From Escherichia phage 121Q: a stretch of DNA of 64,000 bases. Shown piece after piece: positions 1-64,000 of this stretch. A program made the translations under genes and the position numbers. The DNA lies in sequence record NC_025447.1, one strand, 5' to 3'. The notes beneath the pieces were generated by a model. The model did not search any database. It was not told the DNA's origin and was given only the letters and a program-made list of their open reading frames with translations. Each line of letters starts with the position of its first letter. Within the stretch, counting starts at the first letter, position 1.

Positions 1-815
1 GTCATAAACAATGGAGAACTATTAGGCAAAGTACTTACAGGAACTGCACGGAATGTAGTCGTACCTGAACTAAGAAAGTTTGGAGTTTGACCACATACGA
101 AATATGATGTACCATTATAGTAATTGAATGCATTACCACCAATGGCTGCATCGATTACACCAGAACTACGCAATCCCCAAGTGTTAATTTGTGTTTGGTT
201 CCCCGTACCATGCTGTCCACTACTATTCCATCCAGAACTATATAGCTTATTATCTAATGTAAGATACATACTATCATTCGCATTGGTCATTACTTTACGA
301 ACGTTCGTAGCACATTGAGTTAATGTGTAAATTGATGAGGAACCAATACCCAAAGAACCACGATATCCATTATCTCCTGCACCATAGAGTACTGAATTAG
401 TGCTAAGTACAAATATTAAACCATTTGTACATACAATATTAGCAATTTCACTTACTGGTATAGCATTGGTAAACCAATTAGTCCTTTCAACTAATACAGT
501 ACTGTAAGAAGTAGTTGTAGAAGATGAGAACCAGTACGTTTGACCTGATGTCCATATCGTATTATCATTTTTAATAATAACAAGTGTACGATCACCCACG
601 AAAAAATTAGAAACATCTGCACTTACTAATATCCATGAAGATACCGTGTTGGTATTACCATTTCCAGATTCACCACCTTGATTTCTACCTATGTAATATA
701 AATCATGTGAATCAGTCAATAAGAATTGACCTTGTGTAGAAGCACCAACTTTAATTATATTTTTAGGACCAGGTACAATATTTCCGTACTTAACCATTCT
801 TGCAAAAGGTAACAT
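1..815 (-). CDS. RCC1-like repeat (beta-propeller) protein, paralog A; 3' end lies beyond window edge
   Basis: Reverse ORF with no stop inside window; start codon rc at 813-815; N-terminus MLPFARMVKYGN shared with the two paralogs; repeated [YW]xxGxNxxGQxGxG blades; SD GGAGGG (rc of 821-826). Confidence 0.65.
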   Translation of the reverse strand, partial: MLPFARMVKYGNIVPGPKNIIKVGASTQGQFLLTDSHDLYYIGRNQGGESGNGNTNTVSSWILVSADVSNFFVGDRTLVIIKNDNTIWTSGQTYWFSSSTTTSYSTVLVERTNWFTNAIPVSEIANIVCTNGLIFVLSTNSVLYGAGDNGYRGSLGIGSSSIYTLTQCATNVRKVMTNANDSMYLTLDNKLYSSGWNSSGQHGTGNQTQINTWGLRSSGVIDAAIGGNAFNYYNGTSYFVCGQTPNFLSSGTTTFRAVPVSTLPNSSPLFM

Positions 816-889
816 AATTCCCTCCTTTATTCATTATACTATATTTAATACAAAAAAGAAAAGCCAGTATCAAGTACTGGCATATTACA
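816..889. repeat. 74-bp intergenic repeat, copy 1 (identical to 2033-2106)
   Basis: Same sequence aattccctcctttattcattatactatatttaatacaaaaaagaaaagccagtatcaagtactggcatat at both loci; carries SD, -10-like TATAAT (minus strand) and terminator hairpin. Confidence 0.85.
852..881 (-). terminator. Rho-independent terminator (minus strand) after gene 890-2032
   Basis: Hairpin GCCAGTA-TCAAG-TACTGGC followed on the minus strand by a U-rich run (plus-strand caaaaaagaaaa). Confidence 0.6.
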
Positions 890-2032
890 TTATTTCCACG
901 GTAGAAGGGAATCGGGGACTCTGGTTGGAACTCTCACGGCTGGAACATTTCCAAGTTCAGCCAAACCACTCATATACAAATTGTTATTTTCATCAATTAT
1001 CATTGAATAGAAATTATCAATTACGAAGCCTGAAATTCGTCTTCCTTCTAATGCATCAAGAACCATTTCGGTGAAAGTTAATATATTTTCGGATGTTTGA
1101 TTAACACCACATGCACCATAGGTATTTCGACCACAAGTATATAACTTATTATTATTTTTAACAACACATCCATTCCCTTCGTTGTTGGATAAACCACCCA
1201 CCAACTCTATTTCACCTTGGAATGATAAATTGGGAATTAATGTACTCATTGGTACTGCTGATACTCTACCTACACCAGCTTGACCATATGCATTTGGTGA
1301 AGCAACCTTCACTGAACCATCATTAAGAAATATATATGAAGTACGGTATGTATTTACAGCTTGTATAGCATTGGTGATCGTATTGTCTTTTGTAAAACTT
1401 AATATATTTGATGTTGTTGTACTACCAGGAGCAACAGTATTTCCTGCATACCAATAGGAACCATCATCAAGAACTAACCCAGTACTGAGCAAAGAACAGC
1501 CATAACTTTTAACATTTTCTATAGTGCTGTATCTGAACGATGTGACATTAGCTGTTGACGCGTTACCAAATACACCACCCTCGCCAGCACCACAGTAGAA
1601 CCATTTTCCATTTTTCAAAAATACACGCAAATTCTGTCCAACAGCAATACCATCAATATCATCAGCACTGACACCAAAATCAGTGAAGTACTGGGTTACA
1701 TCAATCCAAACCCCATTTGTATTTGTTCCGATTTGTGGCATTACTATACTAGCACCTGTGAACCAAATAGTTCCATCATTCTTAATGGCAATGGAACCAA
1801 GAACACCACCCCAGTAACGTTCAATATTATTATTCACACGGGTCCATACGGTGGATGATTGTAATGAACCATTACCACCTTGTCCAAATGAAGATGAACC
1901 ATACCAGTACAAGTCACCATTAACATGCAAATAAAAACGAGTATTATAATTTGCTTGTAATCTATTTTTAAATAGAGGTTTTGGTTCTGGTGCTTCATTT
2001 CCGTACTTAACCATTCTTGCAAAAGGTAACAT
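890..2032 (-). CDS. RCC1-like repeat (beta-propeller) protein, paralog B; possible virion fibre or host-interaction protein
   Basis: 380-aa ORF; N-terminus MLPFARMVKYGN; Gly/Asn/Ser/Thr-rich blades such as YxxGxNxxGQxG; SD upstream. Confidence 0.75.
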   Translation of the reverse strand: MLPFARMVKYGNEAPEPKPLFKNRLQANYNTRFYLHVNGDLYWYGSSSFGQGGNGSLQSSTVWTRVNNNIERYWGGVLGSIAIKNDGTIWFTGASIVMPQIGTNTNGVWIDVTQYFTDFGVSADDIDGIAVGQNLRVFLKNGKWFYCGAGEGGVFGNASTANVTSFRYSTIENVKSYGCSLLSTGLVLDDGSYWYAGNTVAPGSTTTSNILSFTKDNTITNAIQAVNTYRTSYIFLNDGSVKVASPNAYGQAGVGRVSAVPMSTLIPNLSFQGEIELVGGLSNNEGNGCVVKNNNKLYTCGRNTYGACGVNQTSENILTFTEMVLDALEGRRISGFVIDNFYSMIIDENNNLYMSGLAELGNVPAVRVPTRVPDSLLPWK

Positions 2033-2106
2033 AATTCCCTCCTTTATTCATTATACTATATTTAATACAAAAAAGAAAAGCCAGTATCAAGTACTGGCAT
2101 ATCAAA
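2033..2106. repeat. 74-bp intergenic repeat, copy 2
   Basis: Identical to 816-889. Confidence 0.85.
2064..2098 (-). terminator. Rho-independent terminator (minus strand) after gene 2107-3255
   Basis: Same hairpin plus U-run as 852-881. Confidence 0.6.
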
Positions 2107-3255
2107 TCACTGCAAAAATGACATATCGACTTCGGTATAATTAAGAACGTTCTGTCCAGCAATACCTCCCATTACTACAATTGAAGCCCCACAATAATAT
2201 AACTTCGAAGTGTCAGTAAGTATAAGTGAACCAGATGGGGTGCGTACCAAATTACACGAAGTATTAAACGAAGTATATGAAGGGGTATAAGAGTACTGAT
2301 TAATATTATTACCAACACCTAATTGACCAGACGAGTTGCTTCCAGATGCATAAAGTACTTCATCACCTTTAACTATATGTGACGCCATGTTACCAACACA
2401 AGTATATAAACTATAAACTCCTGAACTCAATAATGTTGGAGTTTTGTATTGTATATCTGTAGATGAAGAAGTACCACCTGTGCCAAATTCGTTCCCGTAT
2501 TGTGCACCGAACTGTTTACCACAAGCGTACAAATTATTATCCGATTTAATAAAAAATGTACTCTGATAACTGACATTACAATCTATAACATCCGAAGAAA
2601 TCATCGTCACCCCAGTAATAGAAGTTTGATTGCCTGTACCTAACTGATAGTAATAGTTAAAACCACAACCCCATAAAGTATTATCTTCTTTTAGGTATAT
2701 GTTACCAACTGCCTTTTTAACCGAAGTTATAGTATCTACCCTTTTGAATGTGTTAAAAGAATTAATGTTTGTACCATCACCAAATGATGATAGGTTAGAG
2801 TTATTGTTAGCTCCACAACAATACAATGTACCATCGTTTGTTATCAAATTTACCTTCATATCATTAAAACTACTCATGTATTTTATATCAGAAACATTAA
2901 TACCACCTGATGTTATCCATGTAGTACAGTCCGTCCACAAAGTTTTTCTATCAGTTACACCAGTGAATGCCTTCGTGTTGCCAGTGATAAAAACTTTTCC
3001 CGTACCTTTCTCTTCGTACAATTGACAATCACTACTGTTATCTTCCAATAGAACTCGTTTAACATTCTCCGCACAAAGAATAAATTTACTCGATGCTACA
3101 CCTGTTCCAGTACCCCAATTCGTCGCAGAAGATGCATACAACTTATCAGTATAAGTATCATGAAGATACATGGAATCACTGGAATATATTTTAAAACGTC
3201 CATCATCACCAGGGGCAATATTCCCGTACTTAACCATTCTTGCAAAAGGTAACAT
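2107..3255 (-). CDS. RCC1-like repeat (beta-propeller) protein, paralog C
   Basis: ORF track gives 2107-3291; start trimmed to the Met of MLPFARMVKYGN (rc ATG 3253-3255), which has the same SD context as the paralogs; blades such as YASGSNSSGQLGVGN and WGCGFNYYYQLGTGN. Confidence 0.7.
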   Translation of the reverse strand: MLPFARMVKYGNIAPGDDGRFKIYSSDSMYLHDTYTDKLYASSATNWGTGTGVASSKFILCAENVKRVLLEDNSSDCQLYEEKGTGKVFITGNTKAFTGVTDRKTLWTDCTTWITSGGINVSDIKYMSSFNDMKVNLITNDGTLYCCGANNNSNLSSFGDGTNINSFNTFKRVDTITSVKKAVGNIYLKEDNTLWGCGFNYYYQLGTGNQTSITGVTMISSDVIDCNVSYQSTFFIKSDNNLYACGKQFGAQYGNEFGTGGTSSSTDIQYKTPTLLSSGVYSLYTCVGNMASHIVKGDEVLYASGSNSSGQLGVGNNINQYSYTPSYTSFNTSCNLVRTPSGSLILTDTSKLYYCGASIVVMGGIAGQNVLNYTEVDMSFLQ

Positions 3256-3303
3256 AATTCCCTCCTTATTCATTATATCATATTTACCCAATAAAGAAAA
3301 CCC

Positions 3304-3332
3304 TTGACATCCTTTCAGTACTGTTGTACTAT
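3304..3332 (+). promoter_or_regulatory. sigma70-like promoter for small-gene array 1
   Basis: TTGACA, 17-nt spacer containing CAGTACTG, TACTAT; divergent from the RCC1 genes. Confidence 0.55.
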
Positions 3333-3357
3333 AGAAGGAATATAAGGAGAACTACAC

Positions 3358-3585
3358 ATGACAAATACTCTTAAGTACTACCTCAATACTCTAAATGAAC
3401 TAGAGTACGGGGAGTTTCTCTCGGATAGTTCGTGGCTAATTGAGCTAAAAAATTATAATAGTCCAGGATGCACCCTTATGATGAACAATGCAATTGATAC
3501 CCTCATTGTGAGTATTTTACACAGCAACATCTGCGGGGATAGCAATAAACAATTATCAAAAATCTTAGTACTGCTATCTATATGA
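3358..3585 (+). CDS. family-1 small protein (~60-75 aa tandem paralog)
   Basis: SD AAGGAG; first gene of array. Confidence 0.6.
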   Translation: MTNTLKYYLNTLNELEYGEFLSDSSWLIELKNYNSPGCTLMMNNAIDTLIVSILHSNICGDSNKQLSKILVLLSI

Positions 3586-3785
3586 ATATCGAACAGTACT
3601 ACATCGATGCACTACCAACAAAAGGTCTACGAGAAAGCCTACTGTATACACAAAATACTATTATACACTACAAACGTTGTCCTAAACTCCTGAACTCGTA
3701 CAGGAATAATATCATAAGAAATGCTTTACAAGGGGCAGAAAGTATGCAATACTATTATATCCTTGCCCTTTTAATCGAGTACTAA
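3582..3785 (+). CDS. family-1 small protein
   Basis: ATGA stop/start overlap; C-terminus ...LALLIEY. Confidence 0.6.
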   Translation: MNIEQYYIDALPTKGLRESLLYTQNTIIHYKRCPKLLNSYRNNIIRNALQGAESMQYYYILALLIEY

Positions 3786-3786
3786 T

Positions 3787-3996
3787 ATGAATACTGAACA
3801 TAAAGAATTCTACACCAAATACCTTAGCAACGAAGAACAATTGTTTCTAAGGAGTGTATCACCTTTAAGTATAGATACACCACACGCCAGAGATTGCTTT
3901 AATAATTGTATACGTAGTACTCTAGAAGCAATCGAATGTAATAACAAAAATATTATGTACTCTGGTTTAATAGGACTAATATATTTCTATGAATAA
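3787..3996 (+). CDS. family-1 small protein
   Basis: N-terminus MNTEHKEFY; abuts previous stop. Confidence 0.6.
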   Translation: MNTEHKEFYTKYLSNEEQLFLRSVSPLSIDTPHARDCFNNCIRSTLEAIECNNKNIMYSGLIGLIYFYE

Positions 3997-4183
3997 TCAT
4001 AAAGATTTCTATTGTAGTAAACTACCCAAACAAGAACAGCTATCATTCTCTTTAGCACCACCTATGAGAAAGGATAATCTGTATTATAATTACGATTTCA
4101 GGATGGTGACACGTTATGCAATAGAACATACGTTCCCTGCAACTAAGTACCGCTCTATCCTGAACCTCATCTTTAAGTTCTAA
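3989..4183 (+). CDS. family-1 small protein
   Basis: N-terminus MNNHKDFY; overlaps previous gene end. Confidence 0.6.
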   Translation: MNNHKDFYCSKLPKQEQLSFSLAPPMRKDNLYYNYDFRMVTRYAIEHTFPATKYRSILNLIFKF

Positions 4184-4235
4184 AAGGTACACCAGGGACC
4201 GAGTACTTTAATATAGTAAGGCTAATTACATTATA

Positions 4236-4421
4236 ATGAATCATATAAGCTACTACTACCAACAACTATCCGACAGAGACAAGTACAGTCACAACTCCCA
4301 TGTGTGGTACTACAAACGCGGCAGTATAAGAGACAAACAACATTACTTCTGTATTTCTATTAAAGAAGCACTAACAACTAAGTACACGTACCGAGCAGTA
4401 CTTAAACTTATTGAAATGTAA
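4236..4421 (+). CDS. family-1 small protein
   Basis: Array member; C-terminus KLIEM. Confidence 0.55.
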   Translation: MNHISYYYQQLSDRDKYSHNSHVWYYKRGSIRDKQHYFCISIKEALTTKYTYRAVLKLIEM

Positions 4422-4429
4422 GGAAGAAA

Positions 4430-4612
4430 ATGAATATAGAATTCTATTTAACTAAACTACAACACGCCGAAAGATTCAACTTCAATAAGTTCAATATTTT
4501 CTACAATTGCGGGAACAAAAAAGATAAACACACCTTCCTATATGTCGTCACAAGAGATGCACAAAACGAAAAGTACACATACAGAGAAGTAATGAAACTA
4601 ATCGCTATTTAA
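4430..4612 (+). CDS. family-1 small protein
   Basis: Array member; C-terminus MKLIAI. Confidence 0.55.
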   Translation: MNIEFYLTKLQHAERFNFNKFNIFYNCGNKKDKHTFLYVVTRDAQNEKYTYREVMKLIAI

Positions 4613-4620
4613 GGAATACT

Positions 4621-4800
4621 ATGCAACAATTCTATATAGAACGTATAACCATAAAAGACCGTTTCATGTACGACACCTTCGTTGATTACTACAACCTAGG
4701 AACAAAAAGTACTAAAAATATTAATCTCAATAGCTGCATTTATGCTGTACTAACACAAGATAATCCCTACAGGGAAATCCTCGCACTGGCATCTATATAA
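4621..4800 (+). CDS. family-1 small protein (59 aa, below ORF-track cutoff)
   Basis: ATG 4621 after SD AAGGAA; translated by hand MQQFYIERITIKD...ILALASI; fills a gap in the array. Confidence 0.5.
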   Translation: MQQFYIERITIKDRFMYDTFVDYYNLGTKSTKNINLNSCIYAVLTQDNPYREILALASI

Positions 4801-4810
4801 AGGAAACCAA

Positions 4811-5482
4811 ATGAAACTTAATGCACACAGCAAACAATACCTTAAGCACTTTAAGTACCTCAATAGTATTCAGGCAGAATCCGTTACATCTGCATATACG
4901 TATCACCCGAATGTACTAAAGAAACGAAATAAAAAGGAAAAATCCAGTACAAATGGAGTTAACGTATCAAAGAACCTTGAATTGTACATGAAGAAAAATA
5001 ATATAGCTGTTCATTATATGAATATCTATAATACTGATTTAAAAGTATTGAGTACTAATACGAGCACGAAGGTACTAAAGAACGCATCCTTCATCATCAA
5101 TATGCAGTTGGATAATACCCCGTGCACTTTAATGCTATACTTCGGGAATACATACTTCTTCGGGAATTGTAACACCTCCCACGATGTCAATACAGCACAA
5201 TTCCAAATGGGTGGCATATACTCTACTGATGCAGAAAAAGTACACGAGAATATGCACTTCTGGCAAGCACAACGTACAGAAGAAACTAAATCAATTGTAG
5301 ATTTCCTCAAAGAACTAGAACACAAAGAACTACAGGAAGAAGAACTATTCATGTACAGTACTGTAATCGATAATCCAGTACTCTATAAAAACGCGTACAA
5401 TCTGACAAAACATGTACAGGAAATTATCAGTACTAATAAGAAAATGCATCACCTCATTACGTATATTACAAACTATGTATAA
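4811..5482 (+). CDS. hypothetical protein (223 aa) embedded in array 1
   Basis: Long ORF; SD AAGGAAACC; no family motif recognised. Confidence 0.55.
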   Translation: MKLNAHSKQYLKHFKYLNSIQAESVTSAYTYHPNVLKKRNKKEKSSTNGVNVSKNLELYMKKNNIAVHYMNIYNTDLKVLSTNTSTKVLKNASFIINMQLDNTPCTLMLYFGNTYFFGNCNTSHDVNTAQFQMGGIYSTDAEKVHENMHFWQAQRTEETKSIVDFLKELEHKELQEEELFMYSTVIDNPVLYKNAYNLTKHVQEIISTNKKMHHLITYITNYV

Positions 5483-5657
5483 AGAATACTATATCTCTAA
5501 ACTACCCGTGCAGCAAAAATACTTTGCTGCATACAAAGTTCTTCTCATAACTCGTGCCGCTCGATCTAACTACATGAATAGCGTAAAACGTGCTATAGAA
5601 AATGATGACGCAATGAACCAGTACTATAACATTTTACTACTAATATATAAGTACTAA
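5475..5657 (+). CDS. family-1 small protein
   Basis: Start trimmed from 5412 to MYKEYYISKLP, overlapping the stop of the previous gene. Confidence 0.55.
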   Translation: MYKEYYISKLPVQQKYFAAYKVLLITRAARSNYMNSVKRAIENDDAMNQYYNILLLIYKY

Positions 5658-5667
5658 AGAGAACAAC

Positions 5668-5850
5668 ATGCACAAAGAATACTACAGGGATAAAATACCT
5701 ATGCATCTCCAGCACCATATACCAACAGAACCAATAGGAATAAAAGATCACGCAAAGATAATGTTCCAACAATGTACTAAGTACACGCTCATATACGATG
5801 ATAATCCATATATGCTGTACTACGTAGTAATGCTAACATTCAGGTACTAA
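5668..5850 (+). CDS. family-1 small protein
   Basis: MHKEYY...MLTFRY. Confidence 0.6.
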   Translation: MHKEYYRDKIPMHLQHHIPTEPIGIKDHAKIMFQQCTKYTLIYDDNPYMLYYVVMLTFRY

Positions 5851-5851
5851 T

Positions 5852-6043
5852 ATGAATAACCACAAAGAATACTACATAGAGAAACTCCCAATGTATCTCC
5901 AACACCTTGTACCAACAGAACCATTGGGTATAGAAAAAAACTACGAAAAAGACTACTTCATTCAGTGCACTAAATCCTCGATATATATTGAAGACTATAA
6001 TCGAGTACTGTATCACATCCTTTTACTAATATATAAGTACTAA
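5852..6043 (+). CDS. family-1 small protein
   Basis: MNNHKEYY...LLLIYKY. Confidence 0.6.
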   Translation: MNNHKEYYIEKLPMYLQHLVPTEPLGIEKNYEKDYFIQCTKSSIYIEDYNRVLYHILLLIYKY

Positions 6044-6044
6044 T

Positions 6045-6227
6045 ATGCACAAAGAATACTACACACAATTTCTCCCCAGCATTTTTGAACACTACGCCAG
6101 ATATAAAGTCCCTCTGGATAACGATTTGGCAGTACTGGGATTCAATAACTGCATAGAACGAAGTATAGAAAATAGTAGTAGTTATGACCAGCTATATAAC
6201 ACTATCCTACTTATATTCAGGTACTAA
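6045..6227 (+). CDS. family-1 small protein
   Basis: MHKEYY...ILLIFRY. Confidence 0.6.
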   Translation: MHKEYYTQFLPSIFEHYARYKVPLDNDLAVLGFNNCIERSIENSSSYDQLYNTILLIFRY

Positions 6228-6228
6228 C

Positions 6229-6417
6229 ATGCATAAAGAATACTACACAAAATATTTCCCAATGTACCTCAGAACTAATCTATTAGATAAACCTCGCGGT
6301 ATCAATGCACAAAATGATAAAGTGTATTTTACTATGTGCACTAAAGCATGTATACTAGATTTTGACAGCTACCATCGAGTACTGTATCATACCCTGTACC
6401 TAGCTTTCGTATTCTAA
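6229..6417 (+). CDS. family-1 small protein
   Basis: Start trimmed from 6184 to MHKEYYTKYFP, immediately after previous stop. Confidence 0.6.
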   Translation: MHKEYYTKYFPMYLRTNLLDKPRGINAQNDKVYFTMCTKACILDFDSYHRVLYHTLYLAFVF

Positions 6418-6426
6418 GAGAACAAT

Positions 6427-6612
6427 ATGCATAAAGAATTCTACTTAAGCCATCTGGATCTAAACTCCCAAATGCTTATACCACTAATCCCAATAGATAT
6501 CAAGGATAAGAAAAATACCGAACAATTCATTTACCATACACAGTGTGCGATCACCCCAAATTACATTCCATATGAATTGTACTACATTCTCGCCCTAATA
6601 TATAGGTACTAA
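6427..6612 (+). CDS. family-1 small protein
   Basis: MHKEFY...LALIYRY. Confidence 0.6.
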   Translation: MHKEFYLSHLDLNSQMLIPLIPIDIKDKKNTEQFIYHTQCAITPNYIPYELYYILALIYRY

Positions 6613-6613
6613 T

Positions 6614-6799
6614 ATGCATAGAGAATACTACACACAATTTGTTAAAGGGAACTACAAACATGCCGTACCCAGAACCCCTTTAAATTCTCATGACCCAAGT
6701 ACTATATTCTTGTTTAATGACGCAATACGTACAGTACTCAATACTAAAGATGAAGATGTGCAGTACGTATTCTTACTATTACTTATATACAGACACTAA
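6614..6799 (+). CDS. family-1 small protein
   Basis: MHREYY...LLLIYRH. Confidence 0.6.
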   Translation: MHREYYTQFVKGNYKHAVPRTPLNSHDPSTIFLFNDAIRTVLNTKDEDVQYVFLLLLIYRH

Positions 6800-6804
6800 C
6801 TAAT

Positions 6805-6987
6805 ATGAATAAAGAACATAAAGAATTCTATATAAGAAAACTAACATTCGTCCCCGTAAGAATATATAAAGAATGCGACCCAAGATTATACCTATGGCAC
6901 TTCAATGAGTGCATAAAAGATTCTATATACCCTAAGAACTATAAAGAACAATTGTGCTCAGTACTAACACTAGTACTATCATATTAA
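6805..6987 (+). CDS. family-1 small protein
   Basis: MNKEHKEFY...TLVLSY. Confidence 0.6.
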   Translation: MNKEHKEFYIRKLTFVPVRIYKECDPRLYLWHFNECIKDSIYPKNYKEQLCSVLTLVLSY

Positions 6988-7002
6988 TTAATAGAGAATA
7001 CT

Positions 7003-7194
7003 ATGTATAAAAACTTCTATATAAGTAAACTAAAAGAAAATGAACAAGTATGGATTAGATCTATAATTCCACTGGCATTTAATAGATATGCATTTAACAG
7101 ATGTACCGAGATTGCTATAGACCCTTATAATATTAAAGAGAATGTACAGTATAATCAGTACTACTATATCTTAATGCTTATATATAGGAAGTAA
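7003..7194 (+). CDS. family-1 small protein (last of array)
   Basis: MYKNFYISKL...LMLIYRK. Confidence 0.6.
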   Translation: MYKNFYISKLKENEQVWIRSIIPLAFNRYAFNRCTEIAIDPYNIKENVQYNQYYYILMLIYRK

Positions 7195-7289
7195 TTAAAC
7201 ACAAGTAGACAGGGGAAGCTCCTAGTGAACAACCTTTATGTACAGGCGAATTGTTAAAATTCAGCCTGGACAAATGCGATCACTAGGAT

Positions 7290-7400
7290 TCTCCCCAGGC
7301 TAAACCCCGTAATCATAGGTAGTCATAAGTAATCATATATAAACATTTAAGTAATCATTTATAATCACTGTAGTGATCAGTAGTGATCAGTAGTGAGTAC
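7290..7400. repeat. Cluster of short direct repeats (GTAATCA x4; AGTAGTGA x3)
   Basis: cgtaatcatagg...agtaatcatatat...agtaatcattta...gtagtgatcagtagtgatcagtagtgagtact. Confidence 0.6.
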
Positions 7401-7821
7401 TAGAGTACAGGAATGTTCACGTTTAATCAAGAACGTAGCAGTACTGATATGCCACTAAGTAGGCAGAGGAAGTCTGCCGTACTTTGTAGTTTCCAAGCTC
7501 CTTTTCCATTTTGCAAATTACATCAAATGTAATCAAAAGTAATCACGCAATGATTAGTACTGAATTATTACTTTCACCTTAATTTCAATTACCCCTTTAC
7601 CCTTCGGGGTAAAATTCAATTACCCCTTGAGGCTCCAGCAAAAAGTTGGTTAGTACTCCATCCTAAATCTCGATCCTAAAAATTTTGGAGTACCTATGAA
7701 ATAAAAGTTGGATCTTCGAAAGTTGAAATTTACGTTGGGACATATAGGATTTGTGGGATATAATGAGTTTTGTAGCGATACAGATTATACGATTTCAGTA
7801 CTGAATAATGAAAGAAAGCTA

Positions 7822-7849
7822 TTGACATTATGATTCAGTACTGTATAAT
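7822..7849 (+). promoter_or_regulatory. sigma70-like promoter with no obvious downstream ORF (possible non-coding transcript)
   Basis: TTGACA, 16-nt spacer containing CAGTACTG, TATAAT; no SD plus ORF of useful length follows. Confidence 0.4.
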
Positions 7850-8033
7850 GTTCTACATAGAGAGATGAGTTGCTGCGAACAATTCATTTACTCTACCTCC
7901 TGTCGTGAGACAGTACAGAAAAGATAGTTCCTCCTGTGGTGGTACATCTTTTTGAACCTCATATGAAAATCGTAATAACAGTACTGATATTAACAGAATG
8001 GTGTCAGTACTGATTTTAATCTAAAGCATTATG

Positions 8034-8053
8034 CCACCAGCTTGTGCTGGTGG
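8034..8053. repeat. Perfect hairpin carrying Chi in both orientations
   Basis: CCACCAGC-TTGT-GCTGGTGG. Confidence 0.6.
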
Positions 8054-8209
8054 ATTCCCTCTAACAGTATTCAGTACTACATGATAGTCTTCATCCTCCT
8101 ACAGTAACAGTGAGGGCTATTGTGGCAGTACTGAATACTCCCTTTCAAAAGATAGATCTATGGTATAGTACTGACGGATTTTGGGCGTAGTAACCCTAGG
8201 TTGAATTTA

Positions 8210-8355
8210 GACGTAGAGATGTCTAGACCTCCAGATGGCTGGAAGTAAAGATGGCTATCCCTCTAGGCGGCTGGATGGCTAGATTTCTAGATGGCTGTAC
8301 TGCTAGACGTTTGGACGGCTAAACGGCTAGATGGTTACACGTCTGGATGTATAGA
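8210..8355. repeat. Iteron-like array of short degenerate repeats (approx. CTRGAYGGCT), followed by an A/T-rich tract
   Basis: agatggct x4, gacggct x2, ggctag x3, tctaga/gtctagac palindromes within ~140 bp; then aaatcaaaatttttattttatttttt. Confidence 0.55.
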
Positions 8356-8520
8356 CGGCTAAATCAAAATTTTTATTTTATTTTTTCCAATAGTTCCCCT
8401 ACCGCGTGGGGATGGTTTCCCCGCAGTATCTGGAGTTAGATTTTTCTGAATCTGGAATCATTATCCCCGTTTTCGCCTGGTATGTCAACCGTCTGGATGA
8501 ATAATTTTAAAAAATAATCT

Positions 8521-8580
8521 AGTACTGAATTTTGGGCGTAACTATGCACCCGGTGGGCTAGAGTCTTTCTCGACTTGATA
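8521..8580. repeat. ~60-bp direct repeat, copy 1 (partner 8739-8800)
   Basis: agtactgaattttgggcgtaactatgcacccggtgggctagagtctttctcg versus tactgaattttgggcgtaattccgcaccccctggggtatccgctttctcg; both contain a degenerate inverted CCCAC-GGGTGC box. Confidence 0.5.
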
Positions 8581-8738
8581 AAAATATTATAGCAGTACTG
8601 AATTATAAAAGCAATAGCCTGGATGTAAAAAGTTTTAATTAATTTGCTTGTCATCCTGGGGCGTACTATGGTACTATGATTCAGTACTGAGAAAGTGCTA
8701 TGACCTGCTAAGGTGCGGGAGTGTATCCTTTTTAAATT

Positions 8739-8800
8739 TACTGAATTTTGGGCGTAATTCCGCACCCCCTGGGGTATCCGCTTTCTCGCGTCTATGTAGT
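8739..8800. repeat. ~60-bp direct repeat, copy 2
   Basis: See 8521-8580. Confidence 0.5.
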
Positions 8801-8893
8801 AATTATACGCTTTTTTAGTACTGAGTCAATAGCTAAAAACAAAATAATTGAAAATAATTTAACGCGTTTAAACGGCCCGTAAAGCCCTGGTTA

Positions 8894-8901
8894 GCTGGTG
8901 G
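8894..8901 (+). other. Chi octamer GCTGGTGG
   Basis: Exact match, intergenic. Confidence 0.6.
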
Positions 8902-9076
8902 CGGTGCAAATGTATAGCTTAGGTGTATTAATGCGTTAGAATGCGATTGAGGACGTTTTACGGGGTATAGTACTGATTCAGTACTGAATAGTAGTACTGA
9001 AAGATTGTTCTCCCTGGATTGTTCCAGTACTCCTATATAGAAAGAAAACTATTTTAAAAGTATTTGTAGAAAGTAC

Positions 9077-9104
9077 TTGCAAAGTATTGGGAAAGGTGTA
9101 GAAT
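9077..9104 (+). promoter_or_regulatory. early-type sigma70 promoter with leader hairpin
   Basis: aAAGTACTTGCAA, 16-nt spacer, TAGAAT; hairpin ACGGGGG..CTCCCGT at ~9118-9137. Confidence 0.55.
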
Positions 9105-9160
9105 GTTTTACATCGAGACGGGGGAAACGCTCCCGTTGCACTTTAAAAGAGATTAAAACG

Positions 9161-9523
9161 ATGGCGACTCAAATCAATACTATCATGCTTAACCTGGTTT
9201 CTTTCCGTGAAGAGATGAAAGATCTTCCCGCTGAGACTGTACGGATTCACATTGCAGCTTATCGGGAATTGATTGCAATGCTGCCGCTTAAGCGTGAACA
9301 GTATGCCGCTACTGCTATGCTCGATGCAATGATCCATAAGATGATCCAGACTGATTTAACGATGGCTTATCAGTACATGGGCGAAATGTTTGCAGTGTAT
9401 AGCAAGCCAGTACCAGGAATGGAAAGTACAGAAGTATTGCACGGCTTAAACTTAAAACAAGATGCATGGGATAATATGCCTCGTTTCCTGGTATGGGCTG
9501 ACAGTGGCAAGATTTACGAATAA
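9161..9523 (+). CDS. hypothetical protein (120 aa)
   Basis: Start trimmed from 9077 to ATG 9161 (MATQINTIM), downstream of promoter and hairpin. Confidence 0.6.
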   Translation: MATQINTIMLNLVSFREEMKDLPAETVRIHIAAYRELIAMLPLKREQYAATAMLDAMIHKMIQTDLTMAYQYMGEMFAVYSKPVPGMESTEVLHGLNLKQDAWDNMPRFLVWADSGKIYE

Positions 9524-9537
9524 GTTTAATAAAGTAC

Positions 9538-9565
9538 TTGCAAACTAAGTTTAAAAGCGTATAAT
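9538..9565 (+). promoter_or_regulatory. early-type promoter with leader hairpin
   Basis: TTGCAA, 16-nt spacer, TATAAT; hairpin GTGGGGAA..TTCCCCAC 9578-9596. Confidence 0.6.
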
Positions 9566-9617
9566 GTTTTATATCAGGTGGGGAATAGTTCCCCACTATA
9601 ATAAAGAGGATTTAAAA

Positions 9618-9857
9618 ATGGCTAAATCAAAAATGTTCTTAGGACACAAAAACAAAACTCATTGGAATGTTTCCTTATGGATTAATAATGACGAATCATT
9701 ATACCGGTTGGCCCAGGACTTTATTGCCGCTAACACTAATCGTAATGATGCGGCCCGTCATATGATGCTATTTTTAGAACAGACTGGACAAGATAAAACT
9801 CCAGACGGCTTTAAGTATAGCACTACTGCGATCCGTGCGGCGATGGTTGGAATGTAA
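9618..9857 (+). CDS. hypothetical protein (79 aa)
   Basis: ATG 9618 after SD AAAGAGGA; MAKSKMF... Confidence 0.65.
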   Translation: MAKSKMFLGHKNKTHWNVSLWINNDESLYRLAQDFIAANTNRNDAARHMMLFLEQTGQDKTPDGFKYSTTAIRAAMVGM

Positions 9858-9875
9858 GAGAATAGATTAAAAGTA

Positions 9876-9903
9876 CTATTGCACGGTGATAGTACTTTAT
9901 AAT
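9876..9903 (+). promoter_or_regulatory. promoter-like element (deletion variant of the 21921 promoter)
   Basis: aaagtactattgcacggtgatagtactttataat; -35 degenerate. Confidence 0.35.
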
Positions 9904-9940
9904 AAAGTTCTTTTTGTACAACAACGATAGGGGTAACAGC

Positions 9941-10207
9941 ATGACTATTACATATTTTGCAACGCGTGAACTTGCTCGGATTGCCGCACGCCAGGACGGG
10001 GCGACGTTTAAAGATATGGGCGTACAATCTGAACGTGGTAAACGTTGGGCCGTAGTAAAGCAAAGTACAGCCCGATCAATTCAGTACTGGCGAGCGGCTT
10101 TAAAGCGTCCTGATAGTGTATCGCGTCGCGTGGTAGAAATAAAGCACGACCGCAAGGGCAATCGCGTTACCGTGTACCGTACTAAAAAGATTGCAGTACT
10201 TGAATAA
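9941..10207 (+). CDS. hypothetical protein; paralog of 21998-22393
   Basis: MTITYFATRELARIAAR...HDRKGNRVTVY shared with 21998 protein (MITKFFATREQARIVAR...HDRKGNRVTVY); start trimmed to ATG 9941. Confidence 0.65.
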   Translation: MTITYFATRELARIAARQDGATFKDMGVQSERGKRWAVVKQSTARSIQYWRAALKRPDSVSRRVVEIKHDRKGNRVTVYRTKKIAVLE

Positions 10208-10214
10208 AAAGTAC

Positions 10215-10242
10215 TTGCAAACTATGTTTAATGGCGTATAAT
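10215..10242 (+). promoter_or_regulatory. early-type promoter with leader hairpin
   Basis: TTGCAA, 16-nt spacer, TATAAT; hairpin GCGGGAA-CAC-TTCCCGC 10257-10273. Confidence 0.6.
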
Positions 10243-10294
10243 GTTTTACATCGAGAGCGGGAACACTTCCCGCCTATAACCTGGAGTAATAAAA

Positions 10295-10525
10295 ATGACT
10301 AATATGTATATGACTGAAGTTAAAACCGTAAAAGATACTACCACGAATAAAACTACTTACTTACAGCGGATCTGCGGTGTATGGCAACGTATCAGCAAAT
10401 CAAAGTACTTTAAATTAACATCATATGCCAATCGTTCGGATTCATTCAGTACTGAAATAAAAGGTAATAAAGTACACCAATACGGCACTTATTATTATTA
10501 TAGCCTGGACGCGATTGCAGTATAA
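10295..10525 (+). CDS. hypothetical protein (76 aa)
   Basis: SD CTGGAGT; ATG 10295. Confidence 0.65.
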   Translation: MTNMYMTEVKTVKDTTTNKTTYLQRICGVWQRISKSKYFKLTSYANRSDSFSTEIKGNKVHQYGTYYYYSLDAIAV

Positions 10526-10555
10526 GTAGTTTACAAATCTTTACAATTGCCAGTA

Positions 10556-10584
10556 TTGACTTATTTTGTCAGTACTGGCATAAT
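10556..10584 (+). promoter_or_regulatory. promoter (rightward) of convergent pair flanking box element
   Basis: TTGACT, 17-nt spacer containing CAGTACTGG, CATAAT. Confidence 0.5.
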
Positions 10585-10607
10585 GTATCTATTGAAACGA
10601 ACAATTT

Positions 10608-10683
10608 GGCCCACGGGGTGCGGGAGTGTATCTATAGAAAAAGTAGTTTATTACAGTTACAATTGTGCACCCGGTGGGTTAGC
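10608..10683. repeat. Inverted pair of the 'CCCACNGGGTGC' box (candidate small structured RNA)
   Basis: ggcccacggggtgcgggagtgtatctatag ... tgtgcacccggtgggttagc: ~12-bp imperfect arms around a ~45-nt loop. Confidence 0.45.
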
Positions 10684-10699
10684 TGTTGTCATGGGGTAT

Positions 10700-10728
10700 A
10701 TTATGCCAGTACTTGATAATGCTGTCAA
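10700..10728 (-). promoter_or_regulatory. promoter (leftward) of convergent pair
   Basis: Minus strand reads TTGACA, 17-nt spacer, CATAAT (plus strand attatg...tgtcaa). Confidence 0.5.
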
Positions 10729-10775
10729 TACTTTTTTTTTACTATTCAGTACTGAAAACTATTTTTAAAAAGTAC

Positions 10776-10803
10776 TTGCAAACTATGTTTAAAGGCGTAT
10801 AAT
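10776..10803 (+). promoter_or_regulatory. early-type promoter (first of tandem pair)
   Basis: TTGCAA, 16-nt spacer, TATAAT; followed by conserved ~85-nt leader also present at 20777-20862. Confidence 0.55.
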
Positions 10804-10893
10804 GTTTTACATCAGGACGGGGAATGAAATAAGTAACTCCCTGTTAAGTAGTCCAGGAGTAAGACATACGAAAACCTCCCCTGATAAAATAGT

Positions 10894-10921
10894 TTGACAA
10901 AGATTTATAAAAGCGTATAAT
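10894..10921 (+). promoter_or_regulatory. early-type promoter (second of tandem pair)
   Basis: TTGACA, 16-nt spacer, TATAAT. Confidence 0.55.
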
Positions 10922-10953
10922 ACTTACATCAACTACTGAATGAGGGTTACAAA

Positions 10954-11565
10954 ATGAAAACTATCACTACTACTACTTTCGTTATGGCTTTTTCTGAACT
11001 GAACGCAGAACAACAAACGGCGGCTATCGAACTGGTTCGGGATCGGGAACGTGCAAGTGAGGATAATTTCTTTGCTGAGTCAGTACTGGAATACTATAAA
11101 GAAACAGTACTACCAGAATACGGCATAGATGAAGCTGAATTGCAATACAGTGGTTTTTGGTCGCAAGGTGACGGTGCATCAATCAGTACTGACCACGTTG
11201 ACGCTGAGAAGTTTTTACGCAAGGTTAAGGCGTTAACGAAATATCGTTCCATCCGTCACCTGTTGAACGAAGATGATTTGGAAATGAGTGTAGAACGTTC
11301 CCAATCGCGTTATGCACACGAAAACACGGTAGGCGGTTGCGTTGATACTCGCTACACTGATTTAACTGTAAAACAGGCGGCGTTAGCTGAGGAACTGGAA
11401 AATTTACTGACTGACACGATCCGAGAATTATCTTGTAAGCTGTACCGTGATTTAGAAAATGCTTATGAAGACCAGTTTACTACTGAAAACATTGTAGGAC
11501 TGATTGAGGGTAACGAATATCAATTTAATGTTATCGATGGTGTAGTAGAATCTATCGCATATTAA
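10954..11565 (+). CDS. hypothetical acidic protein (203 aa)
   Basis: SD GAGGGT; long ORF with even codon structure; acidic composition. Confidence 0.7.
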   Translation: MKTITTTTFVMAFSELNAEQQTAAIELVRDRERASEDNFFAESVLEYYKETVLPEYGIDEAELQYSGFWSQGDGASISTDHVDAEKFLRKVKALTKYRSIRHLLNEDDLEMSVERSQSRYAHENTVGGCVDTRYTDLTVKQAALAEELENLLTDTIRELSCKLYRDLENAYEDQFTTENIVGLIEGNEYQFNVIDGVVESIAY

Positions 11566-11623
11566 TTCAGTACTGAATCACTGGCGGGGAATGGTTCCCG
11601 CCTATATCCCAGGAGTAAGAGAA

Positions 11624-11860
11624 ATGATCGAACAAATCAAAACTACAACGCCAAACGTAACGGGTACAGTATCACACTTCATTGGTGACGATTCGCGGGG
11701 CGTTCCTTATTGTGCAGTACATGTAAACAAAAATGGCGACTACTGGCTAACGGTTTACGGTTCTTATTCTTTCGGGCGTAGTGCACACCAAAAGATCCTG
11801 GATAAAGTACAACCAACGGGTAAAAATATCACCGCTGAGATGTTTTATAAAAAGCACTAA
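11624..11860 (+). CDS. hypothetical protein (78 aa)
   Basis: Start trimmed to ATG 11624 after SD CCAGGAGTAAGAG; preceded by hairpin GGCGGGGAATGGTTCCCGCC. Confidence 0.6.
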   Translation: MIEQIKTTTPNVTGTVSHFIGDDSRGVPYCAVHVNKNGDYWLTVYGSYSFGRSAHQKILDKVQPTGKNITAEMFYKKH

Positions 11861-11867
11861 AAAGTAC

Positions 11868-11895
11868 TTGCAAAGTAATTAGATTAACGTATAAT
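11868..11895 (+). promoter_or_regulatory. early-type promoter with leader hairpin
   Basis: TTGCAA, 16-nt spacer, TATAAT; hairpin 11910-11926. Confidence 0.6.
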
Positions 11896-11945
11896 ACTTT
11901 ATATCGAGAGCGGGAATAGTTCCCGCCTTTACTGAGGATTATCTA

Positions 11946-12230
11946 ATGGGTAAAGTAATTAACTATACAGTACTAAGCAAGTCATTATCTATTAGCCAGT
12001 GCACCGATGGTTTTTGGCTGTACGATGAAACGCGTGGCATGAATTTAGCTATGCAGGAGAAAACTACTGATGCGGCATATCTTAAAGCACTGGAATACTA
12101 CCAGAAGCGTTTAAAGGAAGTAGAAAACGATTATAATAACCTGAAAGCGAAAGTAGATCATTTCGTCGGTCAATTCATTGACGATGACGAGGACGGGCAC
12201 TACTGCGACCGTTGCGGATCTTACAATTGA
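11946..12230 (+). CDS. hypothetical protein (94 aa)
   Basis: SD CTGAGGAT; ATG 11946. Confidence 0.65.
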   Translation: MGKVINYTVLSKSLSISQCTDGFWLYDETRGMNLAMQEKTTDAAYLKALEYYQKRLKEVENDYNNLKAKVDHFVGQFIDDDEDGHYCDRCGSYN

Positions 12231-12247
12231 GTACTGAGGATTATCTA

Positions 12248-12451
12248 ATGAGTGATTTAATTAAACGTATCAAAGAGCTTGAAGAAAAAGAATTGCAGTT
12301 GATCGGGTTACGGAATAAAGTATTCCATGATTTAGGTGGCTTCATTAATGCCTGGGATAGTGGCGATCCTGATGCGTTACCTGCTAACCGCCAGGCGATG
12401 ATCAATGATGTGCGTGGTGTCTTTGATTATGTTTTAAAGCAATTAAATTAA
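12248..12451 (+). CDS. hypothetical protein (67 aa)
   Basis: Start trimmed to ATG 12248; duplicated SD context actgaggattatctaatg as at 11946. Confidence 0.6.
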   Translation: MSDLIKRIKELEEKELQLIGLRNKVFHDLGGFINAWDSGDPDALPANRQAMINDVRGVFDYVLKQLN

Positions 12452-12459
12452 AAAAGTAC

Positions 12460-12487
12460 TTGCAATTAGTTTTCAGTACTGTATAAT
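12460..12487 (+). promoter_or_regulatory. early-type promoter with leader hairpin
   Basis: TTGCAA, 16-nt spacer (ttagttttcagtactg), TATAAT; hairpin ~12500-12518. Confidence 0.6.
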
Positions 12488-12537
12488 AGTTTACATCAAG
12501 GGGGAAATGGTTCTCCCCACTAATAAGGAGTTTTACA

Positions 12538-12759
12538 ATGGCTAATATCACTACTCTTTCCCAGCTTGAAGCACTGGTTAAATCTATGCGGGAACATGCC
12601 GACAATATCGGCGTAGAAGATCCGGCTGTATGTTTTTGCGACGAAATAAATGATGATACGCTCGTCATTGCAGAAGTACAAGACGTTTCTAACTATTCAT
12701 CGCGTTACACTGGCGGCGTAGCAAAGAAAGGTGATTTTTGTTTATATCTTACTAAGTAA
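12538..12759 (+). CDS. hypothetical protein (73 aa)
   Basis: SD TAAGGAG; MANITTL... Confidence 0.65.
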   Translation: MANITTLSQLEALVKSMREHADNIGVEDPAVCFCDEINDDTLVIAEVQDVSNYSSRYTGGVAKKGDFCLYLTK

Positions 12760-12766
12760 TAACCAG

Positions 12767-12792
12767 GGGGATCAAACGATCCCCTTTATTTT
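12767..12792 (+). terminator. Rho-independent terminator
   Basis: GGGGATC-AAAC-GATCCCC followed by TTTATTTT. Confidence 0.6.
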
Positions 12793-12818
12793 GCAGTACT
12801 GAATCATTTAATAGACGG

Positions 12819-12850
12819 ATCTATGCACCCTGTGGGTTAGTGACTATCTC
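12819..12850 (-). repeat. 'CCCACAGGGTGCA' box element, minus orientation, downstream of minus-strand promoter
   Basis: Plus strand atctatgcaccctgtgggttagtgactatctc is the reverse complement of the box seen at 16977. Confidence 0.5.
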
Positions 12851-12864
12851 GTCTTTATGTAGGT

Positions 12865-12893
12865 ATTATGCCAGTACTGGATGCAGTTGTCAA
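12865..12893 (-). promoter_or_regulatory. minus-strand promoter driving the box element
   Basis: Minus strand TTGACA, 17-nt spacer, CATAAT; transcript would end at the 12767-12792 hairpin. Confidence 0.5.
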
Positions 12894-12927
12894 GACTTTT
12901 TTTTCAAATACTTTTATATTAAAGTAC

Positions 12928-12955
12928 TTGATAATAGTTTTTAAACGCGTATAAT
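12928..12955 (+). promoter_or_regulatory. early-type promoter
   Basis: TTGATA, 16-nt spacer, TATAAT. Confidence 0.5.
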
Positions 12956-13005
12956 GTTTTACATCTAATCGGGAATACTCCCTAGTACTAACAAAGGATA
13001 TACAA

Positions 13006-13305
13006 ATGAAAACTGCAATCATCGCCCTGGCTTTATCTGTTTCCTCTTTCGCTGTTAACGCTTCCGTTGATGTACAGAAAGAAAAATTCATTCAGTGCAC
13101 TGTTGCAATGACTAACGAGGAAACGGCTGAGATCGTTACCAAATCCCTGGAACTGGCCCCTGCAATGTTTGCTAATGGCCCGTACCATGAAGAAGATGAT
13201 CAGGGTAGCACGACCATCTATTACGATGCAAAAAGTAAACGCGGTTCTGTCACTGTAATGGATACAGAGAAAGTTACATTCACTGGCGTAATTAATTGTT
13301 TATAA
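13006..13305 (+). CDS. small secreted/periplasmic protein (99 aa)
   Basis: N-terminus MKTAIIALALSVSSFAVNA-S resembles a Sec signal peptide; SD AAAGGA. Confidence 0.6.
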   Translation: MKTAIIALALSVSSFAVNASVDVQKEKFIQCTVAMTNEETAEIVTKSLELAPAMFANGPYHEEDDQGSTTIYYDAKSKRGSVTVMDTEKVTFTGVINCL

Positions 13306-13323
13306 TATAGTACTGAATCACTA

Positions 13324-13352
13324 GCCCACTATAAGGAGTGGGCTTTTTTTAT
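13324..13352 (+). terminator. Rho-independent terminator
   Basis: AGCCCACT..AGTGGGCT followed by TTTTTTT. Confidence 0.7.
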
Positions 13353-13401
13353 TGTAGGATTGTAGTACTGGTATACTTTGAAAATAGTTTTAAAAAAGTA
13401 G

Positions 13402-13429
13402 TTGACATTACCAGGGAAAAGCGTAGAAT
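13402..13429 (+). promoter_or_regulatory. early-type promoter
   Basis: TTGACA, 16-nt spacer, TAGAAT. Confidence 0.55.
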
Positions 13430-13543
13430 GTATTACATCAAGACGGGGAACATTAAGTAGACCGCCAGTAAGTCGAATGAAAAACTGGACACGTCAAACA
13501 AACTTTGATAAACTAACTTAAACTTTAATTGAGGATTTATAAA

Positions 13544-14026
13544 ATGGCTAATGTAAAATCATTTCTGAAAGCACTGATTTCTAACGATACTGTCATTGCT
13601 GCTGAATTGCTGGCTGACCTGGATAATGATACCATGAAAGCAGTACGCAACAATTTTAACATTGCTTACAGTGAAGCGAAAGAACTACAAGCCAAAAAGG
13701 TAGCAGAACTGGAAGAACAGAAAAAAGCCCGTGAAGCAGAACTGCAAGCAACAATAGAAAGTATTCAGGCGGCGGTGTCTGGTTTAGATCTGGAAGTGGT
13801 TATTGAAATGGCACATAAAGCCCTGGCGGTTAAGTACGGTGAAGATAAGCCGGAATCTAAGCCTAAAAAATGGATTCAAGAACGTGTTACGGTTGTCCTT
13901 GATAACGGGGAAGAACATTTGATTCCTGTACGCGGTAACTGCATTGCGGTAGTACTGGATGCTATCAAAGAAAGCGGTATGACTCGCGAGGAATGGATCG
14001 AATCTCACCGCAAAATTGAAGCATAA
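13544..14026 (+). CDS. hypothetical protein (160 aa), coiled-coil-rich
   Basis: Start trimmed to ATG 13544 (MANVKSF) after SD GAGGAT. Confidence 0.65.
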   Translation: MANVKSFLKALISNDTVIAAELLADLDNDTMKAVRNNFNIAYSEAKELQAKKVAELEEQKKAREAELQATIESIQAAVSGLDLEVVIEMAHKALAVKYGEDKPESKPKKWIQERVTVVLDNGEEHLIPVRGNCIAVVLDAIKESGMTREEWIESHRKIEA

Positions 14027-14047
14027 CATTTAAAGTACTGAATCACT

Positions 14048-14074
14048 AGCCCACTTATACAGTGGGCTTTTTTG
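14048..14074 (+). terminator. Rho-independent terminator
   Basis: AGCCCACT-TATAC-AGTGGGCT followed by TTTTTTG. Confidence 0.7.
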
Positions 14075-14154
14075 TGTCTATAGTATTCCATGCCGTCAGC
14101 ACCTCATAGAATCGATTCTAACGCATTAAACTGATTATCTGATGCATCGCCCTA

Positions 14155-14162
14155 GCTGGTGG
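14155..14162 (+). other. Chi octamer GCTGGTGG
   Basis: Exact match, intergenic, next to repeated cgttagaatgcgattgag element. Confidence 0.6.
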
Positions 14163-14227
14163 AGTTAAGGCCGTTAGAATGCGATTGAGAGCGTTTAAAG
14201 TATTTTGCAAAAAGTAATAAAAAGTAC

Positions 14228-14255
14228 TTGCACGATTCAGAGATTAGCGTATAAT
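14228..14255 (+). promoter_or_regulatory. early-type promoter
   Basis: TTGCAC, 16-nt spacer, TATAAT. Confidence 0.55.
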
Positions 14256-14300
14256 GTTTTACATCAAGGCGAAACACCTTAACTAACTGAGGATATAAAG

Positions 14301-14453
14301 ATGAATACTTATGAACTGGATTGTTTCACGTTACAAGTAATGTCAGTATGCAGCAAGAAAGATTGGTCATCAAAGGAATTTAAAGCAGTTATTGCGTGTG
14401 CAAAACACGGCAAGACTATCAATGAAACGGCATCAATCATTGATAAACTTTAA
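14301..14453 (+). CDS. hypothetical small protein (50 aa; below ORF-track cutoff)
   Basis: SD CTGAGGAT then ATG 14301; MNTYELDCFTLQVMSV... Confidence 0.5.
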   Translation: MNTYELDCFTLQVMSVCSKKDWSSKEFKAVIACAKHGKTINETASIIDKL

Positions 14454-14461
14454 AAAATAGT

Positions 14462-14489
14462 TTGACAATAGTTTTAAGTACTGTATAAT
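14462..14489 (+). promoter_or_regulatory. early-type promoter
   Basis: TTGACA, 16-nt spacer (atagttttaagtactg), TATAAT. Confidence 0.6.
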
Positions 14490-14522
14490 ATTTTACATCA
14501 ACTACTGAGAAGGATTTAAAAA

Positions 14523-14750
14523 ATGGCTATCATCATCACTTACGTATCTGGCACTACTGGCACTTCTAGCACTGTTGCAGTACTGACCAACAAGAAAGGT
14601 GCGGAACTTCATTCTGCAATGAATACCTGGGCGGTGAATGAGTTCGGTCAGTGGGCTAGTGTAGAATACATTGAAACCTATCAAGTGCCGTCTATTAGCT
14701 TAACTGATTTAGGTGTAGATCGTATCCTTTGCCTGGATGAATTAAACTAA
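14523..14750 (+). CDS. hypothetical protein (75 aa)
   Basis: SD GAGAAGGA; MAIIITYVSG... Confidence 0.65.
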   Translation: MAIIITYVSGTTGTSSTVAVLTNKKGAELHSAMNTWAVNEFGQWASVEYIETYQVPSISLTDLGVDRILCLDELN

Positions 14751-14766
14751 AAAGTACTTGCAAAGT

Positions 14767-14794
14767 AAATCGGATAAAGTATAATACATTACAT
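14767..14794 (+). promoter_or_regulatory. early-type promoter with leader hairpin
   Basis: TTGCAA, 16-nt spacer, TATAAT; hairpin GGGGAGAA-ATGA-TTCTCCCC 14807-14826. Confidence 0.6.
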
Positions 14795-14835
14795 CAAGGG
14801 GAGAAATGATTCTCCCCACTAAGAGGAAACTAAAA

Positions 14836-14979
14836 ATGAAAACTTGTCAATGTGGTAAAAAATCTATCACTGGTTTGAAACGGGGCGTTGCTCTTTGTCA
14901 GTATCACTATAACGCTCAAGTATGGGGTAAAGAGTGGGCAGACCAGGTGGAAGCTGTAAAGAAAGCAAAAAGTAAGTAA
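14836..14979 (+). CDS. small Cys-containing protein (47 aa; possible zinc ribbon)
   Basis: SD AAGAGGAAA then ATG 14836; MKTCQCGKKSITGLKRGVALCQYHY; the ORF-track minus-strand ORF 14830-15039 is judged antisense noise. Confidence 0.5.
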   Translation: MKTCQCGKKSITGLKRGVALCQYHYNAQVWGKEWADQVEAVKKAKSK

Positions 14980-14998
14980 AATTATTATCACAGTACTA

Positions 14999-15027
14999 TT
15001 GACATAGTTTGATAGTACTGGCATAAT
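14999..15027 (+). promoter_or_regulatory. early-type promoter (variant 2)
   Basis: TTGACA, 17-nt spacer (tagtttgatagtactgg), CATAAT. Confidence 0.55.
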
Positions 15028-15060
15028 AGATTTTATCAAGACAACTAAGAGGAAACAATA

Positions 15061-15273
15061 ATGGCTATCATTACTAAAATCAAAGTTAACAAATCACTGG
15101 TTAAACTTGAACAAGTGAAAGCAGGTTATAAAGTATCGTGGTGCGGTATGTATCGGATGTTCACCGATATAGACAATGCAATCAAGTACTACACTGACAC
15201 CGTTGCCTCATTCGTTCGTTCTGATGTAGTACTGGCAGTACATGCACATAAAGCAGCGAAAGAAAGTAAGTAA
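15061..15273 (+). CDS. hypothetical protein (70 aa)
   Basis: SD TAAGAGGAAA; MAIITKIKVN. Confidence 0.65.
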   Translation: MAIITKIKVNKSLVKLEQVKAGYKVSWCGMYRMFTDIDNAIKYYTDTVASFVRSDVVLAVHAHKAAKESK

Positions 15274-15292
15274 AAATATTATCACAGTACTA

Positions 15293-15321
15293 TTGATATA
15301 GTTTGATAGTACTGGCATAAT
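15293..15321 (+). promoter_or_regulatory. early-type promoter (variant 2)
   Basis: TTGATA, 17-nt spacer, CATAAT. Confidence 0.5.
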
Positions 15322-15364
15322 AGATTTTATCAAGACAACACATATTAATTTAAGGAATACTAAA

Positions 15365-15688
15365 ATGGCTAAAACTATCATCAACACCGTTTCCCTGGCT
15401 GCAATCCGTGCAATCAATGTTGACGGTAAACGTTGGACTGATTCATATGGCAATACTTATCATTCTTGTCATGTAAGCGTCGAACTGGATAACGGTTTGA
15501 ATGATCTGGCGGTTGAATCATTTACTTATGGCTATGAAGATGCATATCAACAAACGGCGTTATCTCTCTTAAAGGAATCAGTAGACGGGCTTAATACTGA
15601 TGAAACCTCCCTTACTCGTTTGTGCAATGATCTTAATATCCCGTTGCATTGTACTGTACAGAATGTTAAACGCAAAAAAGATCTTTAA
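15365..15688 (+). CDS. hypothetical protein; paralog of 21575-21898
   Basis: Shared core RWTDSYGNTYHSCHVS...FTYGY...VKRKKD with the 21575 protein. Confidence 0.7.
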   Translation: MAKTIINTVSLAAIRAINVDGKRWTDSYGNTYHSCHVSVELDNGLNDLAVESFTYGYEDAYQQTALSLLKESVDGLNTDETSLTRLCNDLNIPLHCTVQNVKRKKDL

Positions 15689-15768
15689 TTAGCTTTACTT
15701 TATGCAGATACTTTTATATAGTGTCTGCATAGGGGAAAGAAATTAAATTAACTTAAGAGGATCGTATA

Positions 15769-16038
15769 ATGAAAAATATCAGTACTTTAATCGATGCAGG
15801 TACACATGTTCGTCGGTCAATGGTTGCAACCAGTACTACAAAACAAGTAGCAAGCGGTTATCTTGTATTTGTACACGAAGGAAAGCTATTGGAACGTTCA
15901 ATCAATTTTGATGTTAAAAACAATTGCCGTTTTATTATTTTTAAGCGTGAACAATATAAAATTGATTTGCCAGCAAAGCCCATAAGCGGGGCGTACAACG
16001 TGCAATCATTGTTTGAGCGTCAACCATACACCTATTAA
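15769..16038 (+). CDS. hypothetical protein (89 aa)
   Basis: SD AAGAGGAT; ATG 15769. Confidence 0.6.
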   Translation: MKNISTLIDAGTHVRRSMVATSTTKQVASGYLVFVHEGKLLERSINFDVKNNCRFIIFKREQYKIDLPAKPISGAYNVQSLFERQPYTY

Positions 16039-16089
16039 TCAAAACATCGTTAGCGGTCGATTTAGGCCGCTTATATTGGGGATTATACC

Positions 16090-16260
16090 ATGAACGTTAA
16101 TCAAGTACTGAATGAAGTTGAAAGCATCATTAAACCAATGAAACGTATTGATGCTGTTCCTACACCGGAAGAATGCCGCCTTTATGAGCGTTACAGTGTG
16201 GAACAAGCCCAGGAAATGGCCCGTATCCGTCCGGTTGCCAGTACTGATAAGGCGGCGTAA
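16090..16260 (+). CDS. hypothetical small protein (56 aa)
   Basis: ATG 16090 after GGGGATTA; stop abuts next start. Confidence 0.45.
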   Translation: MNVNQVLNEVESIIKPMKRIDAVPTPEECRLYERYSVEQAQEMARIRPVASTDKAA

Positions 16261-16261
16261 T

Positions 16262-16471
16262 ATGCTTACTGTACAGGATAAGATCGACATCTTAAAGGTT
16301 AATATGTATGTGATTGATGCAGATCCTGAAAAAGTATTTGCATACGATGATTCTAATCGTAGTCCTTTTTATTGTAGTCATGTAGTTGGATACGTGCCGT
16401 TAGGGTATGTTATCGAAAGAGTGGTTGATGAAGCATACAAACATTTTTTAGAAAATAATACTTGCAATTAG
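16262..16471 (+). CDS. hypothetical protein (69 aa)
   Basis: Start trimmed from 16148 to ATG 16262 (MLTVQDKIDIL), directly after the stop of the upstream ORF. Confidence 0.5.
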   Translation: MLTVQDKIDILKVNMYVIDADPEKVFAYDDSNRSPFYCSHVVGYVPLGYVIERVVDEAYKHFLENNTCN

Positions 16472-16489
16472 TTTTCAGTACTGTATAAT
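16462..16489 (+). promoter_or_regulatory. early-type promoter with leader hairpin
   Basis: TTGCAA, 16-nt spacer, TATAAT; hairpin GGGGGGAATGGTTCTCCCC 16502-16520. Confidence 0.6.
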
Positions 16490-16538
16490 TGTTTACATAG
16501 AGGGGGGAATGGTTCTCCCCGATACTAGGAGAATCAAA

Positions 16539-16691
16539 ATGAAACAATACAACGCTCGGTTTGATGTTACTATCGGCAACGGCAAAGGTCAATTTTCTTT
16601 CAGTACTCGTAGGAGTTATACAGAAAACTTCCTGCGTAATTGTGCACTGACCGCCGCACAAATTAAACATTACTTTCAGGCTAAAAAATGA
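16539..16691 (+). CDS. hypothetical small protein (50 aa)
   Basis: Start trimmed to ATG 16539 after SD TAGGAGAA. Confidence 0.6.
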   Translation: MKQYNARFDVTIGNGKGQFSFSTRRSYTENFLRNCALTAAQIKHYFQAKK

Positions 16692-16777
16692 AATCATTGG
16701 CTTATTACAGTTCGGCCCTGGTCGGTGCATTGATCGCGGCATTGTTAGTAACTTATCTATTCTTTATGGTGATTTAA
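16688..16777 (+). CDS. 29-aa hydrophobic peptide (single predicted TM helix)
   Basis: ATGA overlap with upstream stop; MKSLAYYSSALVGALIAALLVTYLFFMVI. Confidence 0.4.
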   Translation: MKSLAYYSSALVGALIAALLVTYLFFMVI

Positions 16778-16915
16778 ATGAATCCTAACGGTTTAATTTA
16801 CAGTACTCCTAAAACGAAAGCAGATAAAGCGAAAGCACGTAAAGCGAAAGTAAAGCAGTACATCAAGCAAGGCATGACACGCAAAGCGGCATTGCTTAAA
16901 GCTAAAAATAAATGA
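16778..16915 (+). CDS. 45-aa lysine-rich basic peptide
   Basis: TAAATG junction with upstream peptide; MNPNGLIYSTPKTKADKAKARKAKVKQYIKQG... Confidence 0.4.
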   Translation: MNPNGLIYSTPKTKADKAKARKAKVKQYIKQGMTRKAALLKAKNK

Positions 16916-16924
16916 AAAAAGTGG

Positions 16925-16953
16925 TTGACTTCGGTCAGCCATTTTGCTATTAT
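16925..16953 (+). promoter_or_regulatory. promoter with embedded inverted repeat, driving the box element
   Basis: TTGACT, 17-nt spacer (tcggtcagccattttgc), TATTAT. Confidence 0.5.
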
Positions 16954-16976
16954 ATATTCATTGAGAGATAGCTCAC

Positions 16977-17007
16977 TAGCCCACAGGGTGCAGGAGTGTA
17001 TCTATTG
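16977..17007 (+). repeat. 'CCCACAGGGTGCA...GTATCTAT' box element
   Basis: tagcccacagggtgcaggagtgtatctattg; family also at 10608, 12819(-), 18658, 20666, 23969, 25888. Confidence 0.55.
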
Positions 17008-17057
17008 TATAATGATTGAGTACTGAAAACTATTTTAAAGTATTTGATAAAAAGTAC

Positions 17058-17085
17058 TTGCAAACTATCTCAATGAGCGTATAAT
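17058..17085 (+). promoter_or_regulatory. early-type promoter with leader hairpin
   Basis: TTGCAA, 16-nt spacer, TATAAT; hairpin GGAAACGGTTTCC ~17102-17114. Confidence 0.6.
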
Positions 17086-17138
17086 GTTTTATATCGCAAG
17101 GGGAAACGGTTTCCTCTCCAAATAAAAGGAATACCAAA

Positions 17139-17477
17139 ATGATCTCTATCGCTCAATCTAACTTTGAAAACGAAATCATCGCTCAGGCACTGCGTTTAAA
17201 TGATGGTCGGGCCGAAATCAATTACGGTTTCAATAGTGGTGGATGTGAAAAATATCAGTACTTTGTAACGGCTGATGGCTGTGTCCTGGGTATCAATACA
17301 GTTATTGTAAACATTCAGAAAATTAATTTCAATGATCCAGACGATAGCCAGTTTTACATCACGGGCGTAGACGTGAACTATGAGGATGACTCACTAACTG
17401 ATGATCACACTGGCGAGAAGTTAGAAAGTGCATACGGTGAAGATGATTATCAGTCAGTACCAGAAGATTTTGAATAA
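17139..17477 (+). CDS. hypothetical acidic protein (112 aa)
   Basis: SD AAAAGGAAT; ATG 17139. Confidence 0.65.
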   Translation: MISIAQSNFENEIIAQALRLNDGRAEINYGFNSGGCEKYQYFVTADGCVLGINTVIVNIQKINFNDPDDSQFYITGVDVNYEDDSLTDDHTGEKLESAYGEDDYQSVPEDFE

Positions 17478-17491
17478 TATTAAAAAATAGT

Positions 17492-17519
17492 TTGACAATA
17501 GTTTTTAGTACTGTATAAT
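17492..17519 (+). promoter_or_regulatory. early-type promoter with leader hairpin
   Basis: TTGACA, 16-nt spacer, TATAAT; hairpin GGGGAGAATAGTTCTCCCC 17532-17550. Confidence 0.65.
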
Positions 17520-17572
17520 TAATTACATCAAGGGGAGAATAGTTCTCCCCACTAACAGAGAGAGAAAACAAA

Positions 17573-17785
17573 ATGGCTAATATCCGCACTGTACTGAAAA
17601 ATGCAAAACAAGTTTTATTTTCTGATCATGAAAATTTCAACAAGGATATCACTGGCGTTCGGAATATCAAAGATGTAAAAAATGTTATGGGTATCTATTG
17701 CAATATGAAACGTGTTGGCACGTTCGGCGATAAAGTACTATACCAGGCAGGGGATTACAATTTTACACTGACTATCATTAACTAA
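17573..17785 (+). CDS. hypothetical protein (70 aa)
   Basis: SD AGAGAGAGAAAA; MANIRTVLKN. Confidence 0.65.
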   Translation: MANIRTVLKNAKQVLFSDHENFNKDITGVRNIKDVKNVMGIYCNMKRVGTFGDKVLYQAGDYNFTLTIIN

Positions 17786-17804
17786 AAATATTATCACAGT
17801 ACTA

Positions 17805-17833
17805 TTGACAACGTTTGATAGTACTGGCATAAT
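17805..17833 (+). promoter_or_regulatory. early-type promoter (variant 2)
   Basis: TTGACA, 17-nt spacer, CATAAT. Confidence 0.55.
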
Positions 17834-17876
17834 AACTTTTATCAAGACAACGCATATTAATTTAAGGAATACTAAA

Positions 17877-18056
17877 ATGGCTATTATCGCAAAAACTGAA
17901 ATCATCGGCCTGGATTCTATCATCATGACGTTTGAAGATCAAAAAGGGATGTATGTAGTTTCCTATGGTGATTATGTTCGGGAGTATGAAACAGTAGACG
18001 AAGCCTTTGAAAGTTACATTCGCCAGGTTAATAAAGCATACGACGATTACCGCTAA
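17877..18056 (+). CDS. hypothetical protein (59 aa)
   Basis: Start trimmed from 17805 (which lies in the promoter) to ATG 17877 after SD TAAGGAAT; MAIIAKTEII. Confidence 0.6.
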   Translation: MAIIAKTEIIGLDSIIMTFEDQKGMYVVSYGDYVREYETVDEAFESYIRQVNKAYDDYR

Positions 18057-18083
18057 AATATATTACCAGTACTATTAAATCTA

Positions 18084-18111
18084 TTGACAATGTTTGATAG
18101 TACTGTATAAT
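18084..18111 (+). promoter_or_regulatory. early-type promoter
   Basis: TTGACA, 16-nt spacer, TATAAT. Confidence 0.55.
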
Positions 18112-18155
18112 AAGTTTTATAAACAGTAGTTAACTTAACCTAAGAGAGAAAAATC

Positions 18156-18299
18156 ATGACAGCATTAGATTCATTCATCGACGCAGTACTGGCAAAAACT
18201 GGCGAGGATCTGACCGCAGAACAATACGCGATGATCGAACAATGTCAGCAAGACGGTAAATCGGTGAAAGATACTGTTAAGATTATCCGCAAGATGTAA
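18156..18299 (+). CDS. hypothetical small protein (47 aa)
   Basis: SD TAAGAGAGAAAAA then ATG 18156; MTALDSFIDAVLAKTGEDL...; followed by terminator. Confidence 0.5.
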   Translation: MTALDSFIDAVLAKTGEDLTAEQYAMIEQCQQDGKSVKDTVKIIRKM

Positions 18300-18305
18300 G
18301 ATTAT

Positions 18306-18337
18306 AGCCCACTGGTTAACGCTGGTGGGCTTTAATC
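18306..18337 (+). terminator. terminator-like hairpin containing a Chi octamer
   Basis: AGCCCAC..GTGGGCT stem, then TTTAATC (weak U-tract). Confidence 0.45.
18321..18328 (+). other. Chi octamer GCTGGTGG
   Basis: Exact match inside hairpin loop/arm. Confidence 0.6.
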
Positions 18338-18404
18338 ATTTACCCTATACAATGCCAGTACTAAACCGTTTAACTCGTTAGAATGCGTTACAGGACGTTT
18401 AACA

Positions 18405-18602
18405 ATGATTAGCATGAAATCAGTACAAAAACAAATAGAAACATTATCAAAAATTAAACGTAAACAGTACTCATTAGAATATACAATCAATGGTAACTAT
18501 CATCTAATGAAAGAAAATAATTTTATAGTCATTGATGAATCATTGCAGATCATTAGTATAGTACTGAAAGCATTAATCAATGACAGAAAAAAGTTAAAAT
18601 AA
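18405..18602 (+). CDS. hypothetical protein (65 aa), uncertain
   Basis: ORF without convincing SD; preceded by repeated cgttagaatgcg element. Confidence 0.3.
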   Translation: MISMKSVQKQIETLSKIKRKQYSLEYTINGNYHLMKENNFIVIDESLQIISIVLKALINDRKKLK

Positions 18603-18606
18603 TCTA

Positions 18607-18635
18607 TTGACAATATTATCCAGTACTGGCATAAT
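18607..18635 (+). promoter_or_regulatory. early-type promoter (variant 2) in front of a ~290-nt leader
   Basis: TTGACA, 17-nt spacer, CATAAT; leader holds box element and GATC cluster. Confidence 0.5.
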
Positions 18636-18657
18636 ACTTACATCAAGACGAGAACGT

Positions 18658-18691
18658 CACTAACCCATAGGGTGCACAAATGTAACTATAT
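18658..18691 (+). repeat. 'CCCATAGGGTGCA' box element
   Basis: cactaacccatagggtgcacaaatgtaactatat. Confidence 0.5.
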
Positions 18692-18697
18692 AATATC

Positions 18698-18768
18698 GAT
18701 CAATAAATGATCAAAAAAGTACTGGATCAATTTAGCATAAGGCGTATAATTCTGATCAAATCTTGATC
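18698..18768. repeat. Cluster of five GATCAA repeats (Dam-type GATC sites)
   Basis: cgatcaat, tgatcaaa, ggatcaat, tgatcaaa, tgatcaaa within ~70 bp. Confidence 0.5.
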
Positions 18769-18931
18769 AAAGGCAATAAACGTAGTTGAAATTATATAGA
18801 AAGTACAAAGGCGTTACCATTCGTGGTAATGCTGGGGAATATGTAGTATCATACGGTTTGAATAAAATCAGTACTAGTAGTATTATTGTAGCATTACAGT
18901 ACTATAGTATTTTTATAATGAGGTTAAAATA

Positions 18932-19189
18932 ATGGCTGTTGGATTCGCGAAGGACGGGGCCGAGCAAGACGAGATTAACGCAGTGATTCAGGCCGCTGTA
19001 AACCACGCTAGAACGCAAATTAACGCACAAATAGAATCACTGATACATTGCCTCGACTGCGGCGATAAAATCCCTGAGAATCGCCGCCTGGCCGTTAAGG
19101 GGTGTAAGTACTGCATCACTTGCCAGGCTGATCATGATAGCATATTCAAACGCAATCCCCGTAATTGTTGGCATAGATCTATGAGATAA
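18932..19189 (+). CDS. TraR/DksA-family C4 zinc-finger protein (candidate RNA-polymerase-binding modulator)
   Basis: CLDCGDKIPENRRLAVKGCKYCITCQ matches the C-x2-C-x17-C-x2-C spacing and the CxxCGxxIPExRR...C..CQ pattern of TraR/DksA zinc fingers; SD TGAGGT. Confidence 0.55.
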   Translation: MAVGFAKDGAEQDEINAVIQAAVNHARTQINAQIESLIHCLDCGDKIPENRRLAVKGCKYCITCQADHDSIFKRNPRNCWHRSMR

Positions 19190-19195
19190 AAAGTA

Positions 19196-19223
19196 TTGAC
19201 AGTACTGTTAGTTAGTGTATAAT
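19196..19223 (+). promoter_or_regulatory. early-type promoter
   Basis: TTGACA, 16-nt spacer, TATAAT. Confidence 0.55.
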
Positions 19224-19252
19224 ATTTTATATCTTAACTGAGGATTGAAATC

Positions 19253-19609
19253 ATGGGTATACAACATATCACGCGTACTACAGACAATGGTGAGATCACT
19301 GGCTATCAAGTACAAGGCAAAGTAGCACAATTGCAGTACTGGTTTGTTAAACGTGGCATTGTTGCACCGGATCTTGATTATGATCGTGTAGCGTTTATTG
19401 ATTCTCTTTATGTTGATCCCGATAATCGCGGTAACGGTGAAGGTACTGAGTTAATGAATGCCTTTATTGATGCCGCCGATGATTCAGATTGTATCATCTT
19501 AGAATGCGATACTGGAGAAGATAACGAGTTTAATCTTAAAGAATGGTATGAAGGTTTTGGATTTGAAGTACTGATTAACTGCGAATATCCTATAATGATT
19601 TTATCCTAG
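19253..19609 (+). CDS. possible GNAT-family N-acetyltransferase (118 aa)
   Basis: LYVDPDNRGNGEGTELMNAF resembles GNAT motif A (R-G-x-G-x-G); SD CTGAGGAT. Confidence 0.4.
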   Translation: MGIQHITRTTDNGEITGYQVQGKVAQLQYWFVKRGIVAPDLDYDRVAFIDSLYVDPDNRGNGEGTELMNAFIDAADDSDCIILECDTGEDNEFNLKEWYEGFGFEVLINCEYPIMILS

Positions 19610-19611
19610 TA

Positions 19612-19639
19612 CTTGCAATTAGTTTTAAGTACTGTATAA
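19612..19639 (+). promoter_or_regulatory. early-type promoter with leader hairpin
   Basis: TTGCAA, 16-nt spacer, TATAAT; hairpin 19652-19670. Confidence 0.65.
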
Positions 19640-19688
19640 TAGTTTACATGAAGGGGAGAATAGTTCTCCCCACTACAAGGAAAGACAA

Positions 19689-19877
19689 ATGCAAAACTTA
19701 TCAAGTATTTTAGTACAAGATGATTTCGGTAATCCTGGAAGTGCTATCATCGTTCGGGGCAATAAGGCAACGTTTGTTATTGCTGGTGGACCTGTACAGC
19801 GTAGCATTAAAAACAATGCAGTTACAATCAATAATGTTCGCTATCGCTTAGATAAAGAATTGATTCATAAACTTTAA
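19689..19877 (+). CDS. hypothetical protein (62 aa)
   Basis: SD AAGGAAAGA; ATG 19689. Confidence 0.6.
   Translation: MQNLSSILVQDDFGNPGSAIIVRGNKATFVIAGGPVQRSIKNNAVTINNVRYRLDKELIHKL
19782..19789 (+). other. Chi octamer GCTGGTGG (inside CDS)
   Basis: Exact match, codes IAGG. Confidence 0.55.
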
Positions 19878-19885
19878 AAAAGTAT

Positions 19886-19913
19886 TTGACAAAGCATTGT
19901 AGTACTGTATAAT
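19886..19913 (+). promoter_or_regulatory. early-type promoter with leader hairpin
   Basis: TTGACA, 16-nt spacer, TATAAT; hairpin 19926-19945. Confidence 0.65.
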
Positions 19914-19962
19914 AGTTTACATGAAGGGGAGAAATGATTCTCCCCACTAAGAGGAAAGAAAC

Positions 19963-20175
19963 ATGCAAGGTCAACTAATCGTTCGTAAATGGTCTGATAC
20001 TAACGAAAAACCGTGGGATGTTCAATATATCGGACCGGACGGTGTTTCACGTTATCAACCTGGCGTAACGCATAGTACTGAGCAATATGCCGCCGCTCAC
20101 CGCGAACGCCTGTTAGAATCTATGAAACAGGGATTCTGTGAAAAATTCATTCAAGATCATTGGCTGAAAGATTAA
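19963..20175 (+). CDS. hypothetical protein (70 aa)
   Basis: SD AAGAGGAAAGAA; ATG 19963. Confidence 0.65.
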   Translation: MQGQLIVRKWSDTNEKPWDVQYIGPDGVSRYQPGVTHSTEQYAAAHRERLLESMKQGFCEKFIQDHWLKD

Positions 20176-20194
20176 TATATAAGGAGTACAGCTT

Positions 20195-20287
20195 ATGCAA
20201 ATGAATCCGATGATTGTTGTGTTAGCTGTACTTATGATCATTCATGCCATCGTAGAAGTACTAACACAATCAGGAGTAATACAATGA
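20195..20287 (+). CDS. 30-aa hydrophobic peptide
   Basis: SD AAGGAG then ATG 20195; MQMNPMIVVLAVLMIIHAIVEVL...; ATGA overlap with next ORF. Confidence 0.4.
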   Translation: MQMNPMIVVLAVLMIIHAIVEVLTQSGVIQ

Positions 20288-20454
20288 TCCAAGTAGAATT
20301 ATCAGTACTGAAAGATCTGTTTTATCGGTTAGGCACTACTGGCGAATACCCTAAAGGGGATACTGCTAAACTATACATTGCATTGGATGTATGGCAACGT
20401 AATGAACTGGCTAACGCCTGGCGTAAAGGTAAATCAGAGGGGATTGCAGCATGA
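20284..20454 (+). CDS. hypothetical small protein (56 aa)
   Basis: Coupled start; MIQVELSVLKDLFYRLG... Confidence 0.4.
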   Translation: MIQVELSVLKDLFYRLGTTGEYPKGDTAKLYIALDVWQRNELANAWRKGKSEGIAA

Positions 20455-20600
20455 AAGAATTTTTATTCGAAGTAGTGTTCCAGGGCGTAGGAAGTAACCA
20501 ACTGATTCGATCAAGTGGTTACAATGTTAACCAGGCATGGAATAACATTAAACAAATGTACCCGAACGCTATCACATATCGCAACCCAAAACAAGTTTAA
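20451..20600 (+). CDS. hypothetical small protein (49 aa)
   Basis: ATGA coupling; MKEFLFEVVFQGVGSNQLIRS... Confidence 0.4.
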   Translation: MKEFLFEVVFQGVGSNQLIRSSGYNVNQAWNNIKQMYPNAITYRNPKQV

Positions 20601-20618
20601 AAAGAATAAAAAAAGGGA

Positions 20619-20647
20619 TTGACTCCGGTCAGTCCCTTTGCTATTAT
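20619..20647 (+). promoter_or_regulatory. promoter with embedded inverted repeat, driving box element
   Basis: TTGACT, 17-nt spacer (ccggtcagtccctttgc), TATTAT. Confidence 0.5.
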
Positions 20648-20665
20648 ATACGCATAGACAAAAAC

Positions 20666-20696
20666 TAGCCCACAGGGTGCATAAATGTATCTATTA
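20666..20696 (+). repeat. 'CCCACAGGGTGCA' box element
   Basis: tagcccacagggtgcataaatgtatctattat. Confidence 0.55.
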
Positions 20697-20699
20697 TAT

Positions 20700-20707
20700 G
20701 CTGGTGG
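20700..20707 (+). other. Chi octamer GCTGGTGG
   Basis: Exact match, intergenic, directly 3' of box element. Confidence 0.6.
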
Positions 20708-20747
20708 CTAGTACTATCAAGTACTGAAAACTATTTTTAAAAAGTAC

Positions 20748-20775
20748 TTGCATTGTACTTAGAATCAAGTATAAT
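20748..20775 (+). promoter_or_regulatory. early-type promoter (first of tandem pair)
   Basis: TTGCAT, 16-nt spacer, TATAAT; followed by conserved ~85-nt leader. Confidence 0.55.
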
Positions 20776-20862
20776 GTTTTACATCAGGACGGGGAACGAA
20801 ACAAGTAACCCCGTTAAGTAGTCCAGGAGTAAGACATACGAAAACCTCCCCTGATAAAATAG

Positions 20863-20890
20863 TTTGACAATAGAAATTAAACAAGTATAA
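20863..20890 (+). promoter_or_regulatory. early-type promoter (second of tandem pair)
   Basis: TTGACA, 16-nt spacer, TATAAT. Confidence 0.55.
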
Positions 20891-20921
20891 TACTTACATC
20901 AACCACAAAGAGGAATACAAA

Positions 20922-21122
20922 ATGAAACATTTTACTTTCGGTGTAGTAGGCTTTACAGTATCCAGCGGCGTTTATAAATCAGAACGCGGTGCTAAAAATG
21001 CAGCAAGTCGGGCGTATGGTTCACAGCGTGACTTACAGGTCGGTTATATTAGTAACATTAATAACATGTTTATTCCTGTTTCACAGCGTAAAGCGGGTAA
21101 CATGAAATGGGAAACAATTTGA
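20922..21122 (+). CDS. hypothetical protein (66 aa)
   Basis: SD AAGAGGAAT; ATG 20922. Confidence 0.65.
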   Translation: MKHFTFGVVGFTVSSGVYKSERGAKNAASRAYGSQRDLQVGYISNINNMFIPVSQRKAGNMKWETI

Positions 21123-21131
21123 TAAAATAGT

Positions 21132-21159
21132 TTGACAATAGTTTTTAGTACTGTATAAT
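21132..21159 (+). promoter_or_regulatory. early-type promoter with leader hairpin
   Basis: TTGACA, 16-nt spacer, TATAAT; hairpin GTGGGGAATAGTTCCCCAC 21173-21190. Confidence 0.65.
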
Positions 21160-21211
21160 ATTTTACATCAAGTGGGGAATAGTTCCCCACCTAACAAAGA
21201 GAGAAATTAAA

Positions 21212-21487
21212 ATGCGGATTCTACTGACAGCTAACGAAATCGAGCAAGTACTGACTACTAACCTGGAAGACTGGAAACGTGATGCAGATATCCAGGCGGT
21301 GCAATGGCTCAATGATAAGTTAACGCCGGATGATTTAAGTAAGATTGTAGATCCACAATTCTATGAAGATATTCACGACACGGCTTTAAGCGTCGAGGAT
21401 GTACTTGATAAGCACTACATTGATATTGATTTGCAGGTTTACGGTCGTAAAAACTTTATCACTATTCACGACATTTATAATAATTAA
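21212..21487 (+). CDS. hypothetical protein (91 aa)
   Basis: SD AAAGAGAGAAA; ATG 21212. Confidence 0.65.
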   Translation: MRILLTANEIEQVLTTNLEDWKRDADIQAVQWLNDKLTPDDLSKIVDPQFYEDIHDTALSVEDVLDKHYIDIDLQVYGRKNFITIHDIYNN

Positions 21488-21489
21488 GT

Positions 21490-21517
21490 ATTGACAAAGT
21501 ATCTTAGTACTGTATAA
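21490..21517 (+). promoter_or_regulatory. early-type promoter with leader hairpin
   Basis: TTGACA, 16-nt spacer, TATAAT; hairpin AGGGGAATGGTTCCCCT 21534-21550. Confidence 0.65.
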
Positions 21518-21574
21518 TAGTTTACATCAAGGCAGGGGAATGGTTCCCCTCCTAACTAAAAGAGAGAAATTAAA

Positions 21575-21898
21575 ATGACTATGATCCTTACCCAGAAAGT
21601 AGAAATGAAAATTGTAACTTCCTTTGACATTAAAGTCAATCGGTGGACTGATAGCCACGGCAATACTTACCACTCATGCTACGTGTCTGCATTGATTGGT
21701 GACCGCTGGGAAGACCTGGGACATGAAACCTTTACTTACGGTTACGGTACACAAGGCGAATACACGGGCTTGGAGATCATTAAAGAAACTGTAATAGGTT
21801 TCAACCCGAAAGAGAAAGTACTACACAGAATTGAGGATGAGATCAACAAAGAAATTACAGTTCGTTACTACGATGTAAAACGTAAGAAAGATATGTAA
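21575..21898 (+). CDS. hypothetical protein; paralog of 15365-15688
   Basis: Shared core NRWTDSHGNTYHSCYVS...FTYGY...VKRKKD. Confidence 0.7.
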   Translation: MTMILTQKVEMKIVTSFDIKVNRWTDSHGNTYHSCYVSALIGDRWEDLGHETFTYGYGTQGEYTGLEIIKETVIGFNPKEKVLHRIEDEINKEITVRYYDVKRKKDM

Positions 21899-21920
21899 TA
21901 GAATCCATTTAAAGTACTAT

Positions 21921-21949
21921 TTGACATTGCCCAGATAGTACTTTATAAT
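21921..21949 (+). promoter_or_regulatory. early-type promoter
   Basis: TTGACA, 17-nt spacer, TATAAT. Confidence 0.55.
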
Positions 21950-21997
21950 AGACTCTAACTTGTAGTACTAATTAACTTAACTAATAGGATGTACACC

Positions 21998-22393
21998 ATG
22001 ATTACTAAATTCTTCGCTACCCGTGAACAAGCTCGCATCGTTGCCCGTGAAGAAGGTGAAACATTTAAAGACATGGGCAAAGATGCACCGAAAGGACAAC
22101 GCTGGGCGGTACAGTTCAAAGAGATCTCTGATATTGTGAATTCACCTGAGCCTGTACTTACAGCAGCAGAACTAAAGCAAGCTCAAGAACTGGCTGAAGT
22201 ACTGAACGCTCAAGATGACTTTTTGAAAGGTTCTGATATTGAAGTTACAGTTAACGCAAATGCATGGACTCACGCGGATCACCTGGCAAACCTTAAGCGT
22301 CCAAGTGAACTGATTCGTAACCAGAAAGAGATCCGTCATGACCGTAAAGGAAACCGTGTAACAGTATACAGTAAACGCCGCCAGGTTATCTAA
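21998..22393 (+). CDS. hypothetical protein; paralog of 9941-10207
   Basis: Start set to second ATG (21998), which has SD AGGA 9 nt upstream; N- and C-terminal similarity to the 9941 protein. Confidence 0.65.
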   Translation: MITKFFATREQARIVAREEGETFKDMGKDAPKGQRWAVQFKEISDIVNSPEPVLTAAELKQAQELAEVLNAQDDFLKGSDIEVTVNANAWTHADHLANLKRPSELIRNQKEIRHDRKGNRVTVYSKRRQVI

Positions 22394-22416
22394 TAACTTT
22401 GCAGTACTAACAACAC

Positions 22417-22442
22417 GGCGGGAATATTTCCCGCCTTTTTTA
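22417..22442 (+). terminator. Rho-independent terminator
   Basis: GGCGGGAA-TAT-TTCCCGCC followed by TTTTTTAT. Confidence 0.7.
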
Positions 22443-22455
22443 TAGGATAAACAAA

Positions 22456-22710
22456 ATGATTAAGGTTCAACTATCAAACGATAATGTATTACGGGTACAC
22501 TATAAAGCTCCACAGAGAATCATCACAAAGGCCGTACAGCTTGCTAATGAGTTTATTAATGGTAGTCTATTGCCTAGGAAGTTAAGCAACGGGAAACTAC
22601 GTGTAATCGACGTAGACACTAACAATAGAATAGTGATCGAGAGTACTGGAAAAATTAATCTATATGAACACCAACAATACAATAAAAAAATAAAACTAAT
22701 ATCACGTTGA
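22456..22710 (+). CDS. hypothetical protein (84 aa)
   Basis: SD TAGGAT; ATG 22456. Confidence 0.6.
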   Translation: MIKVQLSNDNVLRVHYKAPQRIITKAVQLANEFINGSLLPRKLSNGKLRVIDVDTNNRIVIESTGKINLYEHQQYNKKIKLISR

Positions 22711-22735
22711 CAGTACTCAAATGTTTTAGTATTAT
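22707..22735 (+). promoter_or_regulatory. promoter (duplicated module, copy 1)
   Basis: TTGACA, 17-nt spacer (gtactcaaatgttttag), TATTAT; near-identical module at 22983. Confidence 0.55.
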
Positions 22736-22763
22736 GTATCTATACCAACACAGGAGAAACAAA

Positions 22764-22982
22764 ATGAAATTATCTAAAATCGAAAAGAAAACTATTGATG
22801 AAGCAGTGAAGCACGGTTATACCTTTCGTAATGATTCACACTTCACCAGTTTTCAACAGGGAAACCGTACCATCAAAAAACTCATTGATAAAGGTTTACT
22901 CACTAAGGTTGATAACGGGAACGGTGTAGAATATCAACCGACAGAAGACGCATTATCACTAAAGAAATATTCTATTATCTAA
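22764..22982 (+). CDS. hypothetical protein (72 aa)
   Basis: Start trimmed from 22707 (in the promoter) to ATG 22764 after SD CAGGAGAAACAAA. Confidence 0.6.
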   Translation: MKLSKIEKKTIDEAVKHGYTFRNDSHFTSFQQGNRTIKKLIDKGLLTKVDNGNGVEYQPTEDALSLKKYSII

Positions 22983-23011
22983 TTGACAGTACTCAAATGT
23001 TTTAGTACTAT
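22983..23011 (+). promoter_or_regulatory. promoter (duplicated module, copy 2)
   Basis: TTGACA, 17-nt spacer, TACTAT. Confidence 0.55.
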
Positions 23012-23039
23012 GTACGCATACCAACACGGGGAAAACAAA

Positions 23040-23282
23040 ATGATTACTTTAGAAAAACGTATCAAAGAGACTACAACGCTGGTGGAACTGTTAACCGTTC
23101 TTAAATGCCGGGTAACTCCATTCAGTACACCGGACTTTATCAACATGGTGGACGTTAACGGTCGCTATCGTATTGCGGTCGAACAAGGTACGGCAAAAGT
23201 ATTCAGTACTAAAAATACGCGTGAAGTATTCCACGCAGTTCAAGTAAAAAAAGTAGTTGCCATTGATAGTAAAGTACTGTAA
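23040..23282 (+). CDS. hypothetical protein (80 aa)
   Basis: Start trimmed to ATG 23040 after SD CGGGGAAAACAAA; shares promoter/leader but not protein sequence with 22764. Confidence 0.6.
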   Translation: MITLEKRIKETTTLVELLTVLKCRVTPFSTPDFINMVDVNGRYRIAVEQGTAKVFSTKNTREVFHAVQVKKVVAIDSKVL

Positions 23283-23313
23283 TATAGTTTCATTAACTCA
23301 AGGAGTCAACACA

Positions 23314-23898
23314 ATGCGTAACTATACTAAATTCATCCGTTCACTTCATGCAATGGAAACCAACAAAGAGATCCTTTCAGCTTGTCGGTTAGCTGGACTG
23401 GAGATCGTCGGTGCGGGTTCTTCCCGTATTGTATTCGCTTTAAATGATCGGTTAGTGATTAAGGTCGCGAATTGTGATGCGGGTGTAGAACAAAATGAAA
23501 CTGAATGTAAGGTATGGAATTTTTTAGATTATGACCGTCCGCACCTTAAACAGTTCTTTGCCAAGGTGCATATGCATTTATGCGATCCTGATAATCTGCT
23601 TATTGTTATGGATCGTTTGAGTACTGCAAGCAAAGGCAGTGTAAAGCACGTAACCGCATGTAATGAGTTAAAGTACAATATTAAACGTAACACTATTGAA
23701 CGCCATCACCATTTCGCTGATGCTCTCAATCACGTTGATGATACATTATCCACACTAACGATAAGAGATATCAGAAAACAGAATATCGGCCAGGATCGCA
23801 ACGGCTTGATTAAAGTACTTGATTACGGTTTAACCCGCAATATCTGGAATCAGTACTATAAAAAACGTGATGTTAACGCGATAACTATAACACGATAA
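23314..23898 (+). CDS. putative protein-kinase-like protein (194 aa)
   Basis: Motif order resembles a kinase core: Gly-rich loop GAGSSRIVF, lysine in LVIKVAN, catalytic-loop-like RDIRKQNIG, DFG-like DYG; start trimmed to ATG 23314 after SD CAAGGAGT. Confidence 0.4.
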   Translation: MRNYTKFIRSLHAMETNKEILSACRLAGLEIVGAGSSRIVFALNDRLVIKVANCDAGVEQNETECKVWNFLDYDRPHLKQFFAKVHMHLCDPDNLLIVMDRLSTASKGSVKHVTACNELKYNIKRNTIERHHHFADALNHVDDTLSTLTIRDIRKQNIGQDRNGLIKVLDYGLTRNIWNQYYKKRDVNAITITR

Positions 23899-23916
23899 AA
23901 AAGATTAAAAAAGGGA

Positions 23917-23945
23917 TTGACTCCAGTCAGTCCCTTTGCTATTAT
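23917..23945 (+). promoter_or_regulatory. promoter with embedded inverted repeat, driving box element
   Basis: TTGACT, 17-nt spacer, TATTAT. Confidence 0.5.
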
Positions 23946-23968
23946 ATATTCATTGAGAGATAACTCAC

Positions 23969-24000
23969 TGACCCATAGGGTGCGGAAGTGTATCTATTAT
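23969..24000 (+). repeat. 'CCCATAGGGTGCG' box element
   Basis: tgacccatagggtgcggaagtgtatctattat. Confidence 0.55.
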
Positions 24001-24039
24001 ATAAGTATTCAGTACTGAAAACTATTTTATAAAAAGTAC

Positions 24040-24067
24040 TTGCAAACTATCTCAATGAGCGTATAAT
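24040..24067 (+). promoter_or_regulatory. early-type promoter with leader hairpin
   Basis: TTGCAA, 16-nt spacer, TATAAT; hairpin ~24078-24098; the 23917-24067 cassette is near-identical to 16925-17085. Confidence 0.6.
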
Positions 24068-24122
24068 GTTTTATATCGAGAGGGGGAAATGGTTCTCCCT
24101 GGTACTAAAAGGAATCAAGACG

Positions 24123-24344
24123 ATGGCTACTATGACCTGCGTTCACGCTTCAAATCTTCTGAATGATGCAGCATTTAAAGCAGGTGAAGAATATCAATGC
24201 TATCGGGATGAAAATAAAAAAGTTTTCGTCGTTGATGCTAACGGTTTCCATATTGAATTGCAATCCGGTTTCACTGGCATTGATGGTAAATCTGTATGGG
24301 GCGTCCAGGACGATAACGGCACATATCATTTTAAACGTAATTAA
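24123..24344 (+). CDS. hypothetical protein (73 aa)
   Basis: Start trimmed to ATG 24123 after SD AAAAGGAAT. Confidence 0.6.
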   Translation: MATMTCVHASNLLNDAAFKAGEEYQCYRDENKKVFVVDANGFHIELQSGFTGIDGKSVWGVQDDNGTYHFKRN

Positions 24345-24345
24345 G

Positions 24346-24373
24346 TATTGACAAAGTATATCAGTACTGTATA
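24346..24373 (+). promoter_or_regulatory. early-type promoter with leader hairpin
   Basis: TTGACA, 16-nt spacer, TATAAT; hairpin 24387-24405. Confidence 0.65.
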
Positions 24374-24428
24374 ATAGTTTACATCAAGGGGAGAATAGTT
24401 CTCCCCACCAATAAAAGGAAACAAAATT

Positions 24429-24701
24429 ATGTCCAGCTACTCCGCTACTATGATTATTAAAGATATGAACGGTAATCCTACTTCTGCTGGTGGATCATTT
24501 GGTAACATTAATTTAGATGGGCGGTTATCAATTGAATCAGCCATCAATGCAGCGAAAGAAGTTTTTAAGAATGAATGTACTGTAAGCAAGCTGGATTATA
24601 TGGGCTTCGCTATCGAGAAAACTAATCGTTTTGTGGACTACAAAAAACCACTGATGATTGATACTAACCTGAAAGCAAACGAAGTGGAATACTTATTATG
24701 A
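24429..24701 (+). CDS. hypothetical protein (90 aa)
   Basis: SD AAAAGGAAA; ATG 24429. Confidence 0.65.
   Translation: MSSYSATMIIKDMNGNPTSAGGSFGNINLDGRLSIESAINAAKEVFKNECTVSKLDYMGFAIEKTNRFVDYKKPLMIDTNLKANEVEYLL
24485..24492 (+). other. Chi octamer GCTGGTGG (inside CDS)
   Basis: Exact match, codes SAGG. Confidence 0.55.
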
Positions 24702-24889
24702 CAGTAGAAGAAGTTAAAAAAGTACTGGCAGTACTACGCTATCATAATCATTGTAAGGTGAAGAATGATCCTGATTATCTTGATTCATCGCTGGAAGAGG
24801 ATACACTACAAGCAATAAGCCATATGCAAAAAATGCTTAAGCGTATGACCGAAAAGAACAGGCCGGACTATATCGGAAATAAAATTTAA
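24698..24889 (+). CDS. hypothetical protein (63 aa)
   Basis: ATGA coupling to upstream gene. Confidence 0.55.
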   Translation: MTVEEVKKVLAVLRYHNHCKVKNDPDYLDSSLEEDTLQAISHMQKMLKRMTEKNRPDYIGNKI

Positions 24890-24895
24890 AAAGTA

Positions 24896-24923
24896 CTTGC
24901 ATTGTAAGTAAAACAAAGTATAA
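24896..24923 (+). promoter_or_regulatory. early-type promoter with leader hairpin
   Basis: TTGCAT, 16-nt spacer, TATAAT; hairpin GGGGGAGATATCCTCCCCC 24934-24952. Confidence 0.6.
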
Positions 24924-24972
24924 TGTTTTACATAGGGGGAGATATCCTCCCCCACTAATAAGGAGTACTAAA

Positions 24973-25197
24973 ATGGCTAACTTTGATGAACTGATGCGGG
25001 AAGTAGCTACCCTGGCAGAAGAGAAGAAATCATTTGATTCTATCTATAACACCGCTTACAGTGATTCAGTACTGGCATGTACTCAGGATCAAAAAGATGA
25101 ACTGATCGCCACCTATCATGAAGCATGGAAGTATTACCGCCAATGGGAGAAAGAAGAAAGCGAGTCTACCATCAACGGCATCAATAATCTAATCTAA
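24973..25197 (+). CDS. hypothetical protein (74 aa)
   Basis: SD TAAGGAGT; MANFDELMREV. Confidence 0.65.
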   Translation: MANFDELMREVATLAEEKKSFDSIYNTAYSDSVLACTQDQKDELIATYHEAWKYYRQWEKEESESTINGINNLI

Positions 25198-25215
25198 AGT
25201 TTTATTTCAGTACTA

Positions 25216-25244
25216 TTGACAATGCGTGATAGTACTGATGTGAT
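25216..25244 (+). promoter_or_regulatory. promoter-like element (weak -10)
   Basis: TTGACA, ~17-nt spacer, TGTGAT. Confidence 0.35.
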
Positions 25245-25271
25245 AACTTTACTAACTAAAGGGGAAACATA

Positions 25272-25529
25272 ATGGAACAGTTCACACAATATCGGGTAAA
25301 TCCTCAAGCTATGGCCTACGTAGAAGACCATAAAACGTTACCAGTACTAACACCAATTAAAGGCCATATCTATCGTGCTATGCAGTGGAATAACGCCTAT
25401 AATGGCTATAAAGCGGTATCCGCTGCAATGTACTTAGGGGATGGCGAATGGTTTGATCCAAATAATCCTGGTGCACTCGATAGTACTGAAAAAATGACAT
25501 GGGCCGACTATATCGAAGATATCTCATAA
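25272..25529 (+). CDS. hypothetical protein (85 aa)
   Basis: SD AAAGGGGAAA; ATG 25272. Confidence 0.6.
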   Translation: MEQFTQYRVNPQAMAYVEDHKTLPVLTPIKGHIYRAMQWNNAYNGYKAVSAAMYLGDGEWFDPNNPGALDSTEKMTWADYIEDIS

Positions 25530-25536
25530 AAACTAT

Positions 25537-25564
25537 TTGACAGTACTACAAGATAATGTATAAT
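25537..25564 (+). promoter_or_regulatory. early-type promoter with leader hairpin
   Basis: TTGACA, 16-nt spacer, TATAAT; hairpin GCGGGGGAATAGTTCTCCCGC 25577-25597. Confidence 0.6.
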
Positions 25565-25617
25565 GTTTTACATAGAGCGGGGGAATAGTTCTCCCGCACC
25601 TTTAGGAGTAAAACATT

Positions 25618-25818
25618 ATGTCAATCGCTAACGAATTGGTTGCAGTACTGAATGAAGCAAAAGCCAACTGCATCGATGTACAGATCAAAGAGCTTGGCAA
25701 TGGCTTGATCGGCTGTACTTGTACAGTGCAAACGGCTACCGATTATCGGGAAGTGGAATCACTCGAATCACTGGTACGGTATATTAAAATCCTGGTAGAA
25801 GATTGGAGAATCATCTAA
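25618..25818 (+). CDS. hypothetical protein (66 aa)
   Basis: SD TTAGGAGT; ATG 25618. Confidence 0.65.
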   Translation: MSIANELVAVLNEAKANCIDVQIKELGNGLIGCTCTVQTATDYREVESLESLVRYIKILVEDWRII

Positions 25819-25840
25819 CAAAAAAGAATAAAAAAAGGGA

Positions 25841-25869
25841 TTGACTCCGGTCAGTCCCTTTGCTATTAT
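25841..25869 (+). promoter_or_regulatory. promoter with embedded inverted repeat, driving box element
   Basis: TTGACT, 17-nt spacer, TATTAT. Confidence 0.5.
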
Positions 25870-25887
25870 ATACGCATAGACAAAAAC

Positions 25888-25918
25888 TAGCCCACTGGGT
25901 GCAGAGAAGTATCTGTAA
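25888..25918 (+). repeat. 'CCCACTGGGTGCA' box element
   Basis: tagcccactgggtgcagagaagtatctgtaag. Confidence 0.5.
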
Positions 25919-25946
25919 GATAGTTAATAACGGTGAGTAACTATCT

Positions 25947-25954
25947 GCTGGTGG
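25947..25954 (+). other. Chi octamer GCTGGTGG
   Basis: Exact match, intergenic. Confidence 0.6.
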
Positions 25955-25991
25955 ATGTAATTCCAGTACTCAAAACTATTTCAAAAAAGTA

Positions 25992-26020
25992 TTGACAAAG
26001 TATAGCAGTACTGAGATAAT
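25992..26020 (+). promoter_or_regulatory. promoter-like element
   Basis: TTGACA, 16-nt spacer (aagtatagcagtactg), AGATAA/GATAAT. Confidence 0.45.
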
Positions 26021-26074
26021 GTATCTCGTAGGGCGGCAATAGTGCAGCCCACCTCCAAAAGAGCGAGATATAAA

Positions 26075-26290
26075 ATGGCGTTAACCAAACAAGAAATTAT
26101 CGACCGTATCAAAGAGTCAACTGGCTGGTATGTTGGGGACCGTTTAATTGTTAAAGTTCTCGATTATTCAAATAATCCTCTTGCACCGGAACCAGTGGCA
26201 TACAAATTATCCTGGATATCTGCGTTTAGCGGTAAGCGTGAAAGATGTGTGTACTATCCGAACACCGTCGGGCTACAGTTCTGTAAATAA
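26075..26290 (+). CDS. hypothetical protein (71 aa)
   Basis: Start trimmed to ATG 26075 after SD AAAAGAGCGAGA. Confidence 0.6.
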   Translation: MALTKQEIIDRIKESTGWYVGDRLIVKVLDYSNNPLAPEPVAYKLSWISAFSGKRERCVYYPNTVGLQFCK

Positions 26291-26308
26291 ATTTTAATAG
26301 AAAAAGTA

Positions 26309-26337
26309 TTGACAAAGTATATCAGTACTGCAATAAT
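26309..26337 (+). promoter_or_regulatory. promoter-like element
   Basis: TTGACA, 16-nt spacer, CAATAA; same architecture as 25992. Confidence 0.45.
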
Positions 26338-26390
26338 GTATCTCGTAGGGCGGCAATGGTGCGACGGCCCACAAAGTTAGGAGATTCAAA

Positions 26391-26717
26391 ATGAGTACTT
26401 CAATCGCTATCGTTAAAGCTTTCATCCGTACCAATTTCGACCGCATTACTGTTGATGGTAATGATCGGGAAGTAGAATACTCTTTCATTGTTGCACAAAC
26501 CGCAAACGGTGCACGCTATATCTTAAATGACAGTGAAGCTAACCACTACTTCTATAATAAAGGATTACACTACATCCCTAGCGAAGTAGTCTACACTAAG
26601 ATGAATAAGCTGGTAGACAAGATTAACGCTAAAGGTACTATCGATTTACAGTACTGGAGCGAAACCGAACCAGAATACGGATCACATCGTTACCTGAATC
26701 CAGGAATTAAAATGTAA
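26391..26717 (+). CDS. hypothetical protein (108 aa)
   Basis: SD TTAGGAGAT; ATG 26391. Confidence 0.65.
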   Translation: MSTSIAIVKAFIRTNFDRITVDGNDREVEYSFIVAQTANGARYILNDSEANHYFYNKGLHYIPSEVVYTKMNKLVDKINAKGTIDLQYWSETEPEYGSHRYLNPGIKM

Positions 26718-26724
26718 AAAGTAC

Positions 26725-26752
26725 TTGCATTGTACTTAGAATCAAGTATAAT
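26725..26752 (+). promoter_or_regulatory. early-type promoter with leader hairpin
   Basis: TTGCAT, 16-nt spacer, TATAAT; hairpin 26766-26786. Confidence 0.6.
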
Positions 26753-26806
26753 GTTTTACATAGAGAGGGGGAAATGGTTCTCCCTCCTAAATTAAGGAGT
26801 TTTATC

Positions 26807-27208
26807 ATGACCTTCTCAATCACTTCCTTCGCTGACGTTTTAGTACTGGCTCGGACTTTTGGTAAAGATGCACTGGAGTACGCTGTAAGTAATGGCACTC
26901 TCCAACCGGAACAATGCCGCATCATTGGAAACTGTAAACGTTGGGCGGTATCCAATACTATTGCACTAGAAAACTTCAACGATGGTAACAATGAGTATTC
27001 AGTTGATGCAGTATTCGAAGCCGTTGATCTTGGCGGTATCTATAACACTAACCTAAATGATGTGCGTATCGTTCGCACGGGGTTCGGTGCTTATGATGTA
27101 TCTATCCGTGAAGCTATGAACACCGGATACATTAGTAAGGACTTACTTGCTCACATCATGCAGCTATGGACGGAACGTAACGAAGCACGCACTATCTTAG
27201 GACTATAA
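26807..27208 (+). CDS. hypothetical protein (133 aa)
   Basis: Start trimmed to ATG 26807 after SD TTAAGGAGT. Confidence 0.65.
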   Translation: MTFSITSFADVLVLARTFGKDALEYAVSNGTLQPEQCRIIGNCKRWAVSNTIALENFNDGNNEYSVDAVFEAVDLGGIYNTNLNDVRIVRTGFGAYDVSIREAMNTGYISKDLLAHIMQLWTERNEARTILGL

Positions 27209-27276
27209 GCATTACACATCACCAAACATCATAGGCCGCTCTCTAGCGGCCTTAACTATATCAGGAGTACATACAT

Positions 27277-27486
27277 ATGTTCTATACAGTATACAGCGTT
27301 CTAGGTACTATTGCTGGCGTACATGATAACGTCGCTGATGCTATGCGTACAGTACTAACACAAGTCCCCCTCAAGCCTAAGACTGTTAAGCAGATGACAG
27401 CTAGACTTACCAGGGCTGGCGATGGCGTGGAAGTATGGCAGGACTACGGGGATACACAGATAATCGTTAGCGTAACGAAGGATTAA
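27277..27486 (+). CDS. hypothetical protein (69 aa)
   Basis: SD CAGGAGTA; preceded by hairpin GGCCGCTCTCTAGCGGCC. Confidence 0.6.
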   Translation: MFYTVYSVLGTIAGVHDNVADAMRTVLTQVPLKPKTVKQMTARLTRAGDGVEVWQDYGDTQIIVSVTKD

Positions 27487-27514
27487 TGCGTAAAGGGATC
27501 TAGTACTGATTCAG

Positions 27515-27580
27515 AAAAAAGTCAAGGCGTTTTTAAAATTATGCGTTAAAAAAATGCATAGGTAATCCCTTGACTTTTTT
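27515..27580. repeat. Long inverted repeat at the boundary between early region and array 2 (possible bidirectional terminator)
   Basis: aaaaaagtcaagg ...~40 nt... ccttgactttttt. Confidence 0.5.
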
Positions 27581-27677
27581 GAAATAAAAGGGATTGGACT
27601 ATGGCAAAATGCGTGGGGGGCTAAAGTGCGGGTAACCTTAGCGACTTCGATAAAGGGGTATTACGAATAAAATGTTA

Positions 27678-27707
27678 TTGACTTTTTATACAATTCATAT
27701 ATTATAT
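27678..27707 (+). promoter_or_regulatory. promoter-like element upstream of array 2
   Basis: TTGACT, 17-nt spacer, ATTATA. Confidence 0.4.
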
Positions 27708-27735
27708 GATTGATATTATTTTCAAGGGAGTCCCT

Positions 27736-27933
27736 ATGCGTATTTTAACTCAAGCAGAACACCACGAAAGACTTATCAATAACATGGCTATGATAATGTA
27801 TAAGTCACATGAACGTGGTATTGCCTATAAGCGTGAATTAATTATGGCACTATTCATTGGAACTAACTTTCAGGAAAGGTATGTCAAGGATTGGATTTGG
27901 TATTTAATTGAAGATGTAACGAGTAAACTATGA
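27736..27933 (+). CDS. family-2 small protein (~70 aa)
   Basis: Start trimmed to ATG 27736 after SD AGGGAG; core FIGTNFQERYV. Confidence 0.6.
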   Translation: MRILTQAEHHERLINNMAMIMYKSHERGIAYKRELIMALFIGTNFQERYVKDWIWYLIEDVTSKL

Positions 27934-28130
27934 AAATGCGTAAATTAACCGAAAAAGAATATCAAGCACTGTTACGTAAAAACTTCACAAAGATTTATAA
28001 TACAGACTCACACGTAGAACGAATGGAGTTATACCTTTTGATTACATTGGGAACTAACTATCAGGATGCATGGGTAACGAAATATGTGGATACATTGAAA
28101 AATGAAATTTTGTCCACGAGGAAACAATGA
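27930..28130 (+). CDS. family-2 small protein
   Basis: ATGA coupling; core LGTNYQDAWV. Confidence 0.65.
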   Translation: MKMRKLTEKEYQALLRKNFTKIYNTDSHVERMELYLLITLGTNYQDAWVTKYVDTLKNEILSTRKQ

Positions 28131-28336
28131 AAACTATAACACGAACCCAATCATTCGGACTTATCTTGTAATACATGGACTTAATGGTGGATATCAGCAA
28201 AGACCTGCCTAAAACTGCAATTGAAGTTGCAAGAGCAGAGATCCGCATGTTGGCTGTACTGAACACAAACCATCAGGAAGAGTATGTTGACGATTGGATT
28301 CGATTTTTAATAGAAGATATTAAGAGTAAACTATGA
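28127..28336 (+). pseudogene. family-2 member interrupted by in-frame TAA
   Basis: Family-like frame starts at ATG 28127 (MKTITRTQSFGLIL), hits TAA at 28169-28171, then continues in the same frame to a family C-terminus (...MLAVLNTNHQEEYVDDWIRFLIEDIKSKL). Confidence 0.45.
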
Positions 28337-28545
28337 TTATATTAACACCTGAAGAATATAAGAAACGTTTTAAATCTGTCCAGGCTGAAATATTACTTAT
28401 ATACCTTTCAAATGCAGATCTTAACTTATCAAGGGTAATGGAGAAGGATTTACTTATGGGTGCATTTTTGGATACAGACTTTCAGGAGTATTATGTAGGG
28501 GAATACTTTATTGCACTTCAGAACCACATTAAGAGTAAACTATGA
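28333..28545 (+). CDS. family-2 small protein
   Basis: ATGA coupling; core FLDTDFQEYYV. Confidence 0.65.
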   Translation: MIILTPEEYKKRFKSVQAEILLIYLSNADLNLSRVMEKDLLMGAFLDTDFQEYYVGEYFIALQNHIKSKL

Positions 28546-28757
28546 TTATTCTAGAAAAATCATATCAATATACTGAACGCATCGCTGCCAGACAACTTGA
28601 AATCCTCATAATATACGAAGATACTTCTGATTTAAACTTAGCTGAGGTATTGGAAAATGAAATACTTTTGGGTGCATTCTTGGGAACAGACTATCAGGAG
28701 TATTATGAGGAAAAGTATTTGTCATCTCTTGAGAAATACATCAGGAGCAAATTATGA
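28542..28757 (+). CDS. family-2 small protein
   Basis: Coupled; core FLGTDYQEYY. Confidence 0.65.
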   Translation: MIILEKSYQYTERIAARQLEILIIYEDTSDLNLAEVLENEILLGAFLGTDYQEYYEEKYLSSLEKYIRSKL

Positions 28758-28990
28758 AAGTCATTACTGACTTTGAATATAAGGCTCGCTCAGTGAGTGC
28801 AGCGAAGAAAGAGAACACCATCTACCTCACGATGCAAGACATAGAATGGGATAAAATTGAAGAGATGGTTGCTGAAGTATGGCTTGACGCGTTCATGGAT
28901 ACACAGTATCAAAATACGTTCATAGGTAAGTATCTAAATGTTATTATGAAGCACATAGAAAGGAAATCAGCAAATGCGTCACTTAAATGA
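28754..28990 (+). CDS. family-2 small protein
   Basis: Coupled; core FMDTQYQNTF. Confidence 0.6.
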   Translation: MKVITDFEYKARSVSAAKKENTIYLTMQDIEWDKIEEMVAEVWLDAFMDTQYQNTFIGKYLNVIMKHIERKSANASLK

Positions 28991-29231
28991 TGATGAATAT
29001 TCAAAAAGAGTCAAAAAACTTACTCCGAATGCAAGACTAATCTACGATGACGGTGAACTTTCATGGAACGAGATGAAAGTGAAAGTTCATGAGCTATGGT
29101 TGCTGTACTTTATTGGGACTCAATATCAAGAGAAATATTGCACAGACTTCATAGAACAACTAATGGAACTTATACAGGAAAAAGTAAATGAAAGCATCAT
29201 CGCAAAATATAAAAACTTTATCAAGCACTGA
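28974..29231 (+). CDS. family-2 small protein
   Basis: Core FIGTQYQEKY. Confidence 0.6.
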   Translation: MRHLNDDEYSKRVKKLTPNARLIYDDGELSWNEMKVKVHELWLLYFIGTQYQEKYCTDFIEQLMELIQEKVNESIIAKYKNFIKH

Positions 29232-29460
29232 GTATCAAACTGCCCTCTTCTCCCTTCTAAACACTCTCCGCACGAACAATAAACTTTATAATTCCCGTGA
29301 AGCTGATATCGTCAACGGTGATGTGTTTCTTATGAAATTTATAGGAACGAACTATCAAGAAATGTTTGTTCTACGATACATCTCTGCACTGAGAAATCAA
29401 GTTCAAGAAAAAACCCGCCAAGCCCAAAGAGAATGGAAGAGACAATGCAACAAAGACTAA
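29188..29460 (+). CDS. family-2 small protein (start uncertain)
   Basis: Core FIGTNYQEMFV; the 44-nt overlap with the upstream gene suggests a later start. Confidence 0.5.
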   Translation: MKASSQNIKTLSSTEYQTALFSLLNTLRTNNKLYNSREADIVNGDVFLMKFIGTNYQEMFVLRYISALRNQVQEKTRQAQREWKRQCNKD

Positions 29461-29696
29461 ATCACAAAATGTATTTTAAACTATTACAGAATCTGGGACA
29501 AAAACACTATGATACAGTATCTGAAATATTACCCTATGATATCATGCGTTTAATTCATAGTGAGGCAGAGATGCTTGTACTGATGACAGGCACTGATAAA
29601 ACAGCAATTACCAAATCTATAGATATGTTCATCGATGCACACTGCCAACACATTAGAACCGAGATATGGAGACGTGAGAATGAAAATCCTGACTGA
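29433..29696 (+). CDS. family-2 small protein (divergent)
   Basis: Core MTGTDKTAITK; array position. Confidence 0.5.
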   Translation: MEETMQQRLNHKMYFKLLQNLGQKHYDTVSEILPYDIMRLIHSEAEMLVLMTGTDKTAITKSIDMFIDAHCQHIRTEIWRRENENPD

Positions 29697-29895
29697 GCAT
29701 GAGTATTACAATAGGTTAAGAACTATACAAGGAAAAGTCTCGTGGACTTTTTTAGATAATTCTATTGCAGAAGCGGACCGATGTGTTATAATAGCTGAAA
29801 TGAAGCTATTACTCTTCATTGGGACAAACTATCAAAGTATCTACATAGACGCATGGTTAAGCAGCTTACGTCTGAAGTCGGTGAGTTTAAAATGA
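29680..29895 (+). CDS. family-2 small protein
   Basis: Start trimmed to ATG 29680 (MKILTEHEY); core FIGTNYQSIY. Confidence 0.6.
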   Translation: MKILTEHEYYNRLRTIQGKVSWTFLDNSIAEADRCVIIAEMKLLLFIGTNYQSIYIDAWLSSLRLKSVSLK

Positions 29896-30110
29896 GAAAA
29901 TTAATAGGTTTCGAATATGTTAAGCTTCTACAAACCTGTGGAATCAGAAGGAGAATGATTCAAAAGGATAAAAGAATTGCCGAAGAACGAAAGTATATAA
30001 TGATAACTGAACTTTATGTCTTAACACTCTTAGGCACAAACTATCAACACACTTATGTAGACCTATGGATCGATGCACTACAGAAAGAGGTTAAAAGTAA
30101 ATGCAAATGA
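29892..30110 (+). CDS. family-2 small protein
   Basis: Start trimmed to ATG 29892 (MRKLIGFEY); core LLGTNYQHTYV. Confidence 0.6.
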   Translation: MRKLIGFEYVKLLQTCGIRRRMIQKDKRIAEERKYIMITELYVLTLLGTNYQHTYVDLWIDALQKEVKSKCK

Positions 30111-30331
30111 TTATTTTAACTTACATTGAATATCAAAAACGTTTAAATGCATCCAGAGACATAAGGATTCAAATATTCAATAACAAAAGATTGAAGCCTG
30201 ATATCAGGAAAATCAAAATCATAGAAGCAGAGTTGTGCAACTTTCTAGGGACGAACTATCAGGCAGGTAAGGTAGAAAACTATCTTATAGAACTCATGAA
30301 TAGTATTGAAAATAAATGTAAGGGTAATTAA
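30101..30331 (+). CDS. family-2 small protein
   Basis: Core FLGTNYQAGKV. Confidence 0.6.
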   Translation: MQMIILTYIEYQKRLNASRDIRIQIFNNKRLKPDIRKIKIIEAELCNFLGTNYQAGKVENYLIELMNSIENKCKGN

Positions 30332-30332
30332 C

Positions 30333-30599
30333 ATGAAAATGATCAATTTAAGTAAAGATGAATATAACGAGCGACGTGCAAAAATCTCAACTAAACGCAC
30401 CGAAATCTATTACAGCGAAGAAATCAAACACGACAAGAAGATGATTATGATACGTGAGTTGATAATGGGTGCTATGCTAGGAACTAACTATCAAGAACAA
30501 GAGGTACAACTCGTATTAAATGAATTACTAATGGAAATCAGAGGTAAGCTGTACTTTCATCAAATGACCCGCCCACTAAGGTGTACTAGGAATGATTAA
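30333..30599 (+). CDS. family-2 small protein
   Basis: Start trimmed to ATG 30333; core MLGTNYQEQEV. Confidence 0.6.
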   Translation: MKMINLSKDEYNERRAKISTKRTEIYYSEEIKHDKKMIMIRELIMGAMLGTNYQEQEVQLVLNELLMEIRGKLYFHQMTRPLRCTRND

Positions 30600-30807
30600 C
30601 ATCACATTACAAGAAAGGTTCATACGCATCAACTATGCAATTTCCAAATTAGATGCTACAATAGGATTTCAAAGTCTACCATTCAAAACAAGAATGATAT
30701 TAGAGTGTGAAGCCAAGTTAGGTGTACTGTTAGGGACGCAACACCAACAACGATATGTGGAAATCTGGATTGACCTTTTAACCCAAAATATATATGAGAG
30801 AATGTAA
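30592..30807 (+). CDS. family-2 small protein
   Basis: Core LLGTQHQQRYV. Confidence 0.6.
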   Translation: MINITLQERFIRINYAISKLDATIGFQSLPFKTRMILECEAKLGVLLGTQHQQRYVEIWIDLLTQNIYERM

Positions 30808-31044
30808 ATGCAAAATGAAATGATATACTTAACACCTGCTGAGTTAACAGAAAGACTAGTTAAATCCAGAAGATATACAAATCAACTTCCTCACAACCCA
30901 AACCAGACCCCAGCCGAAAGGAGTGCAGAAGTTTTATTCCAATCACTACCATACCTTCTTGGAACTAATAGACAAGAGTATCATATCGAACGTATAATTA
31001 AATATCTTAAAATTACTATTAAGGAAAAAGTAAATGCAAAATGA
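30808..31044 (+). CDS. family-2 small protein (recent duplicate of 31034-31279)
   Basis: MQNEMIYLT...LPYLLGTNRQEYHIERIIKYLKITIKEK, near-identical to next gene. Confidence 0.65.
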   Translation: MQNEMIYLTPAELTERLVKSRRYTNQLPHNPNQTPAERSAEVLFQSLPYLLGTNRQEYHIERIIKYLKITIKEKVNAK

Positions 31045-31279
31045 AATGATATACTTAACATATAATGAATACGTCGAGAGATTAGTTAGTGCCAAGAGAT
31101 ATGCCAATCAACTTCCTAATGATCCAAACCAAACCCCAGAGGAAAAGAATGCGGAAGCTCTATTCCAAGCACTACCATACCTTCTTGGAACTGATAGGCA
31201 GGAGTATCACGTTGAACGTATAATTAAATCTCTTAAAATCACTATTAAGGAAAAGATACATGAAACACTTGACAGATGA
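31034..31279 (+). CDS. family-2 small protein (recent duplicate of 30808-31044)
   Basis: MQNEMIYLT...LPYLLGTDRQEYHVERIIKSLKITIKEK. Confidence 0.65.
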   Translation: MQNEMIYLTYNEYVERLVSAKRYANQLPNDPNQTPEEKNAEALFQALPYLLGTDRQEYHVERIIKSLKITIKEKIHETLDR

Positions 31280-31490
31280 TGAACATGGGCTTATAGTAAT
31301 GGATGTAATCAACATCGAATACAAAAAGTTGATACGCTACCGTTGTTATGAAGATAAGCAACTAGTTCTAGCAGAACAGAAGTTGTTTCGACTCTTAAAC
31401 ACAAACTACCAAGCACAATACGAAGAATCGTATATGTACCTTTTGGCGAGGAAAGCAAAAAGAGATTATGAAAATTTTAAGCAAAGGTGA
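31260..31490 (+). CDS. family-2 small protein
   Basis: Core LLNTNYQAQY. Confidence 0.6.
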   Translation: MKHLTDDEHGLIVMDVINIEYKKLIRYRCYEDKQLVLAEQKLFRLLNTNYQAQYEESYMYLLARKAKRDYENFKQR

Positions 31491-31689
31491 TTCAGTAATA
31501 TTACTTATAGAGAGTTCAAGTAAATTCTTAAACATAACACTGTCTGATATAGATGAAGATGATAAAGAAGTACTGAGAGCAGATTTAAGAGTACTGTTAC
31601 ATCTCGGAACAAACCTACAAGAAGAATATGTAGAGTGCTACATCAATGAACTTAAAGAATCAGTACTGAGAAGATGCAAATGCAAATGA
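31468..31689 (+). CDS. family-2 small protein
   Basis: Core HLGTNLQEEYV. Confidence 0.6.
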   Translation: MKILSKGDSVILLIESSSKFLNITLSDIDEDDKEVLRADLRVLLHLGTNLQEEYVECYINELKESVLRRCKCK

Positions 31690-31907
31690 AAATGATTACC
31701 GACGAAGAATACCTAACAATTATAAATGGATTGTTTTTGAAGTTGTTTGTTATTAACACATCAGATATACCAGATATGGATAAAATTATTAAGAGAAATG
31801 AAATCTATGTTCTAGCTACCCTGGGAACTAACTATCAAGAATACGATATTAATGATTATATTAATACACTTAAACGAGCGATTGAACTAAAATGCCAAAA
31901 CCACTAG
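31674..31907 (+). CDS. family-2 small protein
   Basis: Core TLGTNYQEYDI. Confidence 0.6.
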   Translation: MQMQMKMITDEEYLTIINGLFLKLFVINTSDIPDMDKIIKRNEIYVLATLGTNYQEYDINDYINTLKRAIELKCQNH

Positions 31908-32107
31908 GAACAGCAGAATACATTGAACTCATGGGATTACACTTCTCATCCTTTCAGAAACTTATGCGAGAATCAAAGAATGATTTAGAATATACCATCA
32001 GAGGTTCAGATTTAAGAATGCTTCTCACCCTAGACACAGATTCCCAAGAGCGTTTTGTCAATGAGCACATTAGAGCACTTTTAATGGAAATTCAAAGTAA
32101 ACTATGA
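31892..32107 (+). CDS. family-2 small protein
   Basis: Core TLDTDSQERFV. Confidence 0.6.
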   Translation: MPKPLGTAEYIELMGLHFSSFQKLMRESKNDLEYTIRGSDLRMLLTLDTDSQERFVNEHIRALLMEIQSKL

Positions 32108-32319
32108 AGGTAATATCAAACCAAGAGTACTTGGCACTATTCAGGAAGAATAATCACAAATATATGGCACTTGATTCAAGAACTGATATAAGTGAACTTG
32201 AAAAAAATCTTTTGCGTTCAGAGATGATAGTACTGACACTCTTAGGAACACAGCATCAAGAAAGAACTGTTAATTCACACATAGAAATACTTAAGAAGCT
32301 TATACAGGAAAAGTTATGA
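32104..32319 (+). CDS. family-2 small protein
   Basis: Core LLGTQHQERTV. Confidence 0.6.
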   Translation: MKVISNQEYLALFRKNNHKYMALDSRTDISELEKNLLRSEMIVLTLLGTQHQERTVNSHIEILKKLIQEKL

Positions 32320-32537
32320 GAATCATAACACAACAAGATATTCTTAAGTTCACAAGGGTTCATGCATCTGAATTTGATGCTATATTATCAAAAAGTTACA
32401 ACAACCCTTATACAGAAGATGTACACTACAATGAATTATGGGTGTATATACTTTTAGGTACAGATCATCAAGAGCAAGCCGTACAGAGGTATTTGAGTGC
32501 TTTAAGTACTGCTACTGCTAATGGAGTATGTGTTTAA
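32316..32537 (+). CDS. family-2 small protein
   Basis: Core LLGTDHQEQAV. Confidence 0.6.
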   Translation: MRIITQQDILKFTRVHASEFDAILSKSYNNPYTEDVHYNELWVYILLGTDHQEQAVQRYLSALSTATANGVCV

Positions 32538-32538
32538 T

Positions 32539-32781
32539 ATGAAAGTACTATCTGAATTAGAAATGCATAATAGATTATACAAGTACTACCATTTACTTAA
32601 ACCTATACAGAGGATTAAGTGTCCCTTTGAAGTGAAACAGGTTTTAATTTATGAGCATAAGTTCTTTGTATCATTAGGTACGAACCATCAAGAGTACTTT
32701 TTGAAGTTGTACTTGATTACATTAATAGATTTAATTCACTATAAAACCAAACAAGCTAATAAAGAGAAATATGAAAACTAA
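32539..32781 (+). CDS. family-2 small protein
   Basis: Start trimmed to ATG 32539; core SLGTNHQEYFL. Confidence 0.6.
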   Translation: MKVLSELEMHNRLYKYYHLLKPIQRIKCPFEVKQVLIYEHKFFVSLGTNHQEYFLKLYLITLIDLIHYKTKQANKEKYEN

Positions 32782-33112
32782 AATTCAACTCAGGGTATAC
32801 ATATCGTATGAAAATATATACGTTAAAAGTAGTCTATGTAAAGATGTAATGGACTACAAAGGTAAACCATTCACAGTTACTTACAGTTTAACAGGAGGTT
32901 TATATATCTCTTTTGCTAATTACGAAAATAATATGTACGAACACATTGACATTGAAGATTTAAGTACTTTATCACCAGAGGAATACTTTCAGGAATCATT
33001 AGTATGGGATTTAGAGTTTCCTATGCCATTAGTACATAAGATGATAGTACTAATGAAAGAATCTAAACAGGAGCCTAATGGTGATTATGAAGAACACATT
33101 ATTGAGTATTAA
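32771..33112 (+). CDS. family-3 protein (EExYFQxS core)
   Basis: Core LSPEEYFQESLVWD. Confidence 0.6.
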   Translation: MKTKIQLRVYISYENIYVKSSLCKDVMDYKGKPFTVTYSLTGGLYISFANYENNMYEHIDIEDLSTLSPEEYFQESLVWDLEFPMPLVHKMIVLMKESKQEPNGDYEEHIIEY

Positions 33113-33144
33113 GAGTTCTGATAGTACTGATAGTACAAATGTTC

Positions 33145-33173
33145 TTGACAGTACTTTTCATTACTGATATAGT
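33145..33173 (+). promoter_or_regulatory. sigma70-like promoter inside array 3
   Basis: TTGACA, 17-nt spacer, TATAGT. Confidence 0.5.
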
Positions 33174-33202
33174 GCACCAACGTTAATCATAGGGTACAGA
33201 TT

Positions 33203-33448
33203 ATGTTAAAATTTTTAAATTTCCTTATCGTCTTGTGTATTGTTCTTGGAATTGCACCGTTTGTATTAGCGTATCTGGATTCAGATGAAATGCAGAAGAT
33301 GAATTGCACAAAGACAGGACAGAGTAGAGAAGAGACGGTTATGATGCCTGTAACGGTTATTGTGAATAACATACCAATTACGAACATGATTCCTACCCTA
33401 ACGACAACGTACCAGTACTCTTGTACAGATGGAGAGAGGTGGAGATGA
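33203..33448 (+). CDS. small membrane protein (81 aa)
   Basis: SD AGGGTACAGATT; hydrophobic N-terminus MLKFLNFLIVLCIVLGIAPFVLAYL. Confidence 0.5.
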   Translation: MLKFLNFLIVLCIVLGIAPFVLAYLDSDEMQKMNCTKTGQSREETVMMPVTVIVNNIPITNMIPTLTTTYQYSCTDGERWR

Positions 33449-33765
33449 AATTTAATATAGCAAAAACATCGAATGTATGTATATTTGGTTATGCAGATGA
33501 GTTAGGTGATATTGACATTCTTTTGTACAAAAAGGATGGTGTTATGCATTTCAAGTACCAGGATGAAGAGGCAGACAATTATCCTTTACCTAATTTAGTA
33601 CAAATGCAGGAAGAGGAATTATTCCAGTACAGCTTAGTATATGACATTGATATTTGCACGATGCCAGTACTAATTAATATTCAAAAAGTGATGCTCGATG
33701 TGTTTGATAGGCTAATACAAGGCACACAAGGAAGAACCATATATGTCAATGTACAAGACAATTAA
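33445..33765 (+). CDS. family-3 protein
   Basis: Start trimmed to ATG 33445 after SD GGAGAGGTGGAG; core QEEELFQYSLVYD. Confidence 0.6.
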   Translation: MKFNIAKTSNVCIFGYADELGDIDILLYKKDGVMHFKYQDEEADNYPLPNLVQMQEEELFQYSLVYDIDICTMPVLINIQKVMLDVFDRLIQGTQGRTIYVNVQDN

Positions 33766-33958
33766 TCAAGAATGGAAGACCCAAAAGTACAGGGAATTCA
33801 GTACTAGTTTAACAAAAGATGCATTGAATTTAAAAAGAACAGAGTTTGATATGTTTATTTTTCTTGGAACACGTTCACAGGAACAATACATTCATTATTA
33901 TATAAGTTCATTGCGAACGGAGATCGTATGCAAAACACAGGGTATTATAAAAAAGTAA
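33743..33958 (+). CDS. family-2-like small protein (outlier copy inside array 3)
   Basis: Core FLGTRSQEQYI. Confidence 0.55.
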   Translation: MSMYKTINQEWKTQKYREFSTSLTKDALNLKRTEFDMFIFLGTRSQEQYIHYYISSLRTEIVCKTQGIIKK

Positions 33959-34194
33959 ACCAATATTTGTACGCTACAAAGTACAGGGATTTTTGTTTAA
34001 AGGGTGGTGATGAAGATTTTTCTTTGCGATTATCAGAATTTAATCTGTTATTTTATCTTGGTACATCGGAACAAGAAGAAATGGCACAGAAATTTATCAA
34101 GCACCTTGAACAAAAAATTCATATGCAAATTTTGATGCTTAAGGTACATAATGAGATAAACAAATATGAACCCAACAATAGTACAGGATCTTAA
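33928..34194 (+). CDS. family-2-like small protein
   Basis: Core YLGTSEQEEMA. Confidence 0.55.
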   Translation: MQNTGYYKKVNQYLYATKYRDFCLKGGDEDFSLRLSEFNLLFYLGTSEQEEMAQKFIKHLEQKIHMQILMLKVHNEINKYEPNNSTGS

Positions 34195-34552
34195 ACAAGT
34201 AATATTCCTTTTGAATACAAGAAGTGAATTGTATACAGAGTTAGAAGAGATTAATGCATTTTATCAGAATTTTGTAATTCAAGAGTTCAGTGATTTAATT
34301 ACAGATGCATTATTTGAATTCTCGGAGAAATACAAAGGAACAGAGTTCAGTGTTAAGAATGTTATTCGTCCAATTACAAGGAAAATTATATTATCACATT
34401 TTACATTTGACAATAAAGATTTATTCAGTCATAATCCAAGTACAGCTTTATATTTTATTCCTGATTCAGACAAAAATCATCCTATTCATTACGGATGGAT
34501 TTTGTCGTACATAGTACAAGGAAAGGAGTATCCTATTAAATGGAACGATTAG
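34166..34552 (+). CDS. hypothetical protein (128 aa)
   Basis: ORF in array; family motif not evident. Confidence 0.5.
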   Translation: MNPTIVQDLKQVIFLLNTRSELYTELEEINAFYQNFVIQEFSDLITDALFEFSEKYKGTEFSVKNVIRPITRKIILSHFTFDNKDLFSHNPSTALYFIPDSDKNHPIHYGWILSYIVQGKEYPIKWND

Positions 34553-34700
34553 GGCGATTAGATTATTACACAATTAATACAAATTATTTGTTGCGTAATA
34601 TAAAATCCGATTACAAAATATGGATAAAGAACAGAGATAGTATGTGTTATGAATTTTATTTAGATTATGCCATCAAACGCTTTTTAAGAGAAGAACATTA

Positions 34701-34892
34701 ATGCACACCACGCACACAGAGCACAAAAATACAAAAACGATAAATGTTTTAAATGATTCTTTATTGGTGAGTATAAATTTATATTATAAAATTCATTTAA
34801 ATGGTGGTATTGAAAATTTTAGTTATTATTTGAGTACAATATCGCAAGAGCATTTAATATACCAAGATCATTTATTGCACCCGAATCCATAA
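34701..34892 (+). CDS. hypothetical protein (63 aa), uncertain
   Basis: ORF in a 350-bp gap; no clear SD. Confidence 0.3.
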   Translation: MHTTHTEHKNTKTINVLNDSLLVSINLYYKIHLNGGIENFSYYLSTISQEHLIYQDHLLHPNP

Positions 34893-34900
34893 GGCAAATT

Positions 34901-35446
34901 ATGAATGATATAGAATTATTAGCACACAAGATTAGTACAATAATGCTTATCCTCAATAACAACCATCCTATATCGAAGATAGATGGAATCCTGAGTCAGA
35001 GGACAGGTGGTAGTTTATATTTGACATTAACAGAGGTTATCGCAAGGAATTACATTGATATTGAAATCGAGAACAGTGATGCATCAGGAAAGGTTGATGT
35101 AGGTGCATTAATCAGTTCAAATCCAGTATCAGCATCCCCATTGACCAAAGGTGTTAGTACAGGATTCGAAGGGTATTTGTGGTACAATACCAATGATGAT
35201 TATTTTATATATCAGCATTCCAATACAAATTATGATGAAGACAAATTTCAGTTCATAGACCCTTATGATGAAGCTGAAGTATTTCAAAAATCATTAATCA
35301 CAAAACCGCATGAGATGATGTATCTAATGTTATTCAGTACAATGCATTTGAATCCATTAATTAAAGGTTTAAAATTTTATATTCAATTGAATTTAGTCCA
35401 TGTAGTTTATGATTTATTAATGCAAGGATATAGTTATGAAGTATAA
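34901..35446 (+). CDS. family-3 protein
   Basis: Core EAEVFQKSLI. Confidence 0.6.
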   Translation: MNDIELLAHKISTIMLILNNNHPISKIDGILSQRTGGSLYLTLTEVIARNYIDIEIENSDASGKVDVGALISSNPVSASPLTKGVSTGFEGYLWYNTNDDYFIYQHSNTNYDEDKFQFIDPYDEAEVFQKSLITKPHEMMYLMLFSTMHLNPLIKGLKFYIQLNLVHVVYDLLMQGYSYEV

Positions 35447-35753
35447 AATGCTTAATACAGTATCAGGGGTATATGTAGAATTAGAATCCGATTATTCAGA
35501 TGGATGGAATTTTATTAAACGACACGATAGAAATACATGGTACATGGCACATTTGGATAATGACGTAATAATAGATAATTTTGTCGATTTTAATACATTA
35601 TCAGAAGAAGAATTTTTCCAAATGCAATTTGTGCTTGATACAAATGGATTTGATTTGCTATTATTAAGGAATATTCAGAAAGCGGTTAATGAATTCATAA
35701 TCCAAAATAATTCAGGTAAAATGGGGATGTTCCATGATCTGGAAGTACAATGA
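35436..35753 (+). CDS. family-3 protein
   Basis: Core SEEEFFQMQFVLD. Confidence 0.6.
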   Translation: MKYKMLNTVSGVYVELESDYSDGWNFIKRHDRNTWYMAHLDNDVIIDNFVDFNTLSEEEFFQMQFVLDTNGFDLLLLRNIQKAVNEFIIQNNSGKMGMFHDLEVQ

Positions 35754-36291
35754 AATTCAGTACACCTACGCTAATGCAATCCTTATGGGACAAAAGTTAG
35801 CTTGTATTGTTGCAGCCTTATATAATGCCCAGAAATATCACAAGCGTCATTTCCACAAATGTATTGGTATTATTCCATCGAAGTACAATACATATATTGC
35901 GTGCACGAGTCATTTTGATAAACGATTCAATACACCTGATACCCCAAATGCCAGTAGTGTTATTGGTCTTTTGGATTTCGCACCTGGTGCTGTTATTGGA
36001 AAGAATGATTTAGAGTACACATGGTATAATAAAAATGCCCCGTTAGTAATGGTAAAATATGATACAGAAACGAATAAAACAATAGAGTACAATACATATA
36101 AATCAGAGGAAGAATTTTTCCAAGGTTCATTGCTTGTGCCAGTGCGTTTGTTGTTTTATAATGTCCTTATTAGTACAGTACACAATAGTCCATTACACAA
36201 GAATCACAAAATTAATTTCAATTTTTGTGCTTATGCGATTGATGGTGTGTATGAGTGTTTAATGGAGGTATTGAGTTATGAAGCTGAATAA
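35734..36291 (+). CDS. family-3 protein
   Basis: Core SEEEFFQGSLLV. Confidence 0.6.
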   Translation: MIWKYNEIQYTYANAILMGQKLACIVAALYNAQKYHKRHFHKCIGIIPSKYNTYIACTSHFDKRFNTPDTPNASSVIGLLDFAPGAVIGKNDLEYTWYNKNAPLVMVKYDTETNKTIEYNTYKSEEEFFQGSLLVPVRLLFYNVLISTVHNSPLHKNHKINFNFCAYAIDGVYECLMEVLSYEAE

Positions 36292-36619
36292 TACATTTGA
36301 TATTAATAAGTTAAGAGAATGGTTTTATAGTATTGAAATTGAAGCCATCCCGTATCATAGATATGAACAATATAATTTAACCAGTATTGATATCAGTGAG
36401 TTGTACGCGTATTATCAAAGTGCATTAGAGATGCATAAGTTATTTTTGAGTACAGATTTTGTTCTAAATTACAATTTTGAGGAATTTAATAATTATAATT
36501 TAGTACAGAAATATGTAGTAGCAAAGTATATGTACCTTCAAGGAATTACAAGTAATTTGGAATTCAATACAGTCCTTGCTTTAGTTGAGGTAATTTTATG
36601 CAGTACATGTATGATTTAG
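36278..36619 (+). CDS. family-3-like protein (degenerate core)
   Basis: ELYAYYQSALEM. Confidence 0.5.
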   Translation: MKLNNTFDINKLREWFYSIEIEAIPYHRYEQYNLTSIDISELYAYYQSALEMHKLFLSTDFVLNYNFEEFNNYNLVQKYVVAKYMYLQGITSNLEFNTVLALVEVILCSTCMI

Positions 36620-37104
36620 AGTTCAGCTTAGATGCTGCATTTAAATATGTTCACAAGATAGAAACAATATACAGTACATTATGTGCAATACAATCAGTAT
36701 CATCTGAGTTTGATGTTGGTGAAAAATATCAGGTATGGAATAATACATTTCTAAACAAAGAACGTTGCTCTACGGGGTTTAATATTTTAACATTTAATCC
36801 CAGCAATTGTTACCCAGAGAAGCATGAACGTTATCCGAATGACGACATGTGGTTTGATTACACAAAAGATGGTGATATGTCATCCCTTGTAGTTCCTGAT
36901 GATTTTAATGCCGAAGATTTAACGGAAGAGTGGTGGTTTCAACAGAATTTAGTACACGATGATATTGATTTATTTTTTTATGTAGTATTTAAAATGCTTT
37001 ACCACAACAATATATTAAAAGATAGTGTGTTTTTTTCATGTCTATATATTGATGATTTGTACAATGAAATCCAAATCAACATTCCCAGCACGCCTGTATC
37101 GTAA
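36598..37104 (+). CDS. family-3 protein
   Basis: Core TEEWWFQQNLVHDD. Confidence 0.6.
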   Translation: MQYMYDLEFSLDAAFKYVHKIETIYSTLCAIQSVSSEFDVGEKYQVWNNTFLNKERCSTGFNILTFNPSNCYPEKHERYPNDDMWFDYTKDGDMSSLVVPDDFNAEDLTEEWWFQQNLVHDDIDLFFYVVFKMLYHNNILKDSVFFSCLYIDDLYNEIQINIPSTPVS

Positions 37105-37129
37105 GATATGGGCTTTTTTCGTTTTGGTA

Positions 37130-37158
37130 TTGACAAAGAAGTGCAAAGCTGTTATCAT
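37130..37158 (+). promoter_or_regulatory. internal sigma70-like promoter in array 3
   Basis: TTGACA, 17-nt spacer, TATCAT; followed by SD AAGGAGAACAT. Confidence 0.5.
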
Positions 37159-37186
37159 GTGTAATCATTTTAAAGGAGAACATATA

Positions 37187-37687
37187 GTGAGTTTCATAAT
37201 CCCAAGTACATACGAAGATGCATCAAGTGCAGTTCATAAGATTCATTATATTTTTAATTTAATTATTAGATCTGCAAAAATTAAAATGTATGCACCTCTT
37301 GTGACAAATAATCGAAATGAAGAAATTTTTATTAGCACAGACAAAATTATTTTTCCATATTTCAATGAAGATAGATTGTGGTTCATACATTTAGCTGCAT
37401 TACAAAAATATAAGATGTCAATTCGTAATAATTTGGTTATACCGTTATATCATCCCGATATTGGAGAGGATGAGTATTTTCAGTACAGCACAGTACACCA
37501 CCATGAAGATATCTTTGCTGCTATGCTTATTGCTAAATTGAACACCGTTGATTTGGAGCAGTACAAATACAATAATAAATCATGTAAGATCATAATCCCT
37601 GCATTCATAGCTCTTTATGATTATGTGGTGCATAACAAAAAAGATGATACATATGCTTTCAATGAAGAGTATTTGAATTTTTTTTAA
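37187..37687 (+). CDS. family-3 protein (probable GTG start)
   Basis: ORF track gives 37025; start moved to GTG 37187 after SD AAGGAG (the next gene uses the same SD with ATG); core GEDEYFQYSTVHH. Confidence 0.5.
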   Translation: MSFIIPSTYEDASSAVHKIHYIFNLIIRSAKIKMYAPLVTNNRNEEIFISTDKIIFPYFNEDRLWFIHLAALQKYKMSIRNNLVIPLYHPDIGEDEYFQYSTVHHHEDIFAAMLIAKLNTVDLEQYKYNNKSCKIIIPAFIALYDYVVHNKKDDTYAFNEEYLNFF

Positions 37688-37696
37688 GGAGAACAT

Positions 37697-38224
37697 ATGA
37701 GCAGTGACGTGCAGAAATCAATGACATTCAATGAAATTGGTGCATTTAAAGATAAGATCATTGATTGTCTTGAATACATGATTTGTAGTAATATCGAAAG
37801 TATCGAGATATTTAACAAGACAAATCGCTCTTACCATATGATGTACATTGCAAACAATAATGGTATCATTCCATTTATTTCGGATAGTACAATATGGTAC
37901 GCATGTGATACGAAAAAAACCACAATAGGTTTACATTTATTTGAGACACATTATGATCTAATTATTCCTGAACATTGTATGCAAGAAGAAGAATATTTTC
38001 AAATGCAATGTATACATTCACCATTAGTGTTGTTTAGTTTATATATTATACCTTATATCACCAAATGTGTTCATGAGAATAAAGCTCCGTGGAATCATGA
38101 ATTTGTATCGTTGAAGTTATTGTATAATGTATTAGTAGAATATTATGATTACAGGCACAATGGTACAATCAGTGATGTATGGGATTTTGAATCGCTAAGG
38201 GTGAAAACATACACAGGTGAATGA
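37697..38224 (+). CDS. family-3 protein
   Basis: SD AAGGAGAACAT; core QEEEYFQMQCIH. Confidence 0.65.
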   Translation: MSSDVQKSMTFNEIGAFKDKIIDCLEYMICSNIESIEIFNKTNRSYHMMYIANNNGIIPFISDSTIWYACDTKKTTIGLHLFETHYDLIIPEHCMQEEEYFQMQCIHSPLVLFSLYIIPYITKCVHENKAPWNHEFVSLKLLYNVLVEYYDYRHNGTISDVWDFESLRVKTYTGE

Positions 38225-38840
38225 TATGACCAGAATTAAAATGTATGATTTGATGCAGTACAGTAAAATTGCCATTCCAGTGCTTAATAAAGTGCTGGAT
38301 GCATTCATTGCCAAATACCCTGAGAATTCAGTGTTATGTATTCCATTTAGTGTTCCAGATAAAGATGATATATTCCAAGTGAATGTCAGTACACGTGGTA
38401 TTACATTGCAGCAGAAATACATGGATACGGAATATTATGGAATAAAGTTGGATTCAGTACAGGGTTCAAAATCAGCCTATGATTTTTTTGTTCCTAATAA
38501 TATAGAGTCATGGGAAACAAACATTTCAAAGAAAGATGAAAATGATGTTCCTATTAGTGGTGTGTTCAACAATAAAGTTTTTTATTATTACGAAACCGAC
38601 AAATTCCCTGAAGAGTTATATTACAATTCAGAAATGAGTGAGGATATAGATGCATTCATGTTTCAATTATCTTTAGTACATGATATCATTGATGTTCAAG
38701 AGTTAAGAGCAGAAATCAATTTAGCTAAAGAGTTATCGGACATGCTGCCACCGTTTAGTATGCTTTTTTGTGAAGGAGGTTATTTTTCAAAAGAAGTGTT
38801 TGAACATTTCGTAGATGTTGTAAAAGGGTTGGATATATAG
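38217..38840 (+). CDS. family-3 protein
   Basis: Core DIDAFMFQLSLVHD. Confidence 0.6.
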   Translation: MNDMTRIKMYDLMQYSKIAIPVLNKVLDAFIAKYPENSVLCIPFSVPDKDDIFQVNVSTRGITLQQKYMDTEYYGIKLDSVQGSKSAYDFFVPNNIESWETNISKKDENDVPISGVFNNKVFYYYETDKFPEELYYNSEMSEDIDAFMFQLSLVHDIIDVQELRAEINLAKELSDMLPPFSMLFCEGGYFSKEVFEHFVDVVKGLDI

Positions 38841-38841
38841 T

Positions 38842-39036
38842 ATGCTTATAATTGATATTAAACAAAAATACCGTAAGTTTGATTGGTTCACCGATAGTTT
38901 CCAGCTTGAATTATTACATATGAATATCAGTGAAACATTATGTGCAGAAACACAAGATGAATTTGATGATAGAGTGATGAACATAGTAATGCTTTCTTGC
39001 TTTAAACATTTTGGTTATTTTTTCGGACAGAATTGA
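38842..39036 (+). CDS. hypothetical small protein (64 aa)
   Basis: Array position; weak core. Confidence 0.45.
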   Translation: MLIIDIKQKYRKFDWFTDSFQLELLHMNISETLCAETQDEFDDRVMNIVMLSCFKHFGYFFGQN

Positions 39037-39045
39037 GGTAAAAAA

Positions 39046-39561
39046 ATGCATCAACACAAGCATCATTCATATGATTTTGCAATTAACATTATGAAGTTCA
39101 TTCGAGCGTTGGAGGATGGGAAGCTTAGTCATAAGTACAGGAAAGAGGGTAACAATTGGTTCAGAAATGATTCCGAGTTCAGTTGTCATAAAATCGTGTA
39201 TAGTAATCAGTACAGTGCCAATTACCTACAAGATGTAGTGATGTGTTTTGAATACGTGTTGCAGTTCAGGGGTTCAATCCAAGATGAGTTGATGGAGAAC
39301 ATGTACATCCGATACCTTCCAATGCTCAAAGATGAAAATGTATTATTAAATTCAATATACCAACGAGTTCGTGAAATTGAGTGCAGGGATATATTAGATA
39401 CAGAAGAATCGTATTTCCAGCATTCCCTGATTTATTCACCTGATTTATTACAGGTACATAATTTGTTTAATACATTACGTCAGAACATCAGTACAGACAT
39501 ATTTTTGTCATTATCGGATTATGATACATTTGTCAAAGATTTAGAGGAAATAGGTTTATGA
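39046..39561 (+). CDS. family-3 protein
   Basis: Core TEESYFQHSLIY. Confidence 0.6.
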   Translation: MHQHKHHSYDFAINIMKFIRALEDGKLSHKYRKEGNNWFRNDSEFSCHKIVYSNQYSANYLQDVVMCFEYVLQFRGSIQDELMENMYIRYLPMLKDENVLLNSIYQRVREIECRDILDTEESYFQHSLIYSPDLLQVHNLFNTLRQNISTDIFLSLSDYDTFVKDLEEIGL

Positions 39562-39899
39562 GTCGATTTTCGGTTTGTGTGGTAAACATAAAAAGTGATG
39601 GTAGTTTAATTGAATTAGATGTATATGATGATGATAATGCATATGGTATTAAAGTACAGGACAATGATGTGCAGTTCAGTTCAAGAACAAATTTTGAAAA
39701 TCCAGTCCAAGTTCCTAATTTCATAGAAGATGAAGCAGCACGTTTCCAATACGAAACGGCATATGACAATGTACATATGCATATTATTATGCAACAAAGT
39801 TTAGTTCAATTAGTTCCTTTGTTCAGACAAAATATATATGTACATGAATTGTCGATCAATGACGTTCGCAGTTCCGTATTGTTCGATACAAATATGTAA
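39558..39899 (+). CDS. family-3 protein
   Basis: Core DEAARFQYETAYD. Confidence 0.55.
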   Translation: MSRFSVCVVNIKSDGSLIELDVYDDDNAYGIKVQDNDVQFSSRTNFENPVQVPNFIEDEAARFQYETAYDNVHMHIIMQQSLVQLVPLFRQNIYVHELSINDVRSSVLFDTNM

Positions 39900-39909
39900 G
39901 GAAAGTACA

Positions 39910-40461
39910 ATGAGTTCAATGAGTTTATTAGATACATTAGAAAAAGACAGAAGTGCAATTAAGCGTTTAAAAGAGCAAGTACAAAAGATTGTATACAACG
40001 TTGATAAGTTTGAAGTCCCAGGAAGATTTGGTGATATTTCCCATACGGAGATCAAATCCCTTAAGTCAGATTTGTTGATTAAAAATAAAAATGGGTTGAT
40101 TTTAGTTTTGAGTTCAGATATGATGGGGGCAACACATAGTTATAATGCAGTATCGGTGCGTTCCGAGTGTGAAGGTATATATCTATCACAGGGTTTCAAT
40201 AGCGAGACACAGGTTTGTTTTTGTGATGCAGTACATGATCCTATGAAGTTCACGAGAAGTGAAGCCCAAGCGTTATTAGAGCTATCAGACGAGAGTTTGT
40301 TTCAGTACAGTACAATGTATGACAATGATAAGCTTCGTTGTATGTACGCTGTAAAGCATTATACACAGGAGTTTTCTGGATTTGCATACCTTTTAGTTAG
40401 AACCAATACCAGATATATTGATATGTTAGAAGATTACATCGATAAAGTTGTTAATGTATGA
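39910..40461 (+). CDS. family-3 protein
   Basis: Start trimmed to ATG 39910 after SD AAGGAAAG; core DESLFQYSTMYD. Confidence 0.6.
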   Translation: MSSMSLLDTLEKDRSAIKRLKEQVQKIVYNVDKFEVPGRFGDISHTEIKSLKSDLLIKNKNGLILVLSSDMMGATHSYNAVSVRSECEGIYLSQGFNSETQVCFCDAVHDPMKFTRSEAQALLELSDESLFQYSTMYDNDKLRCMYAVKHYTQEFSGFAYLLVRTNTRYIDMLEDYIDKVVNV

Positions 40462-40482
40462 TTTTGTGATGGGATGATGCTA

Positions 40483-40653
40483 ATGAAAGAGTTATTTGAA
40501 GATCAGTTCAATACATATGTGGATAATATTCTTTATTCCAGTCGTGCCAGTCAACGAGGAAATCGTGCTTACAATATTGATTACCTATTGGTGGTGCTGA
40601 GTTCACAGTACACCAATGCGGTACAAAGGGTTTATTATGAAAAGTGCAAGTAA
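40483..40653 (+). CDS. hypothetical small protein (56 aa; below ORF-track cutoff)
   Basis: Hand-translated MKELFEDQFNTYVDNILYSS...; fills gap. Confidence 0.4.
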   Translation: MKELFEDQFNTYVDNILYSSRASQRGNRAYNIDYLLVVLSSQYTNAVQRVYYEKCK

Positions 40654-40846
40654 TAGTGATATTGCAAAGGAGAAGTTTAAGTGCAGTTTAGATTACGGTT
40701 TAAATGATTTTCTTACATGCACAATGTACAGGAATGATGATTATGAGCAATCCGTAATTTCGTTGCACAGATATTTCGAAATAATTTACGCAAGATATCT
40801 TAGAAGGTTAGAGGGAATAGGGGATTGGAATTATGATTACGTTTGA
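40637..40846 (+). CDS. hypothetical protein (69 aa)
   Basis: Start trimmed to ATG 40637. Confidence 0.45.
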   Translation: MKSASNSDIAKEKFKCSLDYGLNDFLTCTMYRNDDYEQSVISLHRYFEIIYARYLRRLEGIGDWNYDYV

Positions 40847-41069
40847 AGAACCAGAAACAATGAGTCCATATACGATGAAAGGTTTTGAATTCATGATGGA
40901 TTCGATTTTGAAGAATTCGTGTTTAGTACACAATCCTGAGCGTGCAACAGTGAGGGAATATCAGGACAATGCATTACAGCGTGTAATGAATATGTACAGG
41001 AATACGAGTCGCAAGCTTTGTGCGTTGAAAAGGATTGAAGAAATCAAGGTTTCTAGGCTGAATAAATAG
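40833..41069 (+). CDS. hypothetical protein (78 aa)
   Basis: Coupled ORF. Confidence 0.5.
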   Translation: MITFEEPETMSPYTMKGFEFMMDSILKNSCLVHNPERATVREYQDNALQRVMNMYRNTSRKLCALKRIEEIKVSRLNK

Positions 41070-41268
41070 AGACGTTTCATTTTGACAGGCCGCAGGGGGG
41101 GTCAAAAAAATTTCCGCTGAAAAACATGCTAAGGTATATGTTTAATATAAAGTTTTATATTGTGTTTTTCAGAGTACAGTTCATGTTTCCTGAAACAAAA
41201 AAAATACCCCGCCACCGAACGTGCTCTTTATATTGGAGTTTACCTTATTAATTATAGTAGAGATTAAG

Positions 41269-41646
41269 ATGGAAATAAAATATAATGAATTTTGTGCAAG
41301 GACATGGATGTACACTGGTGAGTTAGTTACGCACTCTAACTTATACAAGGGTGATTTAAACTACGCCAGGGACAAGATTTTAAAGTACTGGAATGCTGAC
41401 TTTTATTTGATGGATTTTAGTACTGGGTTTAGGGGTAAAGCAACCGAGATGTTGGACTATACAGTACTTGATGATGCTGCACTGTTTCAGGAGGCATTAG
41501 TATTTGATAAGAAGTACATCTGTACATTAGAAGAGATGATTGAATTACAGCGTAGAATTAAATGTATTCACAGGGAATGTATAGATATCTGGTGCAGTAC
41601 TGGTGAAGATAATTTTTGTAATCATTTCAATCTAGGGGAAGTGTGA
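41269..41646 (+). CDS. family-3 protein
   Basis: Start trimmed to ATG 41269; core DDAALFQEALVFDKKYICT. Confidence 0.6.
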   Translation: MEIKYNEFCARTWMYTGELVTHSNLYKGDLNYARDKILKYWNADFYLMDFSTGFRGKATEMLDYTVLDDAALFQEALVFDKKYICTLEEMIELQRRIKCIHRECIDIWCSTGEDNFCNHFNLGEV

Positions 41647-41870
41647 TGGAATTTGATTTTTTAATATCAGTACATACGGTCAAGGGTGCACCTCAGTACC
41701 TTTGTAATTTAAACAAAGGTGATTTGATTATGGATACAGATACAGAGGTTGTATACAGTTCTAATGTTCTGTGCAAGGAATTTCAGAATTCGAAAATGCT
41801 TGAGTTATTGTGCATTGCTGATTGTAATATTCTGTACAAATTCAGTACTAATCTGAAGGAGATTTTATGA
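41643..41870 (+). CDS. hypothetical protein (75 aa); N-terminus paralogous to 42235
   Basis: MEFDFLISVHTVKG...CNLNKGDL as in the 42235 protein. Confidence 0.55.
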   Translation: MMEFDFLISVHTVKGAPQYLCNLNKGDLIMDTDTEVVYSSNVLCKEFQNSKMLELLCIADCNILYKFSTNLKEIL

Positions 41871-42235
41871 AAAAAGAAATTAGAATCCAATTCGGTATGA
41901 GGAAAAAAGAGGTCATCTGTACACTGAATCATGCGGACGTGGAAATGGGTGGTGCATTACAAAAATTCTCACATTTTGTTCTTGTACTATATGAAAATGG
42001 GTCTTTTAAAATCTTCACATATGATGATTCAAAAAATTACCGTAATGATTTTGTAAATCTTACAGTACTGTCAGAAGAGGAATTCTTTCAGGAAAGTACT
42101 GTCTGGAATTTACAAGGAGCACCAATTGAATACGTCCGTGCTACACAGGTAGAGATGATCAAAACAATGCAGAACTATCCAGAAGATTATATGACTAAGT
42201 TTCATGAATCTTTTAATGTAGAGGTTGAGTACTGA
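41867..42235 (+). CDS. family-3 protein
   Basis: Core SEEEFFQESTVWN. Confidence 0.6.
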   Translation: MKKEIRIQFGMRKKEVICTLNHADVEMGGALQKFSHFVLVLYENGSFKIFTYDDSKNYRNDFVNLTVLSEEEFFQESTVWNLQGAPIEYVRATQVEMIKTMQNYPEDYMTKFHESFNVEVEY

Positions 42236-42591
42236 TGGAATTTGATTTTTTAATATCAGTACATTCTTTTAAGCACAGTTTTCAGTACTTTTGTAATTTA
42301 AACAAAGGTGATTTAATGCACAGTGCGAATGAGTATATTCATTTTACTGATGGTAAATTCTCATTTATTGATTACAGTTCATTAGATTTTCCATACACTG
42401 ATATGCCGGACTATACATTGATGGATGCTGGTGAACTATTTCAAGCTGCATTAGTATTTGACAAGAAGTACATCTGTACATTTGAAGAAGTAATTACTAT
42501 ACAAAATGAAATGAAGGTGTATGCATCGTTGAATAAACCTAATGAATGTATTAATCAAGAATACAAATTCAATATAGGAATTCCAAAATGA
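42235..42591 (+). CDS. family-3 protein
   Basis: Core DAGELFQAALVFDKKYICTFEE. Confidence 0.6.
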   Translation: MEFDFLISVHSFKHSFQYFCNLNKGDLMHSANEYIHFTDGKFSFIDYSSLDFPYTDMPDYTLMDAGELFQAALVFDKKYICTFEEVITIQNEMKVYASLNKPNECINQEYKFNIGIPK

Positions 42592-42947
42592 CATATGATT
42601 ATTCTATGTACTATTATAAGTTACCTAAAGGATGGGACTTGTGCTGTAATCTTATTAAGGGAGACTCGGAACATGAGTTGAGTTTATATATGCACTACAA
42701 AGATTCTTGTTTTAAATTTATTCATGTATTACATGATGGCTATGACTATGAATCTGAGAGTCTTATAGATTATACAGTACTGGACGATGGTGAACTATTT
42801 CAGGAAGCATTAGTGTTTGATAAGAATAAGTACTCCTGTACATTTGAAGAAATGGTTTCTTTGCAAAATGAAATGAAGAGATTTGAAAAAGAAAACGTAT
42901 TTAATCCATCCCCATCAAGAACGAATAATTATTATTTCAATATATGA
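42588..42947 (+). CDS. family-3 protein
   Basis: Core DDGELFQEALVFDKNKYSCTFEE. Confidence 0.6.
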   Translation: MTYDYSMYYYKLPKGWDLCCNLIKGDSEHELSLYMHYKDSCFKFIHVLHDGYDYESESLIDYTVLDDGELFQEALVFDKNKYSCTFEEMVSLQNEMKRFEKENVFNPSPSRTNNYYFNI

Positions 42948-42956
42948 GATTATAAA

Positions 42957-43451
42957 ATGACATTACAGAGTTCATTGGAAAAAGCAAAGAAGATTCATGA
43001 GTACATGAATATGGTAAAAGAAGGTTCAGTTTACGGTGTTTTCAAAGACACAAGTACTCAATATTATGTGCCAGATAACCTCCTTTATAATGACTGCTCA
43101 GATACAGAAACGTGCGTACTGGATACAGAAACGTGTGTACTGGATACCGACCCTAATGATTATGAATGTTTCATTGATATGCATAATGAGTACATGGTCT
43201 ATATTAATGATGCAGATATTACCATATACAGTACTGACTGCGATTCCGATGACATTATAATTCCGAGTGAAGTACTAGAAGGTCAGTGGGATAGTGAAGA
43301 GTATTACTTCCAACAAAGTACTGTTTACGATGATGAAGTACTTGATGTTATTATAATTATGTGGTACTTTAAAAGTATTGGTTCTGGGAACTTCTATTTC
43401 GATTACAAATACGTAAAGAAAACTGTAGATAACGGTATTAACAGGTGTTGA
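42957..43451 (+). CDS. family-3 protein (subfamily SEEYYFQQSTVYDDEVLD)
   Basis: Core plus internal 21-bp tandem duplication (DTETCVL x2). Confidence 0.65.
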   Translation: MTLQSSLEKAKKIHEYMNMVKEGSVYGVFKDTSTQYYVPDNLLYNDCSDTETCVLDTETCVLDTDPNDYECFIDMHNEYMVYINDADITIYSTDCDSDDIIIPSEVLEGQWDSEEYYFQQSTVYDDEVLDVIIIMWYFKSIGSGNFYFDYKYVKKTVDNGINRC

Positions 43452-43452
43452 A

Positions 43453-43923
43453 ATGAGTTTAGAAAGAGCATTAGAGATTGCGAAGTTAATTGATTTATGC
43501 AGCAAAGAAATTGTATCAAATTGTCTCAATGGATATCTATTCAAGGAAGGTAAATCATATTGTCGAATGATATACGATGACAGTAGTGAATATATCCATA
43601 TGTATGAAGAAAACTTAGATTCTTCTGAAACAACACTCAATGGGTGTGATGTTAATTTGGAAGATAATTACATGTACTTCTGTCGTGATGCTGATATTTT
43701 AATACAAGATTCTGACATTCTAACTGGTGGTGAAGAGAAACATCTTCCGTATTCAGTACTGGATAATAACTGGGGTAGTGAAGATTACTATTTCCAGCAG
43801 AGTACTATATATAATGAAGATATACTTGACAAACTTGTTATTTCTTGGTACTTTCATAACACGGATTATAGTAGCTTCTACATAGACTTGGATCTACTAA
43901 GAGTACTTAAAGAGGATATATGA
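43453..43923 (+). CDS. family-3 protein (same subfamily)
   Basis: Core SEDYYFQQSTIYNEDILD. Confidence 0.65.
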   Translation: MSLERALEIAKLIDLCSKEIVSNCLNGYLFKEGKSYCRMIYDDSSEYIHMYEENLDSSETTLNGCDVNLEDNYMYFCRDADILIQDSDILTGGEEKHLPYSVLDNNWGSEDYYFQQSTIYNEDILDKLVISWYFHNTDYSSFYIDLDLLRVLKEDI

Positions 43924-44360
43924 GTTTAGAAAAAGCACTAGAACTAGCCAACAAAATACATCAGTACCATGATAAAATAAAAAGTGGGTTCTATGCTGAT
44001 AAAGTACATGCATATGGGAATGAATATTACCTCACTGGAGTAAAGAGATACTCTAATGATATTTTACTTATGGGTCATGATAAAGACAATAATATACAGT
44101 ACTCTTCATGTAGTCAATATACTAGTTTTATGGTATATATTCCTGGTACTAAGATTACTTTTGACACATCAAATACACCTGTTGACTTCGAGGTACTTGA
44201 TGGCCCGTGGGGTACTGAAGAGTATTACTTCCAACAGAGTCTCATTTTTAACCAAGAAATGCTTGATTCCTTGGTTGTGTTGTGGTACTTTAAGGAATTG
44301 AATTTTGAACCATTCTTTCTTGACTGGGGATCATGTGAGTATTTAATTTCAGGGGAATAA
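43920..44360 (+). CDS. family-3 protein (same subfamily)
   Basis: Core TEEYYFQQSLIFNQEMLD. Confidence 0.65.
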   Translation: MSLEKALELANKIHQYHDKIKSGFYADKVHAYGNEYYLTGVKRYSNDILLMGHDKDNNIQYSSCSQYTSFMVYIPGTKITFDTSNTPVDFEVLDGPWGTEEYYFQQSLIFNQEMLDSLVVLWYFKELNFEPFFLDWGSCEYLISGE

Positions 44361-44362
44361 TA

Positions 44363-44851
44363 ATGTCATTACAAAGTGCGTTGAAAGAAGCAAAGAAGAT
44401 TCATGAGTACATGATTATGGTACAGGAAGGTTCAGTACCAGGTGTATACAAAACATCAGATACGGAATTCTTCGTTAAGGATAGAGATGATTATGACGAT
44501 TCAGAGGTATGTGCAGAAACATTAGTACTGCACACTGATACTGGTGACAGTGATAACTGTGAATATCATATGTACAATCAGTACATTAGTTATTGCCGTA
44601 ATGAAGATATTACCATCTACAACACAGATAGTGATGCTGATGACACTATCATTCCTTATTCAGTTCTGGAAGGTCAGTGGGATAGTGAAGAATATTACTT
44701 CCAGAATAGTACTATCTACAATGAAGAAGAACTGGATGTTATTGTGATTATGTGGTATTTCAAAAGTATTGACTCCAGTAGTTTCTATTTTGATTATGAA
44801 TATGTAGAGAATACAGTAGGAGAAGGTAATGTCATTACAAAGTGCTCTTGA
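44363..44851 (+). CDS. family-3 protein (same subfamily)
   Basis: Core SEEYYFQNSTIYNEEELD. Confidence 0.65.
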   Translation: MSLQSALKEAKKIHEYMIMVQEGSVPGVYKTSDTEFFVKDRDDYDDSEVCAETLVLHTDTGDSDNCEYHMYNQYISYCRNEDITIYNTDSDADDTIIPYSVLEGQWDSEEYYFQNSTIYNEEELDVIVIMWYFKSIDSSSFYFDYEYVENTVGEGNVITKCS

Positions 44852-45281
44852 AAAAGCAAAAGAACTACATGGATACTTTGAAGATATAAAGGCCGGAAAG
44901 TTCAAAGAAGTGTACAAAGCCGAGAACGGTAACTACTACAAAGATGAAATGTATAATAACTCCGTTGGTGTAAGGGTTATTCTTGGGTTGAATTCCAATA
45001 GCCCAGTGTCGTATTCGGAATACAATAGAGATGCAGAATTCATTAGTTATGTTGAAAATGGTAGCATTCGTTTTATTAATAGACAAAAACCATTAACATT
45101 GAATTGTGAAGTACTGAATGGTCCGTGGAATAGTGAAGAGTATTACTTCCAAAACAGTACTGTATATGATGATGAAGTACTTGAAGCATTAGTTATTATG
45201 TGGTACTTCAAGAGTGTTAGCTGTCCTCGATTTTATTTGGATTTCGAAGATCTTCGTAAAGTACCAGAAGGTATAGAATGA
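44829..45281 (+). CDS. family-3 protein (same subfamily)
   Basis: Core SEEYYFQNSTVYDDEVLE. Confidence 0.65.
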   Translation: MSLQSALEKAKELHGYFEDIKAGKFKEVYKAENGNYYKDEMYNNSVGVRVILGLNSNSPVSYSEYNRDAEFISYVENGSIRFINRQKPLTLNCEVLNGPWNSEEYYFQNSTVYDDEVLEALVIMWYFKSVSCPRFYLDFEDLRKVPEGIE

Positions 45282-45592
45282 AAAACTTATTCAGTGTTCA
45301 GTACGTTCCTGGTGAAATTGGTTTATTGTATCTATTTGACCATGATAATTCATTATTACTAGTAGTGAAGAAATGCCAAGCTAGTTCGTTTGTTGAATAC
45401 ATTCACGATAGTGAATACATTCCTGATTTCCTAGAGTGTGATTATCACGATGAACATGAATCATTTATTTTTCAGGAATCACTCGTATGGGATAAATCGA
45501 TCAACTTCTTTACGTTAATTGAATTACAAAAGCAGGTGAAGTATTATTGGGATTACTTAATTACACAGGATTACATTGAGATTGAAACATAA
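45278..45592 (+). CDS. family-3 protein
   Basis: Core HESFIFQESLVWD. Confidence 0.6.
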   Translation: MKNLFSVQYVPGEIGLLYLFDHDNSLLLVVKKCQASSFVEYIHDSEYIPDFLECDYHDEHESFIFQESLVWDKSINFFTLIELQKQVKYYWDYLITQDYIEIET

Positions 45593-45900
45593 TGACAAAA
45601 AATGAATTTGATTCACTTTGTACGGTTTATAATTCATTGACAGAAATACCTGACTTTATTAATTACATTTCAGCTTTAAATCAAATTATGAATAGTTTTG
45701 AACAATCGTTTGAAGAGAAATATGCAGGTAGAAAAGTTCTATGTCATATGTCAATGTACTTGGGAGATGGTGAGCCTTACACTACCAGTACTACATGTGA
45801 AATAAAAAAATATAATATATTATTGGGCACAATAGAATTCACAGTATCCAATGGTGGTAGTTATATGTACTTTAGAGATGGAGTGGTTGAATTATTATGA
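45592..45900 (+). CDS. hypothetical protein (102 aa)
   Basis: Coupled ORF; no family core. Confidence 0.5.
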   Translation: MTKNEFDSLCTVYNSLTEIPDFINYISALNQIMNSFEQSFEEKYAGRKVLCHMSMYLGDGEPYTTSTTCEIKKYNILLGTIEFTVSNGGSYMYFRDGVVELL

Positions 45901-46346
45901 GTTACGAAAGTGCAATCAAGAAAGCAAATGATATTCTAAAAGTTGTTCAGTTCTTCAAAGAAAATCCTGAATACTTAGCTGATGAAAACCATGATCACGA
46001 TGAGAGATTGAGACGAAAAATTGTCGCTTTATTTGACACTAATGCGGATAATTATAGTCTAATTGAGTTAGCATACGATTATATTTCATTGAACCGAAAC
46101 GGACATTTAGTTAATATAGAAAGACATGCGAGTGAAGAATCTTTTAAAATTTCAGACATTTTATCCCTGAGTACTGAAGAAGGGTACTTCCAGGGTAGTA
46201 CTGTTTATGAACAAGGAACACTTGACAATCTATGCACATTCAGTGTAATATATCAGAAATCAGTACTGGATGTATTTTATCTTGACACTGCTGAACTGGA
46301 TACACTAATCAATTTTGTTACTACTGAAGAGGCCACATTTGAGTGA
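45897..46346 (+). CDS. family-3 protein
   Basis: Core TEEGYFQGSTVYE. Confidence 0.6.
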   Translation: MSYESAIKKANDILKVVQFFKENPEYLADENHDHDERLRRKIVALFDTNADNYSLIELAYDYISLNRNGHLVNIERHASEESFKISDILSLSTEEGYFQGSTVYEQGTLDNLCTFSVIYQKSVLDVFYLDTAELDTLINFVTTEEATFE

Positions 46347-46879
46347 TGAAAGTTAACATCAATGACTTTGATGCATTACAAGATTTATCAAAAAAGATTC
46401 GCATAATCGTACCAGTACTCAAAAAATGCAGTACTGGTTTAATTGATCCTAGTACTGTTGTTAATGAGAAGTACAATTTTCATCGTGTATTACAGGGTAC
46501 AGGTGCATTTCAGAAGTGTGATGTACGTGAGAAACACGTAATTGATACATCATTGTTTTCTATTGGTGCACCTGTGTCGAATAATTCTATTTTCCTGGAT
46601 AACGCAGGAAATATTCAACAATTAACATTTAAGAAAAGGAAAAAGAACAATAACATTGGTGTGTACGCGATGAAGTGGGGTCAACCTGATTTGAAGCGTG
46701 AAATTCACATCCCTAAGTACAATTACAATGCATTTGACGAACAGTGTTTTCAACTATCGTGTACTGACCCTGACTATGCAATCATTCAGTTCTATATGGA
46801 ATTGCAGATAGCATTTAACAGTAATTTATATATTAACTTGTTGGCAATGAACATCGATGAAGTATTCAAAAACATTTAA
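46343..46879 (+). CDS. family-3 protein
   Basis: Core DEQCFQLSCTD. Confidence 0.55.
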   Translation: MMKVNINDFDALQDLSKKIRIIVPVLKKCSTGLIDPSTVVNEKYNFHRVLQGTGAFQKCDVREKHVIDTSLFSIGAPVSNNSIFLDNAGNIQQLTFKKRKKNNNIGVYAMKWGQPDLKREIHIPKYNYNAFDEQCFQLSCTDPDYAIIQFYMELQIAFNSNLYINLLAMNIDEVFKNI

Positions 46880-47075
46880 TCGAATTGAATACATGAGAAC
46901 TGTGAGTGCAGTGTGGGACATATGGTTCACTACTAAACCAAAAATGGATTACCATGACTTTAAGCTCTTGTTCTTCGTTGGCTCTAACAAACAGGATGTT
47001 GCAATGAAGGGTTATATTCAGCACTTACAGGAACTAATACAGAAGAGGGTTAATGAAAATAATAGACCAAGATGA
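46857..47075 (+). CDS. family-2-like small protein (outlier copy)
   Basis: Core FVGSNKQDVAMKGYIQHLQ. Confidence 0.55.
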   Translation: MKYSKTFNRIEYMRTVSAVWDIWFTTKPKMDYHDFKLLFFVGSNKQDVAMKGYIQHLQELIQKRVNENNRPR

Positions 47076-47244
47076 TATTGCTAAACTATTCAATATATAT
47101 TCTACTAGAATGATGCAAACAGACTCATATAGTACTGAATTCAAAGAGTTGAAAGTACTGATGTACTTGGGAACCCAATATCAGGAACAAGTTATTTTGG
47201 AATATATTAATTCGTTGAAGAAGGATATCCGTTATGTACGATGA
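47053..47244 (+). CDS. family-2-like small protein
   Basis: Core YLGTQYQEQVI. Confidence 0.55.
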   Translation: MKIIDQDDIAKLFNIYSTRMMQTDSYSTEFKELKVLMYLGTQYQEQVILEYINSLKKDIRYVR

Positions 47245-47794
47245 TTTAGATCTTGCGTTTGAACGTATGGTAATTTTAATGCAATGTGCAGAAATGCATG
47301 AAACAATCCGTCGCACCAAAGGGATTGAATATACAAGTAAACTATTCTCATACGAAAGTCGTCGAGGGATGGATCATTTTTACTGCACTGATTGTTCAAA
47401 GTTTTCAGTACTGAAATATTATCATCCTACTGTTTCCAATAATAGTTTAATATCCACATATGACGGTGATCTGTTTAGTGTAATGTATGACACATTACAT
47501 CCATCAATTTCAATCTATAAAGATTGCGATAGTAGTTTATCGTATATAATTGAAGATTACTTATCTCCTAATACTGAAGAGAATATTTTTCAGAACAGTG
47601 TGTTGCATGATGAATTAAGTATAAAATGCATCTATATGTTCAATAAGTTAAAAGAGTACGCCGATAATAATTACTTCATTGATGATTTAGCGGTATTGTC
47701 TGTTTCCGTTTTTAATACAAATGATATTGATATGAAATACTATAATGAGATTTGTAAAGTACATCATATGTATAAGGAACTATTATGTCAATAA
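47234..47794 (+). CDS. family-3 protein
   Basis: Core TEENIFQNSVLHD. Confidence 0.6.
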   Translation: MYDDLDLAFERMVILMQCAEMHETIRRTKGIEYTSKLFSYESRRGMDHFYCTDCSKFSVLKYYHPTVSNNSLISTYDGDLFSVMYDTLHPSISIYKDCDSSLSYIIEDYLSPNTEENIFQNSVLHDELSIKCIYMFNKLKEYADNNYFIDDLAVLSVSVFNTNDIDMKYYNEICKVHHMYKELLCQ

Positions 47795-48387
47795 ATGCAA
47801 ATAAATGTTGTAGTGCAGATGTGCATTTGTTTTTTAAGAAATTAGCAAATGATATTATATATATGCAGGAAATGATTTATCACAAACGAGCGGATTTAGA
47901 AAAAGCATTAGTACAGTTCTCATTTATGCTTGATGGTGATATATTTCTAGAGAGTGATGCATTGCAAATAGTATTAGACAAAAATGCTAAAAGATTTTTA
48001 TTTCATATAGATAATAAATTATGTTCCTCCGTATGTCGTACTTTTTATAATCGTGATTCGGACTTATATCAATTCCTTTATTCTAAAGGTGCAGTAGAAG
48101 CATCATATGGTGATGGTTATGCCCTAGGAAAGAGTATTCCATTTATGAAATCATTTAAAATAGAACACATCAGTACTGATGAAGATGCAATGTTCACAAA
48201 TGATATAACTATGGGACGTGAAGATGCAATGCGATATATTACAAATTCTATGCATACATTCTTTCAACGAACAGAATTTGATAATGTATATATATCAAAT
48301 GTAAATATTTTCAATGACCTGTGTCAGTACTTGAGAAGTGTTTGTAATTTCGATGAAAGCTATTGTAAGCTATATACTGAGGTATAA
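47785..48387 (+). CDS. hypothetical protein (200 aa)
   Basis: Coupled ORF; core degenerate. Confidence 0.5.
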   Translation: MSINANKCCSADVHLFFKKLANDIIYMQEMIYHKRADLEKALVQFSFMLDGDIFLESDALQIVLDKNAKRFLFHIDNKLCSSVCRTFYNRDSDLYQFLYSKGAVEASYGDGYALGKSIPFMKSFKIEHISTDEDAMFTNDITMGREDAMRYITNSMHTFFQRTEFDNVYISNVNIFNDLCQYLRSVCNFDESYCKLYTEV

Positions 48388-48392
48388 AACAA

Positions 48393-48755
48393 ATGAACAC
48401 ATTAAGTATTACATACTATACAACTAAAAAATTAGTTACTTGTTTAATATCTTTGAAGACAAACCATGATGATATGTTTGATATGGCTGCATATGAATTA
48501 GAATTATCAGAAGATGGCTTCAAGAGCTATGAAGTATATAGCTATGTCCGTGAAGATGTAATTGACACTACACTAATGCAAGAGGATGAGTTATTCCAAG
48601 AAAGTTTAGTATGGGATAATAAGTACGATTGTAACTTTGATTTCTTATGTTTAATCCAGAAAGAAATGAAAAGAATCTTTGATAATTATCCAATCAAACG
48701 TTTCAGTACTGCACCTGAGCAATATAAAAGGATTATATTCACCTATGAAGATTGA
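48393..48755 (+). CDS. family-3 protein
   Basis: Core QEDELFQESLVWDNKYDC. Confidence 0.6.
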   Translation: MNTLSITYYTTKKLVTCLISLKTNHDDMFDMAAYELELSEDGFKSYEVYSYVREDVIDTTLMQEDELFQESLVWDNKYDCNFDFLCLIQKEMKRIFDNYPIKRFSTAPEQYKRIIFTYED

Positions 48756-49122
48756 ATTTGAAGTTATTACATATAGTATAGGTGATGGTATCCGTTGCTA
48801 TGTACAAGCAAGGCATATGGTTCCTGATGATAAACTGTCACCCAAAAGCTTCTGTATCACACAAGATCTCTTAGATATCAACGGAGAGTACAAGTACATA
48901 TATTATCTTACTAAGGGTTATTGTAGTACACGTGGTTTTAATATTGTAGCTGTTTCTAGAGATGAAATTGATGATTTAACTGAGTACGGGGAAGAAGAGA
49001 TGTTCCAGTACAGTACTGTTTTTAATGAACTGGATGTGTTTCTGTTACGAAAAATACAACACATTATGCAAGAATGTTTGCATCATAAGAGAGGTATGGT
49101 ATGCGACGTGAATCTGAATTAG
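48745..49122 (+). CDS. family-3 protein
   Basis: Start trimmed to ATG 48745; core GEEEMFQYSTVFN. Confidence 0.6.
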   Translation: MKIEFEVITYSIGDGIRCYVQARHMVPDDKLSPKSFCITQDLLDINGEYKYIYYLTKGYCSTRGFNIVAVSRDEIDDLTEYGEEEMFQYSTVFNELDVFLLRKIQHIMQECLHHKRGMVCDVNLN

Positions 49123-49442
49123 TTAAAGTAATGTACGCTACTCATATTAAACTACTACTTGTTAAATTTGATTATAATAAAAAACATAATGATTTCTATA
49201 CTTTAATTCGTGATGAAAATACATTCTCCTTGCGATGCAACAATATACCCTTGAAGATAAATGATTTTACTTCACTTGACGAGGGGGAATTATTTCAAGA
49301 ATCATTAGTTTTTAATAGTAATATAAAAATTGATATAGAAGTTATTAAAAAATACCAGATTCTATTGAACAAAATTATGAATTGTTATCCATGTGAAATA
49401 GGTGGTCATATGCAGTTCAAATCAAAAATGTATGAATTATGA
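49101..49442 (+). CDS. family-3 protein
   Basis: Core DEGELFQESLVFN. Confidence 0.6.
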   Translation: MRRESELVKVMYATHIKLLLVKFDYNKKHNDFYTLIRDENTFSLRCNNIPLKINDFTSLDEGELFQESLVFNSNIKIDIEVIKKYQILLNKIMNCYPCEIGGHMQFKSKMYEL

Positions 49443-49449
49443 GGTTTAT

Positions 49450-49986
49450 ATGTTAGATAAAAAAATGAACTCTGGAACCCAATATAATCATCTTAAGTTG
49501 GATACATTCGAATCAGCTATCAGTACAGCACAAGATATAATTGATATTATCAAGTTCATTAAAGAAGATAAGTTCAAATGTTTGAAAATACTAAATCGTT
49601 CAATGTACCGTGATAAAAATATTCATGTATCAGTACGTAGACCGAAAGATCAAGAAAGTGGGAGAGATTTCTATAACAACAGTGAGCAGTTCGAATGTGA
49701 ATATGATCCAGAATTTAGAGGTGGTTTCATGTGTTACTGTATGAAGGATACCTCACACATTGAGATACGTTCATCGAAAGGTGGCATACGTACATTAGAG
49801 TTTATTGATATAGTTTTAAATCAGGAATACTACTTTCAACTATCATTATTGTTTCCTGCATACGATTTAGGAGTTCTATTCATGTATAAGTACTTTCATG
49901 AGCACTGGAATGAAGACTTCTATCTGGACTTAGAAGATTACCAATTAGTTTGGAAAGAAATGGTAGAACTTCGCAACCCATCTTGA
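49450..49986 (+). CDS. family-3 protein
   Basis: Start trimmed to ATG 49450; core NQEYYFQLSLLF. Confidence 0.6.
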   Translation: MLDKKMNSGTQYNHLKLDTFESAISTAQDIIDIIKFIKEDKFKCLKILNRSMYRDKNIHVSVRRPKDQESGRDFYNNSEQFECEYDPEFRGGFMCYCMKDTSHIEIRSSKGGIRTLEFIDIVLNQEYYFQLSLLFPAYDLGVLFMYKYFHEHWNEDFYLDLEDYQLVWKEMVELRNPS

Positions 49987-50012
49987 CACCCTCCGATTCT
50001 TTGTGATATAAT
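49983..50012 (+). promoter_or_regulatory. internal promoter with extended -10
   Basis: TTGACA, 18-nt spacer, TGaTATAAT. Confidence 0.5.
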
Positions 50013-50045
50013 CTCTTTATATTAATTGTAAAGGGTTATATCACA

Positions 50046-50522
50046 ATGTCCAAAGACCTATCATTTAGCAATGCACAAAAAATAGCAAAAGACATTATCA
50101 GGGTTTATAAATTCCTTACAAATGTTACTGAAGATTTTTCCGTGGGCAAACATACAGTCAAAAAACGAAATGGATACCTTTCCTTTATGGATGGGTTACT
50201 CTATAGTTCAGATGAATCAACTTGTAGTATTAGAGTGCTTGATGAAGTACCAAGTGGTGATTTTATTTCATACCATTTCCCAAGTTCAGATAATTTCAAA
50301 TACTACAATCATCATCTTATAAATGAAGGATTTGATACGGCTGAAATTAACACTGAAGAAGAGTTCTTCCAGTACAGTACTGTGTATCCAGAGAGGATTG
50401 TTTTCAGTTCAGTGATTTACACTGCCCTTAAAAATGAACTAAATTCAGATAGTGATCATTTCTACTTGGACCTGAACAATCTCGATTGTATTATTGAGTA
50501 CCTGGAGAAAAATGGTTTATGA
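50046..50522 (+). CDS. family-3 protein
   Basis: Core TEEEFFQYSTVYP. Confidence 0.65.
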   Translation: MSKDLSFSNAQKIAKDIIRVYKFLTNVTEDFSVGKHTVKKRNGYLSFMDGLLYSSDESTCSIRVLDEVPSGDFISYHFPSSDNFKYYNHHLINEGFDTAEINTEEEFFQYSTVYPERIVFSSVIYTALKNELNSDSDHFYLDLNNLDCIIEYLEKNGL

Positions 50523-51013
50523 TTACTACAGAATATGATTACGATGGTGTTTTAGAATTTGCAGACAATATCTATCGCATTGCAAAGGAGTTCAGAAGTC
50601 CTGACCCATTTGGTGGTATGTTCGAATACGATGAGTTTAGTTCATCCAAAGGAAGACTTGCGTTTACTAATGAAAGAGGTAATCAAATCTATGCCGAGTA
50701 CTTTGATGACAATGACTTTCATTACAAAGCCGGATACATTTCATATTGCCCTGGGTCTGATTTGAAGATTAATATTGACAATTATAGAGAAGCAGTATTT
50801 GTTAAGTATGATGATTTAGTGTTCATGTCAGAGGAAATGTACTTTCAGGGTTCTTGTATTCATGATGTAAAAGTACTTAATGCTATGTTATTTTATGGTG
50901 CACTACTTCATCATTACAAATACAAACAACGATTCTTTTTAGATTTAGTAGTATACTATAAATGCGTGGATTATTTGAATGCAAAATACGACAACAATTC
51001 AGTACATGACTGA
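50519..51013 (+). CDS. family-3 protein
   Basis: Core SEEMYFQGSCIHD. Confidence 0.6.
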   Translation: MITTEYDYDGVLEFADNIYRIAKEFRSPDPFGGMFEYDEFSSSKGRLAFTNERGNQIYAEYFDDNDFHYKAGYISYCPGSDLKINIDNYREAVFVKYDDLVFMSEEMYFQGSCIHDVKVLNAMLFYGALLHHYKYKQRFFLDLVVYYKCVDYLNAKYDNNSVHD

Positions 51014-51341
51014 TGGTACTGAATACTTTGTTTCAAGATATGTAATCAGACACAATCATTATGTAACCTATATTCCAGAATACAATCAATTTTATATCCA
51101 GATTTATCAAGACAATGGAAAGATAAATGATATATATTCAGAAATAAAAATCCCTGATTATAGTACTTTATCAGAAGAGGAATTGTTTCAGCAGAGCACT
51201 ATCAGTACTGAAGATGTGTACAAAATAATGGAATACCAGAAGGTACTTAAATATTTTCATGAAGTACAGGATATACAAATAGATATTCTTACTGCGTGGA
51301 GTTATATCACACACGAGGTAAATTATGTTCGAAATGATTAA
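51006..51341 (+). CDS. family-3 protein
   Basis: Start trimmed from 50979; core SEEELFQQSTIS. Confidence 0.55.
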   Translation: MTDGTEYFVSRYVIRHNHYVTYIPEYNQFYIQIYQDNGKINDIYSEIKIPDYSTLSEEELFQQSTISTEDVYKIMEYQKVLKYFHEVQDIQIDILTAWSYITHEVNYVRND

Positions 51342-51738
51342 AATTATGCAACGATGTGTTGTTGACCAACACGGGATATATGGATATCGTTTAAGTGCTC
51401 CTATTGACAAAAATAAAACAACCTATGTAAGCTATAATGCTGTACAAGGATTTGATATATTCATTAGTACTAATTATCAAATCAATCAAGCTAAAGATGT
51501 GTCTATAATGACCCCTGATGAGTTATTTCAGTACAGCTTAGTCTTTCCTTCATGTATCGATTTACAACGTCTAGGAGCGATACAGAAGGTTTTACGCGAA
51601 CATAAAGTACAACCCAATAAAGTCACACACATTCCAGAAACAATCTTCAAAACCATAGAAGTAGAAACTCCTGATTATATGTTAAGTGATGATGAGTACT
51701 ACGAGAAACACTTCCCTGGTAAAGTTTGGAGAGATTGA
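51325..51738 (+). CDS. family-3 protein
   Basis: Core TPDELFQYSLVF. Confidence 0.6.
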   Translation: MFEMIKIMQRCVVDQHGIYGYRLSAPIDKNKTTYVSYNAVQGFDIFISTNYQINQAKDVSIMTPDELFQYSLVFPSCIDLQRLGAIQKVLREHKVQPNKVTHIPETIFKTIEVETPDYMLSDDEYYEKHFPGKVWRD

Positions 51739-52229
51739 TGAACCGAAAGTACAGAGAAACTATGAAGTTCGCTAGGGAGTGTTTAGAAGTGTTTGAGTTC
51801 ATCAATGCTCATAAAGATTTACTCCATAGATACATTGCAATCAGTGAGACAGATGACCATAGGTACATATGTTCTCGAATTCAAGATAAGATATATAAGA
51901 TTGTGTTCTCGGAAACATACACAGATACATCTAATTCACTATATGATTTTGCACGTACTGATTACGTTTCATACAAATCTTGGTCTGATAGTATTAAAAT
52001 TGTGCACAAGCAAAATACATTTTATTCTTTTCTTACGGACATTTCCGAAGAAAGTTACTTTCAAAACAGTTTAATTTATACAGAAAAAGAACTCAAAATG
52101 TTATATATTATGTCGTACTTTAAAAAGTACTGCAAATTTAATACATTATCTTTTGAGATTTCTGCAATGAAAGTATTCATTAAAAATGTAAAAGAACTAA
52201 AGAGGGCTTTTAATGTACATAGAAAATGA
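51726..52229 (+). CDS. family-3 protein
   Basis: Core SEESYFQNSLIY. Confidence 0.6.
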   Translation: MERLMNRKYRETMKFARECLEVFEFINAHKDLLHRYIAISETDDHRYICSRIQDKIYKIVFSETYTDTSNSLYDFARTDYVSYKSWSDSIKIVHKQNTFYSFLTDISEESYFQNSLIYTEKELKMLYIMSYFKKYCKFNTLSFEISAMKVFIKNVKELKRAFNVHRK

Positions 52230-52755
52230 GAATGTAAAATGCATTACTGAAATTTGTATAAAATTAATGAAAATTTTCATTAACCCAAAATACAAAAAAC
52301 GTTCATTACATCATAATATTGATGAGCATTGTACCATTAATATACTAGGTAGTATTCTTGATGTAAAATATGATGGTAGAATGTTATTTGGCATAAGAGA
52401 AGAGAAAATAGATGATGCATTCTTTTCCTGTAAAGATAAATTTGAACCTTCTGATTATAAAGTAATTATTCGTGATGATAGCATCTACATTAGTAGTGAT
52501 TATTCAAATTACTTCGATAAAATATACAATGAAAACGTTGACTACCATTATGAAATGATAGATTTACCAGTAACAGACATTGATATGGAGAGAATCAAAT
52601 TTTCATTATCAGATAATGAGTACTTAGGTATACAAACATATTATTCACTACAAGGAAAGATTCCACCTGCTATGTATATAAGGATTGAGATTGGTAATGT
52701 ATTCAATGATAAGGTTATATCTATTGCTGATAAAATATTGAGGGTTGAATTATGA
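52213..52755 (+). CDS. hypothetical protein (180 aa)
   Basis: Coupled ORF; core degenerate. Confidence 0.5.
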   Translation: MYIENENVKCITEICIKLMKIFINPKYKKRSLHHNIDEHCTINILGSILDVKYDGRMLFGIREEKIDDAFFSCKDKFEPSDYKVIIRDDSIYISSDYSNYFDKIYNENVDYHYEMIDLPVTDIDMERIKFSLSDNEYLGIQTYYSLQGKIPPAMYIRIEIGNVFNDKVISIADKILRVEL

Positions 52756-53315
52756 ATATCAATGATTACCAATTTCATAGGCTTGAATTTCGTCATTGTG
52801 TTGCATTTGCAAAAACATTGATGTGCATCATTGACACTCTTTCATCCAAACAATTTCGTAAGGATAATGATTTATTTCTGAAAAAAGGTCGTGTAACATC
52901 AACCGATATCGGTATTGAACTATTTGTTGATATCAGTGTTGATACCGGAGACAGTACAAGGGTTGGTTGTATAGGTCATATTGGTACACATTGCTTCACA
53001 TGGAATCCAAATACAAGTCAAGTACGAGTTGATTATAGAAATTCACGTTGGGTTGATCTTAGTACTGAATCAGATTTAGAATCAGCTATGTTCCAGCTAA
53101 GTTTAATTCACAATCCTAATGAACTTCTTTACATTATTACTTTCAGTTATCTGTTACAAAACTACGATAATCCATCAGGATTTTTCATAGAATCAGATAT
53201 AGATGAAATTATGGAAGAGATTCCCAGTTTAAAGAATATTCTCGAAGAAAAAGATTTCTATGAAGACTTCAGAGATTTATACGACATGCACTTGGAGTTA
53301 TTTAAGAATGGATAA
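52752..53315 (+). CDS. family-3 protein
   Basis: Core LESAMFQLSLIHN. Confidence 0.6.
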   Translation: MNINDYQFHRLEFRHCVAFAKTLMCIIDTLSSKQFRKDNDLFLKKGRVTSTDIGIELFVDISVDTGDSTRVGCIGHIGTHCFTWNPNTSQVRVDYRNSRWVDLSTESDLESAMFQLSLIHNPNELLYIITFSYLLQNYDNPSGFFIESDIDEIMEEIPSLKNILEEKDFYEDFRDLYDMHLELFKNG

Positions 53316-53826
53316 AGATGATATTCTAATTAGACTAATTAATAGTTTAATAAAGTTCTCAAATAATGATGTCGATACATACAAAGTGGGGGATATTGAA
53401 TTTAAATCATTTGGTATGTACGGTGAGGATAAAACATATTATGCGTCAATGAAATTTCAAGATTTTCACGAGATGTTAATATCGTTATCATATGAAGATG
53501 TTGATCCAAGATGGAGTTCCAGTATTTCACTATCGAGAATGGTAATTCGTAGTAAGCATCGTTATATTTCGTCAAAGAATACTCCTAACTTGATTAATAT
53601 TGTGTTGAATGAAAATACAAATCCCCTATCTAAACATGATATCGTACCGTTAACCGATGAAGTTCTTTTTCAATTGAGTACCATTTGTGATGAAGATGTG
53701 ATATCATGTATGAAAATTTATGAGAAGGTTGGGAGTGATATTCCCATGAACTATTACCTAACTATAGATGGAACGTACCTTCGAGATGAGGTTCTAGCGT
53801 ACATTGACAGTGTTTTACCAAAATAA
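53308..53826 (+). CDS. family-3 protein
   Basis: Start trimmed to ATG 53308; core TDEVLFQLSTICD. Confidence 0.55.
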   Translation: MDKDDILIRLINSLIKFSNNDVDTYKVGDIEFKSFGMYGEDKTYYASMKFQDFHEMLISLSYEDVDPRWSSSISLSRMVIRSKHRYISSKNTPNLINIVLNENTNPLSKHDIVPLTDEVLFQLSTICDEDVISCMKIYEKVGSDIPMNYYLTIDGTYLRDEVLAYIDSVLPK

Positions 53827-53847
53827 AGACCCGTATGGGTCTTTTTG
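53827..53847 (+). terminator. Rho-independent terminator
   Basis: AGACCC-GTAT-GGGTCT followed by TTTTTG. Confidence 0.65.
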
Positions 53848-53858
53848 TGTTTATGGCT

Positions 53859-53886
53859 TTACAAGAGCATTCAGGTGTGTTATACT
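53859..53886 (+). promoter_or_regulatory. promoter-like element
   Basis: TTACAA, 16-nt spacer, TATACT. Confidence 0.4.
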
Positions 53887-53913
53887 TGATTTTAACTAGA
53901 GTTGGAGGAATCT

Positions 53914-54480
53914 ATGAGTACTGAATTAATTAAAGAAGTCACATTACTTCTGAAGCATTGTTTTAAGTTCATTCCTGATACTGGCTCACGCCAGTACATT
54001 AAAGTTAATGAGAAATATAACATCAATATCCTTGTATCTGAAACTGCGAGCAGTTATGCTAACATTGAGTTGGATTCTGAAGAAAAATATACAGTATTAC
54101 AAATCATAGCAGATGTACAACGTAAACAAGATTATCGTTCTTCATTTTACAACGATTATCTGTGCGTTTGCTCAAACTTCAGTGAGAATAAAATTGTGTA
54201 TAAGAATTTATACACACATGAAGTGATTGATACATATAATTATAAAATTTCATCTGATGAATACAATGTTCTAATGTTCAACGCAAACCTTTTGTATGAT
54301 GCCAGTACTGTACGCTGTTTAGAGTTAGCATATAAAATTCCAAAGATCATGGAAAGAAAAGATTTGATTCACTTTAAAACAATTTTAAAATACAGTACAA
54401 AAGAATTAGAGGATTTAGTACAGGCTCTTAAGAATTTCATTAATGAACATGTACCTGTTAAATTCGAGGATGCACAATGA
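53914..54480 (+). CDS. hypothetical protein (188 aa), family-3-like
   Basis: Start trimmed to ATG 53914 after SD GGAGGAAT. Confidence 0.55.
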   Translation: MSTELIKEVTLLLKHCFKFIPDTGSRQYIKVNEKYNINILVSETASSYANIELDSEEKYTVLQIIADVQRKQDYRSSFYNDYLCVCSNFSENKIVYKNLYTHEVIDTYNYKISSDEYNVLMFNANLLYDASTVRCLELAYKIPKIMERKDLIHFKTILKYSTKELEDLVQALKNFINEHVPVKFEDAQ

Positions 54481-55061
54481 ACCATATCAGAACTAAAATT
54501 TTGAGACTCATGCATGACATTGCAGAACTTTCAGAGATTCATGACATTACGGAAATTGTTGAATTTGATAATTATCGACTGAAAATTGAAAACAAATCCA
54601 AACATCGTTTTGGTTCAGTTCAGTTGGATGTATATAAAACTTATGAATTTTCTAAAAAAATTAAAAGTTCATGGGATACGATTACTATGTACATTCGCAC
54701 ATCCAGAAATCGTGAACGTATTGGTTCTATTTCTTCTAATATGGTATTTGCGAATGCATTACATGAAAAAATGAATAAAATTGTAGAATCTGATTTCAGT
54801 GAAGATGATGGTTTTATTGGGTTGGATGTTCCACCAGAATTAGACCAAAGTGAAGATATTCGAGATGCATTCATTTTCCAGAAATCATTGTTGGACAATT
54901 ACAAAGAATTCGAGTACTTAATGCTTTGTTACGATACTGCAAAAATTCTTGATTGTGGTGAACTAGTTATGTACAATGATTTTATCAATTGCAAGACTGA
55001 TGTTCTGAATACACTACTTCAAAATATAGAATCTGTTAAGGAAAAATATGAACGCTTATAG
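54477..55061 (+). CDS. family-3 protein
   Basis: Core RDAFIFQKSLLDN. Confidence 0.6.
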   Translation: MNHIRTKILRLMHDIAELSEIHDITEIVEFDNYRLKIENKSKHRFGSVQLDVYKTYEFSKKIKSSWDTITMYIRTSRNRERIGSISSNMVFANALHEKMNKIVESDFSEDDGFIGLDVPPELDQSEDIRDAFIFQKSLLDNYKEFEYLMLCYDTAKILDCGELVMYNDFINCKTDVLNTLLQNIESVKEKYERL

Positions 55062-55629
55062 TTATATGACAGAACGCCATCAGTTATTATATGATATCAG
55101 TAAAAAAATGCTATCAATTGTTGGTAGTGCGAAAGAAATTGAAAAACAATATCTCATCCGTGATGTAGCAATTTCATCTAAATGTTGGTCAAATGAATAT
55201 TACGACCACGGTATTCTTACTATTTCTGGGGCTAGAAATATTTGTATTGTAAAAAATAAAAGTAAAAGTAATGAAGAGTGTGAGATTAGAACCGATATAC
55301 AAATTAAGGATGATGGAAGTTTTTCACACCACCCATTCCATATTAGTACTATTGGTGTTTTATATAATATTAAAGTACTATTCGGTGATGAAGAGTATGT
55401 GTTAAAAGCTATCAATCCAGATTCAAGTACAGTTGAAGAAGAACTGTTCCAGATGAGCACTGTTATACCTGAAGAGGTTCTTAGTACTGTTGTTTTTTGT
55501 AGTTTAATTTATCATACATACAAAAAGAACCAATTCGATTTCCACATTTTAGGAACGTACATCTTCAATACTTTGAATGTTGATCGTTTAAAAGCATTAA
55601 ATGCAGCAATGGATAAGGTGCTACAATGA
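55048..55629 (+). CDS. family-3 protein
   Basis: Core VEEELFQMSTVIP. Confidence 0.6.
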   Translation: MNAYSYMTERHQLLYDISKKMLSIVGSAKEIEKQYLIRDVAISSKCWSNEYYDHGILTISGARNICIVKNKSKSNEECEIRTDIQIKDDGSFSHHPFHISTIGVLYNIKVLFGDEEYVLKAINPDSSTVEEELFQMSTVIPEEVLSTVVFCSLIYHTYKKNQFDFHILGTYIFNTLNVDRLKALNAAMDKVLQ

Positions 55630-56054
55630 CAAGAGATGATTGTTTGTACATATGGGATATAATTGAAACTACACTTTCAAATCCAGAAAATTATAAAACA
55701 AAAAAAAGACAACGACACAAAATATGGATAGATTTGTTCGTTGAGGGCATACACGCAGTGACTATTTGGGATTCACCGAGGGCATCAGCATCTACTCTAT
55801 TGGACAATGAATGCATTGATTGCATTAATTCCACTTTTCATCTCTACGGTACTACATTTTTCGGTACATTTCTGGATATTGAAAGTAAAGATGATATTGA
55901 TTCACTTGCGTTACAATACCAAGTACTGTATAATACTAAATTAATTTACGATTTAGTACTAGCTTCTTATGTGTATAAATTAATGATGAAATATAATCAT
56001 ATTTCTGTTTCAGTTTATACTAAGGATATTCTTTCATTAAGAGACAAAACATGA
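55626..56054 (+). CDS. hypothetical protein (142 aa)
   Basis: Coupled ORF; core degenerate. Confidence 0.5.
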   Translation: MTRDDCLYIWDIIETTLSNPENYKTKKRQRHKIWIDLFVEGIHAVTIWDSPRASASTLLDNECIDCINSTFHLYGTTFFGTFLDIESKDDIDSLALQYQVLYNTKLIYDLVLASYVYKLMMKYNHISVSVYTKDILSLRDKT

Positions 56055-56560
56055 GTTTATTAAATGCACGCGAATTAGTTGAGATGTATGAGATTTTGTC
56101 TTCATATAAAAATTCTCATGGAGATGTGATTCTCGACAAAAAGTTCCATGTCAGTGTTGAACATATATCAAATATAGATATGATTTCTTTGGTGGAAAGT
56201 AATAAGTCAGGTCTTGAACGCGATATCATGCGTTTGATTTATATTCCCAAACCATCATATACTAATGATAGTTCAATTAGTAATGAGACATTCATGTATA
56301 GTCCTGGTACGGATTCTACTATAGTATCGCTGTCCAATAAATCAATGGGTACTTTCCAATTCATCTATACCAGTACTGATAACATTGAAGAAATTGAATT
56401 TCAAAACAATACATTAAGTCCATGTAGTAGTGTTATAACCTTTATGTCATATCTATGGTCAACTAAAACAAGTGCTGTTGTATATAGTTCAAATTATACA
56501 CAAGATAGTATTGTTGAATCATATAAAGTTCTAAAGGAATACTATGAAAATAACAAATGA
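56051..56560 (+). CDS. family-3 protein
   Basis: Core IEEIEFQNNTLS. Confidence 0.55.
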   Translation: MSLLNARELVEMYEILSSYKNSHGDVILDKKFHVSVEHISNIDMISLVESNKSGLERDIMRLIYIPKPSYTNDSSISNETFMYSPGTDSTIVSLSNKSMGTFQFIYTSTDNIEEIEFQNNTLSPCSSVITFMSYLWSTKTSAVVYSSNYTQDSIVESYKVLKEYYENNK

Positions 56561-57125
56561 TTTTATTAAAAGTGTAGTACACCCTATGCTTAGTATTATG
56601 AAAAAAATACAGAATCTACCGGAAGATAACGATTACAAGTTTAATCGTTTTGATTCAGATGTGTTTTGTATTGAAATTGAAATTAATAACAATCGCAATT
56701 TACATTTAAAATTCAAAGAATCGTCAAGTCCGTACTACAACTTTGATATGAATTTTAAAATAGATACTGACATTGAAGAAAACGTAATATCAAATCATAC
56801 TAGCAAAAATGGTTTTATGCATAGAACTACTATGTACAATAATAAAAATAGTATTATATCTAAATGGAATCATCAATTCACTAAAATTTGTGAAATTGAA
56901 TATAGTGATTTTGGTGAAGAGAATTACTTTCAGTTAAGTACAATTCATGAACTTCCACCGTATGATTATGTTAAAACATGGTTTGATATTCATAATATAA
57001 TTGATGATGCAATCAAACTTCCTTTTGGTGTGTCAATATCATATACTGCTCCTAAAACATTTGTTTTTACTGAAGATATGATTATGAAAAAGATATGGGC
57101 AATTATCCCACTTATGATGGATTAA
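56544..57125 (+). CDS. family-3 protein
   Basis: Core GEENYFQLSTIHE. Confidence 0.6.
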   Translation: MKITNDFIKSVVHPMLSIMKKIQNLPEDNDYKFNRFDSDVFCIEIEINNNRNLHLKFKESSSPYYNFDMNFKIDTDIEENVISNHTSKNGFMHRTTMYNNKNSIISKWNHQFTKICEIEYSDFGEENYFQLSTIHELPPYDYVKTWFDIHNIIDDAIKLPFGVSISYTAPKTFVFTEDMIMKKIWAIIPLMMD

Positions 57126-57130
57126 ATTCG

Positions 57131-57157
57131 TACCAGGGGTTGACTCTGGTATTTTTG
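57131..57157 (+). terminator. terminator-like hairpin
   Basis: TACCAG..CTGGTA followed by TTTTTG. Confidence 0.45.
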
Positions 57158-57186
57158 TATGATACATTGTCCTAAAGGAGAATTTT

Positions 57187-57738
57187 ATGAACTACAATCA
57201 TGATCTTTTTACATTATGTGCATCCAAATGTGTTGATGGATGGACAGATAAAATCAATACCATAATTCATCGATATCTGGTCTTTAGTTCTCGTGCACGA
57301 AGTGAGGGGGCTATGGATTTCAAATATACACTATCTATTGATGGTGTAACTATCCATGCAGACGAAGAACGTCTGAGCATTAATTTGTATGATTCATGTG
57401 TATTTGCTATTCACCAAAAGATGGGGAAAGGATGGGGTTGTAATAACATTAACTCAAAAGCTATCTTTTGGGTTGGTCACCACCAGACAGTACTTGATCC
57501 TTCAATCAAATCTAATCTTTTATCCGATAATATGGTTTATGATTTATTGTACTCCGAAGAACAACATTTTCAGTTAAGTACATTACATGATCTGGCACAG
57601 TACGAGGATTGTTACAAAACATTAGAACTATGCCATTCCCTTGAACTTAAAGATAAATTGATACAAGTTTACCCTTCATTCTTTCATGAAGAAGTACAAA
57701 GTACACTAGATCATATTTTATATGGATACGATAAATGA
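57187..57738 (+). CDS. family-3 protein
   Basis: SD AAAGGAGAAT; core SEEQHFQLSTLHD. Confidence 0.65.
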   Translation: MNYNHDLFTLCASKCVDGWTDKINTIIHRYLVFSSRARSEGAMDFKYTLSIDGVTIHADEERLSINLYDSCVFAIHQKMGKGWGCNNINSKAIFWVGHHQTVLDPSIKSNLLSDNMVYDLLYSEEQHFQLSTLHDLAQYEDCYKTLELCHSLELKDKLIQVYPSFFHEEVQSTLDHILYGYDK

Positions 57739-58337
57739 GAAAAAGTTATCAAGAAGCTATTGACTTAATTCGTGAAGTTATCAAGGTGGCTCCTGCTGCT
57801 ATTGAGTTCAAGAAGTCCATATACAAGAAGTATGGTTCAATGTCGAGTATGTGCTTTCAAAAGAAACGTAGAGCATTCACTACCCAGTACTGGAATGATT
57901 CTATCATCCTGAGCAATGAGACTCAGCGTATTTTAACACTAGAATCTGAACCTAATGAGTACGGGGAAGGGAACATTTGTGTACCTGATTATGATGAAAT
58001 TAACTTCAACTGCGGTGATTTTGAAACAACATTATTACTTCATGAGGGTTATCCAGAAGGTGATGTATTAGCTGAGTACAATCCAAAAACTAAAATTCTC
58101 AAAAGAGGAATCCAGTTCACTATTAATAACAAAGATGATGTTCAAGCAGCACTGATGCAACTGAGTACAAGTGAACCTATCACTATTAGTGTAGAAGAGT
58201 TATGGGGAATTATTTCAGTACTCAATGAGTGCTACAAAGTAAAATCATTGCGTAAACACAGCATTATATTACATACCAATATGGCAAATATAAAATGTAA
58301 GCACATTCAAGAAATGGTGGTTCCAGATGGACTTTAA
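57735..58337 (+). CDS. family-3 protein
   Basis: Core QAALMQLSTSEP. Confidence 0.55.
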   Translation: MRKSYQEAIDLIREVIKVAPAAIEFKKSIYKKYGSMSSMCFQKKRRAFTTQYWNDSIILSNETQRILTLESEPNEYGEGNICVPDYDEINFNCGDFETTLLLHEGYPEGDVLAEYNPKTKILKRGIQFTINNKDDVQAALMQLSTSEPITISVEELWGIISVLNECYKVKSLRKHSIILHTNMANIKCKHIQEMVVPDGL

Positions 58338-58911
58338 AGAAATTGAAAGTAAATTAAAGTACTTCAAAGATATCAAACTTCTTTGGAAAAAGTATAAAGT
58401 TGATTACAATTTCAGTGATGATGAGACAATAAAATACATTGAGATTAATATCAAAATCAAGTTCAAGAATAATAATTATGGTGAAGTAACCTTAAATCAT
58501 ACTGGTATATCACTCAAGGACTATGATGGTACAACACTCGCATATTTTGACTTCACACCAGAACCAGGTGAAACACTACTTAGTGAGATAAATTCCTATG
58601 ACATGGAAGTGTTCGGCGGGAATCCGTTACTGTTCCGACTTTCTGAAGAGTGGAGTGAAGAGTACTACACTTACAAAGATGGTGTAGTACTTGACATTCA
58701 TGGAGAAGTTGTGAATGACTTGGAAGAACGTTTGTTCCAAGAATTGTGTGTTTCAAATACTTCATATGCATACAATCATATCCTTGACATGTTTGATTTA
58801 TATAGTAAAATAGATGCTGAAATGAAGGCACATGGTATTCATTACCTTACAATTAACGACTATGCTCAACTCGAAACCGCTGTGAAAGCATTGACTAAAG
58901 TACTGAAATAG
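58327..58911 (+). CDS. family-3 protein
   Basis: Core LEERLFQELCVSN. Confidence 0.55.
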   Translation: MDFKEIESKLKYFKDIKLLWKKYKVDYNFSDDETIKYIEINIKIKFKNNNYGEVTLNHTGISLKDYDGTTLAYFDFTPEPGETLLSEINSYDMEVFGGNPLLFRLSEEWSEEYYTYKDGVVLDIHGEVVNDLEERLFQELCVSNTSYAYNHILDMFDLYSKIDAEMKAHGIHYLTINDYAQLETAVKALTKVLK

Positions 58912-58920
58912 GAATGAAAT

Positions 58921-59334
58921 ATGAAACTGTATCATGCGAGTACTGTAAAAATTGATAACTTTTATATCCCGTATGGTGGTCTTCATATGGGAGGTAAACA
59001 CAGTGCTTTGGAAGCTGCATTACGCAAGCTGAGAAGCCCACTGAACGTAGTAGACGCATGTACAGTATACTTGCATACCTTAGAAGTTGATGTTGATAAC
59101 GTGCTTCTGTGTGAAGATTTAGGCAGTGATGATGAGTGGCGTTCACTTATTGAGAATTGCACTGCTCAAGGTTATGATGCTGTTCAGTACAAAAATGATT
59201 ACGAGCCAGACAATGTTCCTAGCTTTATGATTTGGGATGCATCTAAAGTTCGCATCATTGAAGTTGATGCTATGCATATGGATGAAGCTGAAATGATTAT
59301 CGAAGATTTTCTTGATGAATATGAAGGTGTATAA
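58921..59334 (+). CDS. hypothetical protein (137 aa), not family 3
   Basis: SD AATAGGAATGAAAT; ATG 58921. Confidence 0.6.
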   Translation: MKLYHASTVKIDNFYIPYGGLHMGGKHSALEAALRKLRSPLNVVDACTVYLHTLEVDVDNVLLCEDLGSDDEWRSLIENCTAQGYDAVQYKNDYEPDNVPSFMIWDASKVRIIEVDAMHMDEAEMIIEDFLDEYEGV

Positions 59335-59870
59335 TGTCTGACCCGATGGTAGCACTGGCACGTACAAAATTACTATTAAAGATTGGTGAGATTTTTACGG
59401 TTCTTCTGTCCAATAATATTGATATCACTGAGCTAGATATTAAGCAACCGTGGGAAGTGACTATGTTCTCGGCGTTCCACCGATTGTCATATAAAGGTGA
59501 AAGTGTTCTTGATTTTAACCCTAAAGCAAAATTCATAGATTATGCTGCGTTGTACAGAGAGTTGCACCGAAATATTTATTCCGGTTGTATAACCAATAAC
59601 TTCAAAGAAATTAAAGTTCAAACTGCATCACATGAGTTCAATGATTTACTTTATCCAGAATTTAATCTAACGGAAGAATTACTCTTTCAGTACTCGTTAA
59701 TTCTCACAAATCTCGAAACGCTAGAGTACTACAAAGAGTTAGTAGATATTTTTATGAATACACGACTTTCAAAAGATATTGTGATATTCTGGTATACAGA
59801 GCATGTTACGGAGGAATTGCTTACTGAATTTCTTCTAAATATGACAGCTATAAAGGAGAAGTTATGTTAG
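59334..59870 (+). CDS. family-3 protein
   Basis: Core TEELLFQYSLIL. Confidence 0.6.
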   Translation: MSDPMVALARTKLLLKIGEIFTVLLSNNIDITELDIKQPWEVTMFSAFHRLSYKGESVLDFNPKAKFIDYAALYRELHRNIYSGCITNNFKEIKVQTASHEFNDLLYPEFNLTEELLFQYSLILTNLETLEYYKELVDIFMNTRLSKDIVIFWYTEHVTEELLTEFLLNMTAIKEKLC

Positions 59871-60337
59871 ATATTTTAGGAAACATCGATACTGCAAATT
59901 ATTTTATCCAGGACGCACTGTTCAATACAGTTCAACAAGGATTAGAAGTTCGTCATAACGTTTACCAAGGTGATGGTTATTTCGTTGATATTGTTGAGGC
60001 ACGAAAGAATACGTTTAATGTTAACATTACAACACTGGGTAGACAGAACATTGCACGAATTTTAGTAAGTAAAGATGAAATTGTATTGAGATACAGTGCT
60101 AAGTTTATGTTGACTTATAAGAAAAAAACTGATATGTTCAGTACTAATTTATTTGATGAACCATTTGACCTTGAAGATATTGAAGCTACTTTCTTTACTC
60201 AAAGTACTATGGTAAAATACACTGATGTTCAATTTTCTGCTGATGTAATGTCAGAAACATTACAAATGATCAAGGTATTATTTTATGCATTTGAGCAATT
60301 TAGAGAAGAAAGAAACAAGGTTAACAACCACAGATGA
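59864..60337 (+). CDS. family-3 protein
   Basis: Core EATFFTQSTMV. Confidence 0.55.
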   Translation: MLDILGNIDTANYFIQDALFNTVQQGLEVRHNVYQGDGYFVDIVEARKNTFNVNITTLGRQNIARILVSKDEIVLRYSAKFMLTYKKKTDMFSTNLFDEPFDLEDIEATFFTQSTMVKYTDVQFSADVMSETLQMIKVLFYAFEQFREERNKVNNHR

Positions 60338-60698
60338 ACTAATAGAGGCGATCACTAAGGAGTCAAAATACCACAAAGGGATTCGTCTATATTTTATAGA
60401 TATTGGTTCAATGGAAGGCATATACATTTATGGTTCACAATCTTTATCTTATGATGTAATGCCAAAAAAACATGTAAAAATCTTTTTAGGTTCAAATAAA
60501 AAAACTTTCTTGACAATTAATGATAAAAACGTTATTATGAATTCGTTGGGTCATGATAAGGTGGAAATTGATCTAAACACGCTTGAGGATATTGATTTTT
60601 TTCAATACGAGTGTTTAGGTGTTGACTTACATGGCATTAGTAGCGATAAGATAAAATCATTAATCAAATATTTCGAAGGTGTTCATAAATGTATCTAA
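60285..60698 (+). CDS. family-3 protein (start uncertain)
   Basis: Core EDIDFFQYECLGVD; the 53-nt overlap with the upstream gene suggests a later start. Confidence 0.5.
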   Translation: MHLSNLEKKETRLTTTDELIEAITKESKYHKGIRLYFIDIGSMEGIYIYGSQSLSYDVMPKKHVKIFLGSNKKTFLTINDKNVIMNSLGHDKVEIDLNTLEDIDFFQYECLGVDLHGISSDKIKSLIKYFEGVHKCI

Positions 60699-61186
60699 CT
60701 AAATCAATGAAAAATTCATTTGATAAAATCAAGAGTTGTCTTGATGGGGAAAATATTACAAGTGTTACACAAACTGCTGACCAAATTCAAAGCAGTTCAA
60801 ATGATTGTACTGTTATTTTAGGTTTACATAGTCTACGTTTATCAATAGTAAATAATATTGACAACACTGCTATTGTAATCACACCATGCCATATTCAAAA
60901 TGAGAATGGTGTATATCTTCATCACATGGGAACAGTATTTCATATTTTCAATACAAACGAAAACATTGTTAAGGAATACAAATCTCTTAATATTGATTCA
61001 GGTGAATTATTTCAAATGAGTACTTTGTACTCATGTAATTTTACAGATACTTCATGTATTTTGCCATTTTTCTTGGAAATTATTAAGAAAATGGAAAATT
61101 TAAAACGTGAATACAATAAAGAAATGGTTCCTGAAGCTATATTAAATATTACTAATGCTATAGAGAAGTATAATGCAGTGACTTAA
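60689..61186 (+). CDS. family-3 protein
   Basis: Core DSGELFQMSTLYS. Confidence 0.6.
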   Translation: MYLTKSMKNSFDKIKSCLDGENITSVTQTADQIQSSSNDCTVILGLHSLRLSIVNNIDNTAIVITPCHIQNENGVYLHHMGTVFHIFNTNENIVKEYKSLNIDSGELFQMSTLYSCNFTDTSCILPFFLEIIKKMENLKREYNKEMVPEAILNITNAIEKYNAVT

Positions 61187-61228
61187 TAAAAACGCACATG
61201 GAGTGCATTAGAAGATCAAGGATAGATC

Positions 61229-61702
61229 ATGGAGATTAAAACTGTTGAAAATGGGAAAATTGATGACATTTTAGAGTTGGACGCATTCAAAGTTCATGAT
61301 ATAATGTTTAATGTGAAGGACATTATTCAATGTCTATTTTTGTGTAGCAAGACAATGCATGATTTTTTTCACAACCCAAATACTAACGTTTTTATACTAA
61401 CAATCAGTACTGAAAACTCGTTTATCATGGGTATGCCTATGAGTACAAATGAACAATATATTGATTGTGTTATTCGTAATAACGATAGTATTACGCCACA
61501 ATCTGAAGTACGTAAAAAGAAAAACACCTACACAATCAAAGATGATAAAATTATGATGTGCTGTAGTAAAGGGTTTATATTAGATAATTTTATCGTCAAA
61601 GACAGTTATCATGACTTTAAAGTGTCTGAAAATCAATCCAATGTAGTTCTTTATGCGAGTGACATAGAAAGTCTAACAGTTAAAGACCCCAGTTTGGAGT
61701 AA
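61229..61702 (+). CDS. hypothetical protein (157 aa)
   Basis: ORF after short gap; no family core. Confidence 0.55.
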   Translation: MEIKTVENGKIDDILELDAFKVHDIMFNVKDIIQCLFLCSKTMHDFFHNPNTNVFILTISTENSFIMGMPMSTNEQYIDCVIRNNDSITPQSEVRKKKNTYTIKDDKIMMCCSKGFILDNFIVKDSYHDFKVSENQSNVVLYASDIESLTVKDPSLE

Positions 61703-61705
61703 GTA

Positions 61706-61837
61706 TGGCTAAGAAAGTAAACAATTTCGTACAGAAACACATGAATGAGTTTAACAAGCCTCAGACACATGTGGATCGTAAAAAAGAAATGAAAAATGGT
61801 AAAGTAAAACACAAGTCGAGATTTATTCTCGACTAAT
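61706..61837 (+). CDS. small basic protein (43 aa; below ORF-track cutoff)
   Basis: SD GGAGTAAGT then ATG 61706; MAKKVNNFVQKHMNEFNKPQTHVDRKKEMKNGKVKHK... Confidence 0.45.
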
Positions 61838-61859
61838 TTTTTGTCTAAATTTATGAGGA

Positions 61860-62714
61860 TTGTATATGTTAGACATTTCAGATTTTCTTAATTTTAAAAA
61901 ATATTCAGTACTTGAACATATCAACGAATTTCTGAATTCTACTACACCATTTGGTATCAGTACATCAGATGCATACGATGGATATACAATCTTCCCATAC
62001 AATGACTTTCAAATTTCCGTCAAAAAAGGTTTTACAAAAGAAGTTGCAATTCGTGATGTAGTAATGTATAGCGATTCTTCTATTTCTTACTGTCATGACG
62101 TGAACAAGTTTGAATCTCTTTCAACACCTAATTGTTCATACTACAAATCCCATGACACGATGATGTATAAAGAACAACATATTAATGGTGTTTCGTTCTA
62201 TAAAACTAGCAGTGATAAATCATATACATCTAGAGATGATTTTGGAAAATACACATGTACTATGCACACGGATAATGAAAAAACAAATTACACTCATTCA
62301 TTCGAGTCCAAATTCCAAGAGAGTGAAGTTTCAAATATCACTATACAAGAACAGGTTTCAGAAGGCATTGTATATCGTAGTACTGCATTCTTTCGCATGA
62401 AAGATATTGCCACAGGCAGACCAATGATGTACAATATTGACATATACATGAAAGGTGATATATCCGAAGTAGTGATTAGTACTGGTTATCGTGAAAAATA
62501 TACAGTTACAATGGAATCACCAGATGCATCATTAGTTCACCTCTTTAACAATTTATATACATTCCAATTCGAACTTAGTTTCGATCCAAATGAATATCAA
62601 ATATTTGATATATTAAAAAGTAATATTATTAATAAGTTAGAATATTACTACAAGTTAGGTGGTAAGATGTGCATAGTTAATACTATGTTACATAACATAA
62701 AAGAAACATTATAA
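61860..62714 (+). CDS. hypothetical protein (284 aa)
   Basis: SD TGAGGATT; long ORF. Confidence 0.65.
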   Translation: MYMLDISDFLNFKKYSVLEHINEFLNSTTPFGISTSDAYDGYTIFPYNDFQISVKKGFTKEVAIRDVVMYSDSSISYCHDVNKFESLSTPNCSYYKSHDTMMYKEQHINGVSFYKTSSDKSYTSRDDFGKYTCTMHTDNEKTNYTHSFESKFQESEVSNITIQEQVSEGIVYRSTAFFRMKDIATGRPMMYNIDIYMKGDISEVVISTGYREKYTVTMESPDASLVHLFNNLYTFQFELSFDPNEYQIFDILKSNIINKLEYYYKLGGKMCIVNTMLHNIKETL

Positions 62715-62730
62715 ATCTGGAGGATTTGGT

Positions 62731-63027
62731 ATGGATACTAAATTCAAAATTATTTTTAAAACTAAGCCGTATATTCCACATACAGCAGAACGTTTTATAC
62801 CACATGGTGCTGAGGAAATTATTCACCAAGATGGTACTAAGTTATACCTTGTTCCTTGTTCTTATGAACGTGCAGTAGAAATGTTACTAATGAATGCTAG
62901 ACTATGCAAAAACAAGTACATTAGTTACCTATACAATGAACATATTTTAGATTTCAATGATGAAAATATGTTCATTCTAGCAATTGAGGATTTTGATAAC
63001 TGGTACAATATTATTAAAATCCAATGA
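62731..63027 (+). CDS. hypothetical protein (98 aa)
   Basis: SD TGGAGGATT; ATG 62731. Confidence 0.6.
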   Translation: MDTKFKIIFKTKPYIPHTAERFIPHGAEEIIHQDGTKLYLVPCSYERAVEMLLMNARLCKNKYISYLYNEHILDFNDENMFILAIEDFDNWYNIIKIQ

Positions 63028-63034
63028 AAATAAT

Positions 63035-63063
63035 GTGAACATATTAGATTCTTGTGATATAAT
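63035..63063 (+). promoter_or_regulatory. promoter with extended -10, overlapping a hairpin
   Basis: TGaTATAAT at 63055-63063; inverted repeat TGTGAACAT..ATGTTCACA plus T8 could also act as terminator for the upstream gene. Confidence 0.45.
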
Positions 63064-63096
63064 GTTCACATCTTTTTTTTGATAACGGAGATATAG

Positions 63097-63483
63097 ATGA
63101 ATACAAGTTCAGTCCTAAAAGCAATTGGTGGTGTTTTACTCATTGAAGTAAAAGGTGAGCCAAAGCTATGCTGTTTAGAAGATATGAAGAATACAAAACA
63201 CTTCAGTACTGGTCAGATTTTCAATGCCATTCGTATTCTAAATGACAAATCCATTGCTGATTATGGAAAAGTTTGGCCTGTATATCAAAATGCTGATGGT
63301 GATATCAGTACTGATTGGAAAACAATTGAGGCGGTACGACAAAGTTGTGAGAGTGATTGGGACTTCATTGTTGAAGTTTGTGATCAACTACAAGAAGATG
63401 TTCCAGAAATTGTTGAACGAAAAGAAGTTCTAGCACGACTTGAAAAATTCCGTCACGGAACACTACAGTATGACACAATCTAA
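63097..63483 (+). CDS. hypothetical protein (128 aa)
   Basis: SD AACGGAGATATAG; ATG 63097. Confidence 0.65.
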   Translation: MNTSSVLKAIGGVLLIEVKGEPKLCCLEDMKNTKHFSTGQIFNAIRILNDKSIADYGKVWPVYQNADGDISTDWKTIEAVRQSCESDWDFIVEVCDQLQEDVPEIVERKEVLARLEKFRHGTLQYDTI

Positions 63484-63532
63484 TCTGCTTATTAAAAATA
63501 TCTAATTAACATTATATAAAAGGAATTTAAAA

Positions 63533-63838
63533 ATGGAAGACAATGGAATGAAATTTGATATGTTTGAAGGTGTACCAGAGTTCGATTTCAACAAACTTGA
63601 AGAAGGTGAGGAATCAGAACTAGTTAGTGTTACGCTTAAAGCAGATTCTAAAAAGAAATATTCATCATCAGTACGTTCACGTTCACAAGAAGAATACGAA
63701 ACATTTATTGAAAGTATTCATTATGAAACATTCCATCACGCAGATGGAACTCCATATGAAGTACGTGTAACAGTACTGAAGCCTGAAGTAAATCCAATGG
63801 AAAATCTACGTCCTGTTTACTGCTGGGCAAGTCACTAA
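63533..63838 (+). CDS. hypothetical acidic protein (101 aa)
   Basis: SD AAAGGAAT; ATG 63533. Confidence 0.65.
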   Translation: MEDNGMKFDMFEGVPEFDFNKLEEGEESELVSVTLKADSKKKYSSSVRSRSQEEYETFIESIHYETFHHADGTPYEVRVTVLKPEVNPMENLRPVYCWASH

Positions 63839-63846
63839 TAAACCAA

Positions 63847-63878
63847 AGGACGGGATTTGTTATCTCGTCCTTTTTTTG
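63847..63878 (+). terminator. Rho-independent terminator
   Basis: AGGACGGGA..TCGTCCT followed by TTTTTTTG. Confidence 0.6.
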
Positions 63879-63889
63879 TCTGGAGATGT

Positions 63890-64000
63890 ATGAAACTTTA
63901 TCTAATCGTTGACTACAATAAGGATTATGCTGGTAACTTCACCGAAGATTCGGATGGATATTGCACATCGACTAATGTCAATGTACGTAGCAGTAGTGCT
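63890..64000 (+). CDS. hypothetical protein, 5' fragment (runs off window end)
   Basis: SD GGAG then ATG 63890; open frame to position 64000 (MKLYLIVDYNKDYAGNFTEDSDGYC...). Confidence 0.5.
   Translation, partial: MKLYLIVDYNKDYAGNFTEDSDGYCTSTNVNVRSSSA

Follow-up and report, generated by a model that had tools for sequence, protein, structure and literature searches.

T4 internal proteins are basic, carry an N-terminal capsid-targeting sequence (CTS) of ~10 residues and are encoded at a variable locus. This peptide of ~10–12 residues, which is common to unrelated proteins, directs them to the particle. In multi-receptor-binding-protein (multi-RBP) phages, a conserved N-terminal attachment element is joined to variable distal binding modules, the anchors being folded domains of at least ~100 residues on trimeric fibres. 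BFVD matches place RCC1-like propellers within proteins named tail fibres in the Pseudomonas phages Littlefix and PollyC, that is, as fibre-borne modules. At the DNA level, promoter-early stem-loops (PeSLs) are mobile regulatory cassettes of T4-type phages (PMC2839356, PMC4122927). They are small terminator/promoter composites with a stem-loop between genes, reaching from a gene's stop codon to the SD and start of its successor, are present in many copies in hyperplastic regions, and are points of homologous exchange at which genes are inserted, deleted and replaced between close relatives. Finally, eleven RCC1-like paralogues, a tandem-duplication origin and their detection by MS in virions have been reported for phage phAPEC6 (PMC7247149).

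The locus described here lies in a 64,000-nucleotide stretch of Escherichia phage 121Q (NC_025447.1; the window) and is the start of the "RCC1 / DNA condensation protein" array of the Asteriusvirus jumbo coliphages (PBECO4, 121Q, phAPEC6, G17, JP4). The phAPEC6 array (gp001–010 and gp549–551; PHROG 4219; PMC7247149) is the same gene family at the same locus but differs in cassette order, with a P cassette that the D-A-B order of the window lacks. The array resembles the T4 CTS proteins in its short N-terminal peptide on unrelated proteins and its variable locus, yet its tag is not followed by a conserved prohead-protease motif and its bodies are large and lectin-like rather than small and basic. 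It resembles multi-RBP phages in pairing a conserved, putative attachment element with variable modules; however, the element is a 12-residue disordered peptide and the proteins are compact and single-domain. Its intergenic unit shares the layout of PeSLs, marks breakpoints as they do and has a hairpin that is a predicted terminator. By contrast, PeSLs have a full sigma-70 consensus (−35 and −10) whereas the unit is without a −35 box; PeSLs flank unrelated ORFans whereas the array cassettes are mostly paralogues of one fold; and the homology of the array enters the coding sequence by 36 nt, so that the N-terminal peptide stays the same whichever gene is exchanged. The array and its virion detection are already published, and the analysis of the tag appears to be new: the tag dodecapeptide, the terminator-promoter unit, cassette reshuffling and non-RCC1 tagged bodies find no mention in PMC7247149 or the other literature searched.

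RCC1-like propellers with a shared N-terminus

The three consecutive minus-strand genes g1–g3 (Table 1) are only the promoter-proximal end of the array, which runs on past the window start. As noticed in the first-pass annotation, MLPFARMVKYGN is the N-terminus encoded by each; the genes agree over the whole of their first 32 nt, where shuffled sequences gave an expectation of 0 matches, and they do diverge beyond this tag, the bodies being 25–33% identical. The start of g3 is the ATG at 3255, the TTG at 3291 being a mere upstream extension of the ORF. The g1 protein is 100% identical to the product of an unannotated phAPEC6 gene, and its orthologues (369 aa) in phAPEC6, JP4, UB, PBECO4, G17 and A4 share 97–100% amino acid identity; g2 is 100% identical to phAPEC6 gp551/gp001 and g3 is 95% identical to gp549. 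Orthologues of g1–g3 occur at 94–100% identity in 6 annotated phages, and dN/dS values of 0.04–0.5 indicate purifying selection in every orthogroup.

Table 1 Features at the start of the window
Feature	Position	Strand	Description
g1	3..815	−	RCC1-like propeller gene, 5' part, 271 codons seen; 3' end past window start; orthogroup B
g2	890..2032	−	Complete, 380 aa, orthogroup A; 7-bladed RCC1-like propeller, disordered N-terminal tag
g3	2107..3255	−	Complete, 382 aa, orthogroup D; first gene of the array; 7-bladed RCC1-like propeller
Tag-coding segment of g3 (MLPFARMVKYGN)	3220..3255	−	
Cassette A body	886..1996	−	Flanked by both 106-bp repeat copies; missing from JP4
106-bp direct repeat, copy 1	780..885	−	Tag-coding 36 nt (780–815), SD, TATAAT/TAAATAT box, T-run, hairpin
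106-bp direct repeat, copy 2	1997..2102	−	Exact identity to copy 1
Intergenic unit g2/g1	816..889	−	Hairpin 863–881, T-run 852–862, TAAATAT 841–847, TATAAT 833–838, GGAGG 821–825
Intergenic unit g3/g2	2033..2106	−	Hairpin 2080–2098, T-run 2069–2079, TAAATAT 2058–2064, TATAAT 2050–2055, GGAGG 2038–2042
Third, diverged copy of the promoter/SD part of the unit, before g3	3256..3290	−	TAAATAT 3280–3286, TATAAT 3272–3277, GGAGG 3261–3265

The three proteins match PHROG 4219 with E values of 9e-105, 3e-115 and 2e-88, and all exceed the cut-off of 22 bits for the Pfam family RCC1_2, at 26.7 (g1), 28.6 (g2) and 40.2 (g3) bits; g3 also matches Pfam RCC1 at 37.3 bits. The whole-domain model WD40_RLD gave just 62–79 bits against its cut-off of 150, and sequence identity to eukaryotic RCC1 is 14–15%. 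The repeated blade motif ascribed to these genes is seldom strict ([YWF]xxGxNxxGQxGxG occurs once in g1, once in g3 and not in g2); what stands of that claim is a series of degenerate blades with RCC1_2 scores above the cut-off. Structure prediction, which had been proposed as a check and covered g2 and g3, bore out the fold, both AF2 models being 7-bladed with ~28 strands. The g3 model (pLDDT 92.3, pTM 0.89, 28 strands) and the g2 model (pLDDT 87.9, pTM 0.87) have pLDDT values below 50 at residues 1–16 and 1–21, respectively. A folded N-terminal anchor followed by an elongated shaft is absent from both models, in which the 16–21-residue disordered N-terminus is succeeded by the globular propeller. 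With the g3 model as query, Foldseek returned full-length matches to UVR8 (4d9s; E = 2e-19, TM 0.73), HERC2, RPGR and RCC1, with TM scores of 0.6–0.75.

The intergenic repeat and cassette exchange

The two intergenic units had been described as identical 74-bp copies. They are indeed repeats, but they agree at 70 of 74 positions, the 4 nt that differ lying beside the upstream stop codon; the exact repeat is 106 bp long and reaches 36 nt into the coding sequence. The SD, −10-like box and terminator hairpin attributed to the units are present in both, as GGAGG, TATAAT and GCCAGTA-CTTGA-TACTGGC with a T-run. This hairpin, a predicted terminator with a 7-bp GC-containing stem, keeps its stem among unit copies while stem and loop positions vary, as in GCCAGTACCGAGTGCTGGC and GCCAGTACAGAGTACTGGC. 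The unit lies ahead of 53 of the 67 array genes in seven phages. The copy that precedes g3 is without the hairpin and is located in a divergent control region that the array shares with the plus-strand small-gene array; the same first-gene leader is found in JP4, G17, PBECO4, UB and phAPEC6, whichever cassette leads.

No sigma-70 −35 box lies 16–18 nt from the TATAAT of the unit, and a consensus scan gave no hits on the minus strand at the units. Neither the unit nor any other part of the array loci has the T4-type late promoter TATAAATA, which precedes the phAPEC6 capsid, scaffold and baseplate genes. Because both elements are missing, expression from the unit may not be late, as far as promoter motifs indicate.

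By megablast, the region is present in 35 Asteriusvirus-like genomes. The seven phages compared carry 8–13 tagged genes each, in arrays of 12–15 kb that hold the same syntenic position between the small-gene array and a 660-nt gene block, with like flanks. The order of the cassettes varies among the seven (D-A-B in the window, B-A-D in PBECO4, O-M-B-G-D-A in G17). JP4 aligns to positions 1–885 and 1997–3400 of the window, with 105 bp of JP4 (L001 13184–13288) common to both alignments. Its arrangement is D-unit-B with one repeat copy, that of the window D-unit-A-unit-B with a 106-bp repeat at each edge of A; the BLAST segments break off at 826, 885, 1997 and 2100. Units and tags are exchanged as well: orthogroup A bodies that are 98–100% identical bear different tags (MVKYGNE in the window, MMNYGNI in G17 and MLEYGNI in A4), and in two related metagenome contigs the orthogroup G gene combines an unchanged body with another unit and tag. 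The similarity drops sharply after the tag: across orthogroups, DNA identity falls from 0.88–0.90 over codons 1–12 to 0.43 over codons 13–20 and 0.33 over codons 21–50.

The single-copy site of JP4, the permuted orders and the unit-plus-tag swaps, all from comparison of related phages, together with the contrast between tag and body identity, strongly support the earlier suggestion that the repeat mediates cassette exchange. The ~110-bp terminator-promoter-SD-tag module is thereby a homologous recombination site at which cassettes are inserted, deleted, permuted and re-headed. This result stands alone: it extends to a jumbo-phage lineage the modular shuffling of PeSL type that had previously been described in T4-like phages, in a variant whose homology tract extends into the coding sequence.

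The tag and the location of its bearers

The tag is a 12-residue N-terminal dodecapeptide, M-[LI]-P-F-x-R-[MIL]-x-x-Y-G-N, which is encoded by 36 nt and disordered in the models. In related phages it heads four unrelated folds: the RCC1 propeller, a Kelch propeller (87 bits), a Laminin_G_3/ConA-like lectin (46 bits against 27.6) and a glycine-rich protein (Gly_rich_2, 31.2 bits against a cut-off of 24.3). The last is not RCC1 (family HMM E = 1.2), and its homologues in other phages begin with M[LI]E[LM]L, not with the tag. With bodies this varied behind it, the tag would act as a portable address label on binding-type modules. Variants of the tag switch genome-wide, for example from MVKYGN to MFDYGN; MLPFVRMFDYGN is found on 11 of 16 tagged genes called in contigs L017 and L022 (10 and 13 with LFDYGN counted) and MLPFVRMLEYGN on four of seven A4 genes.

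Virion proteomics was a further check proposed in the first-pass annotation, and in published data some members of the family, one of them 100% identical to g2, are detected in purified virions at low peptide counts. Together with the predicted propeller fold, this runs counter to both refuting outcomes named there, absence from virions and lack of such a fold. Eight tagged proteins (gp003, 005, 006, 007, 009, 010, 549 and 551) are listed in the phAPEC6 virion proteome (PMC7247149, Table 1), among them gp551 with 5 unique peptides and gp549 with 4; the calculated mass of g2, 41.23 kDa, equals the Table 1 entry of gp551. The JP4 LC-MS/MS supplement contains three MLPF-tagged proteins with 1 peptide each. 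These signals are weak (1–5 unique peptides in phAPEC6 and 1 each in JP4), corresponding to ~1/200 of the abundance of a well-covered protein. A topoisomerase, a RecA-like protein and SSB are also in the phAPEC6 list (PMC7247149), so carry-over of abundant non-structural proteins is possible.

On balance, the tagged proteins are probably exchangeable, low-copy accessory adhesins of the virion, shuffled by PeSL-like units. Each gene forms a cassette of its own, composed, in order, of the predicted terminator hairpin and T-run of the preceding gene, a promoter-like TAAATA-N4-TATAAT box with an AAGGAGG ribosome-binding site, the 36-nt tag and a variable body, here a 7-bladed RCC1-like β-propeller. 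The tag would dock unrelated binding modules (RCC1, Kelch, ConA-like lectin, glycine-rich) at one common virion site, and each particle would bear a mixed, low-copy adhesin set that is readily exchanged in evolution. The adhesins might sit on the "hairy" tail whiskers or on collar decorations, where they could broaden or tune surface binding. As part of the same reading, selection on the tag would, somewhat more probably than otherwise, act at the protein level, to judge from the genome-wide switches of variant and from the varying synonymous codons of distant arrays (L012 and L013, below). The first-pass proposal of exchangeable fibres or receptor-binding proteins is thus retained for the conserved tag with variable bodies but not for fibres, as these are compact single-domain propellers with a disordered 12-residue tag and no folded anchor. 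The N-terminal anchor domains known from tail fibres are far longer than the tag, which counts against a virion-adhesin role.

More tentatively, the dodecapeptide M-[LI]-P-F-x-R-x-x-x-Y-G-N may be a plug-and-play virion-loading tag that docks any bearer at one common site of the particle, the tag DNA and the unit forming a recombination handle. One ~110-bp module would then serve the expression, assembly and exchangeability of the whole adhesin library, and co-evolution with the docking partner would underlie the switching of tag variants across whole genomes. Should the tag prove to be a virion address label, it would account for the ability of a jumbo phage to carry a library of binding modules and to exchange them, the tail "hairs" and collar decorations of phAPEC6-like phages would have a candidate identity, and foreign proteins could be displayed on therapeutic phage through a 12-residue handle.

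Detection in virions would also be expected if the tag were a capsid-targeting sequence like those of T4 IPI, IPII, IPIII and Alt, with the proteins loaded into the prohead via the scaffold core and ejected with the DNA, for example as anti-defence or host-takeover effectors. A short, disordered, strictly N-terminal peptide on unrelated bodies fits this explanation, as do a variable locus that recombines at composite regulatory units, like the T4 internal-protein locus, and a T4-like head machinery with a gp21-like prohead protease/scaffold (gp227c); the phAPEC6 authors likewise suspected an in-head role (PMC7247149). Nevertheless, we consider capsid targeting unlikely. Among 67 genes, there is no conserved T4 gp21-type site ([LI]-x-E) or Glu after YGN; the bodies are 40-kDa lectin-like folds (propellers, ConA-like) that are typical of extracellular binding, and most bacterial homologues have signal peptides or T9SS sorting domains. 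Moreover, the array proteins are mostly acidic to neutral (pI 5–7.6), unlike the basic T4 internal proteins, and the abundance per protein is low.

The weak MS signals and the non-structural proteins in the same phAPEC6 list are what would be seen if the tagged proteins were carried over into the preparations and acted instead within the infected cell (host takeover, anti-defence) or on release at lysis, the tag binding a common intracellular partner. The lack of a T4-type late promoter in the unit and array loci points the same way, as does the setting of the array, a hyperplastic region adjoining a tiny-gene array under a sigma-70-like promoter. Against this, eight paralogues were detected in phAPEC6 and three in the independent JP4 preparation, the body folds are of the binding-module type, and RCC1-like propellers are found inside annotated tail fibres of other phages; an intracellular role is, in our estimate, a little less likely again than capsid targeting.

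The conserved 5' end could also be a nucleic-acid element only (for translation initiation or mRNA structure, or as a homology tract homogenised by gene conversion), with a functionless peptide. Codons 2–4 are synonymously invariant: all 69 of 69 genes have TTA-CCT-TTT, codons whose usage in the bodies is 0.46, 0.30 and 0.72; non-preferred codons are fixed (AAG, TAC, GGG/GGA), Gly11 never being GGT, which makes up 65% of body Gly codons; and the SD (AAAGG) is able to pair with codons 3–4 (CCTTT). This hairpin is weak, however, and not better than that of shuffled sequence (−4.3 kcal/mol, z = 0.27). The distant arrays of L012 and L013 conserve the peptide while synonymous codons vary (CCA/CCT/CCG, AGA/AGG), Leu8 in A4 is TTA, TTG or CTA depending on the paralogue, and the tag is retained in genes without the intergenic unit. 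Thus, although homogenisation or nucleic-acid constraint, and not peptide selection, could account for the complete synonymous-site invariance of the E. coli clade, a purely nucleic-acid role is improbable.

Condensation or organisation of the packaged DNA is implied by database names ("DNA condensation protein", "regulator of chromosome condensation") that go back to the eukaryotic protein after which the fold is called, and by speculation in PMC7247149, and has nothing else in its favour. That protein, RCC1, acts in Ran guanine-nucleotide exchange and binds chromatin, and bacteria have neither Ran nor nucleosomes. Such a role is very improbable and weakly refuted, since RCC1-like domains are generic interaction scaffolds (the top matches, the UVR8 and HERC2 RLDs, are not DNA binders), most paralogues are acidic or neutral, the same tag is on lectin-like and Kelch proteins, and the abundance is too low for organising 350 kb of DNA. 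The "DNA condensation" label is inherited from the fold only, is without support and is misleading.

An indirect pointer to host-surface binding or an effect on host range may lie in the lectin-type folds and in the comparison of fEgEco12 with Ecwhy_1, in which two RCC1-like proteins rank with those that diverge most.

Tagged propeller genes in the window and in related phages

Three minus-strand genes of the RCC1-like array, g1, g2 and g3 (orthogroups, or cassettes, B, A and D, respectively), share the N-terminus MLPFARMVKYGN, and their first 32 nt are identical (0 matches expected from shuffles). Without this tag, a 12-residue peptide of the form M-[LI]-P-F-x-R-[MIL]-x-x-Y-G-N, the proteins are only 25–33% identical. 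The RCC1-like propeller proposed in the first-pass annotation is borne out: RCC1_2 lies above the Pfam cut-off in 3/3 proteins, PHROG 4219 takes in all of them, and the AlphaFold models of g3 (pLDDT 92.3, pTM 0.89) and g2 (pLDDT 87.9, pTM 0.87) are all-beta with ~28 strands. Structures of 7-bladed propellers (UVR8, HERC2-RLD, RPGR and RCC1) match the g3 model along its entire length (best E 2e-19, TM ~0.73). The strict blade motif that had been quoted as repeated occurs at most once per protein. As g3 residues 1–16 and g2 residues 1–21 are predicted to be disordered, the tag would lie outside the propeller.

Features of the window
Feature	Coordinates	Strand	Remarks
g1	3-815	minus	3' end beyond window start
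g2	890-2032	minus	380 aa
g3	2107-3255	minus	382 aa; true start is the ATG at 3255, with AAGGAGG ahead of it
Exact repeat, copy 1	780-885		106 bp
Exact repeat, copy 2	1997-2102		106 bp
Third unit copy	3256-3290		ahead of g3; diverged, without hairpin
Divergent control region, g3 to tiny-gene array	3256-3357		
Near-consensus sigma-70 promoter	3304-3332	plus	TTGACA-17-TACTAT; back to back with the TAAATAT/TATAAT box of g3
Tiny-gene array	3358-7194	plus	~17 tandem paralogous genes, 59–81 aa
Gene interrupting the tiny-gene array	4811-5482		223 aa
226-bp unit	30804-31254		two tandem copies, 82% match, among hypothetical genes only; surrounding region matches the phages of the collection at only 82–94% identity

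No tRNAs or Rfam families were found in the window. The region has matches in 35 genomes of the Asteriusvirus group, from jumbo coliphages and Salmonella phages, among them PBECO4, phAPEC6, G17, JP4 and UB. In these, g1–g3 are part of a tandem run of 8–13 tagged genes, within which the window opens; the run bears database names such as "regulator of chromosome condensation" or "DNA condensation protein" and adjoins a divergently transcribed array of ~60-aa genes. The latter, kept in JP4, G17 and phAPEC6, encodes proteins with N-termini like M(H/N)KE(Y/F)Y..KLP and C-termini like ..LLLIYRY.

The g2 protein is 100% identical to phAPEC6 gp551/gp001, g1 is 100% identical to the product of a phAPEC6 gene left unannotated, and g3 shares 95% identity with gp549 of phAPEC6 and 98% with the JP4 orthologue. 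Eleven RCC1-like paralogues have been described in phAPEC6, read as tandem duplications, with a speculated role in DNA ordering (PMC7247149); papers on phages UE-S1, Sharanji and EJP2 do not mention the array genes. In the GenBank record of phAPEC6 several array genes are unannotated or mis-started (B 2434-3543, C 6063-7253, H 7325-8059). In this circular record (MK817115.1) the P-A cassette pair also occurs twice, once at each extremity (L005 1-2360, L006 6179-8599), through either genuine tandem duplication or redundant assembly over the repeats.

The repeated module and cassette exchange

Both intergenic spacers contain a terminator-like hairpin (GCCAGTA-CTTGA-TACTGGC) with a T-run, a TAAATAT...TATAAT box and then an AAGGAGG ribosome-binding site. 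The spacers had been described as identical 74-bp copies; in fact 70/74 positions agree, and the exact repeat is instead 106 bp and extends 36 nt into the coding region. In other phages, a leader of the g3 type is found before the first cassette whichever one leads (D, O or M). An alignment from -90 to +90 about the start codon (67 array genes, 65 unique sequences, 20 orthogroups, 7 phages) revealed the unit of hairpin, T-run and TTAAATATAGTATAATGAATAAAGGAGG upstream of 53/67 genes, those without it being close-coupled to the preceding gene, while ATGTTACCTTTT begins all 67/67. DNA identity between orthogroups drops abruptly just past the tag, from 0.88–0.90 over codons 1–12 to 0.43 over codons 13–20 and 0.33 over codons 21–50.

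Order of cassettes, starting next to the small genes
Phage	Order
This window	D-A-B
phAPEC6	D-P-A-B-M-G-C-H-E-I-F-R-K
JP4	D-B-J-C-G-H-E-I-N-F-K-L
G17	O-M-B-G-D-A-C-H-I-Q-F-K
PBECO4	M-B-A-D-C-E-J-L

Between phages the order of cassettes varies, and cassettes are gained and lost. JP4 aligns to window 1-885 at 98.5% and to window 1997-3400 at 97.8%, and both alignments use one common 105-bp stretch of JP4; thus, JP4 has one unit between D and B where this phage has unit-A-unit, cassette A being bounded on each side by the 106-bp exact repeat. The D-B and D-A-B arrangements are the footprint of homologous recombination between repeats. The repeat-mediated exchange suggested in the first-pass annotation therefore holds up, on this comparison and on the permuted orders among phages, and we regard the cassette and recombination part of our reading as highly probable. 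The T4-like recombination genes of phAPEC6 (a RecA-like protein, a gp46/47-like nuclease and EndoVII) would make such exchange mechanistically plausible.

Tags and units are also exchanged separately from the bodies, the remainder of each protein. Orthogroup A bodies are 98–100% identical among this phage, G17 and phage A4, yet their tags read MVKYGNE, MMNYGNI and MLEYGNI, respectively. The unit and tag of B in this window are identical to those of A, and B in phAPEC6, JP4 and UB has an MLPFGR tag start and a slightly different unit. The sole difference between two related metagenome contigs is the unit and tag of one cassette. Two metagenome contigs (L014 7106, L015 320) hold a 36-codon truncated cassette K with unit and tag intact, probably debris of recombination at the module. 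Similar shuffling of promoter/stem-loop elements is known for the PeSL cassettes of T4-type phages (PMC2839356, PMC4122927). The array units differ from these in that they have no sigma-70 -35 element, a sigma-70 scan of the units having found no -35 box, and in that the homology reaches into coding sequence.

The tag on unrelated bodies and in virion proteomes

The tag is found on proteins other than RCC1 propellers. Orthogroup H (245 aa; JP4, G17, phAPEC6, UB) is tagged and is not an RCC1 protein (E = 1.2 against the RCC1 family HMM); it belongs to a glycine-rich-domain family (phrog_4474), an assignment made only via homologues and a distant tagged member in which Gly_rich_2 lies above cut-off, the JP4 protein itself matching nothing in Pfam even at E = 10. 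The 361-kb metagenomic phage L012 bears the tag also on a Kelch propeller (87 bits), and contig L021 on a Laminin_G_3/ConA-like lectin (46 bits vs a cut-off of 27.6). Thus, four unrelated bodies share one N-terminal label, and all four are of a ligand-binding kind. Homologues of H in other phage lineages (P0063-P0094, including PVP-SE1-like phages of ~150 kb) start M[LI]E[LM]L..., not MLPF, which may be an analogous address tag; the neighbourhood of the homologue in the PVP-SE1-like phages contains hypothetical proteins only.

We lean towards a reading in which the tag would dock exchangeable binding modules onto one common virion site; that these modules are adhesins is put forward more tentatively. 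Most bacterial relatives have signal peptides or T9SS sorting domains, and in Pseudomonas phages Littlefix and PollyC RCC1-like propellers occur within proteins annotated as tail fibres. The tail of phAPEC6 bears flexible "hairs" at three levels, the collar has 12-fold decorations, and the virion proteome of this phage includes eight tagged proteins (gp003, 005, 006, 007, 009, 010, 549 and 551) with 1–5 unique peptides each (PMC7247149); the calculated mass of g2, 41.23 kDa, is that of the gp551 entry. For JP4, each of three MLPF proteins in the LC-MS/MS table is represented by a single peptide and reaches ~1/200 the abundance of a well-covered protein. With so few peptides and such low abundance, the tagged proteins are at best minor, low-copy virion components, and carry-over is possible because that phAPEC6 list also names topoisomerase, a RecA-like protein and SSB. 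Purifying selection acts on every orthogroup (dN/dS 0.04–0.5), and gene-wide positive selection was rejected on these values.

A tag that loads proteins into the head, as the T4 CTS does, would also account for a common N-terminus on virion proteins, but the lectin-like folds of the bodies and the lack of an [LI]-x-E cleavage motif after the tag make this unlikely. Still less likely is an intracellular role for proteins that are not of the virion, given their detection in two virion proteomes, although the array loci contain no T4-type late promoter TATAAATA, which favours such a role. In the phAPEC6 region examined (L010, 128001-178000), TATAAATA lies upstream of the capsid and scaffold genes and of several further genes for structural proteins. 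With a late sigma factor like gp55, a prohead protease like gp21 and nucleases like gp46/47 encoded as well, the phage follows a T4-like logic of gene expression and head assembly.

Peptide and nucleotide constraint on the tag

Within the E. coli clade, synonymous sites of the tag are frozen: codons 2–4 are TTA-CCT-TTT in 69/69 genes (usage in bodies 0.46, 0.30 and 0.72), and the Gly11 codon is GGT in none, compared with 65% of Gly codons in bodies. Gene conversion that homogenises the tag would fit this pattern, as would a constraint at the nucleotide level. An RNA hairpin sequestering the SD with codons 3–4 (AAAGG/CCTTT) was considered as the cause and rejected as weak, being no better than shuffles. 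In L012, however, tags are MIPFARVLTYGN and similar, and across L012 and the Logan contig L013 the peptide M-[LI]-P-F-x-[RI]-x-x-x-Y-G-N is kept with varying codons (CCA/CCT/CCG, AGA/AGG); Leu8 uses three different codons within phage A4 alone. That the peptide is kept while synonymous codons vary points to selection on the peptide, with recombination presumably keeping the DNA uniform within clades, and makes it quite improbable that the 5' end is conserved purely by nucleic-acid constraint. DNA condensation, which has the name of the fold as its sole basis, is most improbable, and the mostly acidic or neutral paralogues argue against it. Scanning IMG/VR with the tag DNA as a pattern yielded no match at first and later a single one (L011), a chance match antisense inside an unrelated ORF.

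The tag also changes genome-wide. MLPFVRMFDYGN is on 11/16 tagged genes called on contigs L017 and L022 (10 and 13 if LFDYGN is counted too), including B and G orthologues, and the same orthogroups have MVKYGN or MIKYGN in other phages; MLPFVRMLEYGN is on 4/7 A4 genes, the remaining three being close variants. Such change is expected under conversion, co-evolution with a common partner, or both.

The array, its RCC1 annotation and the weak virion signal are already published. Neither PMC7247149 nor the other literature searched describes a dodecapeptide tag common to every array gene, how sharply it ends, the freezing of its codons, the four unrelated folds that bear it or how it covaries across whole genomes; nor is the terminator-promoter-SD-tag module presented there as a recombination handle. 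The system is akin to PeSL-type shuffling combined with N-terminal address tags such as the T4 CTS and represents no new category.

Tags in L001 (JP4), L004-L009, L017 and L022 are mainly of two types, ...RM[VI]KYGN, with Lys at position 9, and ...RM[MLF][NDE]YGN, with an acidic or amide residue there. Both coexist in some genomes and a single type is dominant in others, which could reflect two docking sites or partner co-evolution.

Follow-up and report, generated by a model that had tools for sequence, protein, structure and literature searches.

A tandem array of small paralogous genes with variable membership beside the terminal repeat of Escherichia phage 121Q

A run of small related genes packed beside the terminal repeat of a jumbo phage raises the question of what so many copies encode and why they are kept. 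Such a run is present in Escherichia phage 121Q (NC_025447.1), an Asteriusvirus jumbo coliphage with 97.9% identity to vB_EcoM_G17 and Sharanji, of which a 64,000-nucleotide stretch (the window) was analyzed. The array (3358–7194, + strand) consists of 17 contiguous ORFs and is 97% coding (122 of 3,837 nt are non-coding); 16 of the ORFs are 59–75 residues long and one is 223 residues (4811–5482), exactly the coordinates given when a sequence-only reading first described 17 back-to-back genes here. It sits 264 nt inside the unique sequence adjoining a ~20.7-kb direct terminal repeat, which in G17 measures exactly 20,668 bp and corresponds to 7458–27638 of the window, with its inner boundary at 7458, and it is transcribed divergently from upstream RCC1-like genes. 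The gene junctions are tight, with TAC-TAA-T-ATG exact at four and a TAACATG variant at one, so that the stop and start codons are separated by 1 nt rather than the 3 nt initially reported; the remaining junctions are three overlaps (-4, -8, and -8), seven spacers of 5–15 nt, and one 52-nt spacer.

Table 1. Features of the array and its flanks (window coordinates).
Coordinates	Strand	Feature	Basis
3304..3332	+	Predicted sigma70-type promoter, TTGACA-17 nt-TACTAT, AGTACTG box in spacer	Promoter scan
3344..3349	+	Shine-Dalgarno AAGGAG, 8 nt 5' of first ATG	Read directly; invariant in 8 phages
3358..3585	+	ORF 1, 75 aa, pI 4.7; family membership not demonstrable	Leave-one-out HMM E 0.28; hhalign E 0.016-0.078; in first position in every relative
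3582..3785	+	ORF 2, 67 aa, family member (divergent); start overlaps end of ORF 1 (ATGA)	Ortholog group vs core, hhalign E 5.3e-6, 86%, full length
3787..3996	+	Core member, 69 aa	phrog_11711 E 2e-13; leave-one-out E 9e-13
3989..4183	+	Core member, 64 aa; 8-nt overlap with preceding gene	Leave-one-out E 6e-11
4184..4235	+	Final ~50 nt left from a deleted family gene (G17_00065 ortholog)	Pairwise alignment with G17
4236..4421	+	Subfamily B member, 61 aa	Leave-one-out HMM, hhalign
4430..4612	+	Subfamily B member, 60 aa	Leave-one-out HMM, hhalign
4621..4800	+	Subfamily B member, 59 aa	Leave-one-out HMM, hhalign
4811..5482	+	Embedded unrelated 223-aa gene (phrog_29152)	phrog_29152 E 5e-156
5475..5657	+	Core member, 60 aa; start MYKEYY; 8-nt overlap with 223-aa gene	phrog_11711 E 3e-12
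5668..5850	+	Core member, 60 aa	Leave-one-out E 7e-15
5852..6043	+	Core member, 63 aa; modeled by AF2	phrog_11711 E 1e-27
6045..6227	+	Core member, 60 aa	phrog_11711 E 2e-24
6229..6417	+	Core member, 62 aa; start MHKEYY	Leave-one-out E 8.5e-9
6362..6390		Promoter-like TTGACA-17-TATCAT inside core gene 6229..6417	Promoter scan
6427..6612	+	Core member, 61 aa	Leave-one-out HMM
6614..6799	+	Core member, 61 aa	Leave-one-out HMM
6805..6987	+	Core member, 60 aa	Leave-one-out HMM
7003..7194	+	Core member, 63 aa; closes the array in all relatives	phrog_11711 E 7e-24
7212..7296	+	Long imperfect hairpin directly 3' of array, GGGGAAGCTCCTAGTGA ... TCACTAGGATTCTCCCC	RNA fold of 7195-7500, z = -3.95
7462..7478	+	Terminator-like hairpin GGCAGAGGAAGTCTGCC, then T-rich tail, at terminal-repeat inner boundary (7458)	Terminator scan; kept in most relatives

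By sequence comparison, 15 of the small ORFs are demonstrably paralogous, 11 forming a core and four being divergent (Table 1). Leave-one-out HMM searches return the core members with E values from 7e-8 to 2e-20 and ORFs 3582, 4236, 4430, and 4621 with 4e-4 to 2e-6, and when orthologs are added the 3582 group and the 4236/4430/4621 subfamily each join the core over their full length by hhalign (E ~5e-6, 86% probability). The family signal is far above chance, but the original count of 16 paralogs needs correction, the ORF at 3358 not being significant. The core corresponds to phrog_11711 (PHROGs v4, no function), which its members match along its whole length (E 1e-27 to 3e-12 in the five tested); this profile misses the divergent subfamilies, which are joined by profile–profile comparison only. 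The proposed terminal motifs likewise fit only the core, with [HYN]-K-[ED]-[YF]-Y in 11 members and a C-terminal [IL/T]-[YF]-[KR]-x in about eight, and the central Cys is present in 74% of 73 family sequences. Paralogous copies share 25–48% protein identity and little DNA identity. Relatives carry the label 'hypothetical protein' in the records of G17, 121Q, slurp01, phAPEC6, and others, and the family comprises 68 clusters at 90% identity, all of 41–98 residues and none with a Pfam domain. A search of 1.84 billion representatives gave 31 matches, of which two are repetitive false positives and 29 are true (41–69 residues); neither this search nor fold comparison found a relative of the small proteins outside the phage genus.

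The AF2 model of the 5852 product (pLDDT 90.6, pTM 0.76) has helices at residues 3–9, 14–17, 30–45, and 49–62, and confidently predicts a small-protein fold with two short N-terminal helices and a two-helix hairpin. Column entropy is low at K5, Y8, L12, P24, L25, F36, C39, I44, L57, L59, and I60 and high elsewhere. The family keeps its scaffold, made up of the hydrophobic core and the two termini, and varies in surface positions, loops, and net charge (pI 4.7–9.6). Tyr accounts for 11.4% of family residues. The embedded 223-aa gene lies mid-array in every relative and has homologs in this phage lineage only; its product has no match in Pfam, NCBIfam, or PADLOC, and its AF2 model (pLDDT 43) is unusable.

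The array genes are real and are under purifying selection about twice as relaxed as that on their neighbors, with a concatenated ortholog dN/dS of 0.23–0.39 in seven comparisons as against 0.05–0.18 for neighboring genes. Reading frames are intact in all eight good-quality genomes, and with dN/dS below 1 and a PHROG family the initial description of these as paralogous protein-coding phage genes holds. Members 3989 and 5852 have dN/dS near 1, each from only about 20–27 substitutions. The array favors C-ending codons for Tyr, Phe, and His more than the remainder of the window does.

Close relatives differ in the membership of their arrays, through the birth, death, and relocation of whole genes. 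The arrays of eight phages have 16–23 genes each, drawn from 32 ortholog groups of which eight are universal (seven of these being small-gene groups), and all differences among them are whole-gene indels, with one group relocated. Copy number among related phages, raised earlier as a point to check, does vary, with 15–22 small genes per array and, per genome, 11–14 core and 2–5 subfamily-B copies. Of the eight phages, only this one and G17 have core member 5475, and the 52-nt stump at 4184–4235 reflects a ~168-nt deletion relative to G17 between short AAGGT repeats, the ortholog deleted here (G17_00065) being intact in G17, slurp01, WPEC5, BF17, and A4. The conserved ~35-nt junction, formed by the end of one copy and the start of the next, may supply in-register homology for unequal recombination and hence for copy-number change.

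The -35, AGTACTG, and -10 elements of the predicted promoter at 3304–3332 are invariant in eight Asteriusvirus genomes and only a few spacer positions vary, even though the amino acid identity of gene 1 falls to 59% among these relatives. The promoter shares its -35/AGTACTG design with about 14 + strand promoters of the adjacent terminal repeat, but its -10 (TACTAT) is non-consensus and its AGTACTG spacing differs from theirs. There are 17 occurrences of TTGACA-N(4-9)-AGTACT where 0.08 would be expected, 14 of these on the + strand in the terminal repeat, and the recurrent form is TTGACA-N9-AGTACTG-TATAAT. The AGTACT palindrome was at first described as built into the gene junctions, but only three of its 23 sites in the array are at gene ends, the others being spread over the three codon phases. 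Enrichment of AGTACT and of GTAC extends over the entire window; AGTACT is over-represented genome-wide and belongs both to the recurrent promoter and to terminator stems. Downstream of the array, the 7212–7296 hairpin is possibly a 3' mRNA structure, although in relatives its 3' arm is invariant and its 5' arm varies without compensation.

The explanation that we favor, with about even confidence, is that the array is an early operon with coupled translation, whose products are diversifying binders directed at the host. Host sigma70 RNA polymerase would start at 3304–3332 early in infection, alongside the terminal-repeat promoters of the same class, to give one ~4-kb mRNA; ribosomes would load at the strong first Shine-Dalgarno and re-initiate across the overlaps or 1-nt junctions. 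Early timing is suggested by the promoter class and by other phages: PA5oct, a related phage, depends on host RNA polymerase and expresses most genes of its terminal repeat early (PMC7318152), and in the Rak2-like phage CBB a region of short ORFs and RpoD-like promoters, lying inside and alongside the terminal repeat, was read as early host takeover (PMC5259590). Each paralog, predicted to be soluble, would then most likely be a small protein that stoichiometrically binds or inhibits a host protein, acting in host takeover or counter-defense, and the diversity of copies would in that case broaden the set of host variants open to the phage. The differences in copy set from one close relative to the next may point to fast-evolving early proteins aimed at the host. 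The mean dN/dS below 1 indicates constraint and not an arms race, and several members are 98–100% identical across phages, contrary to a prediction of uniform rapid diversification.

Small early host-takeover genes include SPO1 gp37–60 in the terminal redundancy, the T5 pre-early genes in the terminal repeat, and T4 AsiA, Alc, and Arn. Like the array, these modules and the presumed early regions of phages CBB and PA5oct (PMC5259590, PMC7318152) have clusters of very small ORFs in or beside a terminal repeat. Host-type sigma70 promoters and tight packing are also shared, as are translational coupling and early timing as predicted for the array. The SPO1, T5, and T4 modules consist mostly of unrelated genes, whereas 15 of the 17 array genes are paralogs of one fold, and no sequence or fold similarity to characterized members was found. 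The ASFV MGF110/360/505 and poxvirus terminal host-range families modulate host range and immune evasion. These, and the poxvirus 'gene accordions' (K3L), are likewise tandem paralogs beside terminal repeats, with strain-variable copy number and repertoire and whole-gene gain and loss via unequal recombination, which in the array is presumed; this is analogy without homology, and the array copies are old and diverged rather than recent near-identical amplifications. Phage anti-defense proteins (Acr, Ocr, Tad, and similar) are, like those of the array, small, fast-turnover, lineage-restricted, and accessory, and are early, as the array proteins would be; their islands, like the array, vary between otherwise collinear genomes. 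The array proteins match no known anti-defense or defense family, no resemblance to a characterized host-takeover or anti-defense protein was found, and no Aca-type regulator is present. The single PADLOC hit, to PDC-S19 (E 0.01), did not recur among 19 further members of the subfamily.

Among other explanations, it is unlikely that the array is a set of largely dispensable duplicates with little or no function, tolerated by jumbo capsids and resized by unequal recombination. The wide variation in presence, the decaying remnant at 4184–4235, and the relaxed constraint are as expected of such duplicates, but dN/dS and the intact ORFs argue otherwise, as do the conserved promoter and Shine-Dalgarno site, the seven small-gene groups kept in all phages, the well-defined predicted fold with its conserved core, and the bias to C-ending codons. 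A non-coding DNA repeat with ~190-bp periodicity (iterons, or a packaging or replication element) in which the ORFs are incidental would account for the position at the terminal-repeat boundary and the richness in AGTACT, but has a negligible probability: the copies resemble one another in protein and little in DNA, synonymous change exceeds non-synonymous, and the frames intact in every relative, with only whole-gene indels, together with dN/dS effectively refute it.

We regard as distinctly improbable a role as nucleic-acid-binding regulators, for example recognizing AGTACT(G) in promoters or terminators and modulating an early-to-middle transcription switch, with which the AGTACTG in the recurrent promoter, the array's own included, and in terminator stems is consistent, as are the basic isoelectric points (pI ≥8.8) of nine of the 16 small proteins. 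Action at membranes is common among small proteins of phages, and the C-terminal segments rich in L, I, and Y (e.g. LYHILLLIYKY) could point to membrane-active factors for superinfection exclusion, lysis control, or toxicity, the membrane association put forward in the sequence-only reading. Very little probability attaches to this: no transmembrane segment was found in the 17 array proteins, whose maximum 19-residue Kyte-Doolittle mean is ≤1.18, the hydrophobic stretches being too short; GRAVY is negative in 15 of the 16 small proteins, including every family member (the exception is the unrelated ORF 1, at +0.14); there is no signal-peptide-like N-terminus; and the C-terminus is the last helix of the predicted compact fold, packed in the model. 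Little more probable is that the proteins are virion-internal or ejected, packaged with the DNA and encoded beside virion-associated RCC1-like proteins. In phAPEC6 the divergent upstream neighbors gp549 and gp551, which are RCC1-like 'DNA condensation' proteins, are associated with the virion and the inner body is made of unidentified proteins, but no array product is among the 62 phAPEC6 virion proteins, a list from which small proteins are easily missed by mass spectrometry (PMC7247149). The divergent transcription of the array and RCC1 genes, and a promoter of the terminal-repeat class, suggesting early rather than late expression, also argue against packaging.

No mention of the tandem organization and turnover was found in the Asteriusvirus literature checked. 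The array family is unrelated by hhalign to the other + strand paralog families in the window, of which there are at least three (21, 7, and 6 members), in keeping with the several unrelated arrays noticed at the outset. The same architecture as that of the array is found on a metagenomic contig.

The ORFs at 3358–7194 form a compact operon of 15 diverged paralogs that share one small, soluble, helical scaffold and are restricted to a single phage lineage. The array sits next to the terminal repeat and is preceded by a conserved sigma70-type promoter; purifying selection on it is moderate, and it evolves by birth and death. Nucleotides 3300–7300 match 34 records from the genus Asteriusvirus, all jumbo phages of E. 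coli or Salmonella (the PBECO4/121Q group, ~350 kb), with 97.9% identity over the full length to Escherichia phages vB_EcoM_G17 (G17) and Sharanji, and the genes under this match are labelled 'hypothetical protein' in all of the annotated records. The words 'paralog' and 'tandem' are absent from the Sharanji, fEgEco12 (PMC13070987) and phAPEC6 (PMC7247149) papers; the multigene family is real, well delimited and previously undescribed as such.

Both the ORF listing and direct reading show 17 contiguous genes transcribed rightwards (+ strand), as the sequence-only reading had described; sixteen encode 59–75 residues and one encodes 223 (4811–5482), and only 122 of the 3837 nt are non-coding. 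Three of the 16 junctions are overlaps (−4, −8 and −8 nt), five have 1-nt spacers (four with exactly GTACTAATATG and one with GTACTAACATG), seven have spacers of 5–15 nt with weak purine-rich tracts, and one has a 52-nt spacer. The recurrent junction is thus stop plus 1 nt rather than the stop plus 3 nt reported earlier. Longer in-frame ATGs exist upstream of the ORFs starting at 5475 and 6229 (ORFs are named here by start coordinate), and the starts used are backed by the family alignment and by the G17 annotation.

The HMM and alignment comparison suggested with the sequence-only reading reveals a family signal. Leave-one-out HMMs detect 11 core members (3787, 3989 and 5475 through 7003) with E-values of 7e-8 to 2e-20 and ORFs 3582, 4236, 4430 and 4621 with E-values of 4e-4 to 2e-6, and give 0.28 for the first gene (ORF 1, 3358–3585, 75 aa). 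The outliers are barely seen by a core-only HMM (E ~0.05) and hhalign is weak with the window sequences alone; with profiles enriched with orthologs from eight relatives, both subfamily B (4236, 4430 and 4621) and the 3582 group align to the core over their full length (E 4.7e-6 and 5.3e-6, respectively, each at 86% probability), and ORF 1 is still not linked to the family (E 0.016–0.078). Fifteen of the 16 small ORFs are therefore paralogous, and the earlier count of sixteen paralogs holds with the exception of ORF 1, which from its sequence could be either a very divergent member or unrelated. Likewise, the sequence motifs given for the family describe the 11 core copies and not its remaining members. 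A core-like copy lies within the subfamily B cluster of E9.1, WPEC5 and BF17, bridging both subfamilies, and the family HMM found no further members in a six-frame translation of the window.

The core family corresponds to phrog_11711, whose function is not annotated, and five core members tested each span positions 1–62 of the 62-position profile (E 1.2e-27, 2.2e-24, 7.1e-24, 2.1e-13 and 3.1e-12); ORFs 3358, 3582 and 4430 have no match to it at E <= 0.01. Identity among the paralogs is 26–48% to the reference core member and 10–25% to the outliers. There is no near-identical pair within the window, and the array does not fit a gene accordion (recent adaptive amplification), in which tandem copies of recent origin would be near-identical. 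The embedded 223-aa gene belongs to phrog_29152, also without annotated function, and its protein has homologs within the lineage only. Its C-terminus is superficially family-like, yet the family HMM gives no match, and its best hhalign result with the other arrays of the window is E 0.009. Its AF2 model is unusable (pLDDT 43).

AlphaFold2 with a 73-sequence alignment yields a confident model of the small protein (pLDDT 90.6, pTM 0.76), with helices at residues 3–9, 14–17, 30–45 and 49–62 and a loop (18–29) carrying a conserved Pro-Leu. Column entropy identifies a conserved scaffold of K5, E6, Y/F7, Y8, L12, Q17, P24 and L25 in the N-terminal part and F36, C39, T/I40, I/L44, Y/L53, Y54, L57, L59, I60 and Y/F61 in the C-terminal part, and the positions between these columns are highly variable. 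Tyrosine is the commonest residue of the family (11.4%), and pI ranges from 4.7 to 9.6.

When 5.8 billion clustered proteins were searched with a family profile, 68 clusters were returned, most of them of 59–70 aa (range 41–98) and none with a Pfam domain; where a source is named, it is an Asteriusvirus-type phage or an E. coli assembly. HMMER, run exhaustively on 1.84 billion representatives at 50% identity, gave 31 hits, of which two are repetitive false positives and the others are 41–69 aa. The same locus architecture is present on a metagenomic contig with a divergent member, and a related-locus search with a single family protein found one IMG/VR contig. From these searches we conclude that the family is confined to this phage lineage. 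There is no megablast match in complete E. coli genomes, a PDB sequence-profile search gave nothing, and none of ten proteins compared with Pfam, NCBIfam and PADLOC had an above-threshold match. ORF 4430 has a PADLOC PDC-S19 match (E 0.01), which is taken as noise because it alone matched among 20 subfamily members, and its sub-threshold Pfam matches (MjAgo_N-like, EC042_2821) are treated likewise.

The locus was compared in G17, slurp01, E9.1, SD-15_S21, WPEC5, BF17, A4 and CMSTMSU, although CMSTMSU, an unverified and frameshift-ridden record, was excluded from the counts, leaving seven relatives plus the window; about 107 Asterius-like genomes have been reported in all (bioRxiv 10.1101/2024.12.31.630880). 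Copy number varies among these phages, a point that the sequence-only reading had proposed for checking, with 15–22 small genes per array (16–23 genes including the 223-aa gene), comprising 11–14 core and 2–5 subfamily B copies per genome. At 70% identity the genes fall into 32 ortholog groups, eight of which are universal (the last gene of the array, six further small genes and the 223-aa gene); in WPEC5 and BF17 one group is located elsewhere in the array. All of the differences between arrays are whole-gene insertions or deletions. In the window the ortholog of G17_00065 has been lost through a ~168-nt deletion between short AAGGT repeats. Paralogs beside a terminal repeat with whole-gene differences in repertoire have the form of a birth-and-death tandem array. 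A ~35-nt junction, in which one copy ends and the next begins (…ATATATAAGTACTAATATGCACAAAGAATACTAC…), is conserved and would permit in-register unequal recombination, which we infer to be the process responsible.

The ends of the G17 genome are an exact 20,668-bp direct repeat, which maps to the window as listed in the table and agrees with the ~21-kb repeats shown experimentally in fEgEco12 (PMC13070987). The array is transcribed towards this repeat, with 264 nt between the array end and the inner boundary. The -35 and -10 hexamers upstream of the first gene and the AGTACTG box between them are invariant in eight genomes, and an AAGGAG Shine-Dalgarno site upstream of the array is conserved in the same number, despite gene 1 falling to 59% amino acid identity in A4. 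The window contains 17 occurrences of TTGACA-N(4-9)-AGTACT, against 0.08 expected; 14 of them are on the + strand within the terminal repeat, in the form TTGACA-N9-AGTACTG-TATAAT with A/T-rich upstream tracts. The spacer box AGTACTG occurs in the array promoter as well as in these 14, which places the array in the same promoter class as the genes of the terminal repeat. The promoter-like element inside gene 6229–6417 may act as an internal promoter or may have arisen by chance.

Features of the array and its surroundings in window coordinates
Feature	Coordinates	Strand	Description
RCC1-like genes	1–3291	−	Three tandem paralogs, divergent from the array
Promoter	3304–3332	+	TTGACA-17 nt-TACTAT; sigma70-type; AGTACTG in spacer
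Pseudogene stump	4184–4235	+	52-nt spacer; 3' remnant of gene intact in G17 (G17_00065)
Promoter-like element	6362–6390		TTGACA-17-TATCAT with AGTACTG box
Non-coding block	7252–7349		98 nt; identical in 8 Asteriusvirus genomes bar one substitution shared by WPEC5 and BF17
Short tandem repeat	7370–7408		GTAGTGATCA x2.5, then GAGTACTAGAGTAC; just before the 7458 boundary
Terminal repeat	7458–27638		Packed with small + strand genes, many with own promoter and terminator
Start of terminal repeat	7458 to ~9100		First ~1.5–2 kb; gene-poor
Terminator-like hairpin	7462–7478	+	At terminal-repeat boundary
Second tandem family	27706–32781 (plus 46857–47244)		At least 21 paralogs, 53–90 aa, motif LGTNYQE
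Family of 7	41269–42947 and elsewhere in window		74–125 aa
Family of 6	42957–45281 and elsewhere in window		146–164 aa

Downstream of the array the sequence folds strongly (z = −3.95). The non-coding block lies ~110–200 nt before the terminal-repeat boundary between genes that vary among relatives; it has no Rfam match and might serve as a packaging or boundary signal, encode a small RNA or form a 3' mRNA element. The short tandem repeat that follows varies between relatives. Rfam at gathering thresholds and a tRNA scan found nothing in the whole window.

Concatenated array orthologs have dN/dS of 0.23–0.39 in comparisons with seven phages (dS 0.04 to 0.32), and in none of the eight good-quality genomes is a small ORF disrupted, results which together exclude a ~190-bp non-coding repeat. 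The neighbouring RCC1-like gene has dN/dS of 0.18 and four informative terminal-repeat genes 0.05–0.17 (a fifth has only 3 substitutions), showing constraint on the array genes that is roughly twofold relaxed relative to their neighbours. Members 3989 and 5852 have dN/dS near 1, values resting on few substitutions. In the array genes, Tyr, Phe and His are preferentially encoded by C-ending codons (TAC is 62% of Tyr codons versus 44% elsewhere, and TTC 75% of Phe codons versus 40%), consistent with efficient translation. G-starting codons make up 18.6%, versus 28.6%, and these two biases account for a locally inverted coding-strand GC skew (−0.17 over 3358–7194, opposite to that of the other + strand genes of the window). 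The AT skew is strongly positive.

Several functions can be considered for the products. A set of near-neutral, dispensable duplicates is one, and this explanation is weakened by the constraint on the concatenated genes. The sequence-only reading had pointed to a hydrophobic C-terminus, as a membrane anchor would have, and membrane-active peptides are a corresponding possibility; however, the C-terminal hydrophobic runs are only 8–10 residues, broken by Y, K, R or H, GRAVY is below 0 in every family member, and no membrane-spanning segment was found (19-residue Kyte-Doolittle mean <= 1.18). From these low means and the AF2 model the segment is therefore predicted to form the final helix of a soluble mini-domain rather than a membrane anchor. 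The products thus do not fit the small membrane proteins of phages (holins, antiholins, superinfection exclusion proteins, membrane toxins), and membrane-active peptides are correspondingly weakened. Virion-internal proteins are weakened too: array products are absent from the 62 virion proteins of phAPEC6, among which the divergent RCC1-like neighbours do have counterparts, gp549 and gp551 (PMC7247149). These RCC1-like genes are annotated as 'regulator of chromosome condensation' or 'DNA condensation protein'. A role of the array proteins as nucleic-acid-binding regulators is likewise weakened.

We favour host-directed binder or inhibitor proteins, acting in takeover or counter-defence, as the products of the array. 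The genes would be transcribed early by host RNA polymerase and translationally coupled. Early expression is proposed by likeness to PA5oct, a related phage in which RNA-seq shows most terminal-repeat genes to be early and which relies on host RNA polymerase (PMC7318152), and to the Rak2-like phage CBB, where a short-ORF region with RpoD-like promoters next to and within the repeat has been read as early host takeover (PMC5259590). Targeted full-text literature searches, and papers on Asteriusvirus and related phages, yielded no Asteriusvirus expression data. The family showed no sequence or fold similarity to those host-takeover or anti-defence proteins of phages that are characterised and have known structures (for example AsiA, Gp2, Ocr and Acr proteins). 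Its closest analogies, none of them homologous, are the modules of small early genes in SPO1, T5 and T4 and the multigene families at the genome ends of ASFV and poxviruses, which act in host range.

The second tandem family starts 68 nt beyond the other terminal-repeat boundary. By hhalign the window's families of 21 or more, 7 and 6 are unrelated to the 15-copy family, so that several unrelated arrays are present, as first noted from the sequence, and the idea that the other arrays are distant relatives of the 15-copy family is rejected. A more speculative, and in our view rather doubtful, proposal is that unrelated birth-and-death families bracket the Asteriusvirus terminal repeat (15 copies 264 nt inside one boundary, at least 21 copies 68 nt beyond the other), the 15-copy family being a library built on a single new mini-protein scaffold whose surfaces have diversified, with every copy neutralising a different variant of a host defence or host factor, as a counterpart of the ASFV and poxvirus terminal host-range families. 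If the paralogs are host-directed binders, they would constitute a compact natural library of ~30 or more sequence types on a 60-residue scaffold with an apparently new fold, and screening it might yield new inhibitors of proteins or defence systems of E. coli and Salmonella. Large phages would then use terminal, copy-number-variable multigene families much like large eukaryotic DNA viruses, with a bearing on host-range adaptation of jumbo phages, which are candidates for therapy. The hypothesis is concrete and testable and, even without a known function, the array offers a clean system in which to follow how phage genes arise and are lost through in-register unequal recombination, and its locus is a marker of strain-level variation in Asteriusvirus genomes.

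The palindrome AGTACT had been thought to be built into the gene junctions, and this proved incorrect, as only three of the 23 copies in the array are at gene ends, with the others in all three codon phases, and the word is enriched across the whole window. There are 264 copies (~12 times the mononucleotide expectation), densest at 6000–28000 and with none at 28–30 kb and 34–40 kb, and GTAC occurs 636 times, 1.6-fold over the second-order Markov expectation. AGTACT is characteristic of the genome as a whole and is connected, at least in part, with promoters, as in the recurrent terminal-repeat form, and with terminator stems such as CAGTACTG...CAGTACTG. Other short words are depleted across the whole window, with GCGC at 0 in 64 kb versus ~45 expected (second-order Markov), CCGG at 0.48x and GATC at 0.60x, a composition suggesting that certain restriction or methylation sites are strongly avoided.
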